Positions 1 to 64,000 of a stretch of DNA of 64,000 bases are shown one piece after another. Made by a program: the position numbers and the translations under genes. The stretch is from Salinivirgaceae bacterium (GTDB lineage: Bacteria; Bacteroidota; Bacteroidia; Bacteroidales; SZUA-534), in NCBI GenBank assembly GCA_024405635.1, contig JAKSOL010000010.1, forward strand, positions 2,128 to 66,127, given 5' to 3'. Under the pieces are notes generated by a model that made no database searches, was not told where the DNA came from, and worked only from the letters and a program-made list of their open reading frames with translations. Position 1 is the first letter of the stretch. Every line of letters begins with the position of its first letter.

Positions 1-347
1 GACGCACAATATTTACACATTGCATTTACTACAATGTTGACGAAAGCAAGCTAACAGCAAAAGCACAAGCCGAGCTTGAAGAAGTTATTAAGTTCCTAAT
101 GGACAATCCAAACATTGGAGCCGAAATAAACGGTTATGCCGACCAAACAGGCGGCAGCGAGCACAACATTGATTTGTCGCAACAACGAGCACAAAACGTT
201 ACAAAACACTTGCTAAACAACGGAGTGGACCGACGGAAACTGATAACAAACGGGCACGGAACGTCGCTACGAAACGGCAAAACCGAAAACGGAGCAGTAA
301 ACTACCGTCGAGTTGAAATAATTTTGTTTGAACTTAAAAACAAGTAA
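1..347 (+). CDS. OmpA-family peptidoglycan-binding domain protein (C-terminal part; 5' end lies outside the window)
   Basis: Frame 3 is open from the window edge (..NVDESKLTAKAQAELEEVIKFL..) to the stop at 345-347. It carries the OmpA C-terminal-like signature NGYADQTGGSEHNIDLSQQRAQNV...YRRVEI. Confidence 0.85.
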   Translation, partial: RTIFTHCIYYNVDESKLTAKAQAELEEVIKFLMDNPNIGAEINGYADQTGGSEHNIDLSQQRAQNVTKHLLNNGVDRRKLITNGHGTSLRNGKTENGAVNYRRVEIILFELKNK

Positions 348-351
348 AGCC

Positions 352-897
352 ATGACAACAAAAAGAACCATATTGATGTCGGCATTGCTTTGCTTGCTGA
401 CACTAACAACAAAAGCCCAATATGCCGAGTACGAAATAAAGGCTGCATACATTTTCAACTTTGCAAAATTTATAGAGTGGCCCGAAACCGAAACCACGCC
501 CTCCGACTCTATCTATTTATGCATTTACCAAAAAGACCCATTTGGTGTTATTTTGGAAAAAACCATGGTTGGACGCACAGCCAACGGCAAAAGTTGGAGC
601 ATAAAACGTATAAATAGTTTGAAAGAAGTTACCAAATGCCACATCTTGGTAATACCAGACATAAGCCAACACAATGTAACTAAACTACTTAAAGAAATTG
701 GCAACAAACCAATACTAACCATTGGCGACGAAATACCAAACTTTTGCAATTTGGGTGGTATAGTAAACTTTACGCCTCAAATGTCAAAGTGTCAGTTTGA
801 AATGAACAACGATGTTGCTTGCGGCAACCGTATTCGCATAAATCCAAAATTGTTGCAATTGGCAAAAATCATATCAAATAAAGAAGATGAATTTTAA
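352..897 (+). CDS. YfiR-like periplasmic protein (DUF4154 family)
   Basis: An ATG at 352 lies 4 nt after the upstream stop. There is a signal peptide (MTTKRTILMSALLCLLTLTTKAQ) and the DUF4154/YfiR hallmark IKAAYIFNFAKFIEWPE. The 328 start in the ORF track is a TTG that overlaps the upstream gene. Confidence 0.75.
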   Translation: MTTKRTILMSALLCLLTLTTKAQYAEYEIKAAYIFNFAKFIEWPETETTPSDSIYLCIYQKDPFGVILEKTMVGRTANGKSWSIKRINSLKEVTKCHILVIPDISQHNVTKLLKEIGNKPILTIGDEIPNFCNLGGIVNFTPQMSKCQFEMNNDVACGNRIRINPKLLQLAKIISNKEDEF

Positions 898-3148
898 AGA
901 CATATCCATTAGGTCAAAGATCTCAATCTTAGTGGTGGGTATATGCTTAGCCACGCTGATTGTGTCTAGTTTATTGTTTTTTGTATTCGATAGCCGTCAA
1001 TACAAAAAAATGATACTTGAAAAAGTAACCATCACAGCCGATGTAATTGGAGGCAACAACACAGCCAACATCATTTTCAACAACCCACAAGAGGCCGCAA
1101 CAGTACTACGTACACTAATTGCCGACGATGGCATAAACGTAGCTCGCATATACGACAACGACGACAATATTTTTGCCGAATACATAAAAGAACCTGAGTA
1201 TGCAATGTCAAACCTCGATTTCATCACAAGCAACGCATCTCATAAATATGTAAAACGAACATTACTTGTAAAACGCCCTATTATTCTTGACAACGAGAAA
1301 ATTGGCGCAACATTTTTGAATTACAGCATGGAAGGATACTATGCCCGACGCATAAGTTTCATTCACTTTTTGTTAGGACTATTTACTGCTGCACTTATAA
1401 TTGTTTTGTTGCTAACTGTTAAACTTCAACGCATCATTTCAACCCCCATTATTAACTTGACAAACACGATGCGTAGCATTGAAAAAAACCTTGACTACAT
1501 TACAGTTGACGACAAAAGAAAAGACGAAATAGGCCAGTTAATAAATGGTTTTAACTCCATGATTACACAAATCAAGCAACAAAACCAAGATTTGGTACTG
1601 GCCAAAAACCAAGCAGAAAATTCTGCCAAAATTAAAGACCAATTTCTTGCCAACATGAGCCACGAAATTCGAACACCAATGAACGGTGTTATTGGTATGG
1701 CTAAATTGCTTGAAAACACTCCACTTTCAGCCGAACAAAAATGCTTTTTAGACAACATTTCAATATCGGCAAGCAACCTGCTAGTTATTATCAACGACAT
1801 TTTGGACTTCTCAAAAATTGAGGCAGGCAAAATGGAACTTGAAGAGATTGAATTTAATTTGAGCAACATAATTGACACATTAAATGTAGTTTACACCAAA
1901 ACAACCGCCGACAAACGCTTGTACTTTAAACTAAACATTGACGACAATGTGCCCAAAATGCTATGGGGCGACCCTACTCGACTAACACAAATACTGAACA
2001 ATTTGATTGGCAATGCCGTAAAATTCACCGAGTATGGAGGCATTACGCTCACCATAAAATCGCGTGAAATGTCGCACAACTTCACACATTTAAAGTTTAT
2101 TGTTTCAGACACTGGCATTGGCATCCCACAAGAAAAACAAGACCTTATATTCAAAAGTTTTTCGCAAGCAAGCAGCGACACGACGCGCAAATATGGAGGC
2201 ACAGGACTTGGACTTACCATATCGCGTCAACTGGCTTTAATGCACAAAGATGGAAACCTAACAGTTAGTAGCCAAATTGACAAAGGCAGTACATTTTGTT
2301 TCGATGTAACCTACAAACAAAGCAACGCCACCCCAGAACCTATTGTTAAGACTACTGAAAGACCAAAACCTATTGAAGGAAAAAACAGGGTTAAAGTACT
2401 ACTAGCCGAAGACAATGAGATAAACCAATTGTTTGTTAAAACAATTCTAAAACCATACTTTGATGTTTACTCGGCCGAAAATGGCAAAATTGTGGTTGAT
2501 TGGCTACGAAAAGAAGATTTTGACATTATTCTGATGGACTTGCACATGCCCGAAATGGACGGCTACCAAGCAACATCTGAAATACGAAAAATGGATGACG
2601 AACGAATAAACAACATTCCAATTATTGCATTAACAGCAGCTGCTATTAAAGGCGAACGCGAAAAATGCATCGACTCGGGAATGAACGACTACATTTCAAA
2701 ACCATTTAACCCCGATGAACTTATCGACAAGATTTTTAGTTTGGTAACGCCATCCGAAAACATTGCTAACAAGCCTGAAGAAAGCCCAAAAAGCAAAATC
2801 AAACCTACTGAATTCAAATACATAAACACCAAATACCTTGATTCAATAACCGACGGCGACGAAAACTTTCAACACCAACTAGTATCGATTTTTATTGATC
2901 AAGTGCCTGAACTTAAAAACAATATGCTTGAAGCATTTGAGTCGCACAACTACCATCGCCTATCAGAAGTTGCTCACAAGGCAAAATCTTCAGTTGCAAT
3001 GATGGGAATGAGCCAGTTACGCGAACACCTTGCTCGACTTGAGCAAAGTGCTAAAGAAGGCATTGAGGCTGAAACCTACAAAGAAAAAATTGACCTATTT
3101 ATTGTTACTTGCGAGGCCGCTATCGAAGAATGTAAAAACCTACTATAA
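887..3148 (+). CDS. Hybrid sensor histidine kinase (2 TM, periplasmic loop, HAMP, HisKA, HATPase, REC, Hpt)
   Basis: It overlaps the upstream stop by 11 nt. Two hydrophobic helices flank a roughly 120-aa loop. Motifs seen: H-box FLANMSHEIRTPMNGV, N-box NLIGNAVKFT, G-boxes DTGIGI and GGTGLGL, receiver VLLAEDNEINQ...ILMDLHMPEMDG...ISKPF, and a C-terminal Hpt motif AHKAKSSVAMMG. Confidence 0.92.
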   Translation: MNFKDISIRSKISILVVGICLATLIVSSLLFFVFDSRQYKKMILEKVTITADVIGGNNTANIIFNNPQEAATVLRTLIADDGINVARIYDNDDNIFAEYIKEPEYAMSNLDFITSNASHKYVKRTLLVKRPIILDNEKIGATFLNYSMEGYYARRISFIHFLLGLFTAALIIVLLLTVKLQRIISTPIINLTNTMRSIEKNLDYITVDDKRKDEIGQLINGFNSMITQIKQQNQDLVLAKNQAENSAKIKDQFLANMSHEIRTPMNGVIGMAKLLENTPLSAEQKCFLDNISISASNLLVIINDILDFSKIEAGKMELEEIEFNLSNIIDTLNVVYTKTTADKRLYFKLNIDDNVPKMLWGDPTRLTQILNNLIGNAVKFTEYGGITLTIKSREMSHNFTHLKFIVSDTGIGIPQEKQDLIFKSFSQASSDTTRKYGGTGLGLTISRQLALMHKDGNLTVSSQIDKGSTFCFDVTYKQSNATPEPIVKTTERPKPIEGKNRVKVLLAEDNEINQLFVKTILKPYFDVYSAENGKIVVDWLRKEDFDIILMDLHMPEMDGYQATSEIRKMDDERINNIPIIALTAAAIKGEREKCIDSGMNDYISKPFNPDELIDKIFSLVTPSENIANKPEESPKSKIKPTEFKYINTKYLDSITDGDENFQHQLVSIFIDQVPELKNNMLEAFESHNYHRLSEVAHKAKSSVAMMGMSQLREHLARLEQSAKEGIEAETYKEKIDLFIVTCEAAIEECKNLL

Positions 3149-3149
3149 T

Positions 3150-3491
3150 ATGATTATCAACAACGACATTACTGGTTGCGCCATTGTTTCACCAAACTTT
3201 AACAATCGCCGCATTACTGTTAGCAACGCTGAAGAGTTTAAAAAAGAATTATTTAAAGTACTTGACAACAACTACTTAAACTTAATTCTTAACCTAAAAG
3301 ACATCGACATTATTGATAGCACAGGTCTTGGCGTTATAATTACAAGTTACAACCGCGCACAAAACCGCAACTGCAAATTCAAACTTTGCAATTTAAGCAA
3401 CGCTGTTGCCAACTTGCTACACATGACTAAACTTGACCAAGCTCTTGACATTTATTCTTCAGTTGACGAGGCAGTTGCATCAATCAAATAA
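3150..3491 (+). CDS. STAS-domain protein (anti-sigma factor antagonist family)
   Basis: An ATG at 3150 lies 1 nt after the kinase stop. The SpoIIAA/RsbV-like motif IDIIDSTGLGVII retains the phosphorylatable Ser (Ser57, codon 3318-3320). The longer 3030 start overlaps the Hpt coding region. Confidence 0.85.
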   Translation: MIINNDITGCAIVSPNFNNRRITVSNAEEFKKELFKVLDNNYLNLILNLKDIDIIDSTGLGVIITSYNRAQNRNCKFKLCNLSNAVANLLHMTKLDQALDIYSSVDEAVASIK

Positions 3492-4927
3492 TGGAAACAA
3501 CAAAACTCAACGAGTCGATTTGGCATCAACTGTATGCGCAACAAACCGGCAACGAACCTATAAACATTGAAAAGCTACCTCGTTCTGGATCCGACCGCCA
3601 ATATGCTCGACTCACTAATGAAACTGGCGAAACTCTTTTGGCCGCTTTCAATCCTAATGTTGACGAAAACGAAGCCTATTTTGCATTTTCAGAACACTTT
3701 TCAAGATTTAACATTAACGTACCCAAAGTGTTGGCAATTGGCTCCGACAGGCAACACTATTTAGTTGAAGACATTGGCCGCGACTCGCTTTATGACCACA
3801 TAACACTCGCCAAAGGTGAGTTTAACAACCAACTCAACCAACTATACTGCAAAGCACTAACTGACCTTGTTCAAATGCAAGTTGTAGCAGGAAAAACAAT
3901 TGACTACACCAAATGCTTTCCAACCGACAAATTTGACCAAACCGCCATTGGTTGGGACCTTAACTACTTTAAATACTGCTACTTAAAGTTAGCTCACGTT
4001 GATTTTGACGAAGTTAAACTTGAACAAGATTTTGATGCTATAAAACAAGCCATTGCCAATATTGATTGTTCTGCATTTATGTTCCGCGATTTTCAGTCAC
4101 GAAACATTCTTCTGAAAAACAACACCCCATATTACATCGATTTTCAAGGAGGACGCCGCGGCCCACTTACTTACGATGTTGCATCGCTACTCTATCAAGC
4201 CAAGGCGCAATTGAGCGAAGATGTTCGCAACAAACTGTTTGACCATTACGCAACAGAATTGTCAAAAGTGAAAGCAATTGACAAAGCAAAACTATTTGGC
4301 GAGTTTAAACTATTTGCATTGCTACGAACTTTGCAAGTGCTTGGAGCTTATGGATATAGAGGATATTTTGAGCAAAAAACACACTTTATTTCAAGCATAC
4401 CATTTGCAATTGAAAACCTAAAAACACTATTGCAACAAAATTTGCCCATTGATTTGCCTTACATTAAACACATTGCTAATCAGTTAAATACGTCCAAAAC
4501 CATTTCAACCAAAGCCGACCGACTAACCGTTAAAGTGTTTAGTTTTTCATACAAACGAGGCATACCATTTGACGAATCTGGCAATGGCGGGGGATTTGTA
4601 TTCGATTGCCGTGGGCAACATAATCCAGGCCGATTCCCCGAATACAAAAACGTTACTGGTCGCGACCAAATGATTAAAGACTTTTTCAAACAAAACCCAG
4701 GCATCGACCAATTCCTTGATGATGCTACACGCACAGTTTCTCCTACCATTGAAACATATATGCGTCGCGGATTTGCTAGTCTAATGGTAAGTTTTGGTTG
4801 CACAGGTGGGCAACACCGTTCAGTTTATTGTGCACAAGGTTTTGCCGAACGTATAAGCAAACTATTTGATATTGATGTTGAACTTTGCCATCGCGAACAA
4901 AACATAACCGAAAAATTTAGCAGATAA
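3491..4927 (+). CDS. Fusion protein: AmgK-like (APH-fold) sugar kinase N-terminal domain plus RapZ C-terminal-like domain
   Basis: The start overlaps the STAS stop by 1 nt. The N-terminal domain has GSDRQYARL, FRDFQSRNILL and YIDFQGGRRGPLTYDVASLL, which are protein-kinase-like/APH motifs as in anomeric MurNAc/GlcNAc kinases. The C-terminal part (aa 343-478, nt 4517-4924) has LTVKVFSFSYKRGIPFD, FDCRGQHNPG, VTGRD and GCTGGQHRSVY. These align motif by motif with the E. coli RapZ C-terminal domain. Confidence 0.8.
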   Translation: METTKLNESIWHQLYAQQTGNEPINIEKLPRSGSDRQYARLTNETGETLLAAFNPNVDENEAYFAFSEHFSRFNINVPKVLAIGSDRQHYLVEDIGRDSLYDHITLAKGEFNNQLNQLYCKALTDLVQMQVVAGKTIDYTKCFPTDKFDQTAIGWDLNYFKYCYLKLAHVDFDEVKLEQDFDAIKQAIANIDCSAFMFRDFQSRNILLKNNTPYYIDFQGGRRGPLTYDVASLLYQAKAQLSEDVRNKLFDHYATELSKVKAIDKAKLFGEFKLFALLRTLQVLGAYGYRGYFEQKTHFISSIPFAIENLKTLLQQNLPIDLPYIKHIANQLNTSKTISTKADRLTVKVFSFSYKRGIPFDESGNGGGFVFDCRGQHNPGRFPEYKNVTGRDQMIKDFFKQNPGIDQFLDDATRTVSPTIETYMRRGFASLMVSFGCTGGQHRSVYCAQGFAERISKLFDIDVELCHREQNITEKFSR

Positions 4928-5647
4928 ATGGAAGCAATGCTATTTGCCGCTGGACTTGGCTCACGACTCCGCCCCCTGACAAACGACCGCCCCAAAGCCT
5001 TAGTTAAAGTTGCTGGTCGCACGCTACTTGAACACAATATTGCGGCACTTGAAAATGCTGGCGCAACTCACATTGTGATTAACGTGCACCACTTTGCCGA
5101 CATGATGAAACAAACTATAAGCAACATTAACTGCAAAGCAAAACTCACCATTTCCGACGAAAGCGAAATGCTACTTGACACAGGTGGAGGCATAAAACAC
5201 GCATCGCAATACTTTACAAGCAATAAACCTATTGTGGTTGCAAATGTTGACATTCTATCAAACATCAACCTACAAAAAATGTATGCGCAACACACTGAAA
5301 ACAAGACCATTGCAACTCTTGCCGTGCGCAATCGTAATAGTTCTAGAATGTTGCTTTTCAACTCAAACAACGAACTGAAAGGTTGGCAAAACAATAAAAC
5401 TGGCGAAGTGAAATATACAAGCAACGACCGAGACCTTAAACAATTAGCATTCAGTGGAATACACATAATTTCACCCGAAATTTTCAATTATTTCCCTACC
5501 GAAAACATATTTTCGATAATTGACTTTTATCTAAAATTAGCACAAACTGAGCGCATTGTTGGATACCAACACCAACAAGATTATTGGTTTGATGCTGGAT
5601 CGCCAGCAAAAATTGAAGAAGCCGAAAAATTTCTACTCACTTTATAA
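4928..5647 (+). CDS. Sugar-1-phosphate nucleotidyltransferase (MurU-like)
   Basis: The ATG immediately follows the upstream stop (taaatg). The N-terminal signature is MLFAAGLGSRLRPLTNDRPKALVKVAGRTLLEH. The size (239 aa) and the position next to an APH-fold kinase mirror the AmgK-MurU pairing. Confidence 0.75.
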   Translation: MEAMLFAAGLGSRLRPLTNDRPKALVKVAGRTLLEHNIAALENAGATHIVINVHHFADMMKQTISNINCKAKLTISDESEMLLDTGGGIKHASQYFTSNKPIVVANVDILSNINLQKMYAQHTENKTIATLAVRNRNSSRMLLFNSNNELKGWQNNKTGEVKYTSNDRDLKQLAFSGIHIISPEIFNYFPTENIFSIIDFYLKLAQTERIVGYQHQQDYWFDAGSPAKIEEAEKFLLTL

Positions 5648-5662
5648 CCACACAACTATCAA

Positions 5663-6382
5663 ATGATAAAAACTGCAAAAGAGCAATTTTTGCAAAAACA
5701 TAACTACCAGTCACTCAACATAAAAGCTGCGCTATTTGACATGGACGGAGTACTATTTAATAGTATGCCGTTACATGCCAAAGCATGGGTTGAAGCCTTG
5801 CGCAAACTTGGAATTAACTTTTCCGAATATGAAGTATATCTGAACGAAGGAAGAACAGGCTTTTCAACAATCGATGAGCAATTTTTAAAACAATTTGGCC
5901 GACATAGTACCGAACAAGAACAACGCGAAATATATGCTCAAAAAAGTGCCATTTTCAAATCGATGCCAAAACCTGCTCCTATTACAGGAACTTTGGATAT
6001 TGTTAAATACTTAGCCAACAACAAAATAGCCCGATTAGTAGTAACCGGGTCGGGAGAAGAAACAACACTAAACCGAGTTGCCGAACACTACCCTAACCTA
6101 TTTGACCGTAAACAAATGGTTACCGCACACGATGTTAAACTAGGCAAACCACACCCCGAGCCTTATTTAATGGGACTTAGCAAAGCGCAAGTTGCTGCAA
6201 ACGAAGCAATTGTAATTGAAAATGCTCCTCTCGGCATTAGAGCTGGTGTAGCTGCTGGCATTTTCACCATCGGAATAAACACTGGCATATTAAAACGCGA
6301 GGACCTTATAAATGCTGGCGCTGATTTGGTGTTTGACAATATGCACGAATTCTTACTATCTATTGAAGAAATAATACACTAA
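5663..6382 (+). CDS. HAD-IA hydrolase, beta-phosphoglucomutase-like (sugar-phosphate phosphatase or pyrophosphatase candidate)
   Basis: Motif I is FDMDGVLFNS, motif II is VVTGSG, and the motif III Lys is in GKPHPEPYL. Motif IV reads VIENAPLG, with E-N (6218-6223) rather than the usual E-D. Confidence 0.8.
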   Translation: MIKTAKEQFLQKHNYQSLNIKAALFDMDGVLFNSMPLHAKAWVEALRKLGINFSEYEVYLNEGRTGFSTIDEQFLKQFGRHSTEQEQREIYAQKSAIFKSMPKPAPITGTLDIVKYLANNKIARLVVTGSGEETTLNRVAEHYPNLFDRKQMVTAHDVKLGKPHPEPYLMGLSKAQVAANEAIVIENAPLGIRAGVAAGIFTIGINTGILKREDLINAGADLVFDNMHEFLLSIEEIIH

Positions 6383-6400
6383 TAATCAAACAAATACACA

Positions 6401-6949
6401 ATGAAAAAAGTTTACATTTTTCTAGCCGAAGGTTTTGAAACAATTGAGGCTCTGGCTCCTGTTGATGTGCTTCGACGCGGAGGGATTGACGTTGTAACAG
6501 TATCGATAACCGACAGCGAAACTGTTGCTTCATCGCACAAAGTATTGGTTAAAGCAGACACCACTTTTGCTAAAGCCAACCTAAGTGATGGCGATGCCAT
6601 TATTCTTCCTGGTGGTTTTCCTGGTTATGCCAACTTGGGAAAATCGGCCGAGGTTGGACAAACTATAAAGAATTACTACAACAGCGGCAAATTAGTTGCT
6701 GCCATTTGCGGCGCCCCTACAGTATTGAAAATAAACGAAATAGGTGAAGGTAAACTTATAACCTGCCATAGTTCGGTTGTTGCCGATATGGTAAACTACA
6801 ACTACACTGGTACAGCAACCGCTACCGATGGTAACCTTATTACTGCTGATGGTGCTGGGCATTCAATTGTTTTTGGTTGCGAAATATTACGCTATCTAAC
6901 CAACGACGAAACTGTTACTTCTGTTAGAGGCAAAATGGAGTTGAAATAA
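6401..6949 (+). CDS. DJ-1/PfpI family protein
   Basis: A 182-aa protein with the nucleophile-elbow AAICGAP and IILPGG, which is typical DJ-1/ThiJ-like architecture. Confidence 0.85.
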   Translation: MKKVYIFLAEGFETIEALAPVDVLRRGGIDVVTVSITDSETVASSHKVLVKADTTFAKANLSDGDAIILPGGFPGYANLGKSAEVGQTIKNYYNSGKLVAAICGAPTVLKINEIGEGKLITCHSSVVADMVNYNYTGTATATDGNLITADGAGHSIVFGCEILRYLTNDETVTSVRGKMELK

Positions 6950-6970
6950 TCTCTCAATAGTTGTATAAAC

Positions 6971-7002
6971 AAAAAAGCCACGATTAAATCGTGGCTTTTT
7001 TG
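6971..7002. terminator. Bidirectional rho-independent terminator between convergent genes
   Basis: The sequence aaaaaagccacga-ttaaa-tcgtggctttttt forms a GC-rich stem flanked by an A-run and a T-run. Confidence 0.8.
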
Positions 7003-7023
7003 TTTGAATATCAAGCTATTATA

Positions 7024-9078
7024 TTAATTCTCAGGATATGTTGCAACCTTTTTAATCGAATAATCTTTAGCGTAGTTAATTATATAAATAGCCGTATTTT
7101 GATAACCTCCCTGATCGGTTGTTGGCATAAAGTTTAGCGATGTTTGCAACAATGGTACTTTATGGAACATTATTGCACGACGAAAATCTCTACCATATTT
7201 ATTCAATGCCGAACAGAAATATGTTGTTATATCGTAAGCCTGAAAAGCGGTTTTGCTAGGTTCAATTTTAAACATATTTCGGAACTGACTTACAAACTCA
7301 ATTATCTGTGGTTCAGAATAGTTTATATATGAATTTGACAGAAAATGCATGTTTGTATTAAACAAGTTATCAATGTCAATACTCTCAAACATTTCCCATC
7401 GGCTTTGACCAAACACCGTAATGTCGTACTCGTATGAGTAACCGTTTATCTTTCCAATCACGTCGGTTACAAACGAACGGTCGGTTGATGGAATAATAAC
7501 AATATTCTCTCTTCCTTTTACAAACGCACTATTGAGCAAATCTCCATTTGCATTAAAATAGTAATACTCATGATAACGAACTTGGTCAAGGTTATCGCTA
7601 CTAATAGTTGAATAAAGCTGACGTTTAAATTCTGAAATGTAATCTTGCTCTTGACTATTTCCGTTATGAATAACTATGTAGTTTTTAGAATCGACTTGTG
7701 TTAAAAATTCTGCCACATACTTCATTTGAATATCAAACGATGGGCTTACCTGAAAAGCATACGGGTTATGTGTAATAAAATCGTTTTTAACCGACAATGG
7801 CGACACAATGTTTATTTGATGCTCCCAAGCATAATCGCCAACTACCGATAGTTCGCCACTAAATGCTGGACCAATAAACAAATCGAAGTTTGATAAATCG
7901 GTGGTTTTCAAATAGTTTGCAATATATGTACTATCGCCACGAGTATCAATTATTTTAACATTGAACGACATTCCTTTGCTCTTTAAATCTTGCAAAGCCA
8001 ACATTGCTCCAATGTAGAAATCAACAAACATTTTTGATTTGCCATATATCTTTCCAGTGCCGTCGCCCCAACCCGCTGTATCGCTCATATTTAGATACAA
8101 TGGCAAGAAGAAAGCTACATTGTACGATTTTTCGGTATCAATTTGAGCATTCATAAATTCAACCATCTCTTGCTTGTTAGCCGAGTAGTCGTTTATGCGA
8201 AGTTGCTCTTGTTCTTTTTGCTTAATCGCCGAACTATCAACCTTTGCAACCAACTCTGTTTCAGACATTACCATTGAGCTTCCCTTTGGTATGCGTATTA
8301 TTTCACCTTCTTGCAATCCTCGTTTTTTCAAATCGGGATTAAGTTTCAAAATCTGCTTATCGGATATATTGTATTTGCGGGCTATACCATACAAAGTTTC
8401 TTGTTTGGCAACTTTATGCCAATCGCATTCTTCCTCAGCAACAGCAGCAACTGCCTCTTTTGCAGGTATTTTAAGCGATTCGCCTATTTGTATTGAACGT
8501 GTTTTTATTTCTTGATTCAAAGCCTCAATTTCTTCAACCGAAACATGATACTGACGCGATATGCCAAACAGAGTTTCTTGTTTCTTAACTACGTGCAGAA
8601 TAAAAGAATTATCGTCAATAGCAGGTTCTTCAAACTCGGTATTTTGTTCGGTTTTATTGGCCACTTCTTGTGCACGAAAACGTAAACGGTCGCCTATGCG
8701 AATACCAAGTTCAGTTCCTGGGTTAAGTTCATACAATTCTGAAACCGTACAACCATAGCGCTTTGATAGGTTGTATGGTGTATCGCCTTTTTCTACTTTG
8801 TGGTAAATGTAGGTTGAGTTAACTACAGGCTCTTGCTTAACTCTAACTTTAATGTATTGGTTGGGATGAATAACGTATGCTGCTTGTGGGTTATCGGCAA
8901 TAAGAGTATCAACTGGCACCTCGTACTGGCGACTTATGGCGCTCAATGTTTCTCCTTGTCGAATAATGTGCATATAATATTCGCGACCGTTGAGCAACAC
9001 TTTATTATTTTGAGCATTTACGGCTGCGGCTAATAAAAGTCCTATTGATAGTATCCAAAAACGTTTCATATTGTGCAT
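7024..9078 (-). CDS. Secreted protein with four LysM repeats and a C-terminal type-I periplasmic-binding-protein-like domain
   Basis: There is a signal peptide (MKRFWILSIGLLLAAAVNAQ) and four LysM-like repeats (..GETLSAISRQYEV.., ..GDTPYNLSKRYGC.., ..QETLFGISRQYHV.., ..QETLYGIARKYNI..). A roughly 380-aa C-terminal domain follows. An alternative ATG start lies at 9069. Confidence 0.8.
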   Translation of the reverse strand: MHNMKRFWILSIGLLLAAAVNAQNNKVLLNGREYYMHIIRQGETLSAISRQYEVPVDTLIADNPQAAYVIHPNQYIKVRVKQEPVVNSTYIYHKVEKGDTPYNLSKRYGCTVSELYELNPGTELGIRIGDRLRFRAQEVANKTEQNTEFEEPAIDDNSFILHVVKKQETLFGISRQYHVSVEEIEALNQEIKTRSIQIGESLKIPAKEAVAAVAEEECDWHKVAKQETLYGIARKYNISDKQILKLNPDLKKRGLQEGEIIRIPKGSSMVMSETELVAKVDSSAIKQKEQEQLRINDYSANKQEMVEFMNAQIDTEKSYNVAFFLPLYLNMSDTAGWGDGTGKIYGKSKMFVDFYIGAMLALQDLKSKGMSFNVKIIDTRGDSTYIANYLKTTDLSNFDLFIGPAFSGELSVVGDYAWEHQINIVSPLSVKNDFITHNPYAFQVSPSFDIQMKYVAEFLTQVDSKNYIVIHNGNSQEQDYISEFKRQLYSTISSDNLDQVRYHEYYYFNANGDLLNSAFVKGRENIVIIPSTDRSFVTDVIGKINGYSYEYDITVFGQSRWEMFESIDIDNLFNTNMHFLSNSYINYSEPQIIEFVSQFRNMFKIEPSKTAFQAYDITTYFCSALNKYGRDFRRAIMFHKVPLLQTSLNFMPTTDQGGYQNTAIYIINYAKDYSIKKVATYPEN

Positions 9079-9088
9079 AAACGAATTG

Positions 9089-9096
9089 CAAAGTTA
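9089..9096 (-). promoter_or_regulatory. Bacteroidota-type -7 promoter box (TAACTTTG)
   Basis: Exact match to TAnnTTTG on the minus strand, just upstream of the LysM gene start codons at 9078 and 9069. Confidence 0.4.
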
Positions 9097-9208
9097 ACAA
9101 AGTTTGCCAAGAAACCTTTTGCTGTTGACCTTTAACCACAAGCATTTGACAAACATAAGTTACAGACAGAACTCTATCTTTTTTAACAAACCAAAATTGA
9201 ACCACAAA

Positions 9209-10708
9209 CTATTGATAAGTTTGAAACGCAAACCCCAGGTTGTTTATTATATCAGATGCCACAAGCGACTGATACCCAACCTCTTCAGCTGCAATATCGC
9301 CTGCCAATCCATGAACAAACACTCCAAGACGTGCTGCCATGTCTGGTTTATAGCCTTGAGCTAATAAGCCAAGCACAACACCTGTAAGAACATCGCCACT
9401 GCCTGCTGTTGCCATTCCCGGATTTCCGGTCGAATTAAAAAATACATTTCCGTTGGGCAAAGCAATGGTGGTGTATGCGCCTTTAAGCACCACAATAATC
9501 TGTTGCGATTTTGCAAGTTCAATTTGTGTAGTAAAACGCTCGTAACCTGATTGATGTTTGTGCGTAAGTCGGTCAAATTCACCAGGATGTGGAGTTATTA
9601 TAGTAAATGGAGGCAGTTTATCGAGCAATTCTTTTTTATCGGCAATTATATTAAGTGCATCAGCATCAATAACTAAAGGAACTTTTGCATTGCTCAAAAT
9701 TTGTTCAACAACATTACGCATTTCAGCTCGTTTGCCAAGTCCGGGACCTATTCCAATTGCCGAAAAACGTTGTAAATTTTCCACTTTACAAAACTCTTGT
9801 TCAGTTGCATCAACATTTACAATAGCCTCTGGTACTGCTATTTGCATTATTTGATATTCGCTTTCGGGTACATGTGTGGTTAGCAATCCAACTCCAGAGC
9901 GCAAACACGATTTACTTGCCAACACTGATGCCCCCATCATGCAATGGCTGCCAGCAACTAACAGTGCATGACCAAATGTTCCTTTGTGCGAGAATCGTTT
10001 GCGAGGTTGTTTTTCTGCTACTAAATTGTTGTCTTGAAAGAAAAACTGCGACTCTTGTGCATCAATAAAAGCCTTATCCAATCCTATTGGCAACACATGC
10101 CAATAGCCAACAAACTGTTCATTTTCAGCAAAAAAGAACGGCAGTTTAGGCATTTCAAGTGTTAGCGTGTGCGAAGCCTTAATTATCGGTCCGCCGTTGC
10201 AACTATTGTCCCACGCAATCAATCCCGATGGCACATCAATCGATATAACTGTGGAGTTTGAATTGTTGATGTGGTTTACAAAATCGGCCCAATAAGCCGT
10301 TATTTCACGGTTAAGTCCCGAGCCAAAAATGCCATCAACCACAACTGTAGTTGCATCAATTTGCGGCAGTGTATCACTTGGGGCAATTTCTACAACATGT
10401 ATCAGTTTTTTCAACCTTTGAAGGTTTATTGCGCAATCGGCCGAAGGTTGTGATGCTATTTTTAGGTAATATGCTGTAATATTCTTGTAACCAGATTCTA
10501 TTAACAATCGAGCAACAGCCAAAGCATCGCCACCGTTGTTGCCTGAACCTGCAAAAACTGCAAATTGTGTTTCAGCATCAAACTCATTTAATAACCAAGA
10601 AACCAATTGGTTAGATGCTCGCTCCATCAAATCTATCGACTTAATAGGTTCGTTATCAATTGTTGCTCGGTCGCAAGCTCTTATCTGTTCTGGTGTAAGT
10701 ATTTTCAT
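9209..10708 (-). CDS. nnr: Bifunctional NAD(P)H-hydrate repair enzyme (epimerase/ADP-dependent dehydratase)
   Basis: The YjeF-N motif AGSGNNGGDA and the C-terminal carbohydrate-kinase motif GSGDVLTG are present. The ATG at 10708 (MKILTPEQIR) is preferred over the 40-codon upstream extension. Confidence 0.9.
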   Translation of the reverse strand: MKILTPEQIRACDRATIDNEPIKSIDLMERASNQLVSWLLNEFDAETQFAVFAGSGNNGGDALAVARLLIESGYKNITAYYLKIASQPSADCAINLQRLKKLIHVVEIAPSDTLPQIDATTVVVDGIFGSGLNREITAYWADFVNHINNSNSTVISIDVPSGLIAWDNSCNGGPIIKASHTLTLEMPKLPFFFAENEQFVGYWHVLPIGLDKAFIDAQESQFFFQDNNLVAEKQPRKRFSHKGTFGHALLVAGSHCMMGASVLASKSCLRSGVGLLTTHVPESEYQIMQIAVPEAIVNVDATEQEFCKVENLQRFSAIGIGPGLGKRAEMRNVVEQILSNAKVPLVIDADALNIIADKKELLDKLPPFTIITPHPGEFDRLTHKHQSGYERFTTQIELAKSQQIIVVLKGAYTTIALPNGNVFFNSTGNPGMATAGSGDVLTGVVLGLLAQGYKPDMAARLGVFVHGLAGDIAAEEVGYQSLVASDIINNLGFAFQTYQ

Positions 10709-10858
10709 TTTGCTGTTTTTTTTGCGATTATAGTTAGAAAAGCCATAAAGTTGACTTGTAATTGCCACCAAATAAAGCAATAGTAGCATTTTGAAAAACT
10801 TGATTCGGCATAACAAATGAGCTTGCAACTTTCCGCTTTACCAACTATTTAACTCAAT

Positions 10859-10866
10859 TATCTTTG
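10859..10866 (+). promoter_or_regulatory. Bacteroidota-type -7 promoter box (TATCTTTG)
   Basis: Exact TAnnTTTG match 21 nt upstream of the ATG at 10887. Confidence 0.45.
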
Positions 10867-10886
10867 TCGCATCAAATATTAGCCCT

Positions 10887-12266
10887 ATGTTAAGCCGACA
10901 AAGGTTATTTAACTTAAAGAGTCTCAACGGATTACAACGCCGACTTGCGTTATTGGCAGGTCCAATTTTTATGGAAACACTGCTAGTAATGACACTTGGA
11001 GCCGTTGACACCATAATGTTGAGCCAACACTCCGATAATAGTGTGGCCGCAGTTGGTTTGGTAAACCAATTAATTAGCATGGTTTTTTTGGTGTTTGAGG
11101 TAACCGCACTAGGCACATCAATACTATGCTCACAATACATTGGCGCCAAATTACGCAACAAAGTTGTGCAAACTGTAGGAGTATCAATAGTGCTAAACAC
11201 CGTGTTTGGCATTGTGGTAAGTGCATTGTTCTACTTTTGCTCAACTGGCATATTGAACCTTATGGGTGTTCGCCCCGAATTGATGCCCGATGCCTATTGT
11301 TACATGCGAATTGTTGGCTCGCTTGCCTTTGTTCAAGCCATTTCTATGGCCATATCGGCCTCGTTACGTGCAGCTGACAAAGCTTTTTACCCCATGATGG
11401 TTACTTTGGTGGTAAACATTCTAAACATTATAGGTAACTACTCGCTCATATTCGGAAAGTTTGGCATGCCTGCTCTTGGAGTTGAAGGTGCTGCCATCAG
11501 TACCGCAATAAGTCGCGCTATTGCTATGGTGGTGTTATTTATTTTGCTAAAACGAAAACATGTTCGCCACTTTCCTCGCGAATTGTTCAAACCTTTTCCT
11601 TTTATTGAATTGCGAAATTTGCTACGCATAGGTTTGCCATCGGCAGGCGAACAGATATCATATAGTTTGTCGCAAGTGGTAATAACATTTATGATAAACT
11701 TTATCAGCAACGAAGCTCTTGCCGCCAAAACATATTGCTCAAACATTATCATGTTTGGCTTTATATTTTCAATTGCAATGGGTCAAGGCGGCGCCATTTG
11801 CATCGGACACCTGGTTGGCAACCGCAAACCTCACGCTGCATTTGTGCTTGGCAAAATGGTGATGCGGCTAGCCATAATTGTATCAATTATACTTGCCATT
11901 GTGGTAGCTATTGGAGGCCGATTTGTGTTTGGTTATCTAACTGACAATCAAGAAATTATTCGAATGGGCATCATCATTTTATGGATAGATGTTGTGCTTG
12001 AATTTGGTCGTGCAGTAAACATTTTTGCGGTAAATGCACTGCGTTCGTCTGGCGATGTTTACTTCCCTGTTTTGCTCAGTATAATTGTAACATGGGGCGT
12101 TTCTGTTTGCTTTAGTTACGTGTTTGGTTTATGGATGGGCTACGGACTAATTGGCATGTGGGTTGCGTTTCTGCTCGACGAAAACATTCGAGCTTTTATC
12201 TTCATTCACCGTTGGAATAGCCTTAAATGGACAAGTAAAAGTTTTGTAAAAGACGAAAACATTTAA
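10887..12266 (+). CDS. MATE family efflux transporter
   Basis: A 459-aa polytopic membrane protein with a MATE-type N-terminus (LAGPIFMETLLVMTLGAVDTIMLS) and 12-TM-like hydrophobic periodicity. Confidence 0.85.
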   Translation: MLSRQRLFNLKSLNGLQRRLALLAGPIFMETLLVMTLGAVDTIMLSQHSDNSVAAVGLVNQLISMVFLVFEVTALGTSILCSQYIGAKLRNKVVQTVGVSIVLNTVFGIVVSALFYFCSTGILNLMGVRPELMPDAYCYMRIVGSLAFVQAISMAISASLRAADKAFYPMMVTLVVNILNIIGNYSLIFGKFGMPALGVEGAAISTAISRAIAMVVLFILLKRKHVRHFPRELFKPFPFIELRNLLRIGLPSAGEQISYSLSQVVITFMINFISNEALAAKTYCSNIIMFGFIFSIAMGQGGAICIGHLVGNRKPHAAFVLGKMVMRLAIIVSIILAIVVAIGGRFVFGYLTDNQEIIRMGIIILWIDVVLEFGRAVNIFAVNALRSSGDVYFPVLLSIIVTWGVSVCFSYVFGLWMGYGLIGMWVAFLLDENIRAFIFIHRWNSLKWTSKSFVKDENI

Positions 12267-12319
12267 CATAACAAGCATAAACACAGTATTTTCGTAGCAT
12301 AAACATCACAATACCAACT

Positions 12320-13345
12320 ATGACTAAAACCGCAGTTGTAATATTAAATTGGAACGGAGAAAAATTCCTAGAGCAATTTATGCCGTCGGTAACAACAAAC
12401 ACCACCGCTCCCAACACCGAAATTTGGGTAGCCGACAATGGTTCTACCGACAATAGCATAAAATTTTTGCAACAAAATTATCCAAACGTTCACACGCTGC
12501 TTTTCGATAAAAACTACGGATTTACAGGCGGTTACAACCGAGCGTTAGCAAAAATTGAAGCCGAATACTTTGTGTTATTAAACTCAGACATTGAAGTTGC
12601 TCCAAATTGGCTTGAACCTTTGGTTAACTACATGGACAACAACCACAATGTTGCGGCATCAATGCCAAAAATTCTTCAGTTTGCCGACAAAACTAAGTTT
12701 GAATATGCAGGTGCTGCGGGAGGATTTATTGATTGCTACGGATTCCCTTTTTGCCGTGGTCGTGTGCTCAGCAACGTTGAAACCGACAACGGACAATACA
12801 ACGACGTATGTGATATTTTTTGGGCAACCGGCGCTTGTCTTATGATTCGCAGTGATCTATTCCGAAAAAGCGGTGGACTTGATGAGGCCTTTTTTGCTCA
12901 CATGGAAGAAATTGACCTTTGCTGGAGGCTGAAAAATATGGGACATCGTATTGTTGTTGTTCCCCAATCGGTTGTTTATCACGTTGGCGGAGGAACTTTG
13001 CCAAATAATAGTCCACGAAAACTTTTCCTAAACTATCGAAACTGTTTGTGGATGATGTACAAAAACTTGCCAACAAAAAAATTTCATCGCACTTTGTTTA
13101 TGCGCATGGTGCTTGATGGGCTTTCAGCATGTATGTATTTAGTAAAACTGCAATTCAGTTTCTTTTGGGCAGTACCACGCGCACATTTTGCCTTTTACAG
13201 CGAACTGAAAAACCTCCGCGCCAAACGTGCTGATTTAAAAGCAAATAGAACAATTTTCACAATTCACCCCGAAGTCCTCAAACATAGTTTTGTACTTAAA
13301 GTTTATTTGGGAGGTAAAAAAACATTTGCCGATTTAATGAAATAA
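12320..13345 (+). CDS. Glycosyltransferase family 2
   Basis: Motifs seen: VVILNWNG, ADNGSTDNS, NYGFTGGYN and LLNSDIEV (DXD-type). This matches a GT-A fold GT2. Confidence 0.85.
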   Translation: MTKTAVVILNWNGEKFLEQFMPSVTTNTTAPNTEIWVADNGSTDNSIKFLQQNYPNVHTLLFDKNYGFTGGYNRALAKIEAEYFVLLNSDIEVAPNWLEPLVNYMDNNHNVAASMPKILQFADKTKFEYAGAAGGFIDCYGFPFCRGRVLSNVETDNGQYNDVCDIFWATGACLMIRSDLFRKSGGLDEAFFAHMEEIDLCWRLKNMGHRIVVVPQSVVYHVGGGTLPNNSPRKLFLNYRNCLWMMYKNLPTKKFHRTLFMRMVLDGLSACMYLVKLQFSFFWAVPRAHFAFYSELKNLRAKRADLKANRTIFTIHPEVLKHSFVLKVYLGGKKTFADLMK

Positions 13346-13461
13346 ACACACCATTACCTAATAGTGCTTATTAAAGTATAGAGTTTAGTTTGTAATAATT
13401 GCAAATAGCAAGAAACTGTTTTAGCCAACAGGTTTTTGCTAAGCAACTTTAAGCTCTCGGC

Positions 13462-14610
13462 TCACTCCATTACATCAATAATCTCAATATCGAATATCAT
13501 ATCAGAATTGGCTGGGACACCTTCAACATTCTCAGAACCATAAGCCAAAAATGATGGTACAAGCAATTGAAATTTTGAACCTTTTCGCATTAAAGGCATT
13601 GCATCTTCCCAACCGTCAAGAATCATCCCCGCATTGGTTGGAAACTTAACTGGAGTTTCGCGTTTTACAGACGATTCAACCAATGTTCCATCGGTCAAAT
13701 ATGCCGAATAATGAGCTGTTACGATACTATTTGGCTGAATTGTTGTGCCTTCACCCTGCTCAAACACAACATATCCAACACCCGATGGAGTGTGTAAGGT
13801 ATCACGTCCAGCAGCATTCCATTTTTCAACAATCACTTGTGGCGACACCCGCACCAACTCAAGGTCAAGACTAATGCTAGCATTGGCAGGAACTTGTATT
13901 CCATAACCCTCGGCACCAAAAGCCAAATTACTTGGTATTAACGCTCTAACTTTAGAACCAGGTTTCATCAAGCCAAGAATATAATCCCAACCTTCAATCA
14001 CTTCGCCACCGCCCACAGTAATGCGCATTGGGTTTGATTTATGTACCGATGTACCAAAAATAGAACCATTATCAAGCCACCCCGTGTAATGAACATAAGC
14101 ATTATCTCCCTTTTTGGGTGCATTTCCTGTGCCTTCTTTTACAACATAGTATTTAATTCCATTGGGCAATTTTTTCAATTTTTTTCCTGAAATATCAAAT
14201 GGTCTAATTTGCTGATGCTTATTAACTTGAACAACTTTAATTACAAAGTGTAAAGTTGAGCCCGATGGTATATCCTCCGTTTCCAAATCGCCATAACCCA
14301 AAGTTGGAGGAACCGTTAGTTCAATAACTCCACCTTCGCCAATCAATTGTAAACCTTCTTCCCAACCTTTTATCAGCATTCCTTGCCCCAAGTAAAAGTC
14401 AATGCAGCCATATTCGGCAGTTGATGCAAACACAGTTCCATCGGTCAACATTCCTGTGTATTCAACCCAAACCTGATCGCCTTCACGTGGAGTGTTTGCA
14501 TTGCCAGCTTTTGCTATTCGGTAAACCAAGCCACTTGACGTTGTTGTTTGCGCCGATGCGCTTACTGATAACATTGTTACAGCAAAAAGTATTTTCAGTA
14601 CTCGAATCAT
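13462..14610 (-). CDS. FKBP-type peptidyl-prolyl isomerase with three tandem FKBP domains (secreted)
   Basis: There is a signal peptide (MIRVLKILFAVTMLSVSASAQ) and three repeats of the type GD.V.V.YTG.L.DG..F. The start at 14610 is preferred because the longer ORF runs through the upstream gene's terminator. Confidence 0.85.
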   Translation of the reverse strand: MIRVLKILFAVTMLSVSASAQTTTSSGLVYRIAKAGNANTPREGDQVWVEYTGMLTDGTVFASTAEYGCIDFYLGQGMLIKGWEEGLQLIGEGGVIELTVPPTLGYGDLETEDIPSGSTLHFVIKVVQVNKHQQIRPFDISGKKLKKLPNGIKYYVVKEGTGNAPKKGDNAYVHYTGWLDNGSIFGTSVHKSNPMRITVGGGEVIEGWDYILGLMKPGSKVRALIPSNLAFGAEGYGIQVPANASISLDLELVRVSPQVIVEKWNAAGRDTLHTPSGVGYVVFEQGEGTTIQPNSIVTAHYSAYLTDGTLVESSVKRETPVKFPTNAGMILDGWEDAMPLMRKGSKFQLLVPSFLAYGSENVEGVPANSDMIFDIEIIDVME

Positions 14611-14703
14611 CGTTTCGTTATGTTTATGGTGTAAAAATAAGGTTGAACACATAGACAATGCTACCCTTTTGCCAAAAAAGCAGCCACATTTGACAAATTG
14701 CAT

Positions 14704-14736
14704 AAAAAAAGGGCACAACCCATAAGAATTGTGCCC
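14704..14736 (-). terminator. Rho-independent terminator of the PNP operon
   Basis: The stem gggcacaa...ttgtgccc is followed on the minus strand by T7. Confidence 0.7.
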
Positions 14737-14757
14737 CAAGTAGTACTTTATTGAAAA

Positions 14758-15573
14758 CTATAAACTCTCAATAATTTTTGTAATCAGAACTGTAAGTTTC
14801 GGAGCAACCGAATTAGCTACATTCTGAACTTCTTCGTGAGTTGTTTCACCATTTGGGTCGGCAGGTTTTGAGCCGTTAGTTACAACCGACAAGCCAAAAA
14901 CACGCATTCCTTGATGATGAGCCACAATAACTTCTGGAACGGTTGACATTCCAGTTGTGTCGGCACCCAAAAGTCGCAACATACGGTATTCGGCAGGAGT
15001 TTCAAGAGTTGGTCCTGAACTTCCCACATAAACACCCTCTTGCAACTTAAATCCATTGTTTGCTGCAATTTGATGAGCTCGGTTTATCAACTCGCGGTCG
15101 TATGTTTTACTCATATCGGGAAAACGCACACCTAACTCATCAATATTTTTTCCAATAAGCGGATTGTGTGGAAAATTATTGATATGGTCGTTAATAACCA
15201 TAATATCGCCTGTTGCATAATCAGGGTTAAGACCACCAGCGGCATTTGACACCACCAAAGTTTCAACTCCCAAAAACTTCATTACACGAATTGGGAATGT
15301 AACCTGATCCATTGAGTAGCCTTCGTAATAGTGGAAACGACCTTGCATTGCCACTACTTTTTTCCCACCTAGGGTACCTAAAATCAACTGGCCTTTGTGT
15401 CCCTCAACAGTTGAAATTGGGAACCCCACAATATCTTTGTACTGAATAATTTTGTCGGCAACAATAACATCGGCCAAGCCTCCCAAACCACTGCCTAGCA
15501 CTATGCCCACAGTAGGTTTGTAGTTTAAACCCGACAAGATAAACTCTGCCGCTTTTTTGAATTTTTCAGTCAT
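14758..15573 (-). CDS. Purine nucleoside phosphorylase (trimeric PNP family)
   Basis: Motifs seen: GSGLGGLAD, VAMQGRFHYYEGY, VSNAAGGLN, GPTLETPAEYRML and GADTTGMSTVPEV. Confidence 0.9.
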   Translation of the reverse strand: MTEKFKKAAEFILSGLNYKPTVGIVLGSGLGGLADVIVADKIIQYKDIVGFPISTVEGHKGQLILGTLGGKKVVAMQGRFHYYEGYSMDQVTFPIRVMKFLGVETLVVSNAAGGLNPDYATGDIMVINDHINNFPHNPLIGKNIDELGVRFPDMSKTYDRELINRAHQIAANNGFKLQEGVYVGSSGPTLETPAEYRMLRLLGADTTGMSTVPEVIVAHHQGMRVFGLSVVTNGSKPADPNGETTHEEVQNVANSVAPKLTVLITKIIESL

Positions 15574-15574
15574 A

Positions 15575-15841
15575 TTATTTTTTGTTTATCAAAGCTTGCA
15601 ATTCTGACAAAATTGCATCCACACCGTCAACCAATTCTTTTTTAATTGCTGAGTAGTGTTTTTTATCGCCTTTGGTATAAACTTTTGTCATTGTTGCATT
15701 GTACAAGTCCATAGTTTTATTGAAAAGTGCCTCAATTTCAGCATCTTTTTCAGCATTCAAGAACGATGCAACGCTGCAATCTGAAAGTACTTCGTAAACT
15801 AAGCCGTTAATTTCTTTTTTAAGGGTTCTAATGTTTGCCAT
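15575..15841 (-). CDS. Hypothetical small protein (88 aa)
   Basis: An intact ORF whose stop lies 1 nt before the PNP start, so the two are probably co-transcribed. It looks helical and no family was recognised. Confidence 0.6.
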   Translation of the reverse strand: MANIRTLKKEINGLVYEVLSDCSVASFLNAEKDAEIEALFNKTMDLYNATMTKVYTKGDKKHYSAIKKELVDGVDAILSELQALINKK

Positions 15842-16022
15842 AACTATAATTATTTAATGATATGAGCGAATTTACTTATTTGGTAGCACTTGTTGTTACA
15901 AATGATTGCAAAAGATTTCCACAAGCAAACGTTTTTATAACATCGGTTATACTATTTTCATTTTCAACTATATACAACACACAAGCACCCACATTCGCCA
16001 TTTCGTTTTCAACACCATAAAC

Positions 16023-16062
16023 AAAAAAAAGGCTTGCAATTTGGAGTACCTCATTGCAAGCC
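16023..16062 (-). terminator. Rho-independent terminator
   Basis: A perfect 10-bp stem (ggcttgcaat/attgcaagcc) is followed on the minus strand by T8. It lies 25 nt downstream of the 16087 stop. Confidence 0.75.
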
Positions 16063-16086
16063 CACTATTAGAAACAACTCTACATA

Positions 16087-16434
16087 TTATCTTGGTCCGC
16101 CGCCCATCATGCTAGCACGTTGTTTTTTCACCTCATCGTACTTTGTTTTTTGTTCAGGGGTCAAAACTTTTTCAATGTTAGCATCTGTTTCGTCCATTTG
16201 CTTTTTCATTGCATCAAAATCGGGCATACCTTGTGAAAAATCTGGCATTTTTTCTGCCTCAAAAATTGCCTTTACACTTGCTTGTTGTTCAGTTGTAAGT
16301 GACAATTGTTGAGTCAATTGATCAAGACGCATTTTAACAATTTCCTCTTTTGAAGGCATTTGTCCCATTGGCATTTGAGCCATTGTGCTGAATGAGGTGC
16401 AAACCAACACTGCAAGCACTGCTAAAAATCTCAT
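16087..16434 (-). CDS. Periplasmic LTXXQ-motif protein (Spy/CpxP-like)
   Basis: There is a signal peptide (MRFLAVLAVLVCTSFSTMAQ) and two LTXXQ motifs (LTTEQ, LTPEQ). The protein is helical and charged. Confidence 0.7.
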   Translation of the reverse strand: MRFLAVLAVLVCTSFSTMAQMPMGQMPSKEEIVKMRLDQLTQQLSLTTEQQASVKAIFEAEKMPDFSQGMPDFDAMKKQMDETDANIEKVLTPEQKTKYDEVKKQRASMMGGGPR

Positions 16435-16477
16435 AATGTTTAGTTTTTTTTAGTAAATAATTTGTTGTTAACGGCAG

Positions 16478-16485
16478 CAAATGTA
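16478..16485 (-). promoter_or_regulatory. Bacteroidota-type -7 promoter box (TACATTTG)
   Basis: Exact TAnnTTTG match on the minus strand, 44 nt upstream of the ATG at 16434. Confidence 0.4.
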
Positions 16486-16670
16486 TATGGCGTTTTTTCA
16501 ATATCAAGTTAGTATCTACAAACTAGGCTTTTAAACCGACAATTTGGCTATCAATGGCTATTAGTGCATTTTAACAAATTAGAATTTGCCAATATTATTG
16601 CACTACAAAAAGCACAGCAATAGCTTAATAGACAATAAATAACTAACAAATAAGGTATTGTAGAGGAATA

Positions 16671-19337
16671 CTATTGAATCTCAAAACCGACTACCGAAAT
16701 ATCGTCAACTTGAGGGTTTGAACCACGCCACTCGTTGAATTTTTCCTCAAGAATAATCATTTGTTCTTCTTTTGGTTTGTTAACACATTGGCGCAAAACC
16801 TCTTTAAATCCCAAACTCTTCATTTTCACATTGTCGTTGCCACCAAACTGATCGTAATATCCGTCAGAGAACATATAAATTTGGTCGCCCGACATTAACT
16901 GAACTTTGGTTTGTGAGAACGAACGATCCTCGTTATCATAAAAACCAACTGGCATACGGTCTGGTTTTAGTTCAATAATACCACCTTCGCGGAAAATATA
17001 AATTGGGTTCATTGCTCCTGCAAAGACAAGTATTTTGTTTTCGCGATCGATTGACACAATTGACATATCCATGCCATCGCCAGCCGACGAATTGTTGTTG
17101 TTTTGATGCAGATATCGAATAACATCAATACGCAATCGATTAAGAATAGCTGCAGGTTGTACAATTCCAAGTTCTTCAACAATTTTACTCATCAGCAACA
17201 TTCCCACAAGACTCAAGAATGCACCAGGAACACCATGACCAGTTGAATCGGCACAAGCCACAATGGTACGCCCGTGTTTTTCGCCTATCCAATAAAAATC
17301 GCCACTAACAATATTACGTGGACGATAGTACGCAAAACTGTTTGGATATATTTTCGACAATGTCTCAAAAGGAGGCATTATGGTGTTTTGTATGCGGCAA
17401 GCATATTGAATACTAGCATTAATATCAATATTGGCAGCAGTTAACTCATCTTGAGTCTTTTTAAGTTTAGTAATGTTTGTTTCAATTGAAATAATGCTTT
17501 TAACATGGTTTTCTCCATCTGATGATAACAAAGGAGTTAGTGTTTGGTGTACCCAAAGTTGATCGCCCCATTTAGTAGTTATTCCAATCTCTTTTTCAAT
17601 CGATTCTTTAGTTTCTTGATTCTTCCAAATGCTAATAGCCTCGGCAACATCAACGCCGCCAAGCAGCGACGAATCCATCAACAAATCGTCTAAACTATAG
17701 CCATACATGTGCGAAAAGCCTTCGTTTATCCAAGTCAGATTTCCTTCATTGTCTAGCACTCTAATAGCATTATCGGTTTCGCAAGCAATAAGCGACAACT
17801 TTTCAAGTTCAAGATTTGTATCTTGCAAATGCTTACGCTGAGCCTCAATTTCTTCTTTTTGCTGCGATATTTTGAATGTTTTCTCTTGCAACTCAGCGTT
17901 TGCCTTACCTTTTTGCACCAACAACCTTATTAGAATCAGTGTTAGAATAATAGCCAACGCTATTAAGCAAGTAGCATAAGTAATAATATGGTATTGACGA
18001 CCTATAAGGCTTTGTTTCTTTTGGTTGTCAGATACAGTTTCTTGGTTTTGTCGCAACAACATTTCTTTTTGTTGGGTAAGACGCAGCAATTCTGCGTTTT
18101 GTAGCAATTCCATTTCTTGTTCTGACAATGAGGACAATACACTATCAGCATAAAGTATTGAGTTGCGATAATACTCGTTTGCCAAGCCTGTACGATTGGT
18201 CTTTGTGCTTATATCGCCAAGTATTTGACAAATTGCTTTAATGTCGGGCCAGTACTTTAACTGTTCAGCATAACTGAATGCGTTTTTGGCATAGTGCTCA
18301 GCTCCCATCAAGTTGCCGTTTAGCATATACAGTTCGGCCATAAACTTGTACACATAATAGTGCAACGACAAATCTTCTGATGAATTACACAGGGTTTCTG
18401 CTTTTGTTGCGTACTCTATTGAAGTGTTTAGCAAGTTTTGATAATAATACCACGTTGCCAAATCGAGGTTAGCTTTAATTTTTGGCAAAATAGCATCAGT
18501 ACGTTCACTCATTGTGCGAGAACGGTTAAAATCGTCAAGCGACACTTTTATTTCTCCATTTTCCCACTCAATGAATCCTATTATACTATATGCCATCACT
18601 TGGCCTGTTGGATTATTGATGGCATTAAATGTTGACAAAGCATCTTTTGCATACTCCATTGCTCCTTTTGAATCGAAACGTGCCCCACGTATTTTGGCAA
18701 TCATAAGCAATGCTTGACCATAATTACAATTTGCAGGGTCGCCTTGTGCTATTTCTTGCGCTGCTTGTGCATAAGCAAGTGCTTTGGGCATGTCGTTGCT
18801 TGAATAATAGTACTGAGCTTGCAATTCATCAAACTCAACTACAAGGGCACTATTTGACGATTCGGAAATATAATGTTGAGCTGAATCGAGATAACTGCGT
18901 GTTGTTTTTTGGTTTAGCAAAGCTTGCTCACAAGTAGCAAGTAAATAATATATTGACAACCAATAATCGTTAGAATTAGCGCCACCATTGACTTCCAATT
19001 TGGCACGAGCCTTTTTTACATATTTAATACACTCGCTTATTTGACCTAGTTGATAGCTCAAATAACCAGCATGAATATTCAATGAAATTTGAACGTTGGG
19101 TGTTGTGTCGGCTAAAAGTACTTGATTGTAAATACCGAGCGCCATTTTTAGCGAATTGCTTTTTTCATACACACTAGCCTCATTAAGCAAACTTTGGGCT
19201 TCATTGCTACTAACTGATAGTTGTCGCAAAGGCCTATCTTTTGCCTTACCTATTCGCTTATCGGACTCGGCACTAACTTGCGAAATTGCCGACAACGCAA
19301 AAAGCATTGAGACTATAAGAAAAAATAAGCGCTTCAT
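16671..19337 (-). CDS. TPR-repeat, transmembrane, PAS-domain, PP2C/SpoIIE-type serine phosphatase
   Basis: The order is a signal peptide, about 430 aa of TPR-like repeats, one TM helix (ITYATCLIALAIILTLILIRLLV), a coiled coil, a PAS-like region, and a C-terminal PP2C domain (SGDFYW, ADSTGHGVPGA, MFSDGYYDQ, DDISVVGF). Confidence 0.88.
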   Translation of the reverse strand: MKRLFFLIVSMLFALSAISQVSAESDKRIGKAKDRPLRQLSVSSNEAQSLLNEASVYEKSNSLKMALGIYNQVLLADTTPNVQISLNIHAGYLSYQLGQISECIKYVKKARAKLEVNGGANSNDYWLSIYYLLATCEQALLNQKTTRSYLDSAQHYISESSNSALVVEFDELQAQYYYSSNDMPKALAYAQAAQEIAQGDPANCNYGQALLMIAKIRGARFDSKGAMEYAKDALSTFNAINNPTGQVMAYSIIGFIEWENGEIKVSLDDFNRSRTMSERTDAILPKIKANLDLATWYYYQNLLNTSIEYATKAETLCNSSEDLSLHYYVYKFMAELYMLNGNLMGAEHYAKNAFSYAEQLKYWPDIKAICQILGDISTKTNRTGLANEYYRNSILYADSVLSSLSEQEMELLQNAELLRLTQQKEMLLRQNQETVSDNQKKQSLIGRQYHIITYATCLIALAIILTLILIRLLVQKGKANAELQEKTFKISQQKEEIEAQRKHLQDTNLELEKLSLIACETDNAIRVLDNEGNLTWINEGFSHMYGYSLDDLLMDSSLLGGVDVAEAISIWKNQETKESIEKEIGITTKWGDQLWVHQTLTPLLSSDGENHVKSIISIETNITKLKKTQDELTAANIDINASIQYACRIQNTIMPPFETLSKIYPNSFAYYRPRNIVSGDFYWIGEKHGRTIVACADSTGHGVPGAFLSLVGMLLMSKIVEELGIVQPAAILNRLRIDVIRYLHQNNNNSSAGDGMDMSIVSIDRENKILVFAGAMNPIYIFREGGIIELKPDRMPVGFYDNEDRSFSQTKVQLMSGDQIYMFSDGYYDQFGGNDNVKMKSLGFKEVLRQCVNKPKEEQMIILEEKFNEWRGSNPQVDDISVVGFEIQ

Positions 19338-19615
19338 TTAATTTTGAATATGGCATGCAAGTTAACTATAAATTATCATCAACAATCCCTTATTAACAGT
19401 TTTTTTAACAATTGTGCTTTTTTTATTTTTCTGTAACAGCAAACCAACTAGCTAAAATGTCTTCGGCCATAATACATTTAAGCATCAATCGCTAACGATA
19501 TGGCACACTTGTCTCCCAAAACGATTCACAAAACACCCCTCAATACAATAACTATACATTCCACCTATTTTATGGTTTAGCTATTTAATTGTGAACGCAA
19601 ACGAGCCATATTTGA

Positions 19616-19623
19616 TTAAATTT
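19616..19623 (+). promoter_or_regulatory. Bacteroidota-type -7 promoter box (TAAATTTG)
   Basis: Exact TAnnTTTG match 23 nt upstream of the ATG at 19646. Confidence 0.45.
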
Positions 19624-19645
19624 GCTTAAACTTAAAATAATCCTT

Positions 19646-21007
19646 ATGAAAATAATAATAGACTCGCAAACAAAAACAATAGCAAACAAAAAGATAACGA
19701 TAGTCAAAAAAGCAACCGACGAGAGCAAAGAAAAGACTCTCATTTCGGAGCCCGACAATCATAGCAACATAACAATATCATTAAGCACATTGTGCGATGC
19801 TATTGACGTTCGCTCAGCTGGTTATTCGTGGTTTGAAAAACTGAAAGTTCAAAAAGAAACCGAAGCAACTCTTATTGTTCAAGACATTGATAGCCAATAT
19901 ATTTTATGGTTAATTGAAGGTTTAATGCTTGGCAATTATTCGTTCAACAAATACAAAAGCGCTGAACCATTTGTAATAAAAAGCCTAGTTACAAATGCAC
20001 AATTAAAACAAAGCGACATAACCCGTTTACAGAATCTTATTGAAGCTGTCAATTGGGCCAAAGATCAAGTAAATGAACCAGGCAACAAACTTGGAACAAC
20101 TGAATTTGCAAAGCGTATTTCACAATTGTGCACACAAAGTGGAGCAACTGTTGAAATTCTTGGCAAAAAGAAAATATCAGCTCTAAAAATGGGCGGTTTA
20201 TTATCGGTAAACCTTGGAAGCACCGAAGATCCTGCTTTAGGCATTCTAACTTGGAAACCTGAAAACGCAATAAATAAAAAACCAATTGTTTTGGTTGGAA
20301 AAGGCATTGTATTTGACACCGGAGGCTACAACATTAAAACCAGCAACTACATGAACGACATGAAAACCGACATGGCAGGAGCCGCAGCAGTAGCAGCATC
20401 GGTTGCGTATGCTGCAAAGCAAAAATTGCCTATTTATGTTATTGGAATAACGCCAATAACCGATAACCGTTTACAATCGGCAGCTATGGTACCTGGCGAC
20501 GTGATTTATATGCACAACGGCACCTCAGTTGAAGTACTAAACACCGATGCCGAAGGTCGCCTAATTTTAGCCGATGGAATATGTTATGCTCAAAAATTCA
20601 ACCCCGAAGTTACGATATCAATAGCAACCCTAACAGGCGCAGCATCTGTTGCCATTGGACCTTACGCCTCAGTTGTAATGGGCAACAATAACAAACTACT
20701 TAACAAAGTAATTGAAGCCGGAAACTGCGCAAGCGAGCGATTAGTAAATTTTCCGTTATGGGACGAATACGCAGCGCTTATCAAATCAGATATTGCCGAC
20801 TTAAAAAACATTGGCGGCCGCGAGGCTGGAGCAATAACTGCCGGTAAATTTTTGGAGCATTTCAGCACAGCATCGCCTTTTATACACATCGACATTGCAG
20901 GCACCGCTTACATTGATAAAAAGCTAGACTATAGACACAAAGGTGCAACCGGAGTTGGAGTTAGGCTATTTGCCAATTTTATGGAAAACTTTCAGGTAGC
21001 CGATTAA
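19646..21007 (+). CDS. pepA: Leucyl aminopeptidase (M17 family)
   Basis: Motifs seen: VGKGIVFDTGGYNIK, DMAGAAAV and NTDAEGRLILAD. The ATG at 19646 is preferred over the TTG at 19622. Confidence 0.9.
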   Translation: MKIIIDSQTKTIANKKITIVKKATDESKEKTLISEPDNHSNITISLSTLCDAIDVRSAGYSWFEKLKVQKETEATLIVQDIDSQYILWLIEGLMLGNYSFNKYKSAEPFVIKSLVTNAQLKQSDITRLQNLIEAVNWAKDQVNEPGNKLGTTEFAKRISQLCTQSGATVEILGKKKISALKMGGLLSVNLGSTEDPALGILTWKPENAINKKPIVLVGKGIVFDTGGYNIKTSNYMNDMKTDMAGAAAVAASVAYAAKQKLPIYVIGITPITDNRLQSAAMVPGDVIYMHNGTSVEVLNTDAEGRLILADGICYAQKFNPEVTISIATLTGAASVAIGPYASVVMGNNNKLLNKVIEAGNCASERLVNFPLWDEYAALIKSDIADLKNIGGREAGAITAGKFLEHFSTASPFIHIDIAGTAYIDKKLDYRHKGATGVGVRLFANFMENFQVAD

Positions 21008-21011
21008 ATTA

Positions 21012-21019
21012 TAAATTTG
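21012..21019 (+). promoter_or_regulatory. Bacteroidota-type -7 promoter box (TAAATTTG)
   Basis: Exact TAnnTTTG match 22 nt upstream of the ATG at 21041. Confidence 0.35.
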
Positions 21020-21040
21020 CCACCATTAAAACTAAAATAG

Positions 21041-22084
21041 ATGGATTCGAACAAATTGAAAGTGGGTATTACCCAAGGTGACATTAATAGCACCAGTTAC
21101 GAAATAATGATAAAAACATTTCAAGAATCGTTGGCTTCTGAAATGTGCATTCCTGTGATTTACGGATCGCCAAAAGTTGCCGCATACTACCGTAAAGCAC
21201 TGAATATCACAACATTTTCATTTAACACAGTTGCATCAGCAAGCGAAATGCAAGACCACAAGTCAAACATTGTTAATGTGCTTGACGATGACGTAAAAGT
21301 TGAACTTGGCAAAAGCACACAAATGGCTGGCGAATCGGCTTTAATTTCAATAGATAAAGCTTGCGCCGACATTGAATCTGGCATTACCAATGCTTTGATT
21401 GTCAACCCAATAAACACCAAAAACACTGCTGAGTTTAATTTAACTGACCAATTTGATTTTGTTAAAAAAAGAACAAACACAAGCAACTCCATAACAGTTT
21501 GGGTTAACGATGCACTAAAAGTTTGCTCTTTAACTGGACCAACATCGTTGCTTGATGCCGCAAAAAAAGTAACAGCAAGCAACATACTCACAACCTTGCG
21601 CACACTTAACCAATCGCTAATTGCCGACTTTGGCATTGATAAACCCAAAATTGCCGTACTTGGATTGAACCCAAATTTGGCAAACGCAACCGAACTAACC
21701 CGCGAGGAGAAAAACGAAATTGCACCTGCCATTGAAAGTGCAAACAACGAAAACATTATGGCAATGGGACCATACGATGCTGAAACAATTTTTGGAACCG
21801 ACCTATTTACCAAATTTGACGCTGTTTTGGCAATGTACTACGACCAAGGTATGGTACCATTTCGCGCATTAAGCTACGACGATGGCGTTAGCTATATGGC
21901 AGGAGCCAACTTTATTTGCGTTGCACCAATGCAAGATGTTGACTACGAAAACGCAGGTTTAGACAAAGCAAACCCATGCGCTTTTCAAAAAGCACTTCAC
22001 TTGGTTTGCAAAATTGGACGTTGCCGCAATATGCACGCCGAATTGACTGCCGATGTGCTTAAAACTCACAACATAAGCGAATAA
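21041..22084 (+). CDS. pdxA: PdxA-family protein (4-hydroxythreonine-4-phosphate dehydrogenase fold), divergent at the canonical metal-binding histidines
   Basis: It is collinear with the PdxA scaffold (KIAVLGLNP.., DAVLAMY.DQG, ..NAGLDKAN). However, it reads LNPNLAN, AMYYDQG and QDVDYENAG where PdxA has LNPHAGE, AMYHDQG and VDHGTA. Confidence 0.7.
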   Translation: MDSNKLKVGITQGDINSTSYEIMIKTFQESLASEMCIPVIYGSPKVAAYYRKALNITTFSFNTVASASEMQDHKSNIVNVLDDDVKVELGKSTQMAGESALISIDKACADIESGITNALIVNPINTKNTAEFNLTDQFDFVKKRTNTSNSITVWVNDALKVCSLTGPTSLLDAAKKVTASNILTTLRTLNQSLIADFGIDKPKIAVLGLNPNLANATELTREEKNEIAPAIESANNENIMAMGPYDAETIFGTDLFTKFDAVLAMYYDQGMVPFRALSYDDGVSYMAGANFICVAPMQDVDYENAGLDKANPCAFQKALHLVCKIGRCRNMHAELTADVLKTHNISE

Positions 22085-22103
22085 TCAGCCATTAAATAAT
22101 TAT

Positions 22104-22137
22104 AAAAAATCCACCTAGTTTTAGGTGGATTTTTTTA
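22104..22137 (+). terminator. Rho-independent terminator
   Basis: A 9-bp stem (atccaccta/taggtggat) is followed by T7. Confidence 0.8.
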
Positions 22138-22158
22138 TGCAACTTACTGTCAGTTAAT

Positions 22159-22166
22159 TAAATTTG
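22159..22166 (+). promoter_or_regulatory. Bacteroidota-type -7 promoter box (TAAATTTG)
   Basis: Exact TAnnTTTG match 26 nt upstream of the ATG at 22192. Confidence 0.45.
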
Positions 22167-22191
22167 CTGAAAATATTCAACCCTACACACT

Positions 22192-23664
22192 ATGTTAAAA
22201 AAATTACGAATTGCATTAGGTACACTATCTTTTGCTCTTATCACCCTTGTGTTTCTTGACTTTACAGGCACACTGCATCATTGGTTCAGTTTTTTGGCAA
22301 AAATTCAGTTTTTACCAGCAGTACTTGCCCTAAACATTGGCGTTATTGTAGCTTTATTAGCTCTCACAATTCTATTTGGACGTGTTTACTGTTCAATTAT
22401 TTGCCCACTTGGCATTATGCAAGATTTGTTTTTTAGACTTGGCAACAAACAAAAGAAAAATCGTTGCACATATTCTCCTGCCAAAAATTGGCTACGCTAC
22501 TCTGTATTAGTCATTTTTGTTTTAGCCTTTTTGCTAAATATCAATGCATTAGTTGCTATTCTTGCGCCTTACTCGGCATACGGACGTATAGCAAGTTCAA
22601 TTATGCAACCAATATACATTGCATGCAACAACGTACTAGCATATTTTGCCGAGCGCATTAACTCATACACATTCTACTCTACCGAAGTATGGCTCAAAAG
22701 TTTACCAACACTAATAGTTGCAGCTATAACTTTAATCATTGTGGGTGTTTTAGCTTGGCGCAACGGACGCACCTACTGCAACACCATTTGCCCTGTTGGC
22801 ACAATTTTGGGCGCTTTATCTCGTCTTTCTATTTTCAAAATTCAAATCGATACCGAAAAATGTAACTCTTGCGGACTATGTGCAATGAATTGCAAAGCTG
22901 CATGCATCAATTCCAAAGAGCACGAAATAGATTACTCGCGTTGCGTAGGTTGCTTTAATTGCATTGAAACTTGCCGAAAAGGATCAATAAAATTTGCCCC
23001 AGTTAAACATGCAACAAAATGCAACAACGAAGAAAGTTCAGTTGACAATAGCCGACGTAAGTTTTTGGCTACAAGCGCTTTAATAACTGCAACAACTATT
23101 GTAAAAGCACAAACCGATAGTGTTGACGGCGGTTTGGCAGCAATTGAGGACAAAAAGAAACCAACACGTCAAACCCCAATAAAACCTTGTGGCTCAGTTA
23201 GTTTAGCAAATTTTAGCAAACACTGCACTGCTTGCCAATTGTGCGTTAGCGAATGCCCTAACCAAGTGTTGCGACCATCGTCAAACCTTGCAACCTTTAT
23301 GCAACCCGAAATGAGTTACGAACTTGGATATTGCCGCCCAGAATGTACTCGTTGCGCCGATGTTTGCCCAACTGGTGCTATTTTAAAAATCAGCAAAGAA
23401 CAAAAATCATCAACCCAAATAGGTCATGCGGTTTGGATTGCCGACAACTGTTTGGCAAATAAAGGCACCAAGTGCGACAATTGTTTCCGCCATTGCCCTA
23501 CTTCTGCCATTAGCATGATGCCAAAAGCTGACAATCAAGAAATTAAGATTCCAATTGTTGACAACGAGCGTTGCATTGGTTGTGGTGCTTGCGAAAACCT
23601 TTGTCCATCTCGTCCTTTCAGCGCAATGTACGTTGAAGGAAACGAGGTTCATCACGAAAATTAA
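22192..23664 (+). CDS. Membrane polyferredoxin: NapH-like N-terminal half fused to a NapG-like four-cluster ferredoxin half
   Basis: The TM region carries two CX3CP motifs (YCSIICPLG, YCNTICPVG). Two CxxCxxCxxxC motifs follow, then an internal SRRKFLATSALITATTIV (from nt 23050), then four more Cys-cluster motifs (CTACQLCVSECP, CTRCADVCP, CDNCFRHCP, CIGCGACENLCP). Confidence 0.75.
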   Translation: MLKKLRIALGTLSFALITLVFLDFTGTLHHWFSFLAKIQFLPAVLALNIGVIVALLALTILFGRVYCSIICPLGIMQDLFFRLGNKQKKNRCTYSPAKNWLRYSVLVIFVLAFLLNINALVAILAPYSAYGRIASSIMQPIYIACNNVLAYFAERINSYTFYSTEVWLKSLPTLIVAAITLIIVGVLAWRNGRTYCNTICPVGTILGALSRLSIFKIQIDTEKCNSCGLCAMNCKAACINSKEHEIDYSRCVGCFNCIETCRKGSIKFAPVKHATKCNNEESSVDNSRRKFLATSALITATTIVKAQTDSVDGGLAAIEDKKKPTRQTPIKPCGSVSLANFSKHCTACQLCVSECPNQVLRPSSNLATFMQPEMSYELGYCRPECTRCADVCPTGAILKISKEQKSSTQIGHAVWIADNCLANKGTKCDNCFRHCPTSAISMMPKADNQEIKIPIVDNERCIGCGACENLCPSRPFSAMYVEGNEVHHEN

Positions 23665-23682
23665 GCCTAAGAAACCATCATT

Positions 23683-23722
23683 AAAAAGGGGAATTAGCCA
23701 AACGGTTAACTCCCCTTTTTTG
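23683..23722. terminator. Bidirectional rho-independent terminator between convergent genes
   Basis: The sequence aaaaaggggaatta...ttaactcccctttttt forms a 9-bp stem with one mismatch, flanked by A- and T-runs. Confidence 0.7.
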
Positions 23723-23743
23723 TTTTTCCATATTTGGTTTTAG

Positions 23744-25000
23744 TTATGTTTTTCGCTCTTTCTTTTTAGCAGCAGGGAACAACAAATTATTAAGAATTAG
23801 CCTATATCCTGGCGAATTGGGATGCAATTCCAAATCGGTTGGTTTGTCGCCAACAAAATGCTGATAGTCCTCAGGATCGTGCCCACCATAAAAGGTCCAC
23901 ATTCCTTTTCCAAACTCTCCATGAATGTATCGAGCCTCATTTATTGACCTATTTTCGCCCATCACTAACACGTTTGGCTTCAACAAACTGCGATTAAATG
24001 CTGTAGTTTGTCCCATAAAACCACGAATAATCGTTTCGTGATTTTGGCAAAGCATGGTTGGCACTGGGTCCCATTTTGCCGAAAATTCAAACAATGAAAA
24101 GTAATCATCATCGCTACTTACTGTACGATAAGTTGTTACATCGATGTCAGAATATTCGTATTCCAACGGATTGGTTCTCAACTTAAAGTTTTGAAAAGCA
24201 AACGTTTCGTTAAAATCCAACTTTTGCTGAGCCCTTGGGTCGGCTGGATCGCCGTCAAACATATAATCGCATATATCAGTATTTGCCGCCGCCAAAGCAA
24301 TGTCGTAACTATCAGCAGCAGAACACATTGCAAACAAAAAACCGCCATCGGCAACAAATTTTTTAATTGTTTGGCAAACATACAGTTTTAGTTTTGAGAC
24401 TTTGCTAAAGCCCATTCGTTGTGCCTCTTGTTCAGCATTTTGCACTTGGTTTATATACCAAGCCATGTGTTTATATGCAGCATAAAATTTGCCATACTGA
24501 CCTGTAAAATCCTCGTGATGCAAGTGCAACCAATCGTAGTTTTTTAGTTCACCATCAACCACTTCTTGGTCATAAATAACATCGTAAGGTATTTCGGCAT
24601 AAGTAAGAACCATGGTAACAGCATCGTCCCAAGGAAGTTTATCTTTTGGTGAATAAACAGCCACACGTGGTGCTTTTTCGAGCCGTAGTGCATCCATGTT
24701 CACATCTTGATTGGCAATTTCGGCCAAAATGGCATCGGTTTGAGCATCGGAAATAACCTCACGCGTAACACCTCGAACTGTGCATTCAAGTTCAATTTGT
24801 TTGTTGTAGGGAAACATAAAACTTCCCCCACGATAATTAAGCAGCCAATGCCCTACCACTTCTTGTTGCAACGCATAAAACGCTACACCATAAGCTTTTA
24901 GATGATTGCGTTGGCTATCGTCCATTGGAATTAGGATTGATGCAGCAAAGGTTTGAACCATGCTACAAAAAAGCATCAGTATGGACAGATAAAAGCGCAT
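23744..25000 (-). CDS. Exported hypothetical protein (418 aa)
   Basis: There is a signal peptide (MRFYLSILMLFCSMVQTFA). The ORF is intact and starts 3 nt after the dnaB stop. I could not assign a family with confidence. Confidence 0.6.
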   Translation of the reverse strand: MRFYLSILMLFCSMVQTFAASILIPMDDSQRNHLKAYGVAFYALQQEVVGHWLLNYRGGSFMFPYNKQIELECTVRGVTREVISDAQTDAILAEIANQDVNMDALRLEKAPRVAVYSPKDKLPWDDAVTMVLTYAEIPYDVIYDQEVVDGELKNYDWLHLHHEDFTGQYGKFYAAYKHMAWYINQVQNAEQEAQRMGFSKVSKLKLYVCQTIKKFVADGGFLFAMCSAADSYDIALAAANTDICDYMFDGDPADPRAQQKLDFNETFAFQNFKLRTNPLEYEYSDIDVTTYRTVSSDDDYFSLFEFSAKWDPVPTMLCQNHETIIRGFMGQTTAFNRSLLKPNVLVMGENRSINEARYIHGEFGKGMWTFYGGHDPEDYQHFVGDKPTDLELHPNSPGYRLILNNLLFPAAKKKERKT

Positions 25001-25003
25001 TGG

Positions 25004-26569
25004 CTAAAATGGCAAATTATCGTCAGTATTATAACTATCGCCCAATCCAAAGTTATTGTTAACTGGCATTGGTTCAGGTTGCGATGGTTCTTCTGATTCT
25101 GCCGAATTCATCTTTGAGTGAATAACATTGTTGTTCATCTCGTCAATTGCTGCATTTGCATCAGAATCGTCAGCATTTTCAAAACGAGTGTACTGACTGA
25201 TAAATTTCAAATAAACTGAACCAACGGCACCGCTACGGTGCTTTGCTATTATTATTTCAGCAATACCTTTTAACGAACGCCCCGACTCATCGGTATCTAT
25301 GTGGTAATATTCTGGTCGGTGAATAAACATAACCATATCGGCATCTTGCTCAATAGCACCAGACTCGCGCAAGTCTGACAACTGAGGACGTTTGTCGCCT
25401 CCGCGACTTTCAACTGCACGACTCAACTGGCTCAATGCAATAATCGGCACATTCATTTCCTTGGCAATGGCTTTCAAATTTCGCGAAATGGTACTAACCT
25501 CTTGCTCACGGCTACCAAAGTTGCCACCTGCCGTCATAAGCTGCAAATAGTCGATAATTGCAATTTTTATTTTGTGACGTTCTACCAATCGGCGCATTTT
25601 GGTACGGAACTCGGTAACTGACAAAGCTGGAGTATCGTCAATATACATTGGCGTTTTTGATAGGAATTCCATTTTATCGGTCAATCGTTGCCAATCAGAA
25701 GAATCAAGTTTACCTGTTTTCATTTTTTCGCTTTCGATGCGAGCTTCGGCACTCACAATGCGATTTACAAGTTGCACCGACGACATCTCCAACGAGAACA
25801 CCGCAACAGGTTCATTATTTATAGCAATGTTACGTGCCATTGAAAGCACAAATGCAGTTTTACCCATGGCTGGACGTGCTGCAATAATAACCAAATCAGA
25901 AGGATGCCAGCCCGCTGTAATTTTGTCCAATTCGGTATAACCACTAGGCACTCCGCTCATTCCGCCTTCGCTTTTTGCCGCTTTCTCCAGTTGGTCATAA
26001 GCATCGCGCAGCACCGCTCCAATCTCCGACACCTCTTTCTTTATATATCCATTTTCTAATTCAAAGACCGAATGTGAAGCTTTTTGTAACAATTCAGCAA
26101 CATCTTGACTTTCGTCAAAAGCATCACGCTGAATGGCAGCACCAACACGAATCAATTCACGTTGCAAGAACTTTTCTGACACAATGCGAGCATGAAATTC
26201 AACGTGAGCAGTGGATGCTACACGATTGGTAATAAGCGCCAACTCGGCAATACCTCCAACCTCTGTCAGTTTACCATTTCTCGATAATTGCTCGGCAACT
26301 GTATTCATATCAATAGGATTGCGGCTATCTGACAAATTTTTAATTGCCTTGTATATTTCACCAAACTTTTCGTTGTAAAAATGCTCGGGTTTCAAAAAAT
26401 CGGCCACAGCATATATTGCATCTTTTTCAAGCATCAACGCACCCACAACCGACTCTTCAAATTCGGTTGCTTGAGGAGGTGTTTTTCCGGTTCCTTCAAA
26501 ATATTTTTCGTCTGGCGTTACCTTAGTATTTCGTCTTCGCGAACGGACATTTGACTGTTCTTCTGGCAT
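25004..26569 (-). CDS. dnaB: Replicative DNA helicase DnaB with a 56-aa acidic C-terminal extension
   Basis: Motifs seen: Walker A ARPAMGKTAF, Walker B IIDYLQLM, the RecA-like core and the N-terminal DnaB domain (ESVVGALMLE). The extra tail ends in DDNLPF. Confidence 0.93.
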   Translation of the reverse strand: MPEEQSNVRSRRRNTKVTPDEKYFEGTGKTPPQATEFEESVVGALMLEKDAIYAVADFLKPEHFYNEKFGEIYKAIKNLSDSRNPIDMNTVAEQLSRNGKLTEVGGIAELALITNRVASTAHVEFHARIVSEKFLQRELIRVGAAIQRDAFDESQDVAELLQKASHSVFELENGYIKKEVSEIGAVLRDAYDQLEKAAKSEGGMSGVPSGYTELDKITAGWHPSDLVIIAARPAMGKTAFVLSMARNIAINNEPVAVFSLEMSSVQLVNRIVSAEARIESEKMKTGKLDSSDWQRLTDKMEFLSKTPMYIDDTPALSVTEFRTKMRRLVERHKIKIAIIDYLQLMTAGGNFGSREQEVSTISRNLKAIAKEMNVPIIALSQLSRAVESRGGDKRPQLSDLRESGAIEQDADMVMFIHRPEYYHIDTDESGRSLKGIAEIIIAKHRSGAVGSVYLKFISQYTRFENADDSDANAAIDEMNNNVIHSKMNSAESEEPSQPEPMPVNNNFGLGDSYNTDDNLPF

Positions 26570-26835
26570 AACTTTATTTTTTTACGCCACAAAATTAGAA
26601 CTCGAAAACGAAAGGCGAAGTTTATCGCAAATGAGTTTTCAACACGCACAACAAAATAATCGCTTTTTCGCCATAACAAGCTACAAATCAACTGATTATA
26701 TTTTATCAACAATCAAAAAAAAAGCAAACTGACAAAAGCATTAAAAGCAGCACTTTAAGCACAAAGTGAAGAAAAATTGCACTTGACTGCAAATTCATTT
26801 CTGGCAACAATAACATAGAGCAAAAACAAGATTTT

Positions 26836-26843
26836 TATTTTTG
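26836..26843 (+). promoter_or_regulatory. Bacteroidota-type -7 promoter box (TATTTTTG)
   Basis: Exact TAnnTTTG match 63 nt upstream of the ATG at 26906. Confidence 0.35.
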
Positions 26844-26905
26844 CATTACTAGTCAATACCATTTTAGAATTGGCCAAACCAACAAACACGCACAAATTAA
26901 ACAAT

Positions 26906-27745
26906 ATGATTTTTTACCCTAACGCAAAGATTAACATTGGTTTACGAATAATTAACAAACGTCCCGACGGTTTTCATAACCTTGAGTCGTTTATGCTTCC
27001 CATAGGTTTACACGATGAATTGAACATTGAACCAACCTATTCTGCTAATAAAAAAATTGCGCTATCAATAAAAGGGATGCAGATTGACGGCAGTTTAGAC
27101 GACAATTTAATTTGCAGAGCATACCGATTGATTGATGCCGACCTAAACCTTCCACCAGTAAGCATAACATTGCAAAAAAACATTCCAACTGGAGCAGGTT
27201 TGGGTGGAGGTTCGGCCGACTGTGCATTTACCATTACTGGACTGAATAAGCTTTTTAATCTTGGGCTTTCTGTTGAAAAAATGCAACAATATGCGGCTCA
27301 ACTTGGTAGCGATTGTGCTCTATTTGTTGAAAACAAACCAGCGTTAGCATATAGCCGTGGCGAAGTTTTGAAGCCTGTTGATGTAAACCTTGCAGAGTAT
27401 AAACTGATGTTGGTTTTGCCTCAAATTCATGTAAGTACAGGCAAGGCCTACAGCCTTATTACACCAGCCGAGCCTACCGAAAAAGTTGCTGACCTTTACA
27501 AACTCAATCCTAACGAATGGCCAAACCGAATGATAAACGATTTTGAGGCTCCAATTTTTGACCTTTATCCACAATTGGCTGCTATAAAACAAAGACTTTA
27601 TGACCTTGGTGCCGAATACGCTTCAATGTCGGGCAGCGGGTCATCGGTTTATGGCATATTTAAACAACTGCCACAAACATTGGCAAGCGATTTTGAAGGT
27701 TGCTTTGTATGGAAAGGAAATTTAACGCCACAAAATATTAAATAA
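26906..27745 (+). CDS. ispE: 4-diphosphocytidyl-2-C-methyl-D-erythritol kinase
   Basis: Motifs seen: AKINIGLRI...RPDGFHNL and the GHMP-kinase motif PTGAGLGGGSADCA. The ATG at 26906 is preferred over the TTG at 26870. Confidence 0.9.
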   Translation: MIFYPNAKINIGLRIINKRPDGFHNLESFMLPIGLHDELNIEPTYSANKKIALSIKGMQIDGSLDDNLICRAYRLIDADLNLPPVSITLQKNIPTGAGLGGGSADCAFTITGLNKLFNLGLSVEKMQQYAAQLGSDCALFVENKPALAYSRGEVLKPVDVNLAEYKLMLVLPQIHVSTGKAYSLITPAEPTEKVADLYKLNPNEWPNRMINDFEAPIFDLYPQLAAIKQRLYDLGAEYASMSGSGSSVYGIFKQLPQTLASDFEGCFVWKGNLTPQNIK

Positions 27746-27795
27746 CAACAACTTATCTTATCAATACGCATTTCACAATTAAACTCTACAGCATT

Positions 27796-27830
27796 AAAAG
27801 AGCCACAAAGCAATGCTTTGTGGCTCTTTT
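27796..27830. terminator. Bidirectional rho-independent terminator between convergent genes
   Basis: The sequence aaaagagccacaaagc-aat-gctttgtggctctttt is a perfect long palindrome with A and T flanks. Confidence 0.85.
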
Positions 27831-27847
27831 AATATTTATAAAGTGAA

Positions 27848-28651
27848 CTATTTACCGCTATACTTCACTTTTAATTGAGTCATAACACGTTTGGTGTCAA
27901 GAGCAAATTCTCCGTTCATCATCCAACTATAGTAACTTGGCTCAACAGCTAGCACTTCCGACACCAATTTACCTTTGTGTTTGCCAAAGTTGAACACTTC
28001 TTGGTTTTTGTCGTTGTATATAATACGACCAGCAAAATCAACATCGCGGTTATGAGATGAGAAAGCCGATAGTGCATCAATATCGTTCACAATAGGTTTT
28101 GAAACACGCTTATTTTCTTCATACTCAGCATCTTGATAACGATCAAGTTGAGCTTTTAAAACTTCGTAAGTTGCTCGAGTATCGGCAGCTGCACCATGAG
28201 CACCAACCAACTCTTGTCCACAATAGAACTTGTACGCAGCTGAAAGAGTTCGACGTTCCATTTTGTGAAAAATCACTTGCACATCAACCATTTTATGGCG
28301 ACGAAAATCAAAATCCACATCGGCACGCAAAAACTCTTCGGCCAACATTGGCACATCAAACTTATTAGAGTTAAAACCAGCAATATCGCAGCCCTCAAGT
28401 ATTTGCGCAAACGTTTTGGCGTAATCTTTAAACAAAGGTTTATTTTTTACATCGTCGTTTGTAATGCCATGAACAGCCGTTGCTTCAGCAGGGATTTCTC
28501 TACCGGGATTGAATCGCATAACTTTTTGCTCCTCTTCTCCATCAGGAAAAACTTTTAAATACGAAAGTTCAACAATGCGGTCGTTAACCACATTGATGCC
28601 AGTTGTTTCAAGGTCGAAGAAAACTATTGGTCGTTTGAGAGAAAGTTGCAT
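27848..28651 (-). CDS. DEDDh 3'-5' exonuclease (DnaQ/epsilon-like) with a C-terminal extension
   Basis: Exo I is FFDLETTG, Exo II is GFNSNKFDVPML, and Exo III is HGAAADTRATYEV. Confidence 0.85.
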   Translation of the reverse strand: MQLSLKRPIVFFDLETTGINVVNDRIVELSYLKVFPDGEEEQKVMRFNPGREIPAEATAVHGITNDDVKNKPLFKDYAKTFAQILEGCDIAGFNSNKFDVPMLAEEFLRADVDFDFRRHKMVDVQVIFHKMERRTLSAAYKFYCGQELVGAHGAAADTRATYEVLKAQLDRYQDAEYEENKRVSKPIVNDIDALSAFSSHNRDVDFAGRIIYNDKNQEVFNFGKHKGKLVSEVLAVEPSYYSWMMNGEFALDTKRVMTQLKVKYSGK

Positions 28652-28663
28652 ATCTATTAAATT

Positions 28664-29119
28664 TTATAACGAAGCCAAAACGTCTTTCACTTTTTGAGCA
28701 ATAACACTACCATCGGCTTTGCCATTGAGTTGAGCACGAGCCTCTTTCATCATTTTGCCCATATCTTGAGGACCTGCCGCACCAATAGCTGCTGCTATTT
28801 TGCGTATTTCGGCCTCAATTTCTGCTTCGCTCATTTGTTTTGGCAAGTATTCTGCAATAACATTTGCCTCAAACAACTCTTTGTCGGCCAATTCTTGACG
28901 ACCATTTTGTGCATACACTTCAGCCGACTCTTTACGTTGTTTCACAAGTTTTTGCATCACTTTTAACTCAGTTTCTTCCGATAGCACATCGCTTGCTCCT
29001 TTTTCGGTTTTTGCCAACAAAAAAGCAGCTTTTACAGCACGCAAGGCCTCAAGACGTTCTTTCTCTTTTGACAACATTGCTGCCTTAATATCATTTTCAA
29101 CTTTTTCAAAAAAACTCAT
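28664..29119 (-). CDS. GatB/YqeY domain-containing protein
   Basis: A 151-aa helical protein with the motifs MLSKEKERLEALRAVKAA and QRKESAEVY, typical of the YqeY family. Confidence 0.85.
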   Translation of the reverse strand: MSFFEKVENDIKAAMLSKEKERLEALRAVKAAFLLAKTEKGASDVLSEETELKVMQKLVKQRKESAEVYAQNGRQELADKELFEANVIAEYLPKQMSEAEIEAEIRKIAAAIGAAGPQDMGKMMKEARAQLNGKADGSVIAQKVKDVLASL

Positions 29120-29305
29120 AATAATATGTTTTATAGTTTAACTTAATTGTTTAGATATCAACATTTTAACCGCAAGATACAATTATGCTCCAATCGTTTT
29201 CTTTTTAACAGAAATTGATAAAAATTTATTGCTTTTTGCAAAATTGTTCAACAACACAAATGTAAGTATTGGAGTTTGAGTTTCGCACAAGAATTTTTCT
29301 TGTTG

Positions 29306-29313
29306 TAATTTTG
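29306..29313 (+). promoter_or_regulatory. Bacteroidota-type -7 promoter box (TAATTTTG)
   Basis: Exact TAnnTTTG match 17 nt upstream of the ATG at 29330. Confidence 0.45.
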
Positions 29314-29329
29314 TTGTGATTTACAAATT

Positions 29330-29947
29330 ATGGAAACACCAAAACTTAAACTGAATATTCCGCATCAGCAGACAAAAGTTGTTCTGCACTCGTGCTGTGC
29401 GCCTTGCTCGTCGGCCATTGTTGAGTGTTTAATGCAAAACGGCATTGAGCCTGTTATATTTTACTGTAATCCAAACATTTACCCGTTGAATGAGTATCAA
29501 ATTCGAAAGGACGAAATAACCCGTTATGCTCAGAATTTAGGTTTACGAATTGTTGACGACGACTATAATCACAACGATTGGTTATGTGCCATGCAAGGAC
29601 ACGAAAACGAGCCTGAACGCGGCAGTCGATGTCTTGAATGTTTTAAATACAGGTTATTGCGCACTGCACAATTTGCTCATAATGAAGGCATTAAACTATT
29701 CACTACAACTCTAGCATCGTCGCGATGGAAAAGTTTGGAGCAGATAAACACAGCTGGTTTGTTTGCTGCAAGTCATTTTCAAAGTACCGAATATTGGGAC
29801 CAAAACTGGCGCAAAGGTGGATTATCGGAACGACGTGTGGAAATAATTAAGCAATACGATTTTTACCAACAATTGTATTGTGGTTGCGAGTTTAGTCTAC
29901 AAGGTGTAAACCAATGGCGCAAGCAAAACGGAAAAACCTATTATTAA
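29330..29947 (+). CDS. queH: Epoxyqueuosine reductase QueH (DUF208)
   Basis: Motifs seen: HSCCAPCS, the conserved Cys pattern (RCLECF, YCGCEF) and a size of 205 aa. Confidence 0.85.
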   Translation: METPKLKLNIPHQQTKVVLHSCCAPCSSAIVECLMQNGIEPVIFYCNPNIYPLNEYQIRKDEITRYAQNLGLRIVDDDYNHNDWLCAMQGHENEPERGSRCLECFKYRLLRTAQFAHNEGIKLFTTTLASSRWKSLEQINTAGLFAASHFQSTEYWDQNWRKGGLSERRVEIIKQYDFYQQLYCGCEFSLQGVNQWRKQNGKTYY

Positions 29948-30016
29948 TGTTAAGGCCGATTAGCCGAGTTATCGACAATAAAAGGGCATAAATAATAGTG
30001 TGCTAGGGTACAAATT

Positions 30017-31132
30017 CTACTTTGCAGTAGCAATGCACTCCATTTCGATTAGCCAAGTTGGACGGCAAACAGGAGCCAATACAATAACTTTTGGTGTATT
30101 AGGGAATCGTGTATTAAAGATATCGGCAACAGTTGAATAATCGGCCACATCGCGCAGATACACAATCATTTGAGCCACATCGTCGAAAGTGCATTTTGCT
30201 TCGTCAAGCAGTTTTTCAACATTTTCAATCATGCGGTTGGCTTGCAATTCAATGTTGCCAACATGCACAACTTCGCCCTTGTTATTAATACTAGCAGTAC
30301 CAGAAATAAACACTTGTCTATGGTCGTCGTACCAAACACATGTACCACGCTCAAAACCAACACCATATTCGTAAGTTGGATTTAGGTGAGTTGGTGCATA
30401 AAGGAATTGTATTTGATGAGGAGCCACTCCCCCAACAGCATAGGCATCCATAGTAACAAGCGAGTTGTGAGTTTCGGTTCGACCTTGTATGCCTGTACTT
30501 GCAATAAAGTGAGTATCGGGCGAAAGTGCCTGAGTATCAAATATATGATTGCGTGCAGTAACAATGCCTGCGTAGTTGCGGTCAATGTTTTGCACAAAAA
30601 TCCAAGTGCGAATGCAATTGTTTGACAATGAGAGATTAGAGTCAACTAGTTTGCTGATATATTGCAAAAAGATGCCGTGCATTTGTTGGTACGAATCACC
30701 TTGAACATTGCGCAATGCTGTAGCCCAATAGTGTGTATACTTACCATTCTTAACAGTTACTAAACCGTTGTTGTTCAATACTTCAACATTTGTTTGCAAA
30801 TATGCCCATAGTGCAATTTTTGACCCGTTTAAAGGTGTCTGTTCAATAATAGACACTGCACAATTCAACTTATTAGCCTCGTTTGCAACAAGTTCGAATT
30901 GGTTAGCTGCATCGCTCACAAAAAAGCGAAGAAAAACAGGTTTATAACCAACAAGTTCAGTTTGTACAAGATTGTTGAATGTATCTATTACCGATTGCAA
31001 TTGATTTTCGAAAGACAAACGTTGTTGGTCAATAGCAATAACGGCCATACATTCAGAATTCAGTTGGCCGTTAAATACCGACAACTGAACCGAAGTGTTT
31101 GATTCTGAAAATGTTAATAGTTTAAATTCCAT
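30017..31132 (-). CDS. Two-domain RidA/YjgF-fold protein (possible FkbO/Hyg5-type chorismatase)
   Basis: The C-terminal 120 aa look RidA-like (IELQANRMIENVEKLL...DVAQMIVYLRD...LIEMECIATAK), with an additional roughly 240-aa N-terminal region. The size and layout resemble chorismatases. This is unverified. Confidence 0.45.
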   Translation of the reverse strand: MEFKLLTFSESNTSVQLSVFNGQLNSECMAVIAIDQQRLSFENQLQSVIDTFNNLVQTELVGYKPVFLRFFVSDAANQFELVANEANKLNCAVSIIEQTPLNGSKIALWAYLQTNVEVLNNNGLVTVKNGKYTHYWATALRNVQGDSYQQMHGIFLQYISKLVDSNLSLSNNCIRTWIFVQNIDRNYAGIVTARNHIFDTQALSPDTHFIASTGIQGRTETHNSLVTMDAYAVGGVAPHQIQFLYAPTHLNPTYEYGVGFERGTCVWYDDHRQVFISGTASINNKGEVVHVGNIELQANRMIENVEKLLDEAKCTFDDVAQMIVYLRDVADYSTVADIFNTRFPNTPKVIVLAPVCRPTWLIEMECIATAK

Positions 31133-31160
31133 TATTTGCTGTTTTTAATTAGCAGCACGG

Positions 31161-31168
31161 CAAATCTA
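31161..31168 (-). promoter_or_regulatory. Bacteroidota-type -7 promoter box (TAGATTTG)
   Basis: Exact TAnnTTTG match on the minus strand, 29 nt upstream of the ATG at 31132. Confidence 0.4.
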
Positions 31169-31231
31169 CAATTACTTTTTAGAGTTGACTTGCAAAATGA
31201 CAAAATTTAGTATCACTAAAAATGACTATTT

Positions 31232-32014
31232 TTAAATAACCCCAAAATGTTTAAGTGCGTTTTCAACTCCATTGTTATCAATATGCGATGTAACATAATC
31301 AGCCGCACGTTGCACATTGATGCCGGCGTTGCCCATAGCGATACCGATTCCAGCTTTTTTTAGCATTGAAATATCGTTACCTCCATCGCCAAAAGCAATC
31401 GTATCGGCAATTGAAATTCCAAAATGTTGAGCAATAGCCTCCAAACCATTGTCTTTGCCCGCCATTGACGATGTTATATCGGTAAAAAGCGGAGTCCAAC
31501 GGCCCGACACACAACCAACAAGCCGTTGCATTAGGTTAAGTTCTTGCTGCTCGGTGCAAAAGGCAGTAAGTTGCAATATTCGTTGCGATGCAATAACAGA
31601 CTCGGGCGATGGCATAGTGCGCAAATCGGCATTCAGTTCACCCAAGAAAGTATCAACAGCTATGGCTTTAGGATTAAAGATGCACATGTCTTTTTCAGCC
31701 GACACAACAACTGGATAATCAAGCGCTTGCGCATCAGCCAAAACGGTTTCCACATCGGTTTTTATTATTTCGTTGGTAAGAACAACCGTATTGCCTACAA
31801 AGCAATGAGCGCCGTTGGTGGTTATGTAACCATCGACCAAATGCTCAATTTGCCCAACGTTGTTCAAAATTGGTTTGGGCCTACCTGTTGAAATAAAAAT
31901 TTTGTGTCCATTGGCTTTTGCTTGCTCCAATGCAGCAATGGTTGACTGCGGTATGTTATGTGTGGAAAAACTGACTAAAGTTCCATCAATATCGAAAAAA
32001 AGTGCCTTTGACAT
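31232..32014 (-). CDS. Cof-type HAD-IIB hydrolase (sugar phosphatase family)
   Basis: Motifs seen: FFDIDGTL, ISTGR and FGDGGNDISML. Confidence 0.88.
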   Translation of the reverse strand: MSKALFFDIDGTLVSFSTHNIPQSTIAALEQAKANGHKIFISTGRPKPILNNVGQIEHLVDGYITTNGAHCFVGNTVVLTNEIIKTDVETVLADAQALDYPVVVSAEKDMCIFNPKAIAVDTFLGELNADLRTMPSPESVIASQRILQLTAFCTEQQELNLMQRLVGCVSGRWTPLFTDITSSMAGKDNGLEAIAQHFGISIADTIAFGDGGNDISMLKKAGIGIAMGNAGINVQRAADYVTSHIDNNGVENALKHFGVI

Positions 32015-32122
32015 CGGTTTGCGATTTATGGGACAAAGATAGTCAATGCTGTTGCTACGATTTAATTTTAAACAAATAGTTTATGCTGAAGTAAGAATGA
32101 TTATCTTCAACAAAAAAACCTT

Positions 32123-32575
32123 ATGGAACTTACTAAATACAATTTCGCTTTTCAATTTATACCGATGCTGGTTAACGACTTAAAATCGGATTTTAAACTG
32201 ATTGAATTCCTGATAAACAAAACAGCAATGCAAACATTGGCAAAGCACATTTATGGCGACGAGTGTACAAAATCATTTGATTGGGAACAGCTAACAATTG
32301 AACCACAAAAGTTAAACGAACGTTACATTATTGTGTTGTTTATATTGCCCGAAGCTTTGGTTGAAGGCGAAGCAAAATATGGATTGATTATTGCCGATTG
32401 CGCAAACGATACTAATCCAAGATTGGGATATTTTACACTTGAGCATCCCGAAAATGGAGGATGTTGGTTTATTGGATCAAAGGACAACGATAATCACACT
32501 AACTACGGGATACTTGAAGATGAACCCAATTACAAGAACTTTATCGCAAAATCGTTTGAAATTTTCACTGCATAG
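32123..32575 (+). CDS. Hypothetical cytoplasmic protein (150 aa)
   Basis: An intact ORF with no signal peptide. No family was recognised. Confidence 0.5.
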   Translation: MELTKYNFAFQFIPMLVNDLKSDFKLIEFLINKTAMQTLAKHIYGDECTKSFDWEQLTIEPQKLNERYIIVLFILPEALVEGEAKYGLIIADCANDTNPRLGYFTLEHPENGGCWFIGSKDNDNHTNYGILEDEPNYKNFIAKSFEIFTA

Positions 32576-32684
32576 TTAAAGTATTTAGCAACATTTGTTG
32601 ATAAACTCGCAAACAAGATACCAACAAAAACACTATCTTGCTTTCAGTTTTTTCAAACAAAAATCAGTAAAATCAAAAACAACG

Positions 32685-33896
32685 ATGAATAAAAAACTAC
32701 TTGCGATAGCACTCATCACATTGTGTTTCTGCGGAGCAAAAGCCCAAAAGTTGCCAACATATTCGCAATGGTCGGCAGAAGAAATTAAACAAGCAAACAC
32801 AGCAGTTAATGCCATTTTATCGCCACAAGAGAAAAACGTTTACACACTTTGCAACCTTGCACGACTAAATGGTCGCAAATTTGCCGAGACATACGTTGAC
32901 GACTACTGTAAAAAGCATGATATTGATAATGTACACGTAAACTCGCTAAAAGCAGATTTGATAAACGTAATAGACTTGCCCATGTTGCGACCAGTGGCAG
33001 AACTTTGCGAAGTGGCCACCTTTCATGCGCTCGACATGGGAAACAATGGTCTTACAGGCCACACCTCGTCAGACGGTACCGATTGGTCAACAAGGTTGAG
33101 AAGACAACTTGGAGCATCAACCAACTGCTCAGAAAGCGACTCGTATGGTTTATCATCGGCATTAGACATTGTTATGAGTCTGCTTATTGACGAAAAAATA
33201 CCATCACACGCAAATCGACGCTCAATTATTAACTCGCGATATATAAATATGGGCGTGAGCATTCAGCCGCACAAGCGATTTAAATATACTTGCGTAATAG
33301 ACTTTGCAGGCCGCGTGGCTCAGAAAAATGTTCCTCACTATGCCGAATGGAGCGCCGAGGAATACAAACGCGCCAACACTGCAGCAAATCAAAAGATGCT
33401 TCAACAAGAAAAAGATATTTATCTGCTTTTTAATCTTGCTCGCATCGATGGCGACAAGTTTGCAAGAACTTATGTAGCATCGTATTTTAAATACATTCAA
33501 AGCGATGAAAAAAAGCAACTAATATCGGCACTGCAAGCAACTTATAATCTTCCAGTGATTGAACCATCGGCTGAGCTTTGCCAAGCAGCTATTGACCACG
33601 CAACTGAAATGGGACGCGCAGGAAAGATGGGACATAAATCGCTTAACGACGACGGTCCAGGCAACCGTATTAGTAGATACAAAAAAGGAGCAACAAATAT
33701 TTCAGAAATATGCAACTATGGCAACCCTTGCGCCATGGACATTGTTATGAGCATTTTGATTTGCGAAGGAGAAGAAGATAGCTCGCAACGCGACAATATT
33801 TTAAGCCGTTCAAACTCTCTAATGGGCGTGAGCATAAAACCTCACAAAAACAAAGATTACAATTGCGTTATTGACTTTGCAACTTTTAACAAATAA
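32685..33896 (+). CDS. Secreted protein with two tandem CAP/SCP (YkwD-like) domains
   Basis: There is a signal peptide (MNKKLLAIALITLCFCGAKAQ) and two homologous halves. Each half has ..EWSAEE.K.ANTA.., LARL(I)(N/D)G.KFA.TYV, A..HA..MG..G..GH and NC(Y)VIDFA. The ATG at 32685 is preferred over the 32595 extension. Confidence 0.75.
   Translation: MNKKLLAIALITLCFCGAKAQKLPTYSQWSAEEIKQANTAVNAILSPQEKNVYTLCNLARLNGRKFAETYVDDYCKKHDIDNVHVNSLKADLINVIDLPMLRPVAELCEVATFHALDMGNNGLTGHTSSDGTDWSTRLRRQLGASTNCSESDSYGLSSALDIVMSLLIDEKIPSHANRRSIINSRYINMGVSIQPHKRFKYTCVIDFAGRVAQKNVPHYAEWSAEEYKRANTAANQKMLQQEKDIYLLFNLARIDGDKFARTYVASYFKYIQSDEKKQLISALQATYNLPVIEPSAELCQAAIDHATEMGRAGKMGHKSLNDDGPGNRISRYKKGATNISEICNYGNPCAMDIVMSILICEGEEDSSQRDNILSRSNSLMGVSIKPHKNKDYNCVIDFATFNK
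32760..33896 (+). repeat. Intragenic tandem duplication (two units of about 193 codons) encoding the two CAP-like domains
   Basis: Unit 1 starts at YSQWSAEEIKQANTAVN (nt 32760). Unit 2 starts at YAEWSAEEYKRANTAAN (nt 33339). The motif order is collinear through both units. Confidence 0.7.
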
Positions 33897-33911
33897 CCCC
33901 ACAACCGACAC

Positions 33912-33951
33912 AAAAAAGCCCCGATTTTCAATTGAGCATCGGGGCTTTTTG
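33912..33951. terminator. Bidirectional rho-independent terminator between convergent genes
   Basis: The sequence aaaaaagccccgat...atcggggcttttt forms an 8-bp GC-rich stem with A and T flanks. Confidence 0.8.
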
Positions 33952-33961
33952 TTGCATATAA

Positions 33962-35782
33962 TCAACGTTTTTTTCGCCGTTTATCGCGATGGTTGTTATC
34001 GCCAAAACGGTTGTCTTTGAATTTACCACCACGACGTTGGTTTACCTCAGACCAATCGTTGCCACCACGTTGTTTCTTAGGTTTGCGAGCCGCTTGCGGA
34101 CCAAGATCTTCTTTCACCTTTCGGCGCTCAAATCCAAATCGGTCGTTTTTGTCAAAATTATCGTCGGCAGGGGCAGTAACTTCAACCTTAACTGGAATAT
34201 TCTCGTACACTACTCCATTGAACGACGAAAGTATTTTCTGCTCAAAGTCCTTTTCAATTTCAAAGAACGAGAACTTGCGCAAAATGTCAATCTTGCCAAT
34301 ATCAATGCTCTTATCGTCAGTAAGTTCGTTAATTAAACCGATGAGCGAAGTAGCATTGAGTCCGTTTTTCAAGCCTAAATTGATATAAAAACGGCTATAA
34401 GTTTTGTTGCGTTTTTGCTGACGCTTATTCGATGTTGAATCTTTTTCTTTTTCTTGAGCCACATTCAAATCGGGAGCGCCTTTGTAATACTCAATAAAAT
34501 GGTTGAACTCCAAACCGACCAAACGTTTAATAAGTTCATCTTTATCGAGCCACGATAGTTTTTTAATTGCAAGAGGCAAGAAATCAGATATTTCGTTTTC
34601 GTCAACCTCAATACGTTCAAGTTTATCGAGAACGGTAAATAGTCGTTTTTCGCAAATTTCGCGACCACTGGGCACTAATTTCAACTCAAAGTGCTTACCC
34701 GAAATTTTTTCAAGTTCTTTAATCTTACGAGTTTCGCGCGAGTGAATAATAGTCATTGACACTCCCGATTTTCCTGCACGGCCAGTTCGACCACTACGAT
34801 GAATGTACACTTCGGGATCGTCGGGCAAGTTGTAGTTAATAACGTGAGTGAGGTCGTTAACATCAAGTCCGCGAGCAGCCACGTCGGTTGCAATAAGCAG
34901 TTGGAGGCTTTTGTTTCTAAAACGGTTCATTACGTAATCGCGTTGAGCTTGCGACAAGTCGCCATGCAACGCATCGGCATTATATCCGTCTTGAATAAGT
35001 TTATCGGCCACCTCTTTTGTTTCTTGACGAGTGCGGCAAAAAACGATGCCGTAAATTTTTGGATTTATATCGGCTAATCGTTTAAGCGCAAGATAGCGAT
35101 CGGCCGCCTTAACCATATAATACTCGTGCTTAACATTGTCGGCAGCTGCATTTTTGGCACCAACCGCAATTTCAACCGCGTTATTCATATAGAGGTTAGC
35201 AATGTCGCGAACCTCATTAGGCATAGTTGCCGAAAACAGCAAGGTTTGTTTTTCGCTAGGCGTTGATAGCAAAATTTCGTCCAAATCCTCTTTAAAACCC
35301 ATGTTGAGCATTTCGTCGGCCTCGTCGAGCACAAGCCATTTAATGCGACCTAAGCGTAGAGCGCCACGTCGTATAACGTCGAGTGTGCGGCCAGGAGTGC
35401 CAACTACAATTTGAACACCAGCCTTTAACATTTTAATTTGAGGGACGATGCTAGCTCCACCATAAATTGCAGCAATGTTAAGGTTGCTAATGTGTTTTGA
35501 AAAACGTGTAAGGTCAGAAGCAATCTGCAAACAAAGTTCGCGAGTTGGGGCAAGCACAAGCGCTTGTGGTTGACGCAAATCGTTGTCGATTAACTGCAAC
35601 ACAGGCAGGCCGAATCCGGCAGTTTTTCCTGTACCGGTTTGCGCAAGAGCAACAACATCGTTTGCCGAAGAAAGAATTGTTGGAATGGTTTTTTCTTGAA
35701 TGGGTGTAGGCGTTTGAAAACCTAAATCGCCTATGGCCTTTAAGATACTGTCGTTCAGGCCCAAATCGCTAAATAATGTCAT
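33962..35782 (-). CDS. DEAD-box ATP-dependent RNA helicase (DeaD/CsdA-like, basic RG/K-rich tail)
   Basis: Motifs seen: AQTGTGKT, PTRELC, VLDEADEML, SAT and HRSGRTGRAG. There is also a DbpA-like C-terminal region and an Arg/Lys/Gly-rich terminus. Confidence 0.92.
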   Translation of the reverse strand: MTLFSDLGLNDSILKAIGDLGFQTPTPIQEKTIPTILSSANDVVALAQTGTGKTAGFGLPVLQLIDNDLRQPQALVLAPTRELCLQIASDLTRFSKHISNLNIAAIYGGASIVPQIKMLKAGVQIVVGTPGRTLDVIRRGALRLGRIKWLVLDEADEMLNMGFKEDLDEILLSTPSEKQTLLFSATMPNEVRDIANLYMNNAVEIAVGAKNAAADNVKHEYYMVKAADRYLALKRLADINPKIYGIVFCRTRQETKEVADKLIQDGYNADALHGDLSQAQRDYVMNRFRNKSLQLLIATDVAARGLDVNDLTHVINYNLPDDPEVYIHRSGRTGRAGKSGVSMTIIHSRETRKIKELEKISGKHFELKLVPSGREICEKRLFTVLDKLERIEVDENEISDFLPLAIKKLSWLDKDELIKRLVGLEFNHFIEYYKGAPDLNVAQEKEKDSTSNKRQQKRNKTYSRFYINLGLKNGLNATSLIGLINELTDDKSIDIGKIDILRKFSFFEIEKDFEQKILSSFNGVVYENIPVKVEVTAPADDNFDKNDRFGFERRKVKEDLGPQAARKPKKQRGGNDWSEVNQRRGGKFKDNRFGDNNHRDKRRKKR

Positions 35783-35886
35783 TATATATTTTTAAAATGG
35801 CTGCAAATGTAACCAAAAAACGAGAAGATTACTGGAATCTACAAATTCACTATTTTAGCAAAAACAACACTGACACACAGCTACAA

Positions 35887-36735
35887 ATGCAACCACGAAC
35901 CGACTATAACTCAATAAATTACAACATAGTTGTACCTTGTCAAAAGTTACAGCCCTATATTGTTCACTATTGGACATTGCAAATTGCTGCCGAAGTTGGA
36001 CGTTGGCACGAACGAACTTTACCAAACGGGTGTGTAAGTTGGTTTTTCCATCGTCGTAATCCTCTTTTATTTGGCAACAGAAGCCAACAATCTCAAGCTT
36101 TGGTGCGCGGACAAGACTTTAGTTTTGTTGATGTTTGTACTCAAGGCGAAACCGACTTTATTGCTGTTGTTTTTAGGCCATTTGCCGCACATTTGTTTAT
36201 GCCGCACTCAGCCAATGATTTTAGCAATCAAATGATTGACATTGAACAACTTGACGATAAAAGGCTAACAATTCTTGCACAAAAAATTGAAGAATCGGAC
36301 TCAAACCTTAAAGCGATAGAACTAATTGAAACCGAACTGATTAACCGCCTTACAAATGTTAAACAAAATGTTGCGAGCAACGCCAAAAGAGTTGAATATG
36401 CAGTGCAACTAATTAACAATGAGCCAAGTATAAACATTGGAAGGTTAGCACAGCAAACATGCGTAAGCGAGCGGCAACTGCGCCGACTATTTGCTGAGCA
36501 TGTTGGTCTTTCGCCGCAAGAACTAGTTCGTGTAGCCCGGTTTAACCAAGCTATGCTGCTGATGCTAAACAATCCAACATGGGCATTTGTTGACATTGCA
36601 TTAGAACTAAATTACACCGATAGTGCACACTTTTCGCACGATATTAAGCAATTTACAGGCTGTGCGCCAACGCAGTTCAACAGCAAATGCCGCCCCTACT
36701 CCGAATTTTTTACTTGTCCAACTATAAACTCGTAA
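35887..36735 (+). CDS. AraC family transcriptional regulator
   Basis: The C-terminal HTH pair reads IGRLAQQTCVSERQLRRLFAEHVGLSPQE...YTDSAHFSHDIKQFTGCAP. The ATG at 35887 is preferred over the extension that overlaps the helicase gene. Confidence 0.85.
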   Translation: MQPRTDYNSINYNIVVPCQKLQPYIVHYWTLQIAAEVGRWHERTLPNGCVSWFFHRRNPLLFGNRSQQSQALVRGQDFSFVDVCTQGETDFIAVVFRPFAAHLFMPHSANDFSNQMIDIEQLDDKRLTILAQKIEESDSNLKAIELIETELINRLTNVKQNVASNAKRVEYAVQLINNEPSINIGRLAQQTCVSERQLRRLFAEHVGLSPQELVRVARFNQAMLLMLNNPTWAFVDIALELNYTDSAHFSHDIKQFTGCAPTQFNSKCRPYSEFFTCPTINS

Positions 36736-37508
36736 CCATAAAAACGGTTATACTTTTCAAACATTTCAATCTCGCTTTTCAAACCTTCGACCAGTAGCTG
36801 TGCTGTTTGATTATTTGGTTTTTCACTCAAAAAATGTTGCAGACGATTGCGCATTGGTGCATAGTAATTTTCGGTCCAACAATTGTTTGGCAAGGTAAAA
36901 TGACCTAAAACATTGTATCCACACTTTTTCATTGTTTCAACTTTTGACTCAGCTGTGGCAATTTCAATAAAATTTTGATGTAGCCAATCGTCAAGTTGAT
37001 GTGGCAGAGGTTCAGTTGTAGGTTTTAGTACGCACTCGGTTAATGCTACCAAACCGTTTGGGGCCAAATAGTTACGCCATTTTTGCAGCCCCAATTCGTA
37101 GCCTACATGATAAATGGAACCCTCGGCCCAAATAAGATTAAGAGTATTAGCACAAATTTCATTGCAGTCAATCATTGACCCTGTAACTGTTTTAAGCTCA
37201 ATGTTATGCACACTCGATAGCCTATTTGAGGTTGCAGCAAGCATTTCGGGAGCAATGTCAACTGCAATAATTGAACTACCATTTGGTAGTAGTTTCGACA
37301 AAGTTTCGGTTTGATGTCCCGAACCACACCCCATGTCGGCAACACACAATTCTTGATTTGGCAAATTAGGTTTAACAAATCCGTTCCAAGCACGTTGAGT
37401 TGTCGCGGCACTACCAGGTCCTTGCTGTGGCAAACCTAGCATAAAATCAACAATCACTTGAAAATCGAAATTTTCCATTTCAGCTACTTGATTTTCATTT
37501 TCGTTCAT
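36696..37508 (-). CDS. Class I SAM-dependent methyltransferase
   Basis: Motif I is VADMGCGSGHQT, with the post-I acidic residue in IIAVDIAPEM. The start at 37508 (MNENENQ) is preferred. The 3' end overlaps the AraC gene by 40 nt. Confidence 0.85.
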   Translation of the reverse strand: MNENENQVAEMENFDFQVIVDFMLGLPQQGPGSAATTQRAWNGFVKPNLPNQELCVADMGCGSGHQTETLSKLLPNGSSIIAVDIAPEMLAATSNRLSSVHNIELKTVTGSMIDCNEICANTLNLIWAEGSIYHVGYELGLQKWRNYLAPNGLVALTECVLKPTTEPLPHQLDDWLHQNFIEIATAESKVETMKKCGYNVLGHFTLPNNCWTENYYAPMRNRLQHFLSEKPNNQTAQLLVEGLKSEIEMFEKYNRFYGYEFIVGQVKNSE

Positions 37509-37660
37509 CGCTATTATGTTTTGATTAATCCACAAAACTATGGTGCGGCAAACAACCAAGCTTGTAAAAAACGGCCAATGTTTGTTTTAACAAATGAGAT
37601 TATGACTCGCGTTTTGATTAAAAAAGGCTCAATTATTAAAGTAATTGCAAAAAACAACAA

Positions 37661-37700
37661 AGGGACTTACAAAATTTGCAAGTCCCTTTGTTTATTTAAC
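37661..37700 (-). terminator. Rho-independent terminator closing the 47.4-37.7 kb minus-strand operon
   Basis: The stem agggactt...aagtccct is followed on the minus strand by a T-rich tract. It lies 11 nt downstream of the 37711 stop. Confidence 0.7.
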
Positions 37701-37710
37701 TATAAATCAC

Positions 37711-37995
37711 TCACTTATACTCAATTTGGGTTACCAAATCGGAAAGAGGGCAACCTTCATATTCAATTTGCAGGCCTTGTATCGATTTGGGCATAATAAG
37801 CGGTTTTACCAAATGCCATTGTGGACAGCCAAAATCGTACGATTGTCCACTGAGAATCAAACGGTTGCTAACATAATCGAACTCATAAAATCCACCGCCC
37901 AAACAATGTTCAGTGCCAACCAAGAGGTCTTTGTGCAAAAAAACATTGCCAAAACGAAAGTAGTTGTGCGTGGTGATGATAAACTTTTGAGCCAT
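37711..37995 (-). CDS. Hypothetical small protein (94 aa from the ATG)
   Basis: An intact ORF lying 9 nt downstream of the thioredoxin-like gene. It contains 3 Cys (HCLGGG, FGCPQW, EGCPL). No family was recognised. Confidence 0.55.
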   Translation of the reverse strand: MAQKFIITTHNYFRFGNVFLHKDLLVGTEHCLGGGFYEFDYVSNRLILSGQSYDFGCPQWHLVKPLIMPKSIQGLQIEYEGCPLSDLVTQIEYK

Positions 37996-38004
37996 TGACA
38001 ATTA

Positions 38005-39069
38005 CTATTTATCCAACATTTGCTCAATGGTTTGGCTAAAATCAGAAATGCTTAAGCCACAATCAATTATAACATTATTCTCGTCGAGCAAAAAGCAAGT
38101 TGGGATGCTACTTATAGCGTATTTGGCAAACGCATCGTTTCCGCTGAAATCACAAACGTTTATCCAAGGTAAATTGTCTTGTTTAACAGCATCGGCCCAA
38201 CGGGCAAATTCCTTGTCGCCCGAAATGCCAATAACCTCAAGGCCTTTTGAATGTAATTCGTTATAAATCTGAATGTTTGCTGGATTAGCTGCACGACATG
38301 GACCGCACCACGATGCCCAAAAATCAAGAACTTTAACCTTAGCTTTTACCGCCGACAATGCAATAGAATCGCCATTAATTGTTGGCAAAACAAAGTCGGG
38401 TGCAATGTGACCTGGCAAAACAGCTTCAAGGTCGGCAATGCTTTTTTCAAGTAACTTGGCCATATAGAATTTTGAACCTTTTTTGCTAATAAGAGAATTG
38501 AAATGTTTAAGTTCGTCAATTGACATATCGGCTTGCAAAGCAGTGCAAATTAACACTATAGCAACTGGCGAATCGGCATTATCATTACACCAATTAAGCA
38601 TATAATTTAGTCGCACTTCGCCTTGGTCAATAATTTCGTTTATGTAACGTTGAATTAGTTGATTGTTGTTTTCAGACTCGCAAGCTTGGCGATATAAGAC
38701 AAAAAGACTGTCGATTTTTGAAATATTGTAGCTATACACATCGTTGTAAATAGTCTGATTTTTAGGACCTTCAACAAGGTGATCCTCGTTTTCATCAATG
38801 AAAGCCTTGTACTGTCCGCTCTCAAGAATAAAGTTAGTTCCGGCATCTTGTACCAAAATTGATGCGAAAGTAATAGAGTCGATGCTACCAGTAAATTCAA
38901 ATTGATTGTTGACAATTGGTGCTGAAGCAACAATGTTAGAATTGGCTAGCAGATAAGCCGAATCGGCAACAATGTTAGTTGTACCTTTAATGGTGAAGGT
39001 TGAGTTTTGCGAACATGACGATGCAAAAAACGCAACCATCAAAAAAAGAAGTAATTTTTTCATATTCAA
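38005..39069 (-). CDS. TlpA/AhpC-like thioredoxin-fold lipoprotein (thiol-disulfide oxidoreductase)
   Basis: There is a lipoprotein signal (LFLMVAFFASSCSQ) and a C-terminal thioredoxin domain with FWASWCGPC. Confidence 0.85.
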   Translation of the reverse strand: MNMKKLLLFLMVAFFASSCSQNSTFTIKGTTNIVADSAYLLANSNIVASAPIVNNQFEFTGSIDSITFASILVQDAGTNFILESGQYKAFIDENEDHLVEGPKNQTIYNDVYSYNISKIDSLFVLYRQACESENNNQLIQRYINEIIDQGEVRLNYMLNWCNDNADSPVAIVLICTALQADMSIDELKHFNSLISKKGSKFYMAKLLEKSIADLEAVLPGHIAPDFVLPTINGDSIALSAVKAKVKVLDFWASWCGPCRAANPANIQIYNELHSKGLEVIGISGDKEFARWADAVKQDNLPWINVCDFSGNDAFAKYAISSIPTCFLLDENNVIIDCGLSISDFSQTIEQMLDK

Positions 39070-39082
39070 TTATTTATAAAAT

Positions 39083-39844
39083 TTATCTAGCTTTTTGACT
39101 TAATGGATATTTGGCTATAATAATAGCGTGAGCCCAAAGCGTGCGCAACAAACCAAAATGCGAGCGCATACTATTAAAACGCTCAATCCACGAAGCTTTT
39201 CGGTTTGCGTTTGAAACGCCAGCTAACATGAATCGCGAAATGTAACCGTTTATAAAAACATTCTGGCGCGACACCTCAAGCACTTTACAAGTCCAATCGT
39301 AATCGGCTGAAACTCTATATTTTAAGTTATAATCAGGAGCAATAGTTTTGCGAACAAGAATAGATTGATGGCAAACCACAAGTCCATTTAACAGATGCTT
39401 TTTTTGCAAGTTGGCTGGTGCAATTTTGTGGCGCTCGCCCACTGGATTGTCGTTGTGGTCGATAACAAGTGTTTGGCCGTAAACAACATCGCATTGTGGG
39501 TTTGCTTGCACAGCATCGGCAATGTGTTGTGCTGTTTGGTTGTCAAAAATCTTGTCGCCAGCATTCACAAACCACACAAAATCGCCAGTTGCAAGATGCA
39601 AACCTTTGTTCATTGCATCGTACAAACCGCTGTCGGGCTCGCTAATCCAACGTAGGCTGATGGGTGAATTGGAGTTTTTAAGTTCACTCTCAAACTCTTT
39701 AATCTGCTCAACTGTACGGTCGGTCGATTTACCGTCAACAATAATATACTCAATGTTGCTATAAGTTTGACTAGCAACACTTTGCATTGTTTTTGGCAAA
39801 AACTGTTCGGCGTTGAATGTTATTGTTACAACCGATATTTTCAT
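39083..39844 (-). CDS. Glycosyltransferase family 2 (short, soluble, WcaE-like)
   Basis: Motifs seen: ISVVTITFNAEQFL, IIVDGKSTDRT and NAGD (DXD-like). It is 253 aa with no evident TM segment. Confidence 0.8.
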   Translation of the reverse strand: MKISVVTITFNAEQFLPKTMQSVASQTYSNIEYIIVDGKSTDRTVEQIKEFESELKNSNSPISLRWISEPDSGLYDAMNKGLHLATGDFVWFVNAGDKIFDNQTAQHIADAVQANPQCDVVYGQTLVIDHNDNPVGERHKIAPANLQKKHLLNGLVVCHQSILVRKTIAPDYNLKYRVSADYDWTCKVLEVSRQNVFINGYISRFMLAGVSNANRKASWIERFNSMRSHFGLLRTLWAHAIIIAKYPLSQKAR

Positions 39845-39873
39845 TTTTCTGCAAAAAGAGTTATAACCTATTG

Positions 39874-42321
39874 TTAATCAGCCTCTACTGTTTCTTCTTT
39901 GCGTTTTTTTAAAACTAAAGCAATAACAAGGCCAAGAGTAACCAATCCAACAATCCACGACGAACAAGTAGAAATTTTGTTGCTCAAAACATACACATCG
40001 TCAATGCACTTAAACTCAATTGTATGCTGGCCAGCAGGAATTGGCAAACCGCGCAAAATGTAGTTTACTCGCACAATTGGAGTTTCTTGACCATCGATGT
40101 ATGCTTTCCAAGTTTTGTAATAAACCTCAGAAAACACAGCCAACTGATCTTTACTATTTTGACTTTGATAAACGAGGTTTCCTGGATTAACATATTCAGT
40201 TAAAACGATGCTTGCGTTATCGCTATCGTGCTGAAGTTCAGCGGCATTTGGAAGTTTATCGGCCCAGCAACGATCGATAAACGCGGTGGTTTGCGGATTA
40301 AATTCGTCAAGAGCCATAATTTCTTGGTCAGGCGAGTCAACCCACACTATTTCGTTAACAAACCAAGCATTACCGAGTGCATCAGGATTTTGATTTACAG
40401 CAGGTTGGCCATCTTGACCGCGAGTAATAACATAACGTGTGTTGAGCATGTTAAGCACATTGATGTTAATACTGCCCGATAGATGGTGATCGATAATGTC
40501 TTGATAGCGTTGCAATTTGGCAGCACTATAACCACCAACCGATTTATGGAATAACGATGTAGTTGCATCGTTAAAGGTGCTTACGGTAAGATTCAGTACG
40601 CGATAATCAGGGTCGGTATCTTTCATAATCAGACGATCGGCAGCAGTTGGCTGAACAACTTTTGCTGTTTTTTTAGGAACAAAATCGGCATCGTTAAGAA
40701 AACGTTTGTCAACCATCCATAAATCGAGCAGAATTAGCGCACCCAAACATGCAACTAACGTGTTGGTTTTCAGTTTATTATTTACTAACATCAGCATTAA
40801 AACAAATGCCAAAGCAATGAACACAAACGAGCGGAAAGAGTCGCTACGTAGCATATTGGCGCGGTCGGCCTCAAGACTCGAAACCAACCAACCTGGGAAG
40901 TTGCTATCGATAGGTGAACTGAAACTGCAGAATGCACCGCCAATTGTAGCAAACAAAAGGCACAAGCCACCGGTTATTCCTGCTGCTATGCACATTGGTT
41001 TTACAAATTGCTTTCGGTTTTCGGTGGCCAAAAATTCTTTAACAGCCAACATTCCAAGAGCTGCCATTGTAACCTCGGCAATAACCAAGGCCATTGATGG
41101 TGTTCGGAACTTATTAAACAAAGGCAAAGTGTTGAACATAAGCTCGTTAAAAGCCATAAAATTGCCTCCCCACGATAGCATAAGCGACAATATGGTAGCC
41201 AACAATAGCCACCACCTATCGGCTGTTTTTACAACTATGAGACCTAACACAAACAAAAAGCAAATGATGGCTCCCATGTAAACTGGTCCCGATGTGAAAC
41301 TTTGTGTTCCCCAATAAGTTGGCGCATTGGCGCAAAATTGCTTTGCTTGGCCCGATTGGCGCAGAGCATTATAACATTCAGATTTGTTACCAATATTATA
41401 ATGTGAGCTACCACCGTAAAAATTAGGAATAAGCATAGTCATAGACTCGGCAACTCCGTAGCTCCATTGAAAGGCATAGTCAATATCAAGGCCGCTTTTT
41501 TTCTTCTGATTTTCAGACTTTTGAGTTTTTAAAACTGCCCCACCTCGCATTGTATCTTTTGAGTAATCGTAGGTTGGCAATAAAGTTCCTGTTGATGGAA
41601 GAACCGCTAATATGGCAACCAAACCAAGCACAGCCGATGATATAAAGAACTGTTTAACAGTTTTTTGGCGAATGGCATACACTAAATATACACCTGCCAA
41701 TATTAACAACATCAAAAGCAAATAGTATGATATTTGTTGATGAGCCCAATATACATTTAACCCAGTAAAGACAAGAGTTACAAGCGCTCCAACTAAATAT
41801 TTTTGCTTATAAGTAAGAATAACGCCAGCAATAACCGGCGCCATTGTTGCCATAACTAATGCTTTATTTACATGCCCCGCCTCAATAATTATAATATTAT
41901 ACGAAGCAAAAGTATAGGCAATTGCCCCCACAATAGATAACCACGGTTTACAACCAAAAGCAAGCATAAGTATATAAAAACCAATGGCATACAAGAAAAT
42001 TAAGCCCAAGTGATAAGTAGGCATCTTAAACCTAATCCAACGAGAAATTGGTCGAAAAATGTTAGTAGTTTGCGGAGCGTATGCCATATTGGCTGGCATA
42101 CCACCAAACATTCCGTTTGTCCAATAAGCAAATTCGCCAGTCTGCTCATGATAGTCGCGCAAATCTTTACTTGACATACGTCCACTTGCGACATCGCTTT
42201 GCGGCAAATCTTTGTTATCGAATGCTGCTGGCGCCATGTACACAACCGACATTAGCACAAACGACACAACCGCAACCAAGTGCGGCAACATTTTCTTTAA
42301 ATTGAGGTTCTTCATAAACAA
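39874..42321 (-). CDS. YfhO-family polytopic membrane protein (GT-C-like glycosyltransferase candidate)
   Basis: An 815-aa protein with many TM helices in the first 480 aa or so, a large soluble domain and a final TM anchor. The N-terminal WTNGMFGGMP-type motif is as I recall for YfhO-family proteins. Confidence 0.6.
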   Translation of the reverse strand: MFMKNLNLKKMLPHLVAVVSFVLMSVVYMAPAAFDNKDLPQSDVASGRMSSKDLRDYHEQTGEFAYWTNGMFGGMPANMAYAPQTTNIFRPISRWIRFKMPTYHLGLIFLYAIGFYILMLAFGCKPWLSIVGAIAYTFASYNIIIIEAGHVNKALVMATMAPVIAGVILTYKQKYLVGALVTLVFTGLNVYWAHQQISYYLLLMLLILAGVYLVYAIRQKTVKQFFISSAVLGLVAILAVLPSTGTLLPTYDYSKDTMRGGAVLKTQKSENQKKKSGLDIDYAFQWSYGVAESMTMLIPNFYGGSSHYNIGNKSECYNALRQSGQAKQFCANAPTYWGTQSFTSGPVYMGAIICFLFVLGLIVVKTADRWWLLLATILSLMLSWGGNFMAFNELMFNTLPLFNKFRTPSMALVIAEVTMAALGMLAVKEFLATENRKQFVKPMCIAAGITGGLCLLFATIGGAFCSFSSPIDSNFPGWLVSSLEADRANMLRSDSFRSFVFIALAFVLMLMLVNNKLKTNTLVACLGALILLDLWMVDKRFLNDADFVPKKTAKVVQPTAADRLIMKDTDPDYRVLNLTVSTFNDATTSLFHKSVGGYSAAKLQRYQDIIDHHLSGSININVLNMLNTRYVITRGQDGQPAVNQNPDALGNAWFVNEIVWVDSPDQEIMALDEFNPQTTAFIDRCWADKLPNAAELQHDSDNASIVLTEYVNPGNLVYQSQNSKDQLAVFSEVYYKTWKAYIDGQETPIVRVNYILRGLPIPAGQHTIEFKCIDDVYVLSNKISTCSSWIVGLVTLGLVIALVLKKRKEETVEAD

Positions 42322-42354
42322 TTCATTTTAGCGCACGAAGATAAAAAAGCAAAT

Positions 42355-43890
42355 TTAGTTATGTTTTTTACCTTTAATTTGATTTATATACTTGATAATG
42401 TACGAGTTAACAACTTCAGAAATCTGCCATTTATAAATTACCCACATTCCCAATCCTCCTAGAACCGAAGTACGAACAATAGAATCGGCAAATAAATTGA
42501 CAAGTTTTATGCTGCTTAAGCTTAAAAAGGTAGGTGCAACAAACAATTGCCACAACTTATTTAAGCCAAATAATGCCAGAATAACAATAGCACATTTAAG
42601 TTGCGGCCAACAAAAAAGCGAAATGTTATCTTTAATCTTGACAACCAAAAGCAACAACGAATATTGAATGCAATATGCTAACAACGAAGCAATTACAGCG
42701 CCTTCCATTCCCCAAATTGGGATAAGAAGAATGTTTAGCACAACGGCTGAAACCGACAGTAACAGAGTAAAAATTAACGAATAATAATAGTATCGCGAAT
42801 AAGAAAGCACGGTGCTACCAATGCTCAAAACCGAATTAAATAGCCTTGTAAATCCCAAAATAAGCACCACATTTTTTGCAGCGGCATATTTTTCACCATC
42901 GTGTAATATGCTGAATATCAAATCGATATTAATCCACATCAGGAATAAAATAAATGCACCAACCAAAAACTGATGCAAAGCCACATTTTTCACCAACGAG
43001 TTACATTCGGTAACATTGTGATTTTTCATGTGATCGGCCACAAGAGGGCGAGCAATTGCGCCAAGCGAACGATAAGGCATTTCAACCATTCCCGCCATGT
43101 AAAATGCTATAGCAAACACTCCTGTAGTTGCCAATCCCATTTTCATACTTATAAAAAATGAGTTTATGTATGGCGTTATGGTTCCACTCAAAGCAGCGGT
43201 TATCAAAAACAAAGAATAAAGCAGGTAATCTTTTCGTAATGAAGGAGTTATGTGTTTAAAATCGGGTTTAAACGAAATCTTTTTAAGCGACAGCAAATAA
43301 ACAATGTTTGCTAATGTAGCAATACCATAAACGGAACTAAACGCAACCACAAATCCATCAAAATCAAGCATTTGCGCAGCATAAAGTGCATAAACGCCTA
43401 ATGTTAACACGCGAATTAGAACCTCTTTAATGAATTTGGGAACTGCCACACGCATCAGCACATTGGCATTGGTCTCAAACACAGCAGAATAGAGTATGAA
43501 AAAGCCAATAGGGAAAACAAAATTGTAACAGCTGACAAACAATGCCGACTTATCGGAAAACAGACTTGTAATGGGTTCGCGAAGGAACCAAAACAGCATT
43601 CCGTACAAAGCAAAGCCAAACAAGGGAACCAAAACCGTCCAAAAGAAAAAACCATGGTCGTTATGGTCGGCATCTTTAAAATATGGATAAAAGCGCATAG
43701 CCGATGAGTTGGTGCCCAGTTGCGCCAATCCACTCAATAATGTTGCAGCATCAACCAAAACTCGGGTTAGTCCAATCTCTTCGGAAGTGAGAACGCGTGT
43801 AAGAACAAAAAAAGTTGTTACCGCACCTATTGCTGCACCTAAATAGGTGGCAAGTGTTCCTTTAATACTCTGATTAACAATCACTCCCAT
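42355..43890 (-). CDS. Wzx-like polysaccharide/oligosaccharide flippase (MOP superfamily)
   Basis: A 511-aa protein with about 14 hydrophobic segments and an N-terminus typical of polysaccharide biosynthesis (PST) proteins. Confidence 0.75.
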   Translation of the reverse strand: MGVIVNQSIKGTLATYLGAAIGAVTTFFVLTRVLTSEEIGLTRVLVDAATLLSGLAQLGTNSSAMRFYPYFKDADHNDHGFFFWTVLVPLFGFALYGMLFWFLREPITSLFSDKSALFVSCYNFVFPIGFFILYSAVFETNANVLMRVAVPKFIKEVLIRVLTLGVYALYAAQMLDFDGFVVAFSSVYGIATLANIVYLLSLKKISFKPDFKHITPSLRKDYLLYSLFLITAALSGTITPYINSFFISMKMGLATTGVFAIAFYMAGMVEMPYRSLGAIARPLVADHMKNHNVTECNSLVKNVALHQFLVGAFILFLMWINIDLIFSILHDGEKYAAAKNVVLILGFTRLFNSVLSIGSTVLSYSRYYYYSLIFTLLLSVSAVVLNILLIPIWGMEGAVIASLLAYCIQYSLLLLVVKIKDNISLFCWPQLKCAIVILALFGLNKLWQLFVAPTFLSLSSIKLVNLFADSIVRTSVLGGLGMWVIYKWQISEVVNSYIIKYINQIKGKKHN

Positions 43891-43901
43891 TGGCTATGGT
43901 G

Positions 43902-45209
43902 TTAATTTTTTATCTCGTTTAATATTATATCAATAATTTTTTGCGAAGGCATTACCCCATCAGTTGGGCATAAATACTCTTCAAAAAACTGCACACGCTG
44001 AGTTTTCATAGCATCGTTACCGGCAATAACAACATCGGCAACATAGCGTTCAACATCGGCTGGTGAATGTGCATGATAGTGCAAAGCAAAGCACTTTTCG
44101 CCAAAAGAGTTCAGGTGGTCGGTTGTGTGCTCGTCTTTAACTATAAACATGGTTGGTTTTTGTGTATAAAGGTACTCGGCAGTAAACGACGCGCAATCGT
44201 GAATCATTGCATCTGAGGTTGCAAACAAATCGATGTATGCGCCATCTTCAAGCTGGCCGTTGGGCAAATTGCGCCAACGTTGGTAGTATTCTTCAGTTTT
44301 TTCTTCGCCCCAAATGTTTATCAATTTAAACTTTAACACTGGATGAGGCTTAAATGCTATCTGAATTTCGTCTTGATACTTTTCGGCCAGTTGCAACATT
44401 AACTCGCAGTAGGTAAAAAAGTTTGAAAAGTTAAACAGATAATCAACAGTGTGATGCGGTGCCCAAATGATGCGTTTTTTAGGTTTTGACTGCGGTTTCC
44501 AAACATTGCGAGGTTGGTAGTTGGGGCTAATAATTGGCTCCATTCCTAAACATCCTGACACAACTACATTTTCGTCAGACCGAATGCCATATTTGTTGTA
44601 GTATTCCTTTTGATAAGGAGTTTCAACAAACGATTTCCAAAGCATTGAATGGAAAATAGACCCATAGTTATTTTTGTAATTATCGATGCACACAAATCCG
44701 TAAGGAACATAGCACGACAATTTGTTGGCAAAAGAGTAAACATGATACTTTGGCAGAGTATCTTTATATGGTTTAGTAAAGAAAACAATGTCGGGATTCA
44801 CCTCTTTTTTCACGTCAATCCACTTGTGATTTGACGCACAATAAGCCGATATGTATTTATAATTGCTTGATTTAACAAACTCTTCAGTTTGAGCCATTAC
44901 GTTAATGTACTCTTGCTTAGAATAATATAGGTGTACATTGAACGGAACAATAACCACAATGGGGTCAAAAATGTTGTAACGCTCAAATAATCGGTACAGA
45001 TAGTCATATTTCCAAGTGGTTGGAGTTTGTATAAAAAAGGCTACTTTAATTTTATCTTTTTTAGCCAATTGTTTAACAAGTTTTTGCTGGCTATGCACTA
45101 TTTTTTTTAAACGTTTGGCTAGCAATTTGGGGAATAGAGAGATGAAAAGGTCTCCAAAAGAAACCGATTTGTACAATACATCTACTTTTTGCAACAAGTT
45201 GGAAAACAT
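43902..45209 (-). CDS. CDP-glycerol glycerophosphotransferase family protein (TagB/TagF-like)
   Basis: The C-terminal half has KKRIIWAPHHT, FKPHP and SDAMIHDCASFTAEYLYTQKP. These match the TagF-type pattern (..APT.R.., .HP, sD.litDySS...f....kP). Confidence 0.6.
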   Translation of the reverse strand: MFSNLLQKVDVLYKSVSFGDLFISLFPKLLAKRLKKIVHSQQKLVKQLAKKDKIKVAFFIQTPTTWKYDYLYRLFERYNIFDPIVVIVPFNVHLYYSKQEYINVMAQTEEFVKSSNYKYISAYCASNHKWIDVKKEVNPDIVFFTKPYKDTLPKYHVYSFANKLSCYVPYGFVCIDNYKNNYGSIFHSMLWKSFVETPYQKEYYNKYGIRSDENVVVSGCLGMEPIISPNYQPRNVWKPQSKPKKRIIWAPHHTVDYLFNFSNFFTYCELMLQLAEKYQDEIQIAFKPHPVLKFKLINIWGEEKTEEYYQRWRNLPNGQLEDGAYIDLFATSDAMIHDCASFTAEYLYTQKPTMFIVKDEHTTDHLNSFGEKCFALHYHAHSPADVERYVADVVIAGNDAMKTQRVQFFEEYLCPTDGVMPSQKIIDIILNEIKN

Positions 45210-45210
45210 A

Positions 45211-46554
45211 TTATATAAGTGTAGTTTTTTGTCCTTTTATATAAATGTCAATTACAGATGATATTGCAGTAGATTCTTTGATGGACAATTTGTATGATTC
45301 TTTTTTAGGAGAATTAATTAGATGCAAGAACTCTTCAATTTCGTATCTAAGTCCATCGCCATCAAATTTGTAGAAGTATTTTTTAGTATTATTCAAATCC
45401 TCGTAACGCAATTCAAAATATTCGGTTTTCCACCATGGTGCAGGTACATAGGCGTAACCTTTGGTACCCGAAATAATAAGGCAGCCCTCTGTTTTAACGC
45501 CTAAACCAACTTTAAACGAAGCTGTTGACTGTTTAAACTGGAACAATCCTTTTGTAAAGATATCAACACCATTTTCGTAGCTAGAGAAAAAACGCACATC
45601 ACAAAAATCGTTTCCAAACAATTTAACTATTGGCAACAACACATAAGAGGCAAGTTCGGTAACACTACCACCTGCCATTTGAGGATTCAGTTCGCGTAAG
45701 TTTCCGGTTGTTAGTTTGGTAAACGATGCCTCAACATCTTTTATAGTTCCTATGCATCCGCTTTTTACTAATGAAATTAAATGAGTAAATCCGGGCGAAT
45801 AGGCGGTTTTTATTGCCTCAAGCAGAACTAGGTTCTTAGAGTTTGCAAGTTCATACAAACTTTCGGTTTCAGTTTTTGACAAGGTAATTGGTTTTTCACA
45901 AAGAACATGTTTACCCTTGTTTAATGCTTGTCTAATGTAATCGGCATGAGTTTTATGAGGTGAGGCTATGTATATAGCATCAACATTTTCGGCAAATGAA
46001 TCAAAATTTGATGATGCTATTTTTAGTTCGTGTTTGGCACAAAAGGCATCGGCCGATGCTTGATTGGGGTTATATACACCAACAACATCAACGCCGCTCA
46101 CATATTTTGATTCTAAAACAAAGCGATTTGCAATTCGGCCACTTCCAATTATACCTATTTCAACTATTCGTTGCGACAAATCGCGTATTTGAGTGCTTGA
46201 TATTCCCTTTGTGCGCTCCAAATAAACAACATCGCAATATTCTTTTAGGTAATCAAATTTACCAACCCAATCTGAACCTATAGCAAAAATGTCTATTCCA
46301 TATTTTTGTATATCGTCAATTTTTTGTCCTTCGTATTCTTCAATAATAATTTCGTCGGCCAAACCTGTTGCTCTTACGTCATTTATTCGATCAATGCAAC
46401 TTTTCTGAACATTTAATTTACCACGACCTTTATCATAGTTTTCGGTAGTAACGCCTACAATTAAATAATCGCCAAGGGCTTTTGCTCTTTTAAGCAAATT
46501 GATATGCCCATAATGTAGCATATCAAATGTTCCGTATGTTATTACTTTCTTCAT
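45211..46554 (-). CDS. Fusion protein: TagD-type glycerol-3-phosphate cytidylyltransferase domain plus Gfo/Idh/MocA-family NAD(P) oxidoreductase domain
   Basis: The N-terminus (nt 46171-46554) reads MKKVITYGTFDMLHYGHINLLKRAKALGDYLIVGV...GSDWVGKFDYLKEYCDVVYLERTKGISST, with an HxGH signature. The C-terminus has the Rossmann motif IGIIGSGRIANRF and HVLCEKP, typical of Gfo/Idh/MocA. Confidence 0.8.
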   Translation of the reverse strand: MKKVITYGTFDMLHYGHINLLKRAKALGDYLIVGVTTENYDKGRGKLNVQKSCIDRINDVRATGLADEIIIEEYEGQKIDDIQKYGIDIFAIGSDWVGKFDYLKEYCDVVYLERTKGISSTQIRDLSQRIVEIGIIGSGRIANRFVLESKYVSGVDVVGVYNPNQASADAFCAKHELKIASSNFDSFAENVDAIYIASPHKTHADYIRQALNKGKHVLCEKPITLSKTETESLYELANSKNLVLLEAIKTAYSPGFTHLISLVKSGCIGTIKDVEASFTKLTTGNLRELNPQMAGGSVTELASYVLLPIVKLFGNDFCDVRFFSSYENGVDIFTKGLFQFKQSTASFKVGLGVKTEGCLIISGTKGYAYVPAPWWKTEYFELRYEDLNNTKKYFYKFDGDGLRYEIEEFLHLINSPKKESYKLSIKESTAISSVIDIYIKGQKTTLI

Positions 46555-46624
46555 ATATGCATGAACTTCAAATAATTCATTTAAGTTGCACGTTTTCGTT
46601 TTATGCCTCTTCTAAAATAGTTTG

Positions 46625-47425
46625 TTAATCATTGAATTTTATTTCCAAGCTATGTATTTGTCGCTTTTCAATTGGCGGCACTTGCATATAATCTCCATAA
46701 ATGTTTGATAAATATGCATCAAAATTGCCTGGACACAAGAATTTATGTCCTTCAAATTCAATTTCGGTTAATGGAAATATTGTATTAGAGTTTACTCGTT
46801 TATTTCGCATTAGAGTAAAAAAGTCAATTGCATAGCTATAAATCAAGTTTTTAATTTGAAAAACCGAGAAAAAAGTACGCAATGTAAACTCAATCAGCAA
46901 GCAAGGCAAATACAATATGCAAGCAACTATGTATTCTGATTTAGAACTTGAAAAATGATTTACCCGTCGGAAAGTACGGCCATAGATTAAATCAAATGCT
47001 GTTTTAATTTTTACCGATCCTGTTTCCATTGGAAAGATATCGACAAACAGGCCGTTGTGCGCTTTGGCAAATTCGGTTTTATGAATGCTCACTATCTCCG
47101 ATTTGGTATCAACAACTCTTCCGTATGCTAAAAAGTAGTTTTTGTCGGTTTTATGGTTTTGCAAAACGTATTTTTCAGGTAGTTCTAATTCTAATGCTTT
47201 GTATAACCGTTTTTGGTCTTTTCTGAGTATTGTAATATCCACGTCATCGTCCCATGGAATAAAACCTTTATGGCGAACAGCGCCAAGTAGAGTGCCAAAA
47301 TCAAGCCAATATGGAATATTGTTTTTTCGGCACACTTTATCTATTTCCACCAAAATGTCGAGGAGTCGTAATTGTGCTTTACGTAATGTTGTTCCTTCGG
47401 CATTATAATGTGACAAATCTTCCAT
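46625..47425 (-). CDS. LicD-family phosphotransferase
   Basis: Motif seen: YWLDFGTLLGAVRHKGFIPWDDDVDI. The ATG at 47425 (MEDLSHYN) is preferred over 47461. Confidence 0.85.
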   Translation of the reverse strand: MEDLSHYNAEGTTLRKAQLRLLDILVEIDKVCRKNNIPYWLDFGTLLGAVRHKGFIPWDDDVDITILRKDQKRLYKALELELPEKYVLQNHKTDKNYFLAYGRVVDTKSEIVSIHKTEFAKAHNGLFVDIFPMETGSVKIKTAFDLIYGRTFRRVNHFSSSKSEYIVACILYLPCLLIEFTLRTFFSVFQIKNLIYSYAIDFFTLMRNKRVNSNTIFPLTEIEFEGHKFLCPGNFDAYLSNIYGDYMQVPPIEKRQIHSLEIKFND

Positions 47426-47528
47426 TTTTAACTTGTTATTTGCTTTGCAAAGTAAGCACAAGCCCGCAATATCACGTTATAAATAGGCCATTGTTTTTAT
47501 TGATAAATTGCTTTTTGCTATAAACAAC

Positions 47529-47567
47529 AAACTCCGCCCCAAAGTTGAAGGCCTTTGAGCGGAGTTT
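47529..47567 (-). terminator. Hairpin terminator downstream of the aminotransferase gene
   Basis: The arms aaactccgc and gcggagttt pair, with an inner caaag/ctttg extension. A T-rich tract follows on the minus strand. Confidence 0.6.
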
Positions 47568-47592
47568 GCTATGTAAAGCTATTGTTGAGCTA

Positions 47593-48882
47593 TTATTTTG
47601 CAACCTCTTTGCAAGCTGCGTATATTCCCTCAAACAATGGTTTAATATCTTTTTCAGCAACTGCTGAGAATGCAATGCGCAACAATCCGTTAAGGTTGAT
47701 TGTTCCAATGCTATATTTTTCAATTAGCAACATACGAACAGCTTCTGCATCAATGTTTTCGTTTAGTTTGATGCACATAAAATAGCCTGAGTTGTATGGT
47801 AGTGGAGCAAAACACTCTTTGTATTTTTCGTCTTTAAGAGTCTCTTTTACTGCATTGTAACGTTGTTGCATTGTTTGCAATTTAGCTTTCTTTTCGTCGG
47901 CATAGGTAGGCGACTCAAAGGCTTGCAACAACAACGATTGCGACAAGTTGCTTGCATTTGAAATGTTGCCACGAACGGCGCCTGCTGTTTTGTTTTCAAG
48001 TGCTGCATATAGGTCGGCATCGCCACCTTTTACTCCGTATGTGATAAAGCCTACACGGAAACCCCAAACGTAATCTTCTTTGGTTGGGCCGTCAACTTTT
48101 ACAGCAAGTACATTTTCGTGCAAGTCGCACAAGTATGCAAATGGCGATTGAAGGTCAACGCCTTGTTCGTAAACTAAGCCAAAGTATGCATCGTCGCAAA
48201 CTACCGCTATTTTTTTGCCACTCTCGGCTGCTTTTTTAATGGTTGCAACCAATTGTTTCATTTCTTCAACAGTTGGAGAGTAACCTGTTGGGTTGTTTGG
48301 GAAGTTAAGCAATAGTACTTTTTTGTCGCCTTCGGCCATAAGTGCAGCCTCAACAGCGGCAATGTCCATTGCGTTGTTTTTAAACAAGTTGTATGTTACA
48401 ACTTTTGCACCGTAACCGTTAGTTAATGCCAAATTGTAGTTGCCCCAATAAAGGTTTGGTACAAGAATTTCTTGCCCTTCGTCTAACAACATATAGCCAA
48501 CCATGCTAATACCATGAGTTAGTGCGCTTGTTGCAACTGGTAAACTGTAAACTTTGCCTTTCAACGATGGATTTTTCTCAGCAATCATTGTTTGCCAACG
48601 TTTACGAATGTCAGGGCGACCAAAACTTGGAGCGTATAGGAATGCTAGTTTTGAGTCGATGCCCAATTTTGAACTGATGCTCTCAAGGTGCATTGGAGTG
48701 CCATCGTCTTCAATTGCAGTACCAATTGTTGCATTGATTTTTGTTCCTTTGGCATCGGCCGATTGGCCTAGAATACCTTTTTTAGGGAAGAAAATGTTTT
48801 TGCCACGTTGTGACAACAATTCAAAAACTGCATTGTTTTTTTGCTGAATTGTGTTGTTTAATTCTTGCGCTTGGGGATTCAT
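47593..48882 (-). CDS. Class I/II PLP-dependent aminotransferase (429 aa)
   Basis: It has aminotransferase-fold motifs (NFPNNPTGYSP, DDAYFGLVYE, a Lys in GPTKEDYVWGFRVGF). The substrate cannot be assigned. Confidence 0.8.
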   Translation of the reverse strand: MNPQAQELNNTIQQKNNAVFELLSQRGKNIFFPKKGILGQSADAKGTKINATIGTAIEDDGTPMHLESISSKLGIDSKLAFLYAPSFGRPDIRKRWQTMIAEKNPSLKGKVYSLPVATSALTHGISMVGYMLLDEGQEILVPNLYWGNYNLALTNGYGAKVVTYNLFKNNAMDIAAVEAALMAEGDKKVLLLNFPNNPTGYSPTVEEMKQLVATIKKAAESGKKIAVVCDDAYFGLVYEQGVDLQSPFAYLCDLHENVLAVKVDGPTKEDYVWGFRVGFITYGVKGGDADLYAALENKTAGAVRGNISNASNLSQSLLLQAFESPTYADEKKAKLQTMQQRYNAVKETLKDEKYKECFAPLPYNSGYFMCIKLNENIDAEAVRMLLIEKYSIGTINLNGLLRIAFSAVAEKDIKPLFEGIYAACKEVAK

Positions 48883-48916
48883 ATTTGTATCAATTTATTG
48901 ATTTCGTAATTGGTCG

Positions 48917-48924
48917 CAAATTTA
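48917..48924 (-). promoter_or_regulatory. Bacteroidota-type -7 promoter box (TAAATTTG)
   Basis: Exact TAnnTTTG match on the minus strand, 35 nt upstream of the ATG at 48882. Confidence 0.4.
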
Positions 48925-48968
48925 CAAAAAATGCCACTGACAGCATACGTGTTTCACGTTTCTATCTA

Positions 48969-49643
48969 TCACTTTTTTGAGTAGTCGCGCTCGCCAAAAA
49001 TAGAGGAGCCTATACGTACTATTGTACTGCCTTTTGCTATTGCCAACTGGTAGTCGCCCGACATGCCCATTGATAGTTCACAAAAATCGTCTTTGGTGCT
49101 AAAAAAATCGCGTTTCAAGTTGTTGAATATGCTTTGCAAATGAGCAAACTCTTGTTCGGTTTGTTGTTTATTGTCAGTAAAACTGCCTATTCCCATAACA
49201 CCTACAATGTTTACGTTTTGCAGTTGAGCAAACTCTTCTGATTTAAGTATTGCGTACGCTTCGTCTTCGGTTAACCCAAATTTGCTCAACTCGGTTGCTA
49301 TATGGAATTGTAGCAAGCAATTGATTACACGATTGTTTTTTGCTGCCTCTTTGTTTATAACTTGCAGAACTTCAAGGCTATCGATGCTATGAATAAGCGA
49401 AACAAATGGTGCTATATACTTAACCTTATTTGTTTGCAAGTGACCAATAAAATGCCATTCAATGTCGGTTGGCAATTCGTCGTGTTTTTGTCGCAATTCT
49501 TGCGGTTTGTTTTCGCCAAATGCACGTTGTCCAAGATTGTAAGCTGCCAAAATATCTTCGTTTGGCTTGGTTTTAGACACTGCCAATAGTTTTACGTTAC
49601 TTGGCAGTTCGGCTCGCAGTTTTAGCAGATATTCCGAATTCAT
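48969..49643 (-). CDS. yggS: YggS-family pyridoxal-phosphate homeostasis protein
   Basis: Motifs seen: LLAVSKTKP (PLP Lys), HFIGHLQTNK and ELSMGMSGDY. Confidence 0.9.
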   Translation of the reverse strand: MNSEYLLKLRAELPSNVKLLAVSKTKPNEDILAAYNLGQRAFGENKPQELRQKHDELPTDIEWHFIGHLQTNKVKYIAPFVSLIHSIDSLEVLQVINKEAAKNNRVINCLLQFHIATELSKFGLTEDEAYAILKSEEFAQLQNVNIVGVMGIGSFTDNKQQTEQEFAHLQSIFNNLKRDFFSTKDDFCELSMGMSGDYQLAIAKGSTIVRIGSSIFGERDYSKK

Positions 49644-49652
49644 TGCTGAAAT

Positions 49653-50738
49653 TTATTGTTCGTTGAGCACCATATAATCGTAATGCACAACAGGTTTTGA
49701 TAGTTTTTTGGTAATCGACTTTTCCAAAATTTCGGAGCTGTAGGCTGTTTTTCCTATTCCAATTTGTTCGCCTTGTGGTCCGCAAATAGCAACAATGTCG
49801 CCTTTTTCAAAAAATCCACTTACTGCTGTTATTCCAACCGAAAGTAAGCTTGATGCTTTTTCGCTTAACAAGGCTTGCATTGCGCCGCTATTTACAGTAA
49901 CAACACCTTTAGCAAACGACTGCGAATGTGCTAACCATTTTTTTACACTTGTTGCTTTTTTGGTATGTGGCACAAAGTGCGTAAAGTCTTTAAGTTTACC
50001 ATTTACAAGGTCTGAAATAACATTTGGACGTGTGCCATTGGCAATGTACACGTTTATGCCCTCGCTTGCAATTTTTGAAGCAATTGAGCATTTGGTAAGC
50101 ATTCCACCGCGACCAAAGCCCGATTTAGTAGGCGCTATGTATTTTTCAACTGCTGCAAAATTGGTGTCAATTTTTCGTATCAGTTCCGAACCTTCTTTGT
50201 CTGGAGCTCCGGTGTAAACTCCATCGATGTTTGATAATATGATTAGCGAGTCGCAATTCATCATTGAGGCAATGAAACCCGATAGTTCGTCGTTATCGGT
50301 AAACATCAACTCGGTTACGCTAATGGTATCGTTTTCGTTTACTATTGGCACAACATGATTTTCAATCATGGATGTGATGCAGTTTTTCATTGTTAGATAG
50401 TGTCGGCGGTCGGCAAAGTTTTCTTTTGTGGTTAAAACTTGTGCGCAATGCAAATCGTTTGCCTCAAAACGTTGAATGTATAGCGACATTAGTTTTACTT
50501 GTCCCACCGCTGACCAAACTTGCTTAGCCGACACAAGGTCAGTTTTTTTCGATACCTCAACCTCGCCACGACCTGCTGCCACTGCTCCCGACGACACTAC
50601 TATAACCTCGGTTCCTGCTTTTTGTAATGCCGATATTTGATTTACCAATTCGGTAATGCGTTCGGTGTTGAGCGAGCCGTCGTTTTTGGCTAATACGTTG
50701 CTGCCTATCTTTATTGTTATTCGTTTAAACTTTTGCAT
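49653..50738 (-). CDS. proB: Glutamate 5-kinase (with C-terminal PUA domain)
   Basis: Motifs seen: ITIKIGSNVL, VVSSGAVAAG and TDNDELS, plus a PUA-like C-terminus (KGDIVAI). Confidence 0.92.
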   Translation of the reverse strand: MQKFKRITIKIGSNVLAKNDGSLNTERITELVNQISALQKAGTEVIVVSSGAVAAGRGEVEVSKKTDLVSAKQVWSAVGQVKLMSLYIQRFEANDLHCAQVLTTKENFADRRHYLTMKNCITSMIENHVVPIVNENDTISVTELMFTDNDELSGFIASMMNCDSLIILSNIDGVYTGAPDKEGSELIRKIDTNFAAVEKYIAPTKSGFGRGGMLTKCSIASKIASEGINVYIANGTRPNVISDLVNGKLKDFTHFVPHTKKATSVKKWLAHSQSFAKGVVTVNSGAMQALLSEKASSLLSVGITAVSGFFEKGDIVAICGPQGEQIGIGKTAYSSEILEKSITKKLSKPVVHYDYMVLNEQ

Positions 50739-50757
50739 CTGCTTGTATTATTGTATG

Positions 50758-53700
50758 TTATTTTTTCTTCTTTTTTCCTTTATCCTCTTGTGGCACAGCA
50801 TCAACAGGAGCATCGGCTGGAGCTTCAATTTTCATCAAGCTATCGGTGCGTATGCTGTCTAATCTAATGCTATCGAGTTGCAGTTGATCGAGTTCGTCAA
50901 AAGCCGAAACGCTGTCGCTTGCCTGTAGCACGTTACCGTCTTCGTCAACAAACACTTCGTCATCAATGTCGCCATCGCCTTCTGGGGCTTCAATATTAAG
51001 GTCGATGCGCTTCAAGAAATCGTCTTTCTTCTTTTTGTTCGATAAGAAGAATGAATAAGCCATTTGTCCACGAATTGCAGGCAACCTACGTGCATTACCT
51101 TTTATTGATGTGATTACTGAATTGAATTTTTGGTCGCAGCTGTATGCCTGCATCAAACCTCTTTTGTATGAGAAGAAGTACCACAAATCGGGGTTAAGTT
51201 CCATGTAAATGTTGAGAGCATCGGCACTTCGTTTGCGGTCAATTTCAATAACAAACTTAACGCGACGGTTAATTTGGTATCCACCAAGGTTAACCAATCC
51301 AATTTCGCCAACCGATTGCCACGAGCGTGTTTTCTTGTTCCAAACCATACGCATTTCCGACAATACCATGGCTTTGTTCATTTCCTCTGGTATTTGGTTC
51401 AGTTTACCAAATATGTTTTGCTCGGTAAACATTTTCTGTGCACGTCCTGAACCCATCAATTCGCGCACGCCTTTAGTATAAACCGAGCTGATAAGACTAA
51501 TGTTCTTGCGGTTTTTATCGGCAAGAATTGTATCGGCAATAACCTTAAAGCACTCTTGTGGCAGATAGAAATCAAGTGTCATAAGAATGTCCATTGAGTA
51601 TTGGTCAAAGGCAATGTCGTAGGTTGTTTTACCTTTTGCCACAGCCTTAACACGTCCAAGATTTGCGACAAGATCGATGCTACCGTCGGTTGTAATGGTG
51701 CAAGCTTTTTTGTTTAGTCGCATGTAGTTGCCCAAACTATCGTTGTAGGTTATGCGCTCGCGGCTACCTATTTCATAAAAATCGCCATAACGGTTGTAGT
51801 GTAGATAACCTTGTGTGTGGGTAATGTGGCGGTTGCTGTACCAACGACGAGGCGACAAGAATGCTGGGTAAAGGTAAACCGAGTCCATACCCATCATGGC
51901 TCCCGAAGTTAGGAATGCGTTATTGATGCTCATTGGTTGGCTATCGATTGGCACAAACACATCTTTTGGGTCAATTTCAGCATGAAAGTTTACCCAAGTT
52001 TTTGGAATGTCGCAGTTATGAACAATGGCTGTTGCTCCGGTGTAATCAAGCAACGGATTTTGCGACTTCATATTAACTTTTCCTTGATACTTAAAGGCTG
52101 GCGAAAGTGTAAAGTCGTCGATACTTTTAATTCTACCCTCGCCTATGGTTTGTCCAGCAGTGTCAACCTTAATTGGATCAAACGCAATGTACTCTACTTC
52201 GCCATTGTTTTGAGTATATGTATAGTCGCCATTTCCGTAATATTTATGGCGAGTTTCAATATCAACATTTGCATTTACCAAATGGTGGTAGTTATGAAGT
52301 GTATCGGCATCAATTTTAGCTTTTTTCAATTTGCGAATTTTTGCCATTGGTTCAATGGTCATTTCGCCTTGATCAGGATAAATGCGAGCATCGGCAATAG
52401 GCACATAGTTTACCTTGTGAGCCGACATAATGTTGTCGGTTAGGCTGAAGTCCAACAGAGGCGAAACCCAATAGAGCGAATCTTGCCCTTTGTGTGTTGA
52501 CACAAACAAGCTACCAGTGTTGCGGTCGATATTGGATGAGCTACGTGTGCGGTCAACTTCTTTTGAGCTGGCAAACTGCATCTGTTTTTTTCGCATCATC
52601 CAACTAAAATTCTCAACCCAAGCTAAATAAAGGTTTTCAGGAAAATCGACTCGTTCGGTTCCACTATTGCTTTTAAAGGTTGCTTTACCTGATGCAAAAT
52701 CGACATGGGCTTTTAAATTTTTAGTACTAACGGCCAGATTTTCAGGCCTATACGACTTAATTTGCAAACTTGCAGTATCGCAGCTATAATCGGTGTGGCG
52801 CATTTTGAACAAATTTGAGGTTATAGCTCCATCAAATTGTGTTGCAGTTCCTTTGGCTGTGATGCTGTTTGTGCCATAAAACACGTGACCTTTGAGTTCG
52901 CACTCGCCTTTAAACAGAGCAAGAGGAGCACCAAGGCTCTTAATGTCAAGCACATCGTTATATGGTTCCCAATGAATGTAGGCTTGTGTAGCTGCCACGT
53001 TGGTATGAATGCCAGGTTTGTTATCAATTGTCATTGATGTTGTTATGGCATTGGCCGAGTCGGGGAAGAACAAAAAGTCGTCGGATTTAATATCGGCAAG
53101 TTGATATTTAACCTCACCATTTCCACGCAAACCTTTGTTACTCATGTAAATATCGTTGTAGTATGTGCCCTTGCCTTTGTAGGCGGAATAGCCTTGAGGC
53201 GCATGCTCAACAAAACCAAACGAGAAGTCGTCTTGCACCGACAATCGTTGTTTGAAAACTGGGAAGATGTCGGCAGAATGTAGTTCGCCATCGTAGCCCA
53301 ATGCTTCGGTTGAGAAGTGGTTCAAACTGTCGATGGTGTAAGGATAAACTTGGAAATAGAAGTTGTCGCGAATGTATTTTCCGTCGGCAATATGCGGTGC
53401 GTCGTAGTAAACGTACGAGTCTTTTTCTGATGCAAAAATTGGGTATTGCAAGTATCGCTTAACGCCCGATTTGTTACCGGGGTCGTCAATTTTCAGTTTT
53501 CCGGTAATGTTCTCAATGGAGTTTTGCACGTTGGCAAGCATACGCTCACCTTTAGCGTTAGTTCCCGTTTTAACTTTTACTTTAAGAGAGTCAACGTGAC
53601 TAAGCTCAACCATAAAATCGTCGTAGTTGAAGTGGAAATCGGTACCATAGAAAGTGAACAAACCTGCCTCAATTCGACCACCGAAGTCAAAGTTCATGTC

Positions 53701-55491
53701 GCGTTTCACAAGGATTTGACCTTTGCTGGGATAAAAAATAACGTTTTGGCTATCGGACACGTTAACCATAGGAACACCACGAATGGCCAAGTCCATATTC
53801 AAAAGATTTAGTTCGGCATTGTTTATGCCTGAGCCTGTTTCCGATTCAAGTTTAATCAAGTCGTAGTCGCGTTTTCCAACCACACAATCGAGATATCGGT
53901 ACAATTTTGGAAGAACAACAACCCAATCGGTTTCGGTATTCAGTTCTACTATCTTATTATAAGCCAACTGAATAAGCAAACGTTTGGTGGTTGTCATGCC
54001 CATTTTTATATATTTAGCAAAGTCTTCAACATAAAACTCTTTGCTTCCAAAACGCTGAACAAACGACCTCAACATTAAATATGGGTGAGTTTCTTCCAAT
54101 CCTTGAGCCTCGTAATAACGTTGAGCACTGAAATAGTTTTGCGACTCAAAGTTTGCGTAGTTGATGGTACTACCAATGGTATTACCCATAAAAATTTTGT
54201 CATCGTCCATTTGCCAAGTAAGCAACGAAAAGTCGAGCTCCATTTTGTGGTACGAGTCAACATACGGACTTCGCGACATGTTTTCGGGGCTATTATCGCG
54301 CAACAATTCAATGGTTCGAGTATCGTTGTTGTACTTAAACTCCAAACCTGGGTGAAAAATTGAATCGTCTTCAATGTATATTGATGTTTTGGCGTTGAGC
54401 GAACGGGCACGATCTGATTTAAAGCTAAAGTGCTTACCTTCAATGTACATCACCTTGCGCTTGCCAGTTACTGTTTCACCCTTTTCGTTTGCATAAAGGT
54501 ACTCGCGATAGAATGTCAGTTTTGCAGGATTATCAGCGGTTCCAGCACCCGAAACCTTTGAACCACTAGCTATAAAACCGCCTTGAAAATCAATATCGGT
54601 ATATAGGTTTTTAATTTTCAGTTGTTGGTCGTCCGATTGAAATTTAGGATAGTTGCCTTTATATGAGTTTTCAACCACTTTATCGGTTATTGTACCAATA
54701 ATGGCGTCTGAGAAATATGGCAAGTTGTAGTAGTACACGTTTTTCATGGTGTACGACTGGTGGGCAAGGTTAATTGTGTATTGGTCAACCTCGGCCCAAG
54801 TTGAGTCGCGCGACAAACCTACGCGTTCCCAAAACACCATACCCGAGTTGCCATACCACATGTTTGATATTGGGTTAAAGTAGCCCGATGTGTTATAAAT
54901 TGTCAAACTATCGTTGCGTACTTTGCAATGAAGGTCAAGGTTGTCGTAGTAGTAACATGTTGTGTCGCCCAACGACATAATTTGGAAACTACTGTTGCTA
55001 CCATACCAACGCATTCCGTATGACGAATAAATGGCGTTTTCTTTCAACATTCGCACAATACTGCTATTGTACTTGTCCATATCGCTCAATTTTGACTTTT
55101 TATTGTTGAGCATGCGAATCAAGCCATCTTGCCACGAATCGTAACTATATTCTGATATTTCGACAGTGTTTACAGCCTCAAGAGCAAGCAAATAGTTGTA
55201 TATATTTGGATATGCGCGGCCTTTGCGAGTCAAGTATTGGTTGCAAATTTCGTAAACCTTTTGGCGTCGTTCGGGAGTAAAAATTTCGTCGTTGTACCAA
55301 ATTGGGTTCAACATAGCCACAATTTCCTTGCCCTTTGGTGCGCTTACATCGTTTTGCGAGAACAAATCTTGAAGGTCTTTGATAAACGCTTTTGGTTCGG
55401 GAGTGAGCGTACGTACTGGTTTTTGTGCCAACGCAACCATTGGCAACAAAAGTAAGGTTATGATAAATAGTTTTAGTTTATTCATTTTCAA
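50758..55491 (-). CDS. Very large secreted protein of unknown function (1577 aa)
   Basis: A single uninterrupted ORF with a signal peptide (MKMNKLKLFIITLLLLPMVALAQ). The body is aromatic-rich and beta-like. The C-terminal tail is acidic, then poly-Lys (..LDSIRLDSIRTDSL..DKGKKKKK). Its start abuts the prmA stop. Confidence 0.7.
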   Translation of the reverse strand: MKMNKLKLFIITLLLLPMVALAQKPVRTLTPEPKAFIKDLQDLFSQNDVSAPKGKEIVAMLNPIWYNDEIFTPERRQKVYEICNQYLTRKGRAYPNIYNYLLALEAVNTVEISEYSYDSWQDGLIRMLNNKKSKLSDMDKYNSSIVRMLKENAIYSSYGMRWYGSNSSFQIMSLGDTTCYYYDNLDLHCKVRNDSLTIYNTSGYFNPISNMWYGNSGMVFWERVGLSRDSTWAEVDQYTINLAHQSYTMKNVYYYNLPYFSDAIIGTITDKVVENSYKGNYPKFQSDDQQLKIKNLYTDIDFQGGFIASGSKVSGAGTADNPAKLTFYREYLYANEKGETVTGKRKVMYIEGKHFSFKSDRARSLNAKTSIYIEDDSIFHPGLEFKYNNDTRTIELLRDNSPENMSRSPYVDSYHKMELDFSLLTWQMDDDKIFMGNTIGSTINYANFESQNYFSAQRYYEAQGLEETHPYLMLRSFVQRFGSKEFYVEDFAKYIKMGMTTTKRLLIQLAYNKIVELNTETDWVVVLPKLYRYLDCVVGKRDYDLIKLESETGSGINNAELNLLNMDLAIRGVPMVNVSDSQNVIFYPSKGQILVKRDMNFDFGGRIEAGLFTFYGTDFHFNYDDFMVELSHVDSLKVKVKTGTNAKGERMLANVQNSIENITGKLKIDDPGNKSGVKRYLQYPIFASEKDSYVYYDAPHIADGKYIRDNFYFQVYPYTIDSLNHFSTEALGYDGELHSADIFPVFKQRLSVQDDFSFGFVEHAPQGYSAYKGKGTYYNDIYMSNKGLRGNGEVKYQLADIKSDDFLFFPDSANAITTSMTIDNKPGIHTNVAATQAYIHWEPYNDVLDIKSLGAPLALFKGECELKGHVFYGTNSITAKGTATQFDGAITSNLFKMRHTDYSCDTASLQIKSYRPENLAVSTKNLKAHVDFASGKATFKSNSGTERVDFPENLYLAWVENFSWMMRKKQMQFASSKEVDRTRSSSNIDRNTGSLFVSTHKGQDSLYWVSPLLDFSLTDNIMSAHKVNYVPIADARIYPDQGEMTIEPMAKIRKLKKAKIDADTLHNYHHLVNANVDIETRHKYYGNGDYTYTQNNGEVEYIAFDPIKVDTAGQTIGEGRIKSIDDFTLSPAFKYQGKVNMKSQNPLLDYTGATAIVHNCDIPKTWVNFHAEIDPKDVFVPIDSQPMSINNAFLTSGAMMGMDSVYLYPAFLSPRRWYSNRHITHTQGYLHYNRYGDFYEIGSRERITYNDSLGNYMRLNKKACTITTDGSIDLVANLGRVKAVAKGKTTYDIAFDQYSMDILMTLDFYLPQECFKVIADTILADKNRKNISLISSVYTKGVRELMGSGRAQKMFTEQNIFGKLNQIPEEMNKAMVLSEMRMVWNKKTRSWQSVGEIGLVNLGGYQINRRVKFVIEIDRKRSADALNIYMELNPDLWYFFSYKRGLMQAYSCDQKFNSVITSIKGNARRLPAIRGQMAYSFFLSNKKKKDDFLKRIDLNIEAPEGDGDIDDEVFVDEDGNVLQASDSVSAFDELDQLQLDSIRLDSIRTDSLMKIEAPADAPVDAVPQEDKGKKKKK

Positions 55492-56328
55492 CTATTTAGA
55501 ACAAAACAGAGCACTTACCCACTCGTTTTGGTTTATTACTTTTTCGAGTTTCAAGCCTAGTTGTTCAGCTCGTTGGTTAAGTATCTCAACATCAGACTGA
55601 TAAAAACCGCTCAAACAAACCAAAGCTCCTGCATTTAACTTTGATGCATAAACCGGCAACTGTTCAAGCAAAATATTGCGGTTAATGTTTGCCAAAATCA
55701 CATCAAAACTGCCACTTATAGCCTCGCTACCACCAAGTTTTACTTCGATTTTTGAAGCACCATTTGTTGCAACATTTTCAATGGCATTTTTATACGACCA
55801 TTCGTCAATGTCGATAGCTGTAACTTGTGCAGCGCCAAGTTTTTCGGCTGCAATAGCAAGTACACCAGTTCCGCAACCCATGTCAAGCACTTTTTTGCCA
55901 CACAAGTCCATACCCAACATTTGAGTAATCATTAAGCATGTGGTGGCATGATGTCCTGTACCAAACGACATTTTGGGGTCAATAACAATGTCGATGTCAA
56001 AGTTTGTATCGGGTTGGTGAAAAGGTGCACGAATTCGGCAACGATTTGCTATACAAATTGGAGTAAAATCGGCCTCCCACTTAGCATTCCAATCAACGTC
56101 GGGCATTTGGTTTGCTGCTATTTCTAATTTATCAAGCATTGCCTTAACCGGTTCAACTGCCGACTCAATTTCTTCAATATTAAAAACAGCGGTGGGAATA
56201 TAAGCTAACACGCCTGATTTTGTATCCATAAAACTATCGCATTGTGTTTCAGACAACAACGCAGTTATTATCTCTTTATTTTCGGCCGATGCTGGCTCAA
56301 TATCAATCTTTATTTCGGTGTATTGCAT
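55492..56328 (-). CDS. prmA: Ribosomal protein L11 methyltransferase
   Basis: Motifs seen: PKMSFGTGHHATT and VLDMGCGTGVLAIAA. Confidence 0.9.
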   Translation of the reverse strand: MQYTEIKIDIEPASAENKEIITALLSETQCDSFMDTKSGVLAYIPTAVFNIEEIESAVEPVKAMLDKLEIAANQMPDVDWNAKWEADFTPICIANRCRIRAPFHQPDTNFDIDIVIDPKMSFGTGHHATTCLMITQMLGMDLCGKKVLDMGCGTGVLAIAAEKLGAAQVTAIDIDEWSYKNAIENVATNGASKIEVKLGGSEAISGSFDVILANINRNILLEQLPVYASKLNAGALVCLSGFYQSDVEILNQRAEQLGLKLEKVINQNEWVSALFCSK

Positions 56329-56344
56329 GTCAAAATGTTTGAAG

Positions 56345-56352
56345 CAAAATTA
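56345..56352 (-). promoter_or_regulatory. Bacteroidota-type -7 promoter box (TAATTTTG)
   Basis: Exact TAnnTTTG match on the minus strand, 17 nt upstream of the prmA ATG at 56328. Confidence 0.45.
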
Positions 56353-56457
56353 AGCACAAAGTTAACCTTATTGCAAAAGAGAAACCTACTGCAAATAGTT
56401 GGCGTTTACACAATTTGTCAACAAGAAATATACCTACATATCAGAATGTGGGTTTAC

Positions 56458-56494
56458 AAAAAAAAAAGCCCCACATTCATAACGAATGCAGGGC
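56458..56494 (-). terminator. Probable rho-independent terminator of the etfBA-acd operon
   Basis: An imperfect hairpin (gccc/gggc plus cattc/gaatg, with an internal 2x2 loop) is followed on the minus strand by T10. Confidence 0.5.
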
Positions 56495-56520
56495 CATAAT
56501 TGTATTAACCTAATTACAAT

Positions 56521-58230
56521 CTATGCTTTGTAAAGATTGATTTCGTCAAGATTTGAGTTTTTGATAAATGCTGCACGTTGAGCGTTTTGTGCACGTGTGA
56601 ATTTAACAAATACCTCAACCGATTTGTCGAACAAGTTGCAGTTGTTTGCATCGCGCAACAACAAGTACGACATAATGGTGTAACCTGCCATTTCAACCAT
56701 ACGGCGAGCATGCAACTCAATGTACTCGGTCGATTCTTTTTCAACAACCTCTTTAACGGTTTCTTCGTACTCGTTGGTAATGTTGATAAGAATGTTGCGC
56801 AATGGTTGCAATTCTGCTTTTACGCTTGCTGTTTCAGCCTCAAGGTTACGAATCATTTCCAAATAGAAACCTGTTGTTACATAGCGAGTTGCAGCAACTA
56901 CTTGCAATTGAGTTGTACCTTCGTAGATGCTGGTGATACGAGCATCGCGATACAAGCGTTCGCAAGTGTAGTCTTTCATAAAGCCCGAACCGCCGTGAAC
57001 TTGAATACAATCGTAAGCGTTTTGGTTAGCAAACTCGCTGCCCAAACCTTTTGAAAGTGGGGTTAAAGCGTCGGCCATTTTTGAGTATTTTTTACCCTCA
57101 GCGCGCTCCTCTGGAGTCAATTTGCGTTCTTTTGAAATATCGTCAAGAGATTTGTAAATATCAACGTAACGAGCTGTTTCGTAAATAATTGCACGAGCAG
57201 CATCAAGTTTTGCTTTCATAGTTACAAGCATCTCAGACACTGCCGAGAACTCAATGATTGATTTACCAAATTGCTTGCGGTCGTTTGCATAAGCAAGAGC
57301 CTCGTTGTATGCTGCTTGTGAAATACCTGCCGATTGAACTGCGATGCCCAAACGTGCGCTATTCATCAAAGCCATAACGTATTTAATAAGACCAAGTTTA
57401 CGCTCGCCACAAAGTTCTGCTTTAGCGTTTTTGTAAACGATTTCGCAAGTTGGAGAACCTTTAATACCAAGTTTATTCTCAATGCGACGAACATTTACAC
57501 CACCGTTGCGTTTGTCGTAAATAAACATTGAAAGACCACGACCGTCGTGAGTTCCCTCTTCAGAACGAGCCAAAACCAAGTGAATGTCGGCATCACCATT
57601 GGTAATGAAACGTTTTACACCGTTAAGGTACCAGCAGTTGTCTTTTTCGCTGTAGGTTGCTTTTAGCATAACCGATTGCAAGTCAGAACCTGCATCTGGC
57701 TCGGTAAGGTCCATTGACATTGTTTCGCCGTTGCAAACGCGTGAGATAAAGCGTTGGCGTTGGTCTTCGTTACCAAACTCGTAAAGAGTCTCGGCGCAGT
57801 CTTGCAAGCCCCAAAGGTTTTCAAAACCAGCATCGGCGCTGCTCACCATGTCGGCAGCCATAATGTAAGGAACGGTAGGAAGGTTTAGTCCGCCAAAGCG
57901 ACGAGGCATTGACATTCCCATCAAGCCAGCCTTGCGGGTAATATCAAGGTTTTCAACAGTTCCCGATGCATAACGCACGCGGTTGTTTTCGCAAACTGGA
58001 CCTTCGTGGTCAACTCCTTCAGCGTTTGGAGCTATTGTTTCGGCGCAAATTTCGCCAACAATTTCCATAACACGATTGTAGTTGTCCATTGCATCTTCAA
58101 AGTCGGTTGGTGCATAGTCATATTCCTTTGCATCAGCAAAATTTCTCTCTTTCAGTTCCACAATGCGACGCATAAGTGGATTGTTCAAGTGAAATTTTAG
58201 TTCTGGGGTATCGTTATAATAATTTGCCAT
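56521..58230 (-). CDS. Acyl-CoA dehydrogenase, long form (569 aa, C-terminal extension)
   Basis: It has the ACAD core (TEPDAGSDL, ITNGD, YDCIQVHGGSGF, IYEGTTQLQ) plus about 120 extra C-terminal residues. Confidence 0.88.
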   Translation of the reverse strand: MANYYNDTPELKFHLNNPLMRRIVELKERNFADAKEYDYAPTDFEDAMDNYNRVMEIVGEICAETIAPNAEGVDHEGPVCENNRVRYASGTVENLDITRKAGLMGMSMPRRFGGLNLPTVPYIMAADMVSSADAGFENLWGLQDCAETLYEFGNEDQRQRFISRVCNGETMSMDLTEPDAGSDLQSVMLKATYSEKDNCWYLNGVKRFITNGDADIHLVLARSEEGTHDGRGLSMFIYDKRNGGVNVRRIENKLGIKGSPTCEIVYKNAKAELCGERKLGLIKYVMALMNSARLGIAVQSAGISQAAYNEALAYANDRKQFGKSIIEFSAVSEMLVTMKAKLDAARAIIYETARYVDIYKSLDDISKERKLTPEERAEGKKYSKMADALTPLSKGLGSEFANQNAYDCIQVHGGSGFMKDYTCERLYRDARITSIYEGTTQLQVVAATRYVTTGFYLEMIRNLEAETASVKAELQPLRNILINITNEYEETVKEVVEKESTEYIELHARRMVEMAGYTIMSYLLLRDANNCNLFDKSVEVFVKFTRAQNAQRAAFIKNSNLDEINLYKA

Positions 58231-58253
58231 TGTAATATCTTTTTAAGTGATTG

Positions 58254-59273
58254 TTACTTAGAGTTTTGCTTGTAGTATTTAATCATTTTTGGCAACACAT
58301 CTTCAACGTTGCCCACAATCACATAGTCGGCAATTTTGTTGATTGGAGCCTCAGGATCGTTGTTGATTGAAATAATCATGCTCGACTCTTGCATGCCTGC
58401 AATGTGCTGAATTTGGCCCGAGATGCCGCAAGCGATGTAAAGTTTAGGACGAACTGTAACACCAGTTTGACCAATTTGGCGTTCGTGCTCAACAAAGCCA
58501 GCATCAACTGCGGCACGTGATGCACCAACTTCGGCGCTAATGGCGTTTGCCAAATCGAACAATAGTTGGAAGTTTTCTTTTGAACCTACACCGTATCCAC
58601 CTGCCACAATGATTGGCGAGTTTTTGATATTGATTTTTGATTTTTCGATGTGGCGCTCAATGATGCTCACAACAAAATCTTCGGCCTTAACATATTTGTT
58701 TACATCAAGATTAACGATTTCGCCTTTGTGGTTTGCGTCAAAAATTTCTTTACGCATAACTCCCTCGCGTACTGTTGCCATTTGTGGACGGCACTCAGGG
58801 TTTACGATTGTTGCAATGATGTTACCACCAAATGCTGGACGAATTTGATATAGAAGGTTTTGATATTCTTTTCCGCTTTTTGCATCGGTGTGAGGGCCAA
58901 TTTCAAGGTTGGTACAATCGGCAGTCAAACCGCTATGTAAAGCCGACGAAACGCGTGGACCAAGGTCGCGGCCAACGGTTGTAGCTCCCATAAAGGCAAT
59001 TTGTGGTTGTTGCTCTTGGAAAAGTTTGATAACGATTGATGAGTGTGGCAATGTTTGGTAGTGCTCAAGGCGAGCGTCGTCGGCCAAATAAACCACATCG
59101 GCTCCGTAAGGGAATACTTGCGATGGTGCGTTTTTAAGATCTTTACCAATAATTAAAGCCTCAAGCTTGCAGCCAAGTTGGTTTGCCAACGAACGGCCTT
59201 TTGTAAGCAATTCAAGGCTAACGTCGGCTACTTTGCCGTCTTCAAATTCGCAGTAAACTATAATGTTGTTCAT
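58254..59273 (-). CDS. etfA: Electron transfer flavoprotein alpha subunit
   Basis: The C-terminal FAD-binding region reads GQTGVTVRPKLYIACGISGQIQHIAGM. Confidence 0.9.
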   Translation of the reverse strand: MNNIIVYCEFEDGKVADVSLELLTKGRSLANQLGCKLEALIIGKDLKNAPSQVFPYGADVVYLADDARLEHYQTLPHSSIVIKLFQEQQPQIAFMGATTVGRDLGPRVSSALHSGLTADCTNLEIGPHTDAKSGKEYQNLLYQIRPAFGGNIIATIVNPECRPQMATVREGVMRKEIFDANHKGEIVNLDVNKYVKAEDFVVSIIERHIEKSKINIKNSPIIVAGGYGVGSKENFQLLFDLANAISAEVGASRAAVDAGFVEHERQIGQTGVTVRPKLYIACGISGQIQHIAGMQESSMIISINNDPEAPINKIADYVIVGNVEDVLPKMIKYYKQNSK

Positions 59274-59301
59274 ATTTCTTACTATTTGATTTGTGAGTTA
59301 A

Positions 59302-60174
59302 TTAGCCAATTGTGTGATTGCTTATCAATTCTTGCATCAGGTCGTTAATTTCGTTGTCGGTATCGCCCAACACTTTCGACTCTTTGGCTTGGAATACAAT
59401 GTTCATAACGTTTTTAACCTTGGTAGGCGAACCCGACATACCAAGTTGCTCGGCCTCGCAAGTAATATTTGCAACGCCCCACTCTTTAATATCAAGATAA
59501 GGACGACCTTCAGCAACTTCAGCCAATTTTGGGTTAGCTGTGCGCTCGCTTGGTGTTGCAGCGTTTTTGAACTTCATAACGCGTTTTGCGTTACGAGGGC
59601 GGCAAGGTGCAGCCGAACCGTTTACGGTTATTAGCAATGGCATTGCGCCTGCAACAACTTCGGTTCCGTGCTCCAAACGACGTTTTACTGTTATTGTTCT
59701 TTCGTCAATCTTAACCACCTCTTCAGCGTAGGTAATTTGAGGAATGCCTAGTTTTTCAGCCACTTGAGGACCAACTTGAGCGGTATCACCGTCAATAGCT
59801 TGACGACCACCAATAATAAGATCGAACTCGCCAATGCTGCGAATTGCACACGACAAAGCGTATGATGTTGCCAAGGTGTCGGCACCTGCAAATGCACGAT
59901 CGGTAAGCAAAACACCACCATCGGCACCACGGAACATTCCTTCGCGCAAAATTTCAGAAGCACGACCAGGACCCATGGTCAACATTGTGATTTCGGTTCC
60001 TGGAACTTGCTCTTTGATGCGTAATGCTTGCTCAAGAGCGTTCAAATCTTCGGGGTTGAAAATAGCTGGCAGAGCCGCACGGTTCACGGTTCCAGCCTCG
60101 GTCATAGCGTCTTTGCCAACGTTGCGAGTATCTGGTACTTGCTTGGCAAGAACGATTATTTTTAATCCTTTCAT
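59302..60174 (-). CDS. etfB: Electron transfer flavoprotein beta subunit (bifurcating-type motif)
   Basis: It starts MKGLKIIVLAKQVPD. The motif DGDTAQVGP lies at nt 59767-59793. The ATG at 60174 is preferred over the 25-codon extension. Confidence 0.9.
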   Translation of the reverse strand: MKGLKIIVLAKQVPDTRNVGKDAMTEAGTVNRAALPAIFNPEDLNALEQALRIKEQVPGTEITMLTMGPGRASEILREGMFRGADGGVLLTDRAFAGADTLATSYALSCAIRSIGEFDLIIGGRQAIDGDTAQVGPQVAEKLGIPQITYAEEVVKIDERTITVKRRLEHGTEVVAGAMPLLITVNGSAAPCRPRNAKRVMKFKNAATPSERTANPKLAEVAEGRPYLDIKEWGVANITCEAEQLGMSGSPTKVKNVMNIVFQAKESKVLGDTDNEINDLMQELISNHTIG

Positions 60175-60247
60175 ATAGTATATTTTGAGGTAAAATTGTG
60201 TTTTCGACTTTGAGTTAAACAAAGATTGTGCCAATGTTATTCCTATC

Positions 60248-60284
60248 AAAAAAAAATCCTAACAACCATTGTGGATGTTAGGAT
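60248..60284 (-). terminator. Rho-independent terminator downstream of the aminotransferase gene
   Basis: A 9-bp stem (atcctaaca/tgttaggat) is followed on the minus strand by T9. Confidence 0.75.
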
Positions 60285-60305
60285 TCGTGTTCAATGTTTT
60301 GCTTT

Positions 60306-61445
60306 TTATATCAACGTTTTTAGATATTGTTCTACCCTGTCGAGTGCTATTTTGATATTTTCGAGTGAGTTTGCATACGAAAAACGAATATAGCCTTCGC
60401 CTCGGCTGCCAAAATCGACACCAGGAGTTACTCCAACGTGAGCTTTTTCAAGTATATCGAACGCAAATCGATACGAATCGGTTGTAAATCGACTTGCATC
60501 GGCAAAAATATAAAACGCACCTTGCGGCTCTGTGTGAATGGTGAATCCCATTTGACGAAGGCGATTTATCATGTATATACGGCGCTCGTTGTAAATATTG
60601 CGCATGCGGTCAACGTCGGCCGATGCTTGTGTAAGTGCCGCAATGCCAGCGCGTTGAGCTATGCTTGGCGCACAAATAAAAAGGTTTTGTTGTAGTACTT
60701 GAAGGTTGCGCATGTACTCTGGCGGTGCAATTAAATAACCTAATCGCAAGCCTGTCATTGCAAATCGTTTTGAAAAGCCGTTGAGTACAAATGCGTTTTG
60801 CGTATATTCAAGTATTGAGTGAACCTTGCCTTTGTAAACCAATCCGTGGTATATTTCGTCGGAAAGGATTGGTATGTTGAGTTCCGAAAGTTGCTGCATC
60901 ACACTGCCGCTGAGTAATGTCCCTGTTGGATTCATTGGCGAGTTGATAAAAATGGCACGTGTGCGTGGGGTTATTGCTTGCTTAACTTTTTCAACATTGA
61001 ACTGAAAGCCCGATTCGGCAGTTAAATCGACCTCAACGGGCACGCCATTGCATGCTCGTACAAAGTTGCTGTAACACGCATAACCTGGATTTGACAGAAT
61101 TACCTCGCCGCCTGCCTCGCACAGAACCATAATGGCTAATAAAATAGCTGGCGACGACCCCGATGTAACTACAATGCAATCGGGATTAACGGTAACACCA
61201 TATTCTTGATGATAAAAATTGGCAATGGCTTGGCGCAAATCGGCATCGCCTAACGAATGTGAATAATGTGTAACACCTTGTTCTACAGCACTTTTAGCTG
61301 ATTCGGCTACACATGATGGCACATCAAAGTCGGGTTCGCCCACCTCAAGGTGAATAACATCAATACCTTGCGCTTGCATTGCTTTTGCTCGCTCAAGCAC
61401 ATCCATCACTATGAACGATGTTATGTTATCAATTGCTTTATTCAT
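60306..61445 (-). CDS. PLP-dependent aminotransferase (aspartate aminotransferase family, class I)
   Basis: Motifs seen: INSPMNPTG, SDEIYHGLVY and NGFSKRFAMTGLRLGY. Confidence 0.88.
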   Translation of the reverse strand: MNKAIDNITSFIVMDVLERAKAMQAQGIDVIHLEVGEPDFDVPSCVAESAKSAVEQGVTHYSHSLGDADLRQAIANFYHQEYGVTVNPDCIVVTSGSSPAILLAIMVLCEAGGEVILSNPGYACYSNFVRACNGVPVEVDLTAESGFQFNVEKVKQAITPRTRAIFINSPMNPTGTLLSGSVMQQLSELNIPILSDEIYHGLVYKGKVHSILEYTQNAFVLNGFSKRFAMTGLRLGYLIAPPEYMRNLQVLQQNLFICAPSIAQRAGIAALTQASADVDRMRNIYNERRIYMINRLRQMGFTIHTEPQGAFYIFADASRFTTDSYRFAFDILEKAHVGVTPGVDFGSRGEGYIRFSYANSLENIKIALDRVEQYLKTLI

Positions 61446-61468
61446 AAGTAGTTATGTAGCTTGTATTG

Positions 61469-62974
61469 TTACTTATTAATATTTGTTGCTCCGCTCAATG
61501 CGTCAACATTAACTGAGGCATCGGCCTCTACTTGAATAATTTTTCCACGTACTGAATTGCGCAATTCTATTTGCGTTTTTGGCACTGGGCAAATCATAAA
61601 GTCGGAGTTATTAAAGTTTAACAGAAAGTTTTTGTAGAAATCGGGCTCTTCTTGTGGAACCACAAACGGCTTGCCAAAGTTGCCGTTTGCATCAAAGTAA
61701 GCAATAAACGGACGAGTAAAAACGCCGTCGATGCGCTTACTGCCTACTACGAGCCAATGTCCGTTGCTTGACCATGCGTGGTTACTTTCGGCAAAGTTGC
61801 TGTTTATCTGCGGTTTGGTTAGCTCTCCTGTTTCAACATCAAGCAGCGCAATGTCCGATTGTTTGTTTTGTATGGCAAAGTAGCCGCGATTTGCTAAAGT
61901 TAATGCCACATAGCGGCCATTGGTTGGGCAAACCTTTGGGAATGAAATACTTGCACCAACTTGCGATGAACGCAAAACTGTATCAACGCTTCCCCACGAA
62001 TTGTCGTCAACATTGTAGGTTATGCGGCAAAGGTCGTACAAGTCTTCGGCTTGCGGATTTTGCATTGGATAGGTGTCGCGTTTTTTACGAGTGATGTAGT
62101 AAAGTGTTTTTCCATCGGGAGCCCATGCTGGTAGGTTTTCGAGGTCGGGAGTTGAAAGTCTGGGACAAGTGGTAAGAGTGTTGGTTTTCATGTTAAGCAA
62201 CACAATATCTGAAGCGCGGTCGCTTACAAAAATGCGGTCATCGCCACCGCTTGTAAATTGCTGACTAATGGCATTGGTTGACATGGCAAGCAAGTATCCA
62301 TTAGGATTCCACGACGAGTAAACTCCAGCCGACATTGATATTGGAGTTTTAGTGTTGTAGCGTTGCACTTTTCCGTTGTATATAATATTGGTACCGCCGT
62401 TGTGCATGCGCGTGTGAAACATCATTGTGTTTGGATTGTTGTTGCAAAAGGTGTGGCAATTGATGCACGCACGGTTAACCGACTGACTTTCGATGATTGG
62501 CGATTGTTCAAAATTTTCGAGACAACGTTGGTAAAGCCCCATTTTTTCCCAAAGCACATAGCCTGTGTTTATTAGTCGGTATGCCAAATACGAGTCAACG
62601 CTATCGGGTACAACATGCTGAACAATAGGTTGATATTGCGAATAACTACCATCAGCATTTTGCACTGCAATGGTTATGCTTATTGTTTTTCCGTTTTTCA
62701 GTTTTTCCCACACTTTGGCTGGCCACAACACTTTTCCTTGACAATTTTTTAGCACATACGAAAATCCGTTGTCGTTTTTTGCCTCAACAACAATTGGCAA
62801 AACAGTGTCGGCCAACATAAAATTTAGTGGCGCAATGTTACACGGAATGGTAACGCTGACATAATCAGGGAATATATTTGGCTGAGCATCAATCGGTTTG
62901 CAATTTGTAGGCATTTGTACTTTTCCGCAAGCCGACAATGCTGCCACCACCATCAGTAATATTATCTTTCTCAT
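61469..62974 (-). CDS. Lipoprotein with one CXXCH motif and a beta-propeller-like C-terminal half
   Basis: The lipobox is VVAALSAC. The motif ACINCHTF encodes CINCH at nt 62453-62467. The C-terminal half has repeats suggestive of TolB/PD40-like blades (APDGKTLYY, SSNGHWLV). Confidence 0.6.
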   Translation of the reverse strand: MRKIILLMVVAALSACGKVQMPTNCKPIDAQPNIFPDYVSVTIPCNIAPLNFMLADTVLPIVVEAKNDNGFSYVLKNCQGKVLWPAKVWEKLKNGKTISITIAVQNADGSYSQYQPIVQHVVPDSVDSYLAYRLINTGYVLWEKMGLYQRCLENFEQSPIIESQSVNRACINCHTFCNNNPNTMMFHTRMHNGGTNIIYNGKVQRYNTKTPISMSAGVYSSWNPNGYLLAMSTNAISQQFTSGGDDRIFVSDRASDIVLLNMKTNTLTTCPRLSTPDLENLPAWAPDGKTLYYITRKKRDTYPMQNPQAEDLYDLCRITYNVDDNSWGSVDTVLRSSQVGASISFPKVCPTNGRYVALTLANRGYFAIQNKQSDIALLDVETGELTKPQINSNFAESNHAWSSNGHWLVVGSKRIDGVFTRPFIAYFDANGNFGKPFVVPQEEPDFYKNFLLNFNNSDFMICPVPKTQIELRNSVRGKIIQVEADASVNVDALSGATNINK

Positions 62975-62982
62975 AATTTGCT

Positions 62983-64000
62983 CTATTTAATTGAAACCGA
63001 ATTTTTGGTGATGCTTGGATGTTGAAACGCATAATAGGTCCAGTAACTATGCAAAAAACGAGTTACTGCATACTTAGGATTTTGCGCTCGTAATTGCGAA
63101 AATGCTTGAAATTCGTTTTGTAAAGCACCACTGATTTTTATCGATTTGGCTAATTCAACAGGTTCGGTTTTTGAATTGGCGCACGAAGCGAAATAAGCAA
63201 CTATTCCCTCTTGCCACACTTTTGGCAAATTGCTGGCATTAAAGCCTGGACTATGAGCAAGTAACTGTGCAAAAGTAGCAAGTTGACTATCGTCATTAAC
63301 CGACGACGACAACAAGCATGTTGCCAACAAGTAATCGTAGGCAGGTTTGTTGCCCGGATTTTTTCGCACAAAATTGAAGATGCTTGTAAGCTGATTGTTG
63401 GTGTAAAACACATCGGTTGGCTGCATTTCTCTCATTTGCTCAACATAGTCGCGGTTCAACTTGCTCTTTCCTCCTGAAATGAACGACCGGCGATCGGCTA
63501 CAAAACGCTTGCAAAGCATCACTTTATCAAGTCGTTTCAAATACATTTCAGCTTGCTGATAATCGCCTTTAATTATCAATAAATCAACAATTTGACGCAA
63601 CACATATTTACTATATGGCAAATTAGTTTCGGCCTCGTAAGCAAAACGCAATGCGGGTTCAACAAAACCTATTTGCTTGTACAAATAGCTGCTTGGCATA
63701 CAAATTTCCCCAACCATTGGCGATTCGATAAACATTCCGTCGATGCCCAACATTTGTGGATAATTGAAAAGCATACTACCCATTTGCCCCGTTTTGGCCA
63801 ACGCCAGGTTGTAACATTGGTTAATGTAACGCTCGTAAACCTTGCACGAGTGACGGTTGTTTAGCGCCAAATCAATCACGCGATTCCAATCTTCGTAATA
63901 CGACGCCTTGCGCACTTGAACGCTCACACGCAAAACTGGATTTTCAACATGTGCGGCATAACCAAAGCTAACGCCAAAAACTGCAACCATTGCCAAGCTT
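62983..64000 (-). CDS. Hypothetical protein, C-terminal part (5' end outside the window); helical/TPR-like, possibly DUF6057-like
   Basis: The ORF is open to the window edge. The sequence is helical and repeat-like (IIKGDYQQAEMYLKRL). The family name comes from weak recollection only. Confidence 0.5.
   Translation of the reverse strand, partial: SLAMVAVFGVSFGYAAHVENPVLRVSVQVRKASYYEDWNRVIDLALNNRHSCKVYERYINQCYNLALAKTGQMGSMLFNYPQMLGIDGMFIESPMVGEICMPSSYLYKQIGFVEPALRFAYEAETNLPYSKYVLRQIVDLLIIKGDYQQAEMYLKRLDKVMLCKRFVADRRSFISGGKSKLNRDYVEQMREMQPTDVFYTNNQLTSIFNFVRKNPGNKPAYDYLLATCLLSSSVNDDSQLATFAQLLAHSPGFNASNLPKVWQEGIVAYFASCANSKTEPVELAKSIKISGALQNEFQAFSQLRAQNPKYAVTRFLHSYWTYYAFQHPSITKNSVSIK

Follow-up and report, generated by a model that had tools for sequence, protein, structure and literature searches.

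A replaceable cassette of predicted polyol-phosphate genes beside a conserved Wzx-YfhO-GT2 frame in an uncultured Bacteroidales genome

The DNA analysed here, called the window below, is a 64-kb stretch from an uncultured MAG labelled Salinivirgaceae bacterium, order Bacteroidales. Its minus strand carries eight consecutive open reading frames which encode a LicD-family phosphotransferase, a cytidylyltransferase-oxidoreductase fusion, a TagF-like transferase, a Wzx flippase, a YfhO-like membrane protein, a short GT2 glycosyltransferase, a TlpA-like lipoprotein and a protein of 94 aa (p94), with gaps of 70, 1, 11, 33, 29, 13 and 9 nt in that order. The original prediction spoke of a nine-gene operon; this number is wrong, since it itself named eight products and seven gaps. 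Its genes, strand, coordinates and gap sizes were all borne out, and both hairpins said to bracket the operon are present and strong. The first is the terminator hairpin of the upstream aminotransferase gene (47529..47567, minus strand; CAAACTCCGC...GCGGAGTTTG), with an RNA fold of -26.4 kcal/mol over 47525-47572. The second is an intrinsic terminator at the operon end (37656..37692, minus strand; stem of 17 bp, loop of 3 nt, T-run), with a fold of -25.1 kcal/mol over 37650-37700. From the spacing and these two terminators we infer that the eight genes are co-transcribed. The predicted family assignments hold as well, passing the Pfam gathering cut-offs in the HMM check. As predicted, none of the eight products is a Wzy, an initiating phosphoglycosyltransferase or UpxY/Z (Pfam, NCBIfam), and by Pfam a GtcA-type flippase, an ABC exporter and an LCP ligase are likewise missing.

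The first gene (46625..47425, ATG at 47425) encodes a LicD-family CDP-alcohol phosphotransferase of 266 aa, which matches PF04991 with 142 bits (E=3e-41, Pfam gathering cut-off), contains the DDDVD motif and matches the ribitol-phosphate transferase FKRP (E=5e-6). The neighboring gene (45211..46554) encodes a TagD-type cytidylyltransferase (residues 1-125; CTP_transf_like, 72 bits) fused to a Gfo/Idh/MocA oxidoreductase (residues 130-447; GFO_IDH_MocA, 88 bits). The N-terminal domain scores 125 bits against Bacillus subtilis TagD and Staphylococcus aureus TarD and retains the HxGH and RTxGISST motifs, and the fusion protein is predicted to be a synthase of CDP-glycerol or a similar compound. 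Fusion proteins with 55-70% identity occur across Bacteroidales, Bacillota, Fusobacteria, Akkermansia, and Cloacimonadota. In about 27 of 80 loci, the fusion gene has a LicD homologue (27-39% identity) as its direct neighbor, and TagF-like genes lie directly 3' of it in 14 + 10 loci. LicD and/or TagF-like genes are its usual companions, ordinary Wzy-type Bacteroidales polysaccharide loci included, and the full trio of fusion, TagF-like and LicD genes was found in the Wzx/Wzy-type Bacteroidales loci L169-L171.

To our knowledge, the pneumococcal CDP-2-glycerol module is the only documented case in which an oxidoreductase is needed for a CDP-glycerol isomer. This module, wchX-gtp1-gtp2-gtp3, places a dehydrogenase, a cytidylyltransferase and a glycerol-phosphotransferase beside wzx (PMC1391919, PMC3493582). 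The module is made up of separate genes and has a third enzyme, Gtp3, whereas no Gtp3 equivalent travels with the fusion, and the likeness of Gtp1/Gtp2 to the fusion is one of annotation, not of sequence comparison.

The third product (43902..45209) is a distant GT-B transferase of the TagF/TarL superfamily. It matches Glyphos_transf (PF04464) with 26.2 bits against a cut-off of 22.1 through its C-terminal half only (residues 244-430); PF04464 leaves the N-terminal half unaligned, and no residue of the protein could be identified as the first catalytic His of TagF. Its family profile matches TarL (8VA1, E=3.6e-7), with the FKPHP and SDxxIxDxxS motifs covered, and its AF2 model (pLDDT 91.6) has a GT-B fold with TarL, Bcs3, and TagF among its matches. 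Because the protein is distant, its N-terminal half is unaligned and the first His was not located, the donor could be another CMP-linked compound, by analogy with the nonulosonic acid transferases of Tannerella forsythia.

The next three genes form the conserved part of the operon. The Wzx/MOP-family flippase (42355..43890) matches Polysacc_synt (PF01943) with 35.1 bits against a cut-off of 28.2. An ortholog (56-57%) lies 3.6 kb from YfhO in locus L099, and two MOP-flippase-like clusters occur near YfhO in 9 and 7 of 83 loci, respectively. YfhO (39874..42321; 813-815 aa) matches PF09586 with 29.2 bits against a cut-off of 28.5, through its last 60 residues only. Its orthologues across Bacteroidales are 57-60% identical with an invariant D43 in the first loop, and the top 12 PDB matches of its AF2 model (pLDDT 77) are AftD, PglB, STT3, and AftA, all of them GT-C enzymes. 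Judging from this model, YfhO is a GT-C enzyme. Its gene is the conserved core of the operon. The short soluble GT2 glycosyltransferase (39083..39844) matches PF00535 with 86 bits and WcaE best in NCBIfam, and among PDB structures it is related to soluble GT-A enzymes rather than to DPMS or GtrB. Considering the Bacteroidales-type YfhO loci with enough flank, 13 of 15 have a GT2 homologue (244-267 aa, 38-61%) within about 2.3 kb 3' of YfhO, mostly directly adjoining, so that YfhO and the short GT2 constitute a near-constant pair in Bacteroidales.

The remaining two genes show no such conservation. The lipoprotein with a DUF4369 domain and a TlpA/ResA-like thioredoxin fold (38005..39069; WCGPC motif) passes the Pfam cut-offs for AhpC-TSA/Redoxin and DUF4369, and its gene never adjoins YfhO in the 83 other loci. 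The orphan p94 (37711..37995) has no Pfam or NCBIfam match and is absent from the same 83 loci. Both appear from this distribution to be lineage-specific passengers.

The original prediction proposed to check whether the block moves as a unit. It does not: all eight genes occur together in the same species only. Its sister lineage (locus L168) retains the upstream aminotransferase (98% protein identity), Wzx (93%), YfhO (92%), GT2 (89%), the TlpA-like lipoprotein (77%), and p94 (90%), with another cassette between these flanks, consisting of TagD, an AsnB-like gene, LicD, IspD, an SDR and a mosaic TagF-like gene (66%). The two LicD proteins are just 56% identical, and the fusion is missing from L168, which has the stand-alone TagD, IspD, and SDR in its stead. 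At the DNA level (blastn), identity to L168 is 85-89% on either side and none is found in between, with breakpoints at 47522 and 44506. The cassette so delimited (44506..47522) contains LicD, the fusion gene and the TagF-like gene's 5' half, taken as encoding the acceptor side of this transferase. At 0.344, the GC content of the cassette is below that of the remaining operon (0.393) and of the window as a whole (0.397). The hairpin at 47529..47567 is the upstream edge of both the operon and the cassette. The downstream breakpoint lies within the TagF-like gene, whose product is 33-60% identical to its L168 counterpart over the first 240 aa and 78-95% over the last 195 aa. This gene is therefore itself a mosaic, with its 5' half in the variable cassette and its 3' half in the conserved frame. 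A strain-specific TagB-like Pse/Leg GT-B transferase of T. forsythia (BFO_1060 family), with a conserved C-terminal and a strain-variable N-terminal half, shows the same pattern (PMC5420450); the TagF-like protein matches this family weakly, with 23.6 bits, far under the NCBIfam cut-off of 200. Thus, the cassette has been swapped between close relatives, and the operon is a mosaic in which a horizontally acquired, replaceable cassette lies directly 5' of a conserved Bacteroidales frame.

Polyol-phosphate genes are found at a few other YfhO loci. TagF-like homologues (53-55%) lie directly 5' of YfhO in L093 and L095, the former also with a stand-alone TagD; L085 has LicD, an SDR-cytidylyltransferase fusion and a TagF-like gene, and L141 has TagF-like and TagD genes. 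About 78 of the 83 YfhO loci have no polyol-phosphate genes, which makes the association a minority one.

The original prediction took the operon for a system of polyol-phosphate decoration and not for a standard capsule locus, a view that fits the evidence. The HMM calls are significant, and literature searches gave no characterised orthologous locus. To regard such chemistry as foreign to diderms was an overstatement, given the trio in ordinary Bacteroidales Wzx/Wzy loci, the protein O-glycan of Porphyromonas gingivalis, which carries P-Gro on a HexNAc (PMC8729774), and the capsules of Actinobacillus, whose poly(glycerol-3-phosphate) is built by TagF-like and LicD enzymes (PMC11666461). Actinobacillus, also a diderm, puts glycerol phosphate on a lipid-linked glycan via TagF-like, LicD, and CDP-glycerol synthase enzymes, and CpsA (PF04464, TagF-like), CpsC (LicD), and Gct of A. 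pleuropneumoniae serotype 3/7 represent the same three Pfam families as here (PMC11666461). The "transition transferases" CpsA and CpsC work with an ABC transporter (KpsMT), a beta-Kdo glycolipid base and a dedicated polymerase, CpsD (PMC11666461), whereas here the partners are Wzx and a GT-C protein, the cytidylyltransferase carries a fused oxidoreductase, and there are no polymerase or Kps genes.

On balance, we lean towards a mosaic operon in which the cassette decorates a lipid-linked glycan with a CDP-polyol-derived group, Wzx flips this glycan and YfhO delivers it to a periplasmic acceptor. By homology, the TagD domain would make a C3 polyol activated with CDP, namely CDP-glycerol or one of its stereo- or regio-isomers, and the fused NAD(P) oxidoreductase would supply the polyol phosphate or reduce a CDP-keto intermediate. 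In the cytoplasm, the TagF-like protein and LicD would each take polyol phosphate from the CDP donor and attach it to an undecaprenyl-linked oligosaccharide at a hydroxyl, perhaps with priming by one and extension by the other, comparable to CpsA and CpsC of Actinobacillus. GT2 would contribute a sugar, Wzx, as expected of its family, would flip the decorated glycan, and YfhO, with its GT-C fold, would transfer it to the acceptor. The two likeliest acceptors are Ser/Thr in the phylum-wide protein O-glycosylation system and lipooligosaccharide. The O-OTase and core flippase of Bacteroidota O-glycosylation are unidentified (PMC12871550), and YfhO has been predicted to be the missing O-oligosaccharyltransferase in a 2026 preprint, which also describes sahH near yfhO in Bacteroides (bioRxiv 10.64898/2026.07.27.740950); we found sahH near YfhO in L084 and L099. 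General protein O-glycosylation is a system of the window's own phylum, and the likeness is drawn from genes; the known outer-glycan locus (LFG) begins with metG-wzx, which the operon does not. Against this reading count the minority status of the association with YfhO, the O-glycan of P. gingivalis, which bears glycerol phosphate in the absence of YfhO, the lack of an initiating phosphoglycosyltransferase in the operon and the fact that a stand-alone TagD, without fused oxidoreductase, suffices in L093 and L168, which leaves the oxidoreductase unexplained.

Alternatively, lipooligosaccharide or LPS rather than protein is decorated, with YfhO and GT2 acting at the lipid A-core and the cassette adding glycerol phosphate to the core. 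We consider this unlikely, although several observations point to it. The YfhO locus adjoins kdtA (Kdo transferase) and gltX in L084, L085, and L099, where L099 also holds the Wzx ortholog, and L093 has genes that resemble KpsF and KdsC of the Kdo pathway in sequence. A TagF-like enzyme putting Gro3P on Kdo is documented, namely Actinobacillus CpsA on Kdo-lipid (PMC11666461). Moreover, P. gingivalis is without YfhO and its protein glycosylation proceeds nonetheless (bioRxiv 10.64898/2026.07.27.740950); since its O-glycan bears glycerol phosphate, YfhO is not required for this decoration. On the other hand, YfhO is unmentioned for the characterised Bacteroides thetaiotaomicron LOS cluster BT3362-BT3380, kdtA and gltX are not within this 64-kb window, and neutral synteny may account for the position beside kdtA.

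In Bacillus, YfhO and CsbB glycosylate LTA. A self-contained teichoic-acid-like system, in which TagF-like and LicD enzymes build a polymer on a lipid anchor, Wzx exports it and YfhO and GT2 glycosylate it outside the membrane, would match the Firmicutes toolkit: the TagD domain is near those of B. subtilis and S. aureus, the TagF/TarL catalytic-region motifs and a YfhO-family GT-C are present, and a LicD-family enzyme is able to polymerise Gro3P (PMC11666461). Nevertheless, this reading is quite improbable. YfhO and the short GT2 are conserved in Bacteroidales loci without any polyol-phosphate genes, the YfhO belonging to a Bacteroidota clade kept irrespective of them, so that YfhO's general acceptor cannot be a polyol-phosphate polymer; the Firmicutes analogy of the original prediction, i.e., teichoic acid glycosylation by YfhO, fails on this point. 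Compared to the YfhO-CsbB-GtcA set, a GtcA-type flippase is missing, and GT2 looks like a soluble GT-A enzyme acting on glycans rather than like CsbB, GtrB or DPMS-type polyprenol-phosphate sugar synthases. The operon also lacks TagO, TagA, TagGH, and an LCP ligase, with Wzx replacing the ABC exporter.

Finally, the juxtaposition may be accidental, with the cassette at a permissive intergenic site serving a capsule or O-antigen pathway elsewhere and Wzx-YfhO-GT2, TlpA, and p94 unrelated to it, as would suit the same trio at work inside ordinary Wzx/Wzy loci, the deviating GC of the cassette, and TlpA and p94 as proof that unrelated genes ride in the operon. This is very doubtful, however, as independent lineages set TagF-like and cytidylyltransferase genes directly against YfhO in varied arrangements (L085, L093, L095, L141), and the cassette exchange in the sister lineage took place at precisely this position, one breakpoint falling within the TagF-like gene, which implies that the site itself is maintained.

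The chemistry itself is of an ordinary kind, but it stands beside YfhO, an enzyme with a predicted role in this phylum. Through the exchange of cassettes, the decoration would vary in a serotype-like manner: of glycerol type here, and in the sister lineage with glycerol together with a polyol derived through IspD/SDR.

Eight open reading frames lie on the minus strand between 47425 and 37711, not nine as first counted. They encode, in order, LicD, a fusion of a TagD-type cytidylyltransferase with a Gfo/Idh/MocA oxidoreductase, a TagF-like transferase, Wzx, YfhO, a GT2 glycosyltransferase, a TlpA-like lipoprotein and a 94-aa orphan protein (p94). The intergenic gaps of 70, 1, 11, 33, 29, 13 and 9 nt are as claimed in the original prediction, and the operon is indeed bracketed by strong hairpins, namely the terminator closing off the aminotransferase gene upstream (47525-47572, minus strand, -26.4 kcal/mol) and an operon-end terminator with a 17-bp stem and a T-run (37656-37692, minus strand, -25.1 kcal/mol). 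The likely starts of the first and last genes are the ATG at 47425, giving a LicD protein of 266 aa, and the ATG at 37995, giving a p94 of 94 aa. Start-codon annotation is inconsistent at two other genes: gene callers report 234 aa for GT2 (39083-39844) in L001 and L002, comparison loci from this species, whereas the open reading frame and the sister-lineage locus L168 favour 253 aa, and for TlpA they report 345 aa versus an open reading frame of 354 aa. A sigma-70 promoter scan found 38 sites against 38.4 expected from shuffled sequences, i.e., no enrichment, and the three copies of the Bacteroidota -7 motif TAnnTTTG in 10 kb are about as many as chance predicts, none of them in the LicD leader. 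One -7-type motif, TAAATTTG at 42350-42357 (minus strand), is located in the 33-nt gap immediately 5' of the YfhO start and could be an internal promoter of an ancestral YfhO-GT2 unit, at a motif frequency close to chance. This DNA stems from a metagenome-assembled genome that bears the label Salinivirgaceae bacterium (order Bacteroidales), and the premise of a diderm Bacteroidota host therefore holds.

Two further genes in the window were recorded. A 1,577-aa open reading frame between prmA and proB (50758-55491, minus strand) matches no Pfam family at E up to 1e-5, and L001 has a conserved counterpart of 1,575 aa. On the plus strand, a 478-aa protein (3491-4927), whose gene is preceded by that of a hybrid histidine kinase (887-3148), combines an APH-type phosphotransferase with a RapZ C-terminal domain, an unusual pairing.

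The idea that the block moves as one unit did not withstand comparison with other genomes. All eight genes occur together only at loci of the same species, and L168 keeps the Wzx-YfhO-GT2 frame while carrying a different cassette. Protein identities between the window and L168 are 98% for the aminotransferase, 93% for Wzx, 92% for YfhO, 89% for GT2, 77% for TlpA and 90% for p94. Between the aminotransferase terminator and Wzx, L168 encodes a stand-alone TagD, an AsnB-like protein, LicD (56% identical), IspD, an epimerase-type SDR and a TagF-like protein (66%). DNA identity between the two loci is 85-89% and breaks at 47522 and at 44506, the latter within the TagF-like gene, whose product is 33-60% identical to its L168 counterpart over the first 240 residues and 78-95% over the last 195. 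The segment between the breakpoints has a GC content of 0.344, the minimum of the window (0.397 overall). The operon is thus a mosaic in which the cassette at the head has been swapped. In Tannerella forsythia, the TagB-like Pse/Leg transferases that serve the protein O-glycan are identical at the C-terminus and differ by strain at the N-terminus (PMC5420450), the same pattern as in the two TagF-like proteins; the window protein matches the model of BFO_1060, of this transferase family, weakly. We rejected the aminotransferase (47593-48882) as a Gtp3-like member of the module because the strong terminator cuts it off from the operon, because it is highly conserved in L168 although the cassette was swapped, and because no counterpart accompanies the fusion in other loci.

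The family calls of the original prediction all score above Pfam's own thresholds. LicD matches PF04991 with E=3e-41 (142 bits, cut-off 22.6), its sequence carries the acidic motif DDDVD, so that both the HMM match and the acidic DxD motif of the LicD family are present, and it also matches the CDP-ribitol transferase FKRP (E=5e-6). Both halves of the fusion are recognised by Pfam (cytidylyltransferase 72 bits, Gfo/Idh/MocA 88 bits), and the cytidylyltransferase domain aligns with B. subtilis TagD and S. aureus TarD at 125 bits, keeping the TagD-type motifs HxGH (as HYGH) and RTxGISST (as RTKGISST). Position 44 is Arg and position 46 is Lys; in B. subtilis TagD, we take Lys44 and Lys46 to be the phosphate-binding pair. 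Against TIGR01518 the fusion scores 115.5, under the equivalog cut-off of 165.4. No published characterisation of a TagD::Gfo/Idh/MocA fusion was found in the literature.

The TagF-like protein scores 26.2 bits against Glyphos_transf (PF04464), above the gathering cut-off of 22.1, with a match confined to residues 244-430 in its C-terminal half. Its family comprises 2,791 representatives at E up to 0.001, and the family profile matches the ribitol-phosphate polymerase TarL (8VA1) with E=3.6e-7 over a region spanning the HP and SDxxIxDxxS motifs. The AF2 model (pLDDT 91.6) has a GT-B fold whose matches to TarL, Bcs3 and TagF rank 8th, 21st and 47th; UDP-GlcNAc 2-epimerases rank first, and the fold search does not tell this protein from a generic GT-B enzyme. 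TagF has two conserved catalytic histidines, H444 and H584 (Schertzer et al. 2005, cited in PMC11666461). The HP-motif histidine of the TagF-like protein, H289 in FKPHP, is invariant. The first catalytic histidine was not located; its region aligns to neither TarL nor PF04464, and near the expected site Tyr170 (in VPY) is invariant and His187 varies. We therefore class the protein, from its sequence, as a distant TagF-family member with a putative donor.

A one-genome-per-species scan located the fusion at 396 loci, with hosts including Bacteroidales, Paenibacillus, Cohnella, Neobacillus, Clostridia, Erysipelotrichaceae, Cetobacterium, Akkermansia and Cloacimonadota. An identity of 55-70% across phyla is the signature expected of a laterally exchanged precursor enzyme. 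The fusion travels with phosphotransferases: a LicD homologue is directly beside it in about 27 of 80 loci, and TagF-like genes lie immediately 3' of it in 14 plus 10 loci. Its closest homologues (69-70%) are found alongside TagF-like and LicD genes in polysaccharide loci of the ordinary kind, with Wzy/EpsG, Bac_transf, GT4s or NeuB, which makes teichoic-type chemistry, in genomic terms, a common feature of Bacteroidales surface-glycan loci. Teichoic-acid-like chemistry, including the exact pairing of TagF-like and LicD proteins, is moreover known from diderm capsules of Pasteurellaceae, Neisseria and Campylobacter (PMC5974469, PMC8262930, PMC11666461), so the chemistry is not the surprise in a diderm that it was first taken for.

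The same precursor enzyme appears in other settings. In six Paludibacter/Bacteroidales loci (L004, L006, L011, L014, L015, L021), in which the fusion is 65-68% identical and its gene lies at about 10001-11330 or at other coordinates, a CDP-alcohol phosphatidyltransferase gene (PF01066) is found 3' of it, followed directly in five of the six by an LPG_synthase_TM flippase-like gene (PF03706). This suggests a further use of the same CDP-polyol, in the head group of a membrane lipid such as a phosphoglycerol lipid or ceramide. Several Cohnella/Paenibacillus loci, among them L075 and L083, place the fusion and LicD within several kb of the genes for flagellin, FliD and FliS and look like flagellin glycosylation islands using the same CDP-polyol module. 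One and the same predicted CDP-polyol synthase fusion is common to Bacteroidales polysaccharide, Firmicutes flagellar and cell-wall, and putative lipid head-group loci. Loci of this kind also cover the reductase and cytidylyltransferase functions with non-orthologous genes: L085 (3803-4972) encodes a 389-aa protein with an SDR fused N-terminally to a TagD-like domain, and the stand-alone TagD, IspD and epimerase-type SDR of L168 (3081-7083) possibly represent a CDP-ribitol-type route.

Within the frame, Wzx scores 35.1 bits against Polysacc_synt (Pfam cut-off 28.2) and the 253-aa GT2 scores 86 bits in Pfam; its closest solved relatives are soluble glycan-acting GT-A enzymes and not polyprenol-phosphate sugar synthases. 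YfhO exceeds the PF09586 cut-off narrowly (29.2 versus 28.5 bits) and over its last 60 residues only. Its AF2 model (pLDDT 77) has a C-terminal beta-rich domain at residues 628-772, and its 12 best Foldseek hits in the PDB are GT-C enzymes without exception (AftD, PglB, STT3, AftA; probability 0.99-1.00, TM 0.25-0.43). D43, in the first loop after TM1, is invariant in 20 orthologues, and YfhO thus combines the multi-pass fold, first-loop acidic residue and C-terminal soluble domain of a GT-C enzyme. Orthologues compared across Bacteroidales outside Bacteroides are 57-60% identical over the full length. Downstream, DUF4369 and AhpC-TSA/Redoxin (TlpA) score above Pfam thresholds, and p94 has no family match.

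We surveyed the neighbourhoods of 83 other YfhO loci. A GT2 of 244-267 aa lies within about 2.3 kb 3' of YfhO, mostly right beside it, in 13 of the 15 Bacteroidales-type loci with enough flank and is 38-61% identical to the window GT2. Two MOP-flippase-like clusters occur near YfhO, in 9/83 and 7/83 loci; the Wzx orthologue of L099 (56-57% identical) is 3.6 kb from YfhO and adjoins kdtA-gltX. TlpA and p94 were not seen with YfhO outside this lineage, and we rejected them as functional partners for this lack of support. At YfhO itself, polyol-phosphate genes turn up repeatedly and in independent arrangements. L093 and L095 each have a TagF-like gene (53-55%) directly 5' of YfhO, and L093 a stand-alone TagD as well; the L085 locus combines LicD with an SDR::cytidylyltransferase fusion, a TagF-like protein and IspD; and L141 pairs a TagF-like protein with TagD. 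The association is real and involves a minority of loci. The gene sahH lies within 10 kb of the YfhO orthologue in L084 and L099; Bacteroides yfhO has sahH nearby, and phylum-wide YfhO is found near sahH or mtnN-luxS in Bacteroides and relatives (bioRxiv 10.64898/2026.07.27.740950).

Other recurrent neighbours were noted in six Bacteroidales YfhO loci (L084, L085, L086, L099, L172, L174): a 319-335 aa GT2 (PF13641/PF13632), a UXS-like epimerase, often an epimerase/GDP-mannose-dehydratase-family gene pair and, in three, adjacent kdtA-gltX. The one copy of the longer GT2 inspected, that of L099, has a hydrophobic C-terminal tail, and this membrane GT2 could be a lipid-sugar synthase partner of the GT-C enzyme. 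These companions of YfhO elsewhere, i.e., kdtA, gltX, sahH and the 330-aa membrane GT2, are absent from the 64-kb window.

The operon differs from the known systems with which it shares components. The three-component YfhO system of Firmicutes (CsbB/GtlA GT2, GtcA and YfhO) employs a membrane-anchored polyprenol-phosphate GT2 and a GtrA-family flippase, whereas here the GT2 has soluble GT-A relatives and the flippase is of the Wzx/MOP type. TagO/TagA, TagGH and an LCP ligase of wall teichoic acid synthesis are missing from the eight operon and twelve flanking products. As originally stated, the eight products include no initiating transferase (Bac_transf/WecA-type), Wzy or UpxY/UpxZ, and Wza/Wzc are likewise absent, which separates the operon from Bacteroides capsule loci; L170 and L171 have the same trio of fusion, TagF-like and LicD genes plus Wzy/EpsG and Bac_transf. 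The LFG outer O-glycan locus of Bacteroidota consists of metG, wzx, variable glycosyltransferases and two conserved end glycosyltransferases (PMC12871550) and starts with metG-wzx, whereas the upstream neighbour here is an aminotransferase followed by a terminator. The diderm capsule systems cited above use an ABC transporter, in contrast to the Wzx flippase and GT-C enzyme of this operon. What is different, then, is the Wzx/GT-C coupling, the fusion, and cassette exchange at the head of a YfhO operon. The HMM calls are significant and literature searches turned up neither a characterised orthologous locus nor any characterised Bacteroidota locus of this kind, and the original prediction stands on both counts.

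These assignments suggest a pathway of four steps. In the cytoplasm, the TagD domain would make a CDP-activated C3 polyol, with the fused oxidoreductase either supplying the substrate or reducing a CDP-keto intermediate; TarJ/TarI, AbpA/AbpB and pneumococcal Gtp1/Gtp2 are the paradigms for such a step. The TagF-like protein and LicD would then put the polyol-phosphate on an undecaprenyl-linked oligosaccharide to which GT2 may contribute a sugar, Wzx would flip the decorated lipid-linked product, and YfhO would hand it to a periplasmic acceptor. The sequence comparisons establish the families, the mosaic make-up and the swap of the cassette; substrate, order of steps and acceptor are our inference.

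The acceptor may be a protein O-glycan. Glycerol phosphate is found on the P. gingivalis O-glycan (PMC8729774) and YfhO is an oligosaccharyltransferase (OTase) candidate, but P. gingivalis itself is without YfhO (bioRxiv 10.64898/2026.07.27.740950). The more specific proposal that Wzx-YfhO-GT2 is the flippase and O-OTase core of Bacteroidota protein O-glycosylation, its glycan diversified by polyol-phosphate cassette swaps, we regard as rather unlikely. A second candidate is the LOS or LPS core: relatives have kdtA and putative Kdo-pathway genes next to YfhO, yet YfhO is not named in the characterised B. thetaiotaomicron LOS cluster. That YfhO glycosylates a teichoic polymer, by analogy with Firmicutes, is unlikely, since loci lacking polyol-phosphate genes altogether also keep YfhO and GT2.

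While the chemistry is unsurprising, the genomic context is relevant to a long-standing question and opens it to experiment. According to a review, the OTase, core flippase and ligase of the phylum-wide Bacteroidota protein glycosylation system have yet to be identified, the identity of the O-oligosaccharyltransferase and core flippase having been open for more than 15 years (PMC12871550), and YfhO has been nominated as the OTase on indirect grounds (2026 preprint, bioRxiv 10.64898/2026.07.27.740950). The locus provides an independent genomic context, with YfhO in one operon with Wzx, a conserved GT2 and a donor/transferase cassette. The predicted cassette product is distinctive in mass (glycerol phosphate, +154 Da), and 31P-NMR would track it readily; in relatives whose TagF-like gene abuts yfhO, loss of phosphate from the O-glycan, LOS or capsule would reveal YfhO's pathway. 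Were the O-glycosylation proposal true, these bacteria would possess a serotype-like variable protein O-glycan with teichoic-acid-type substituents, its cassettes swapped at the operon head.
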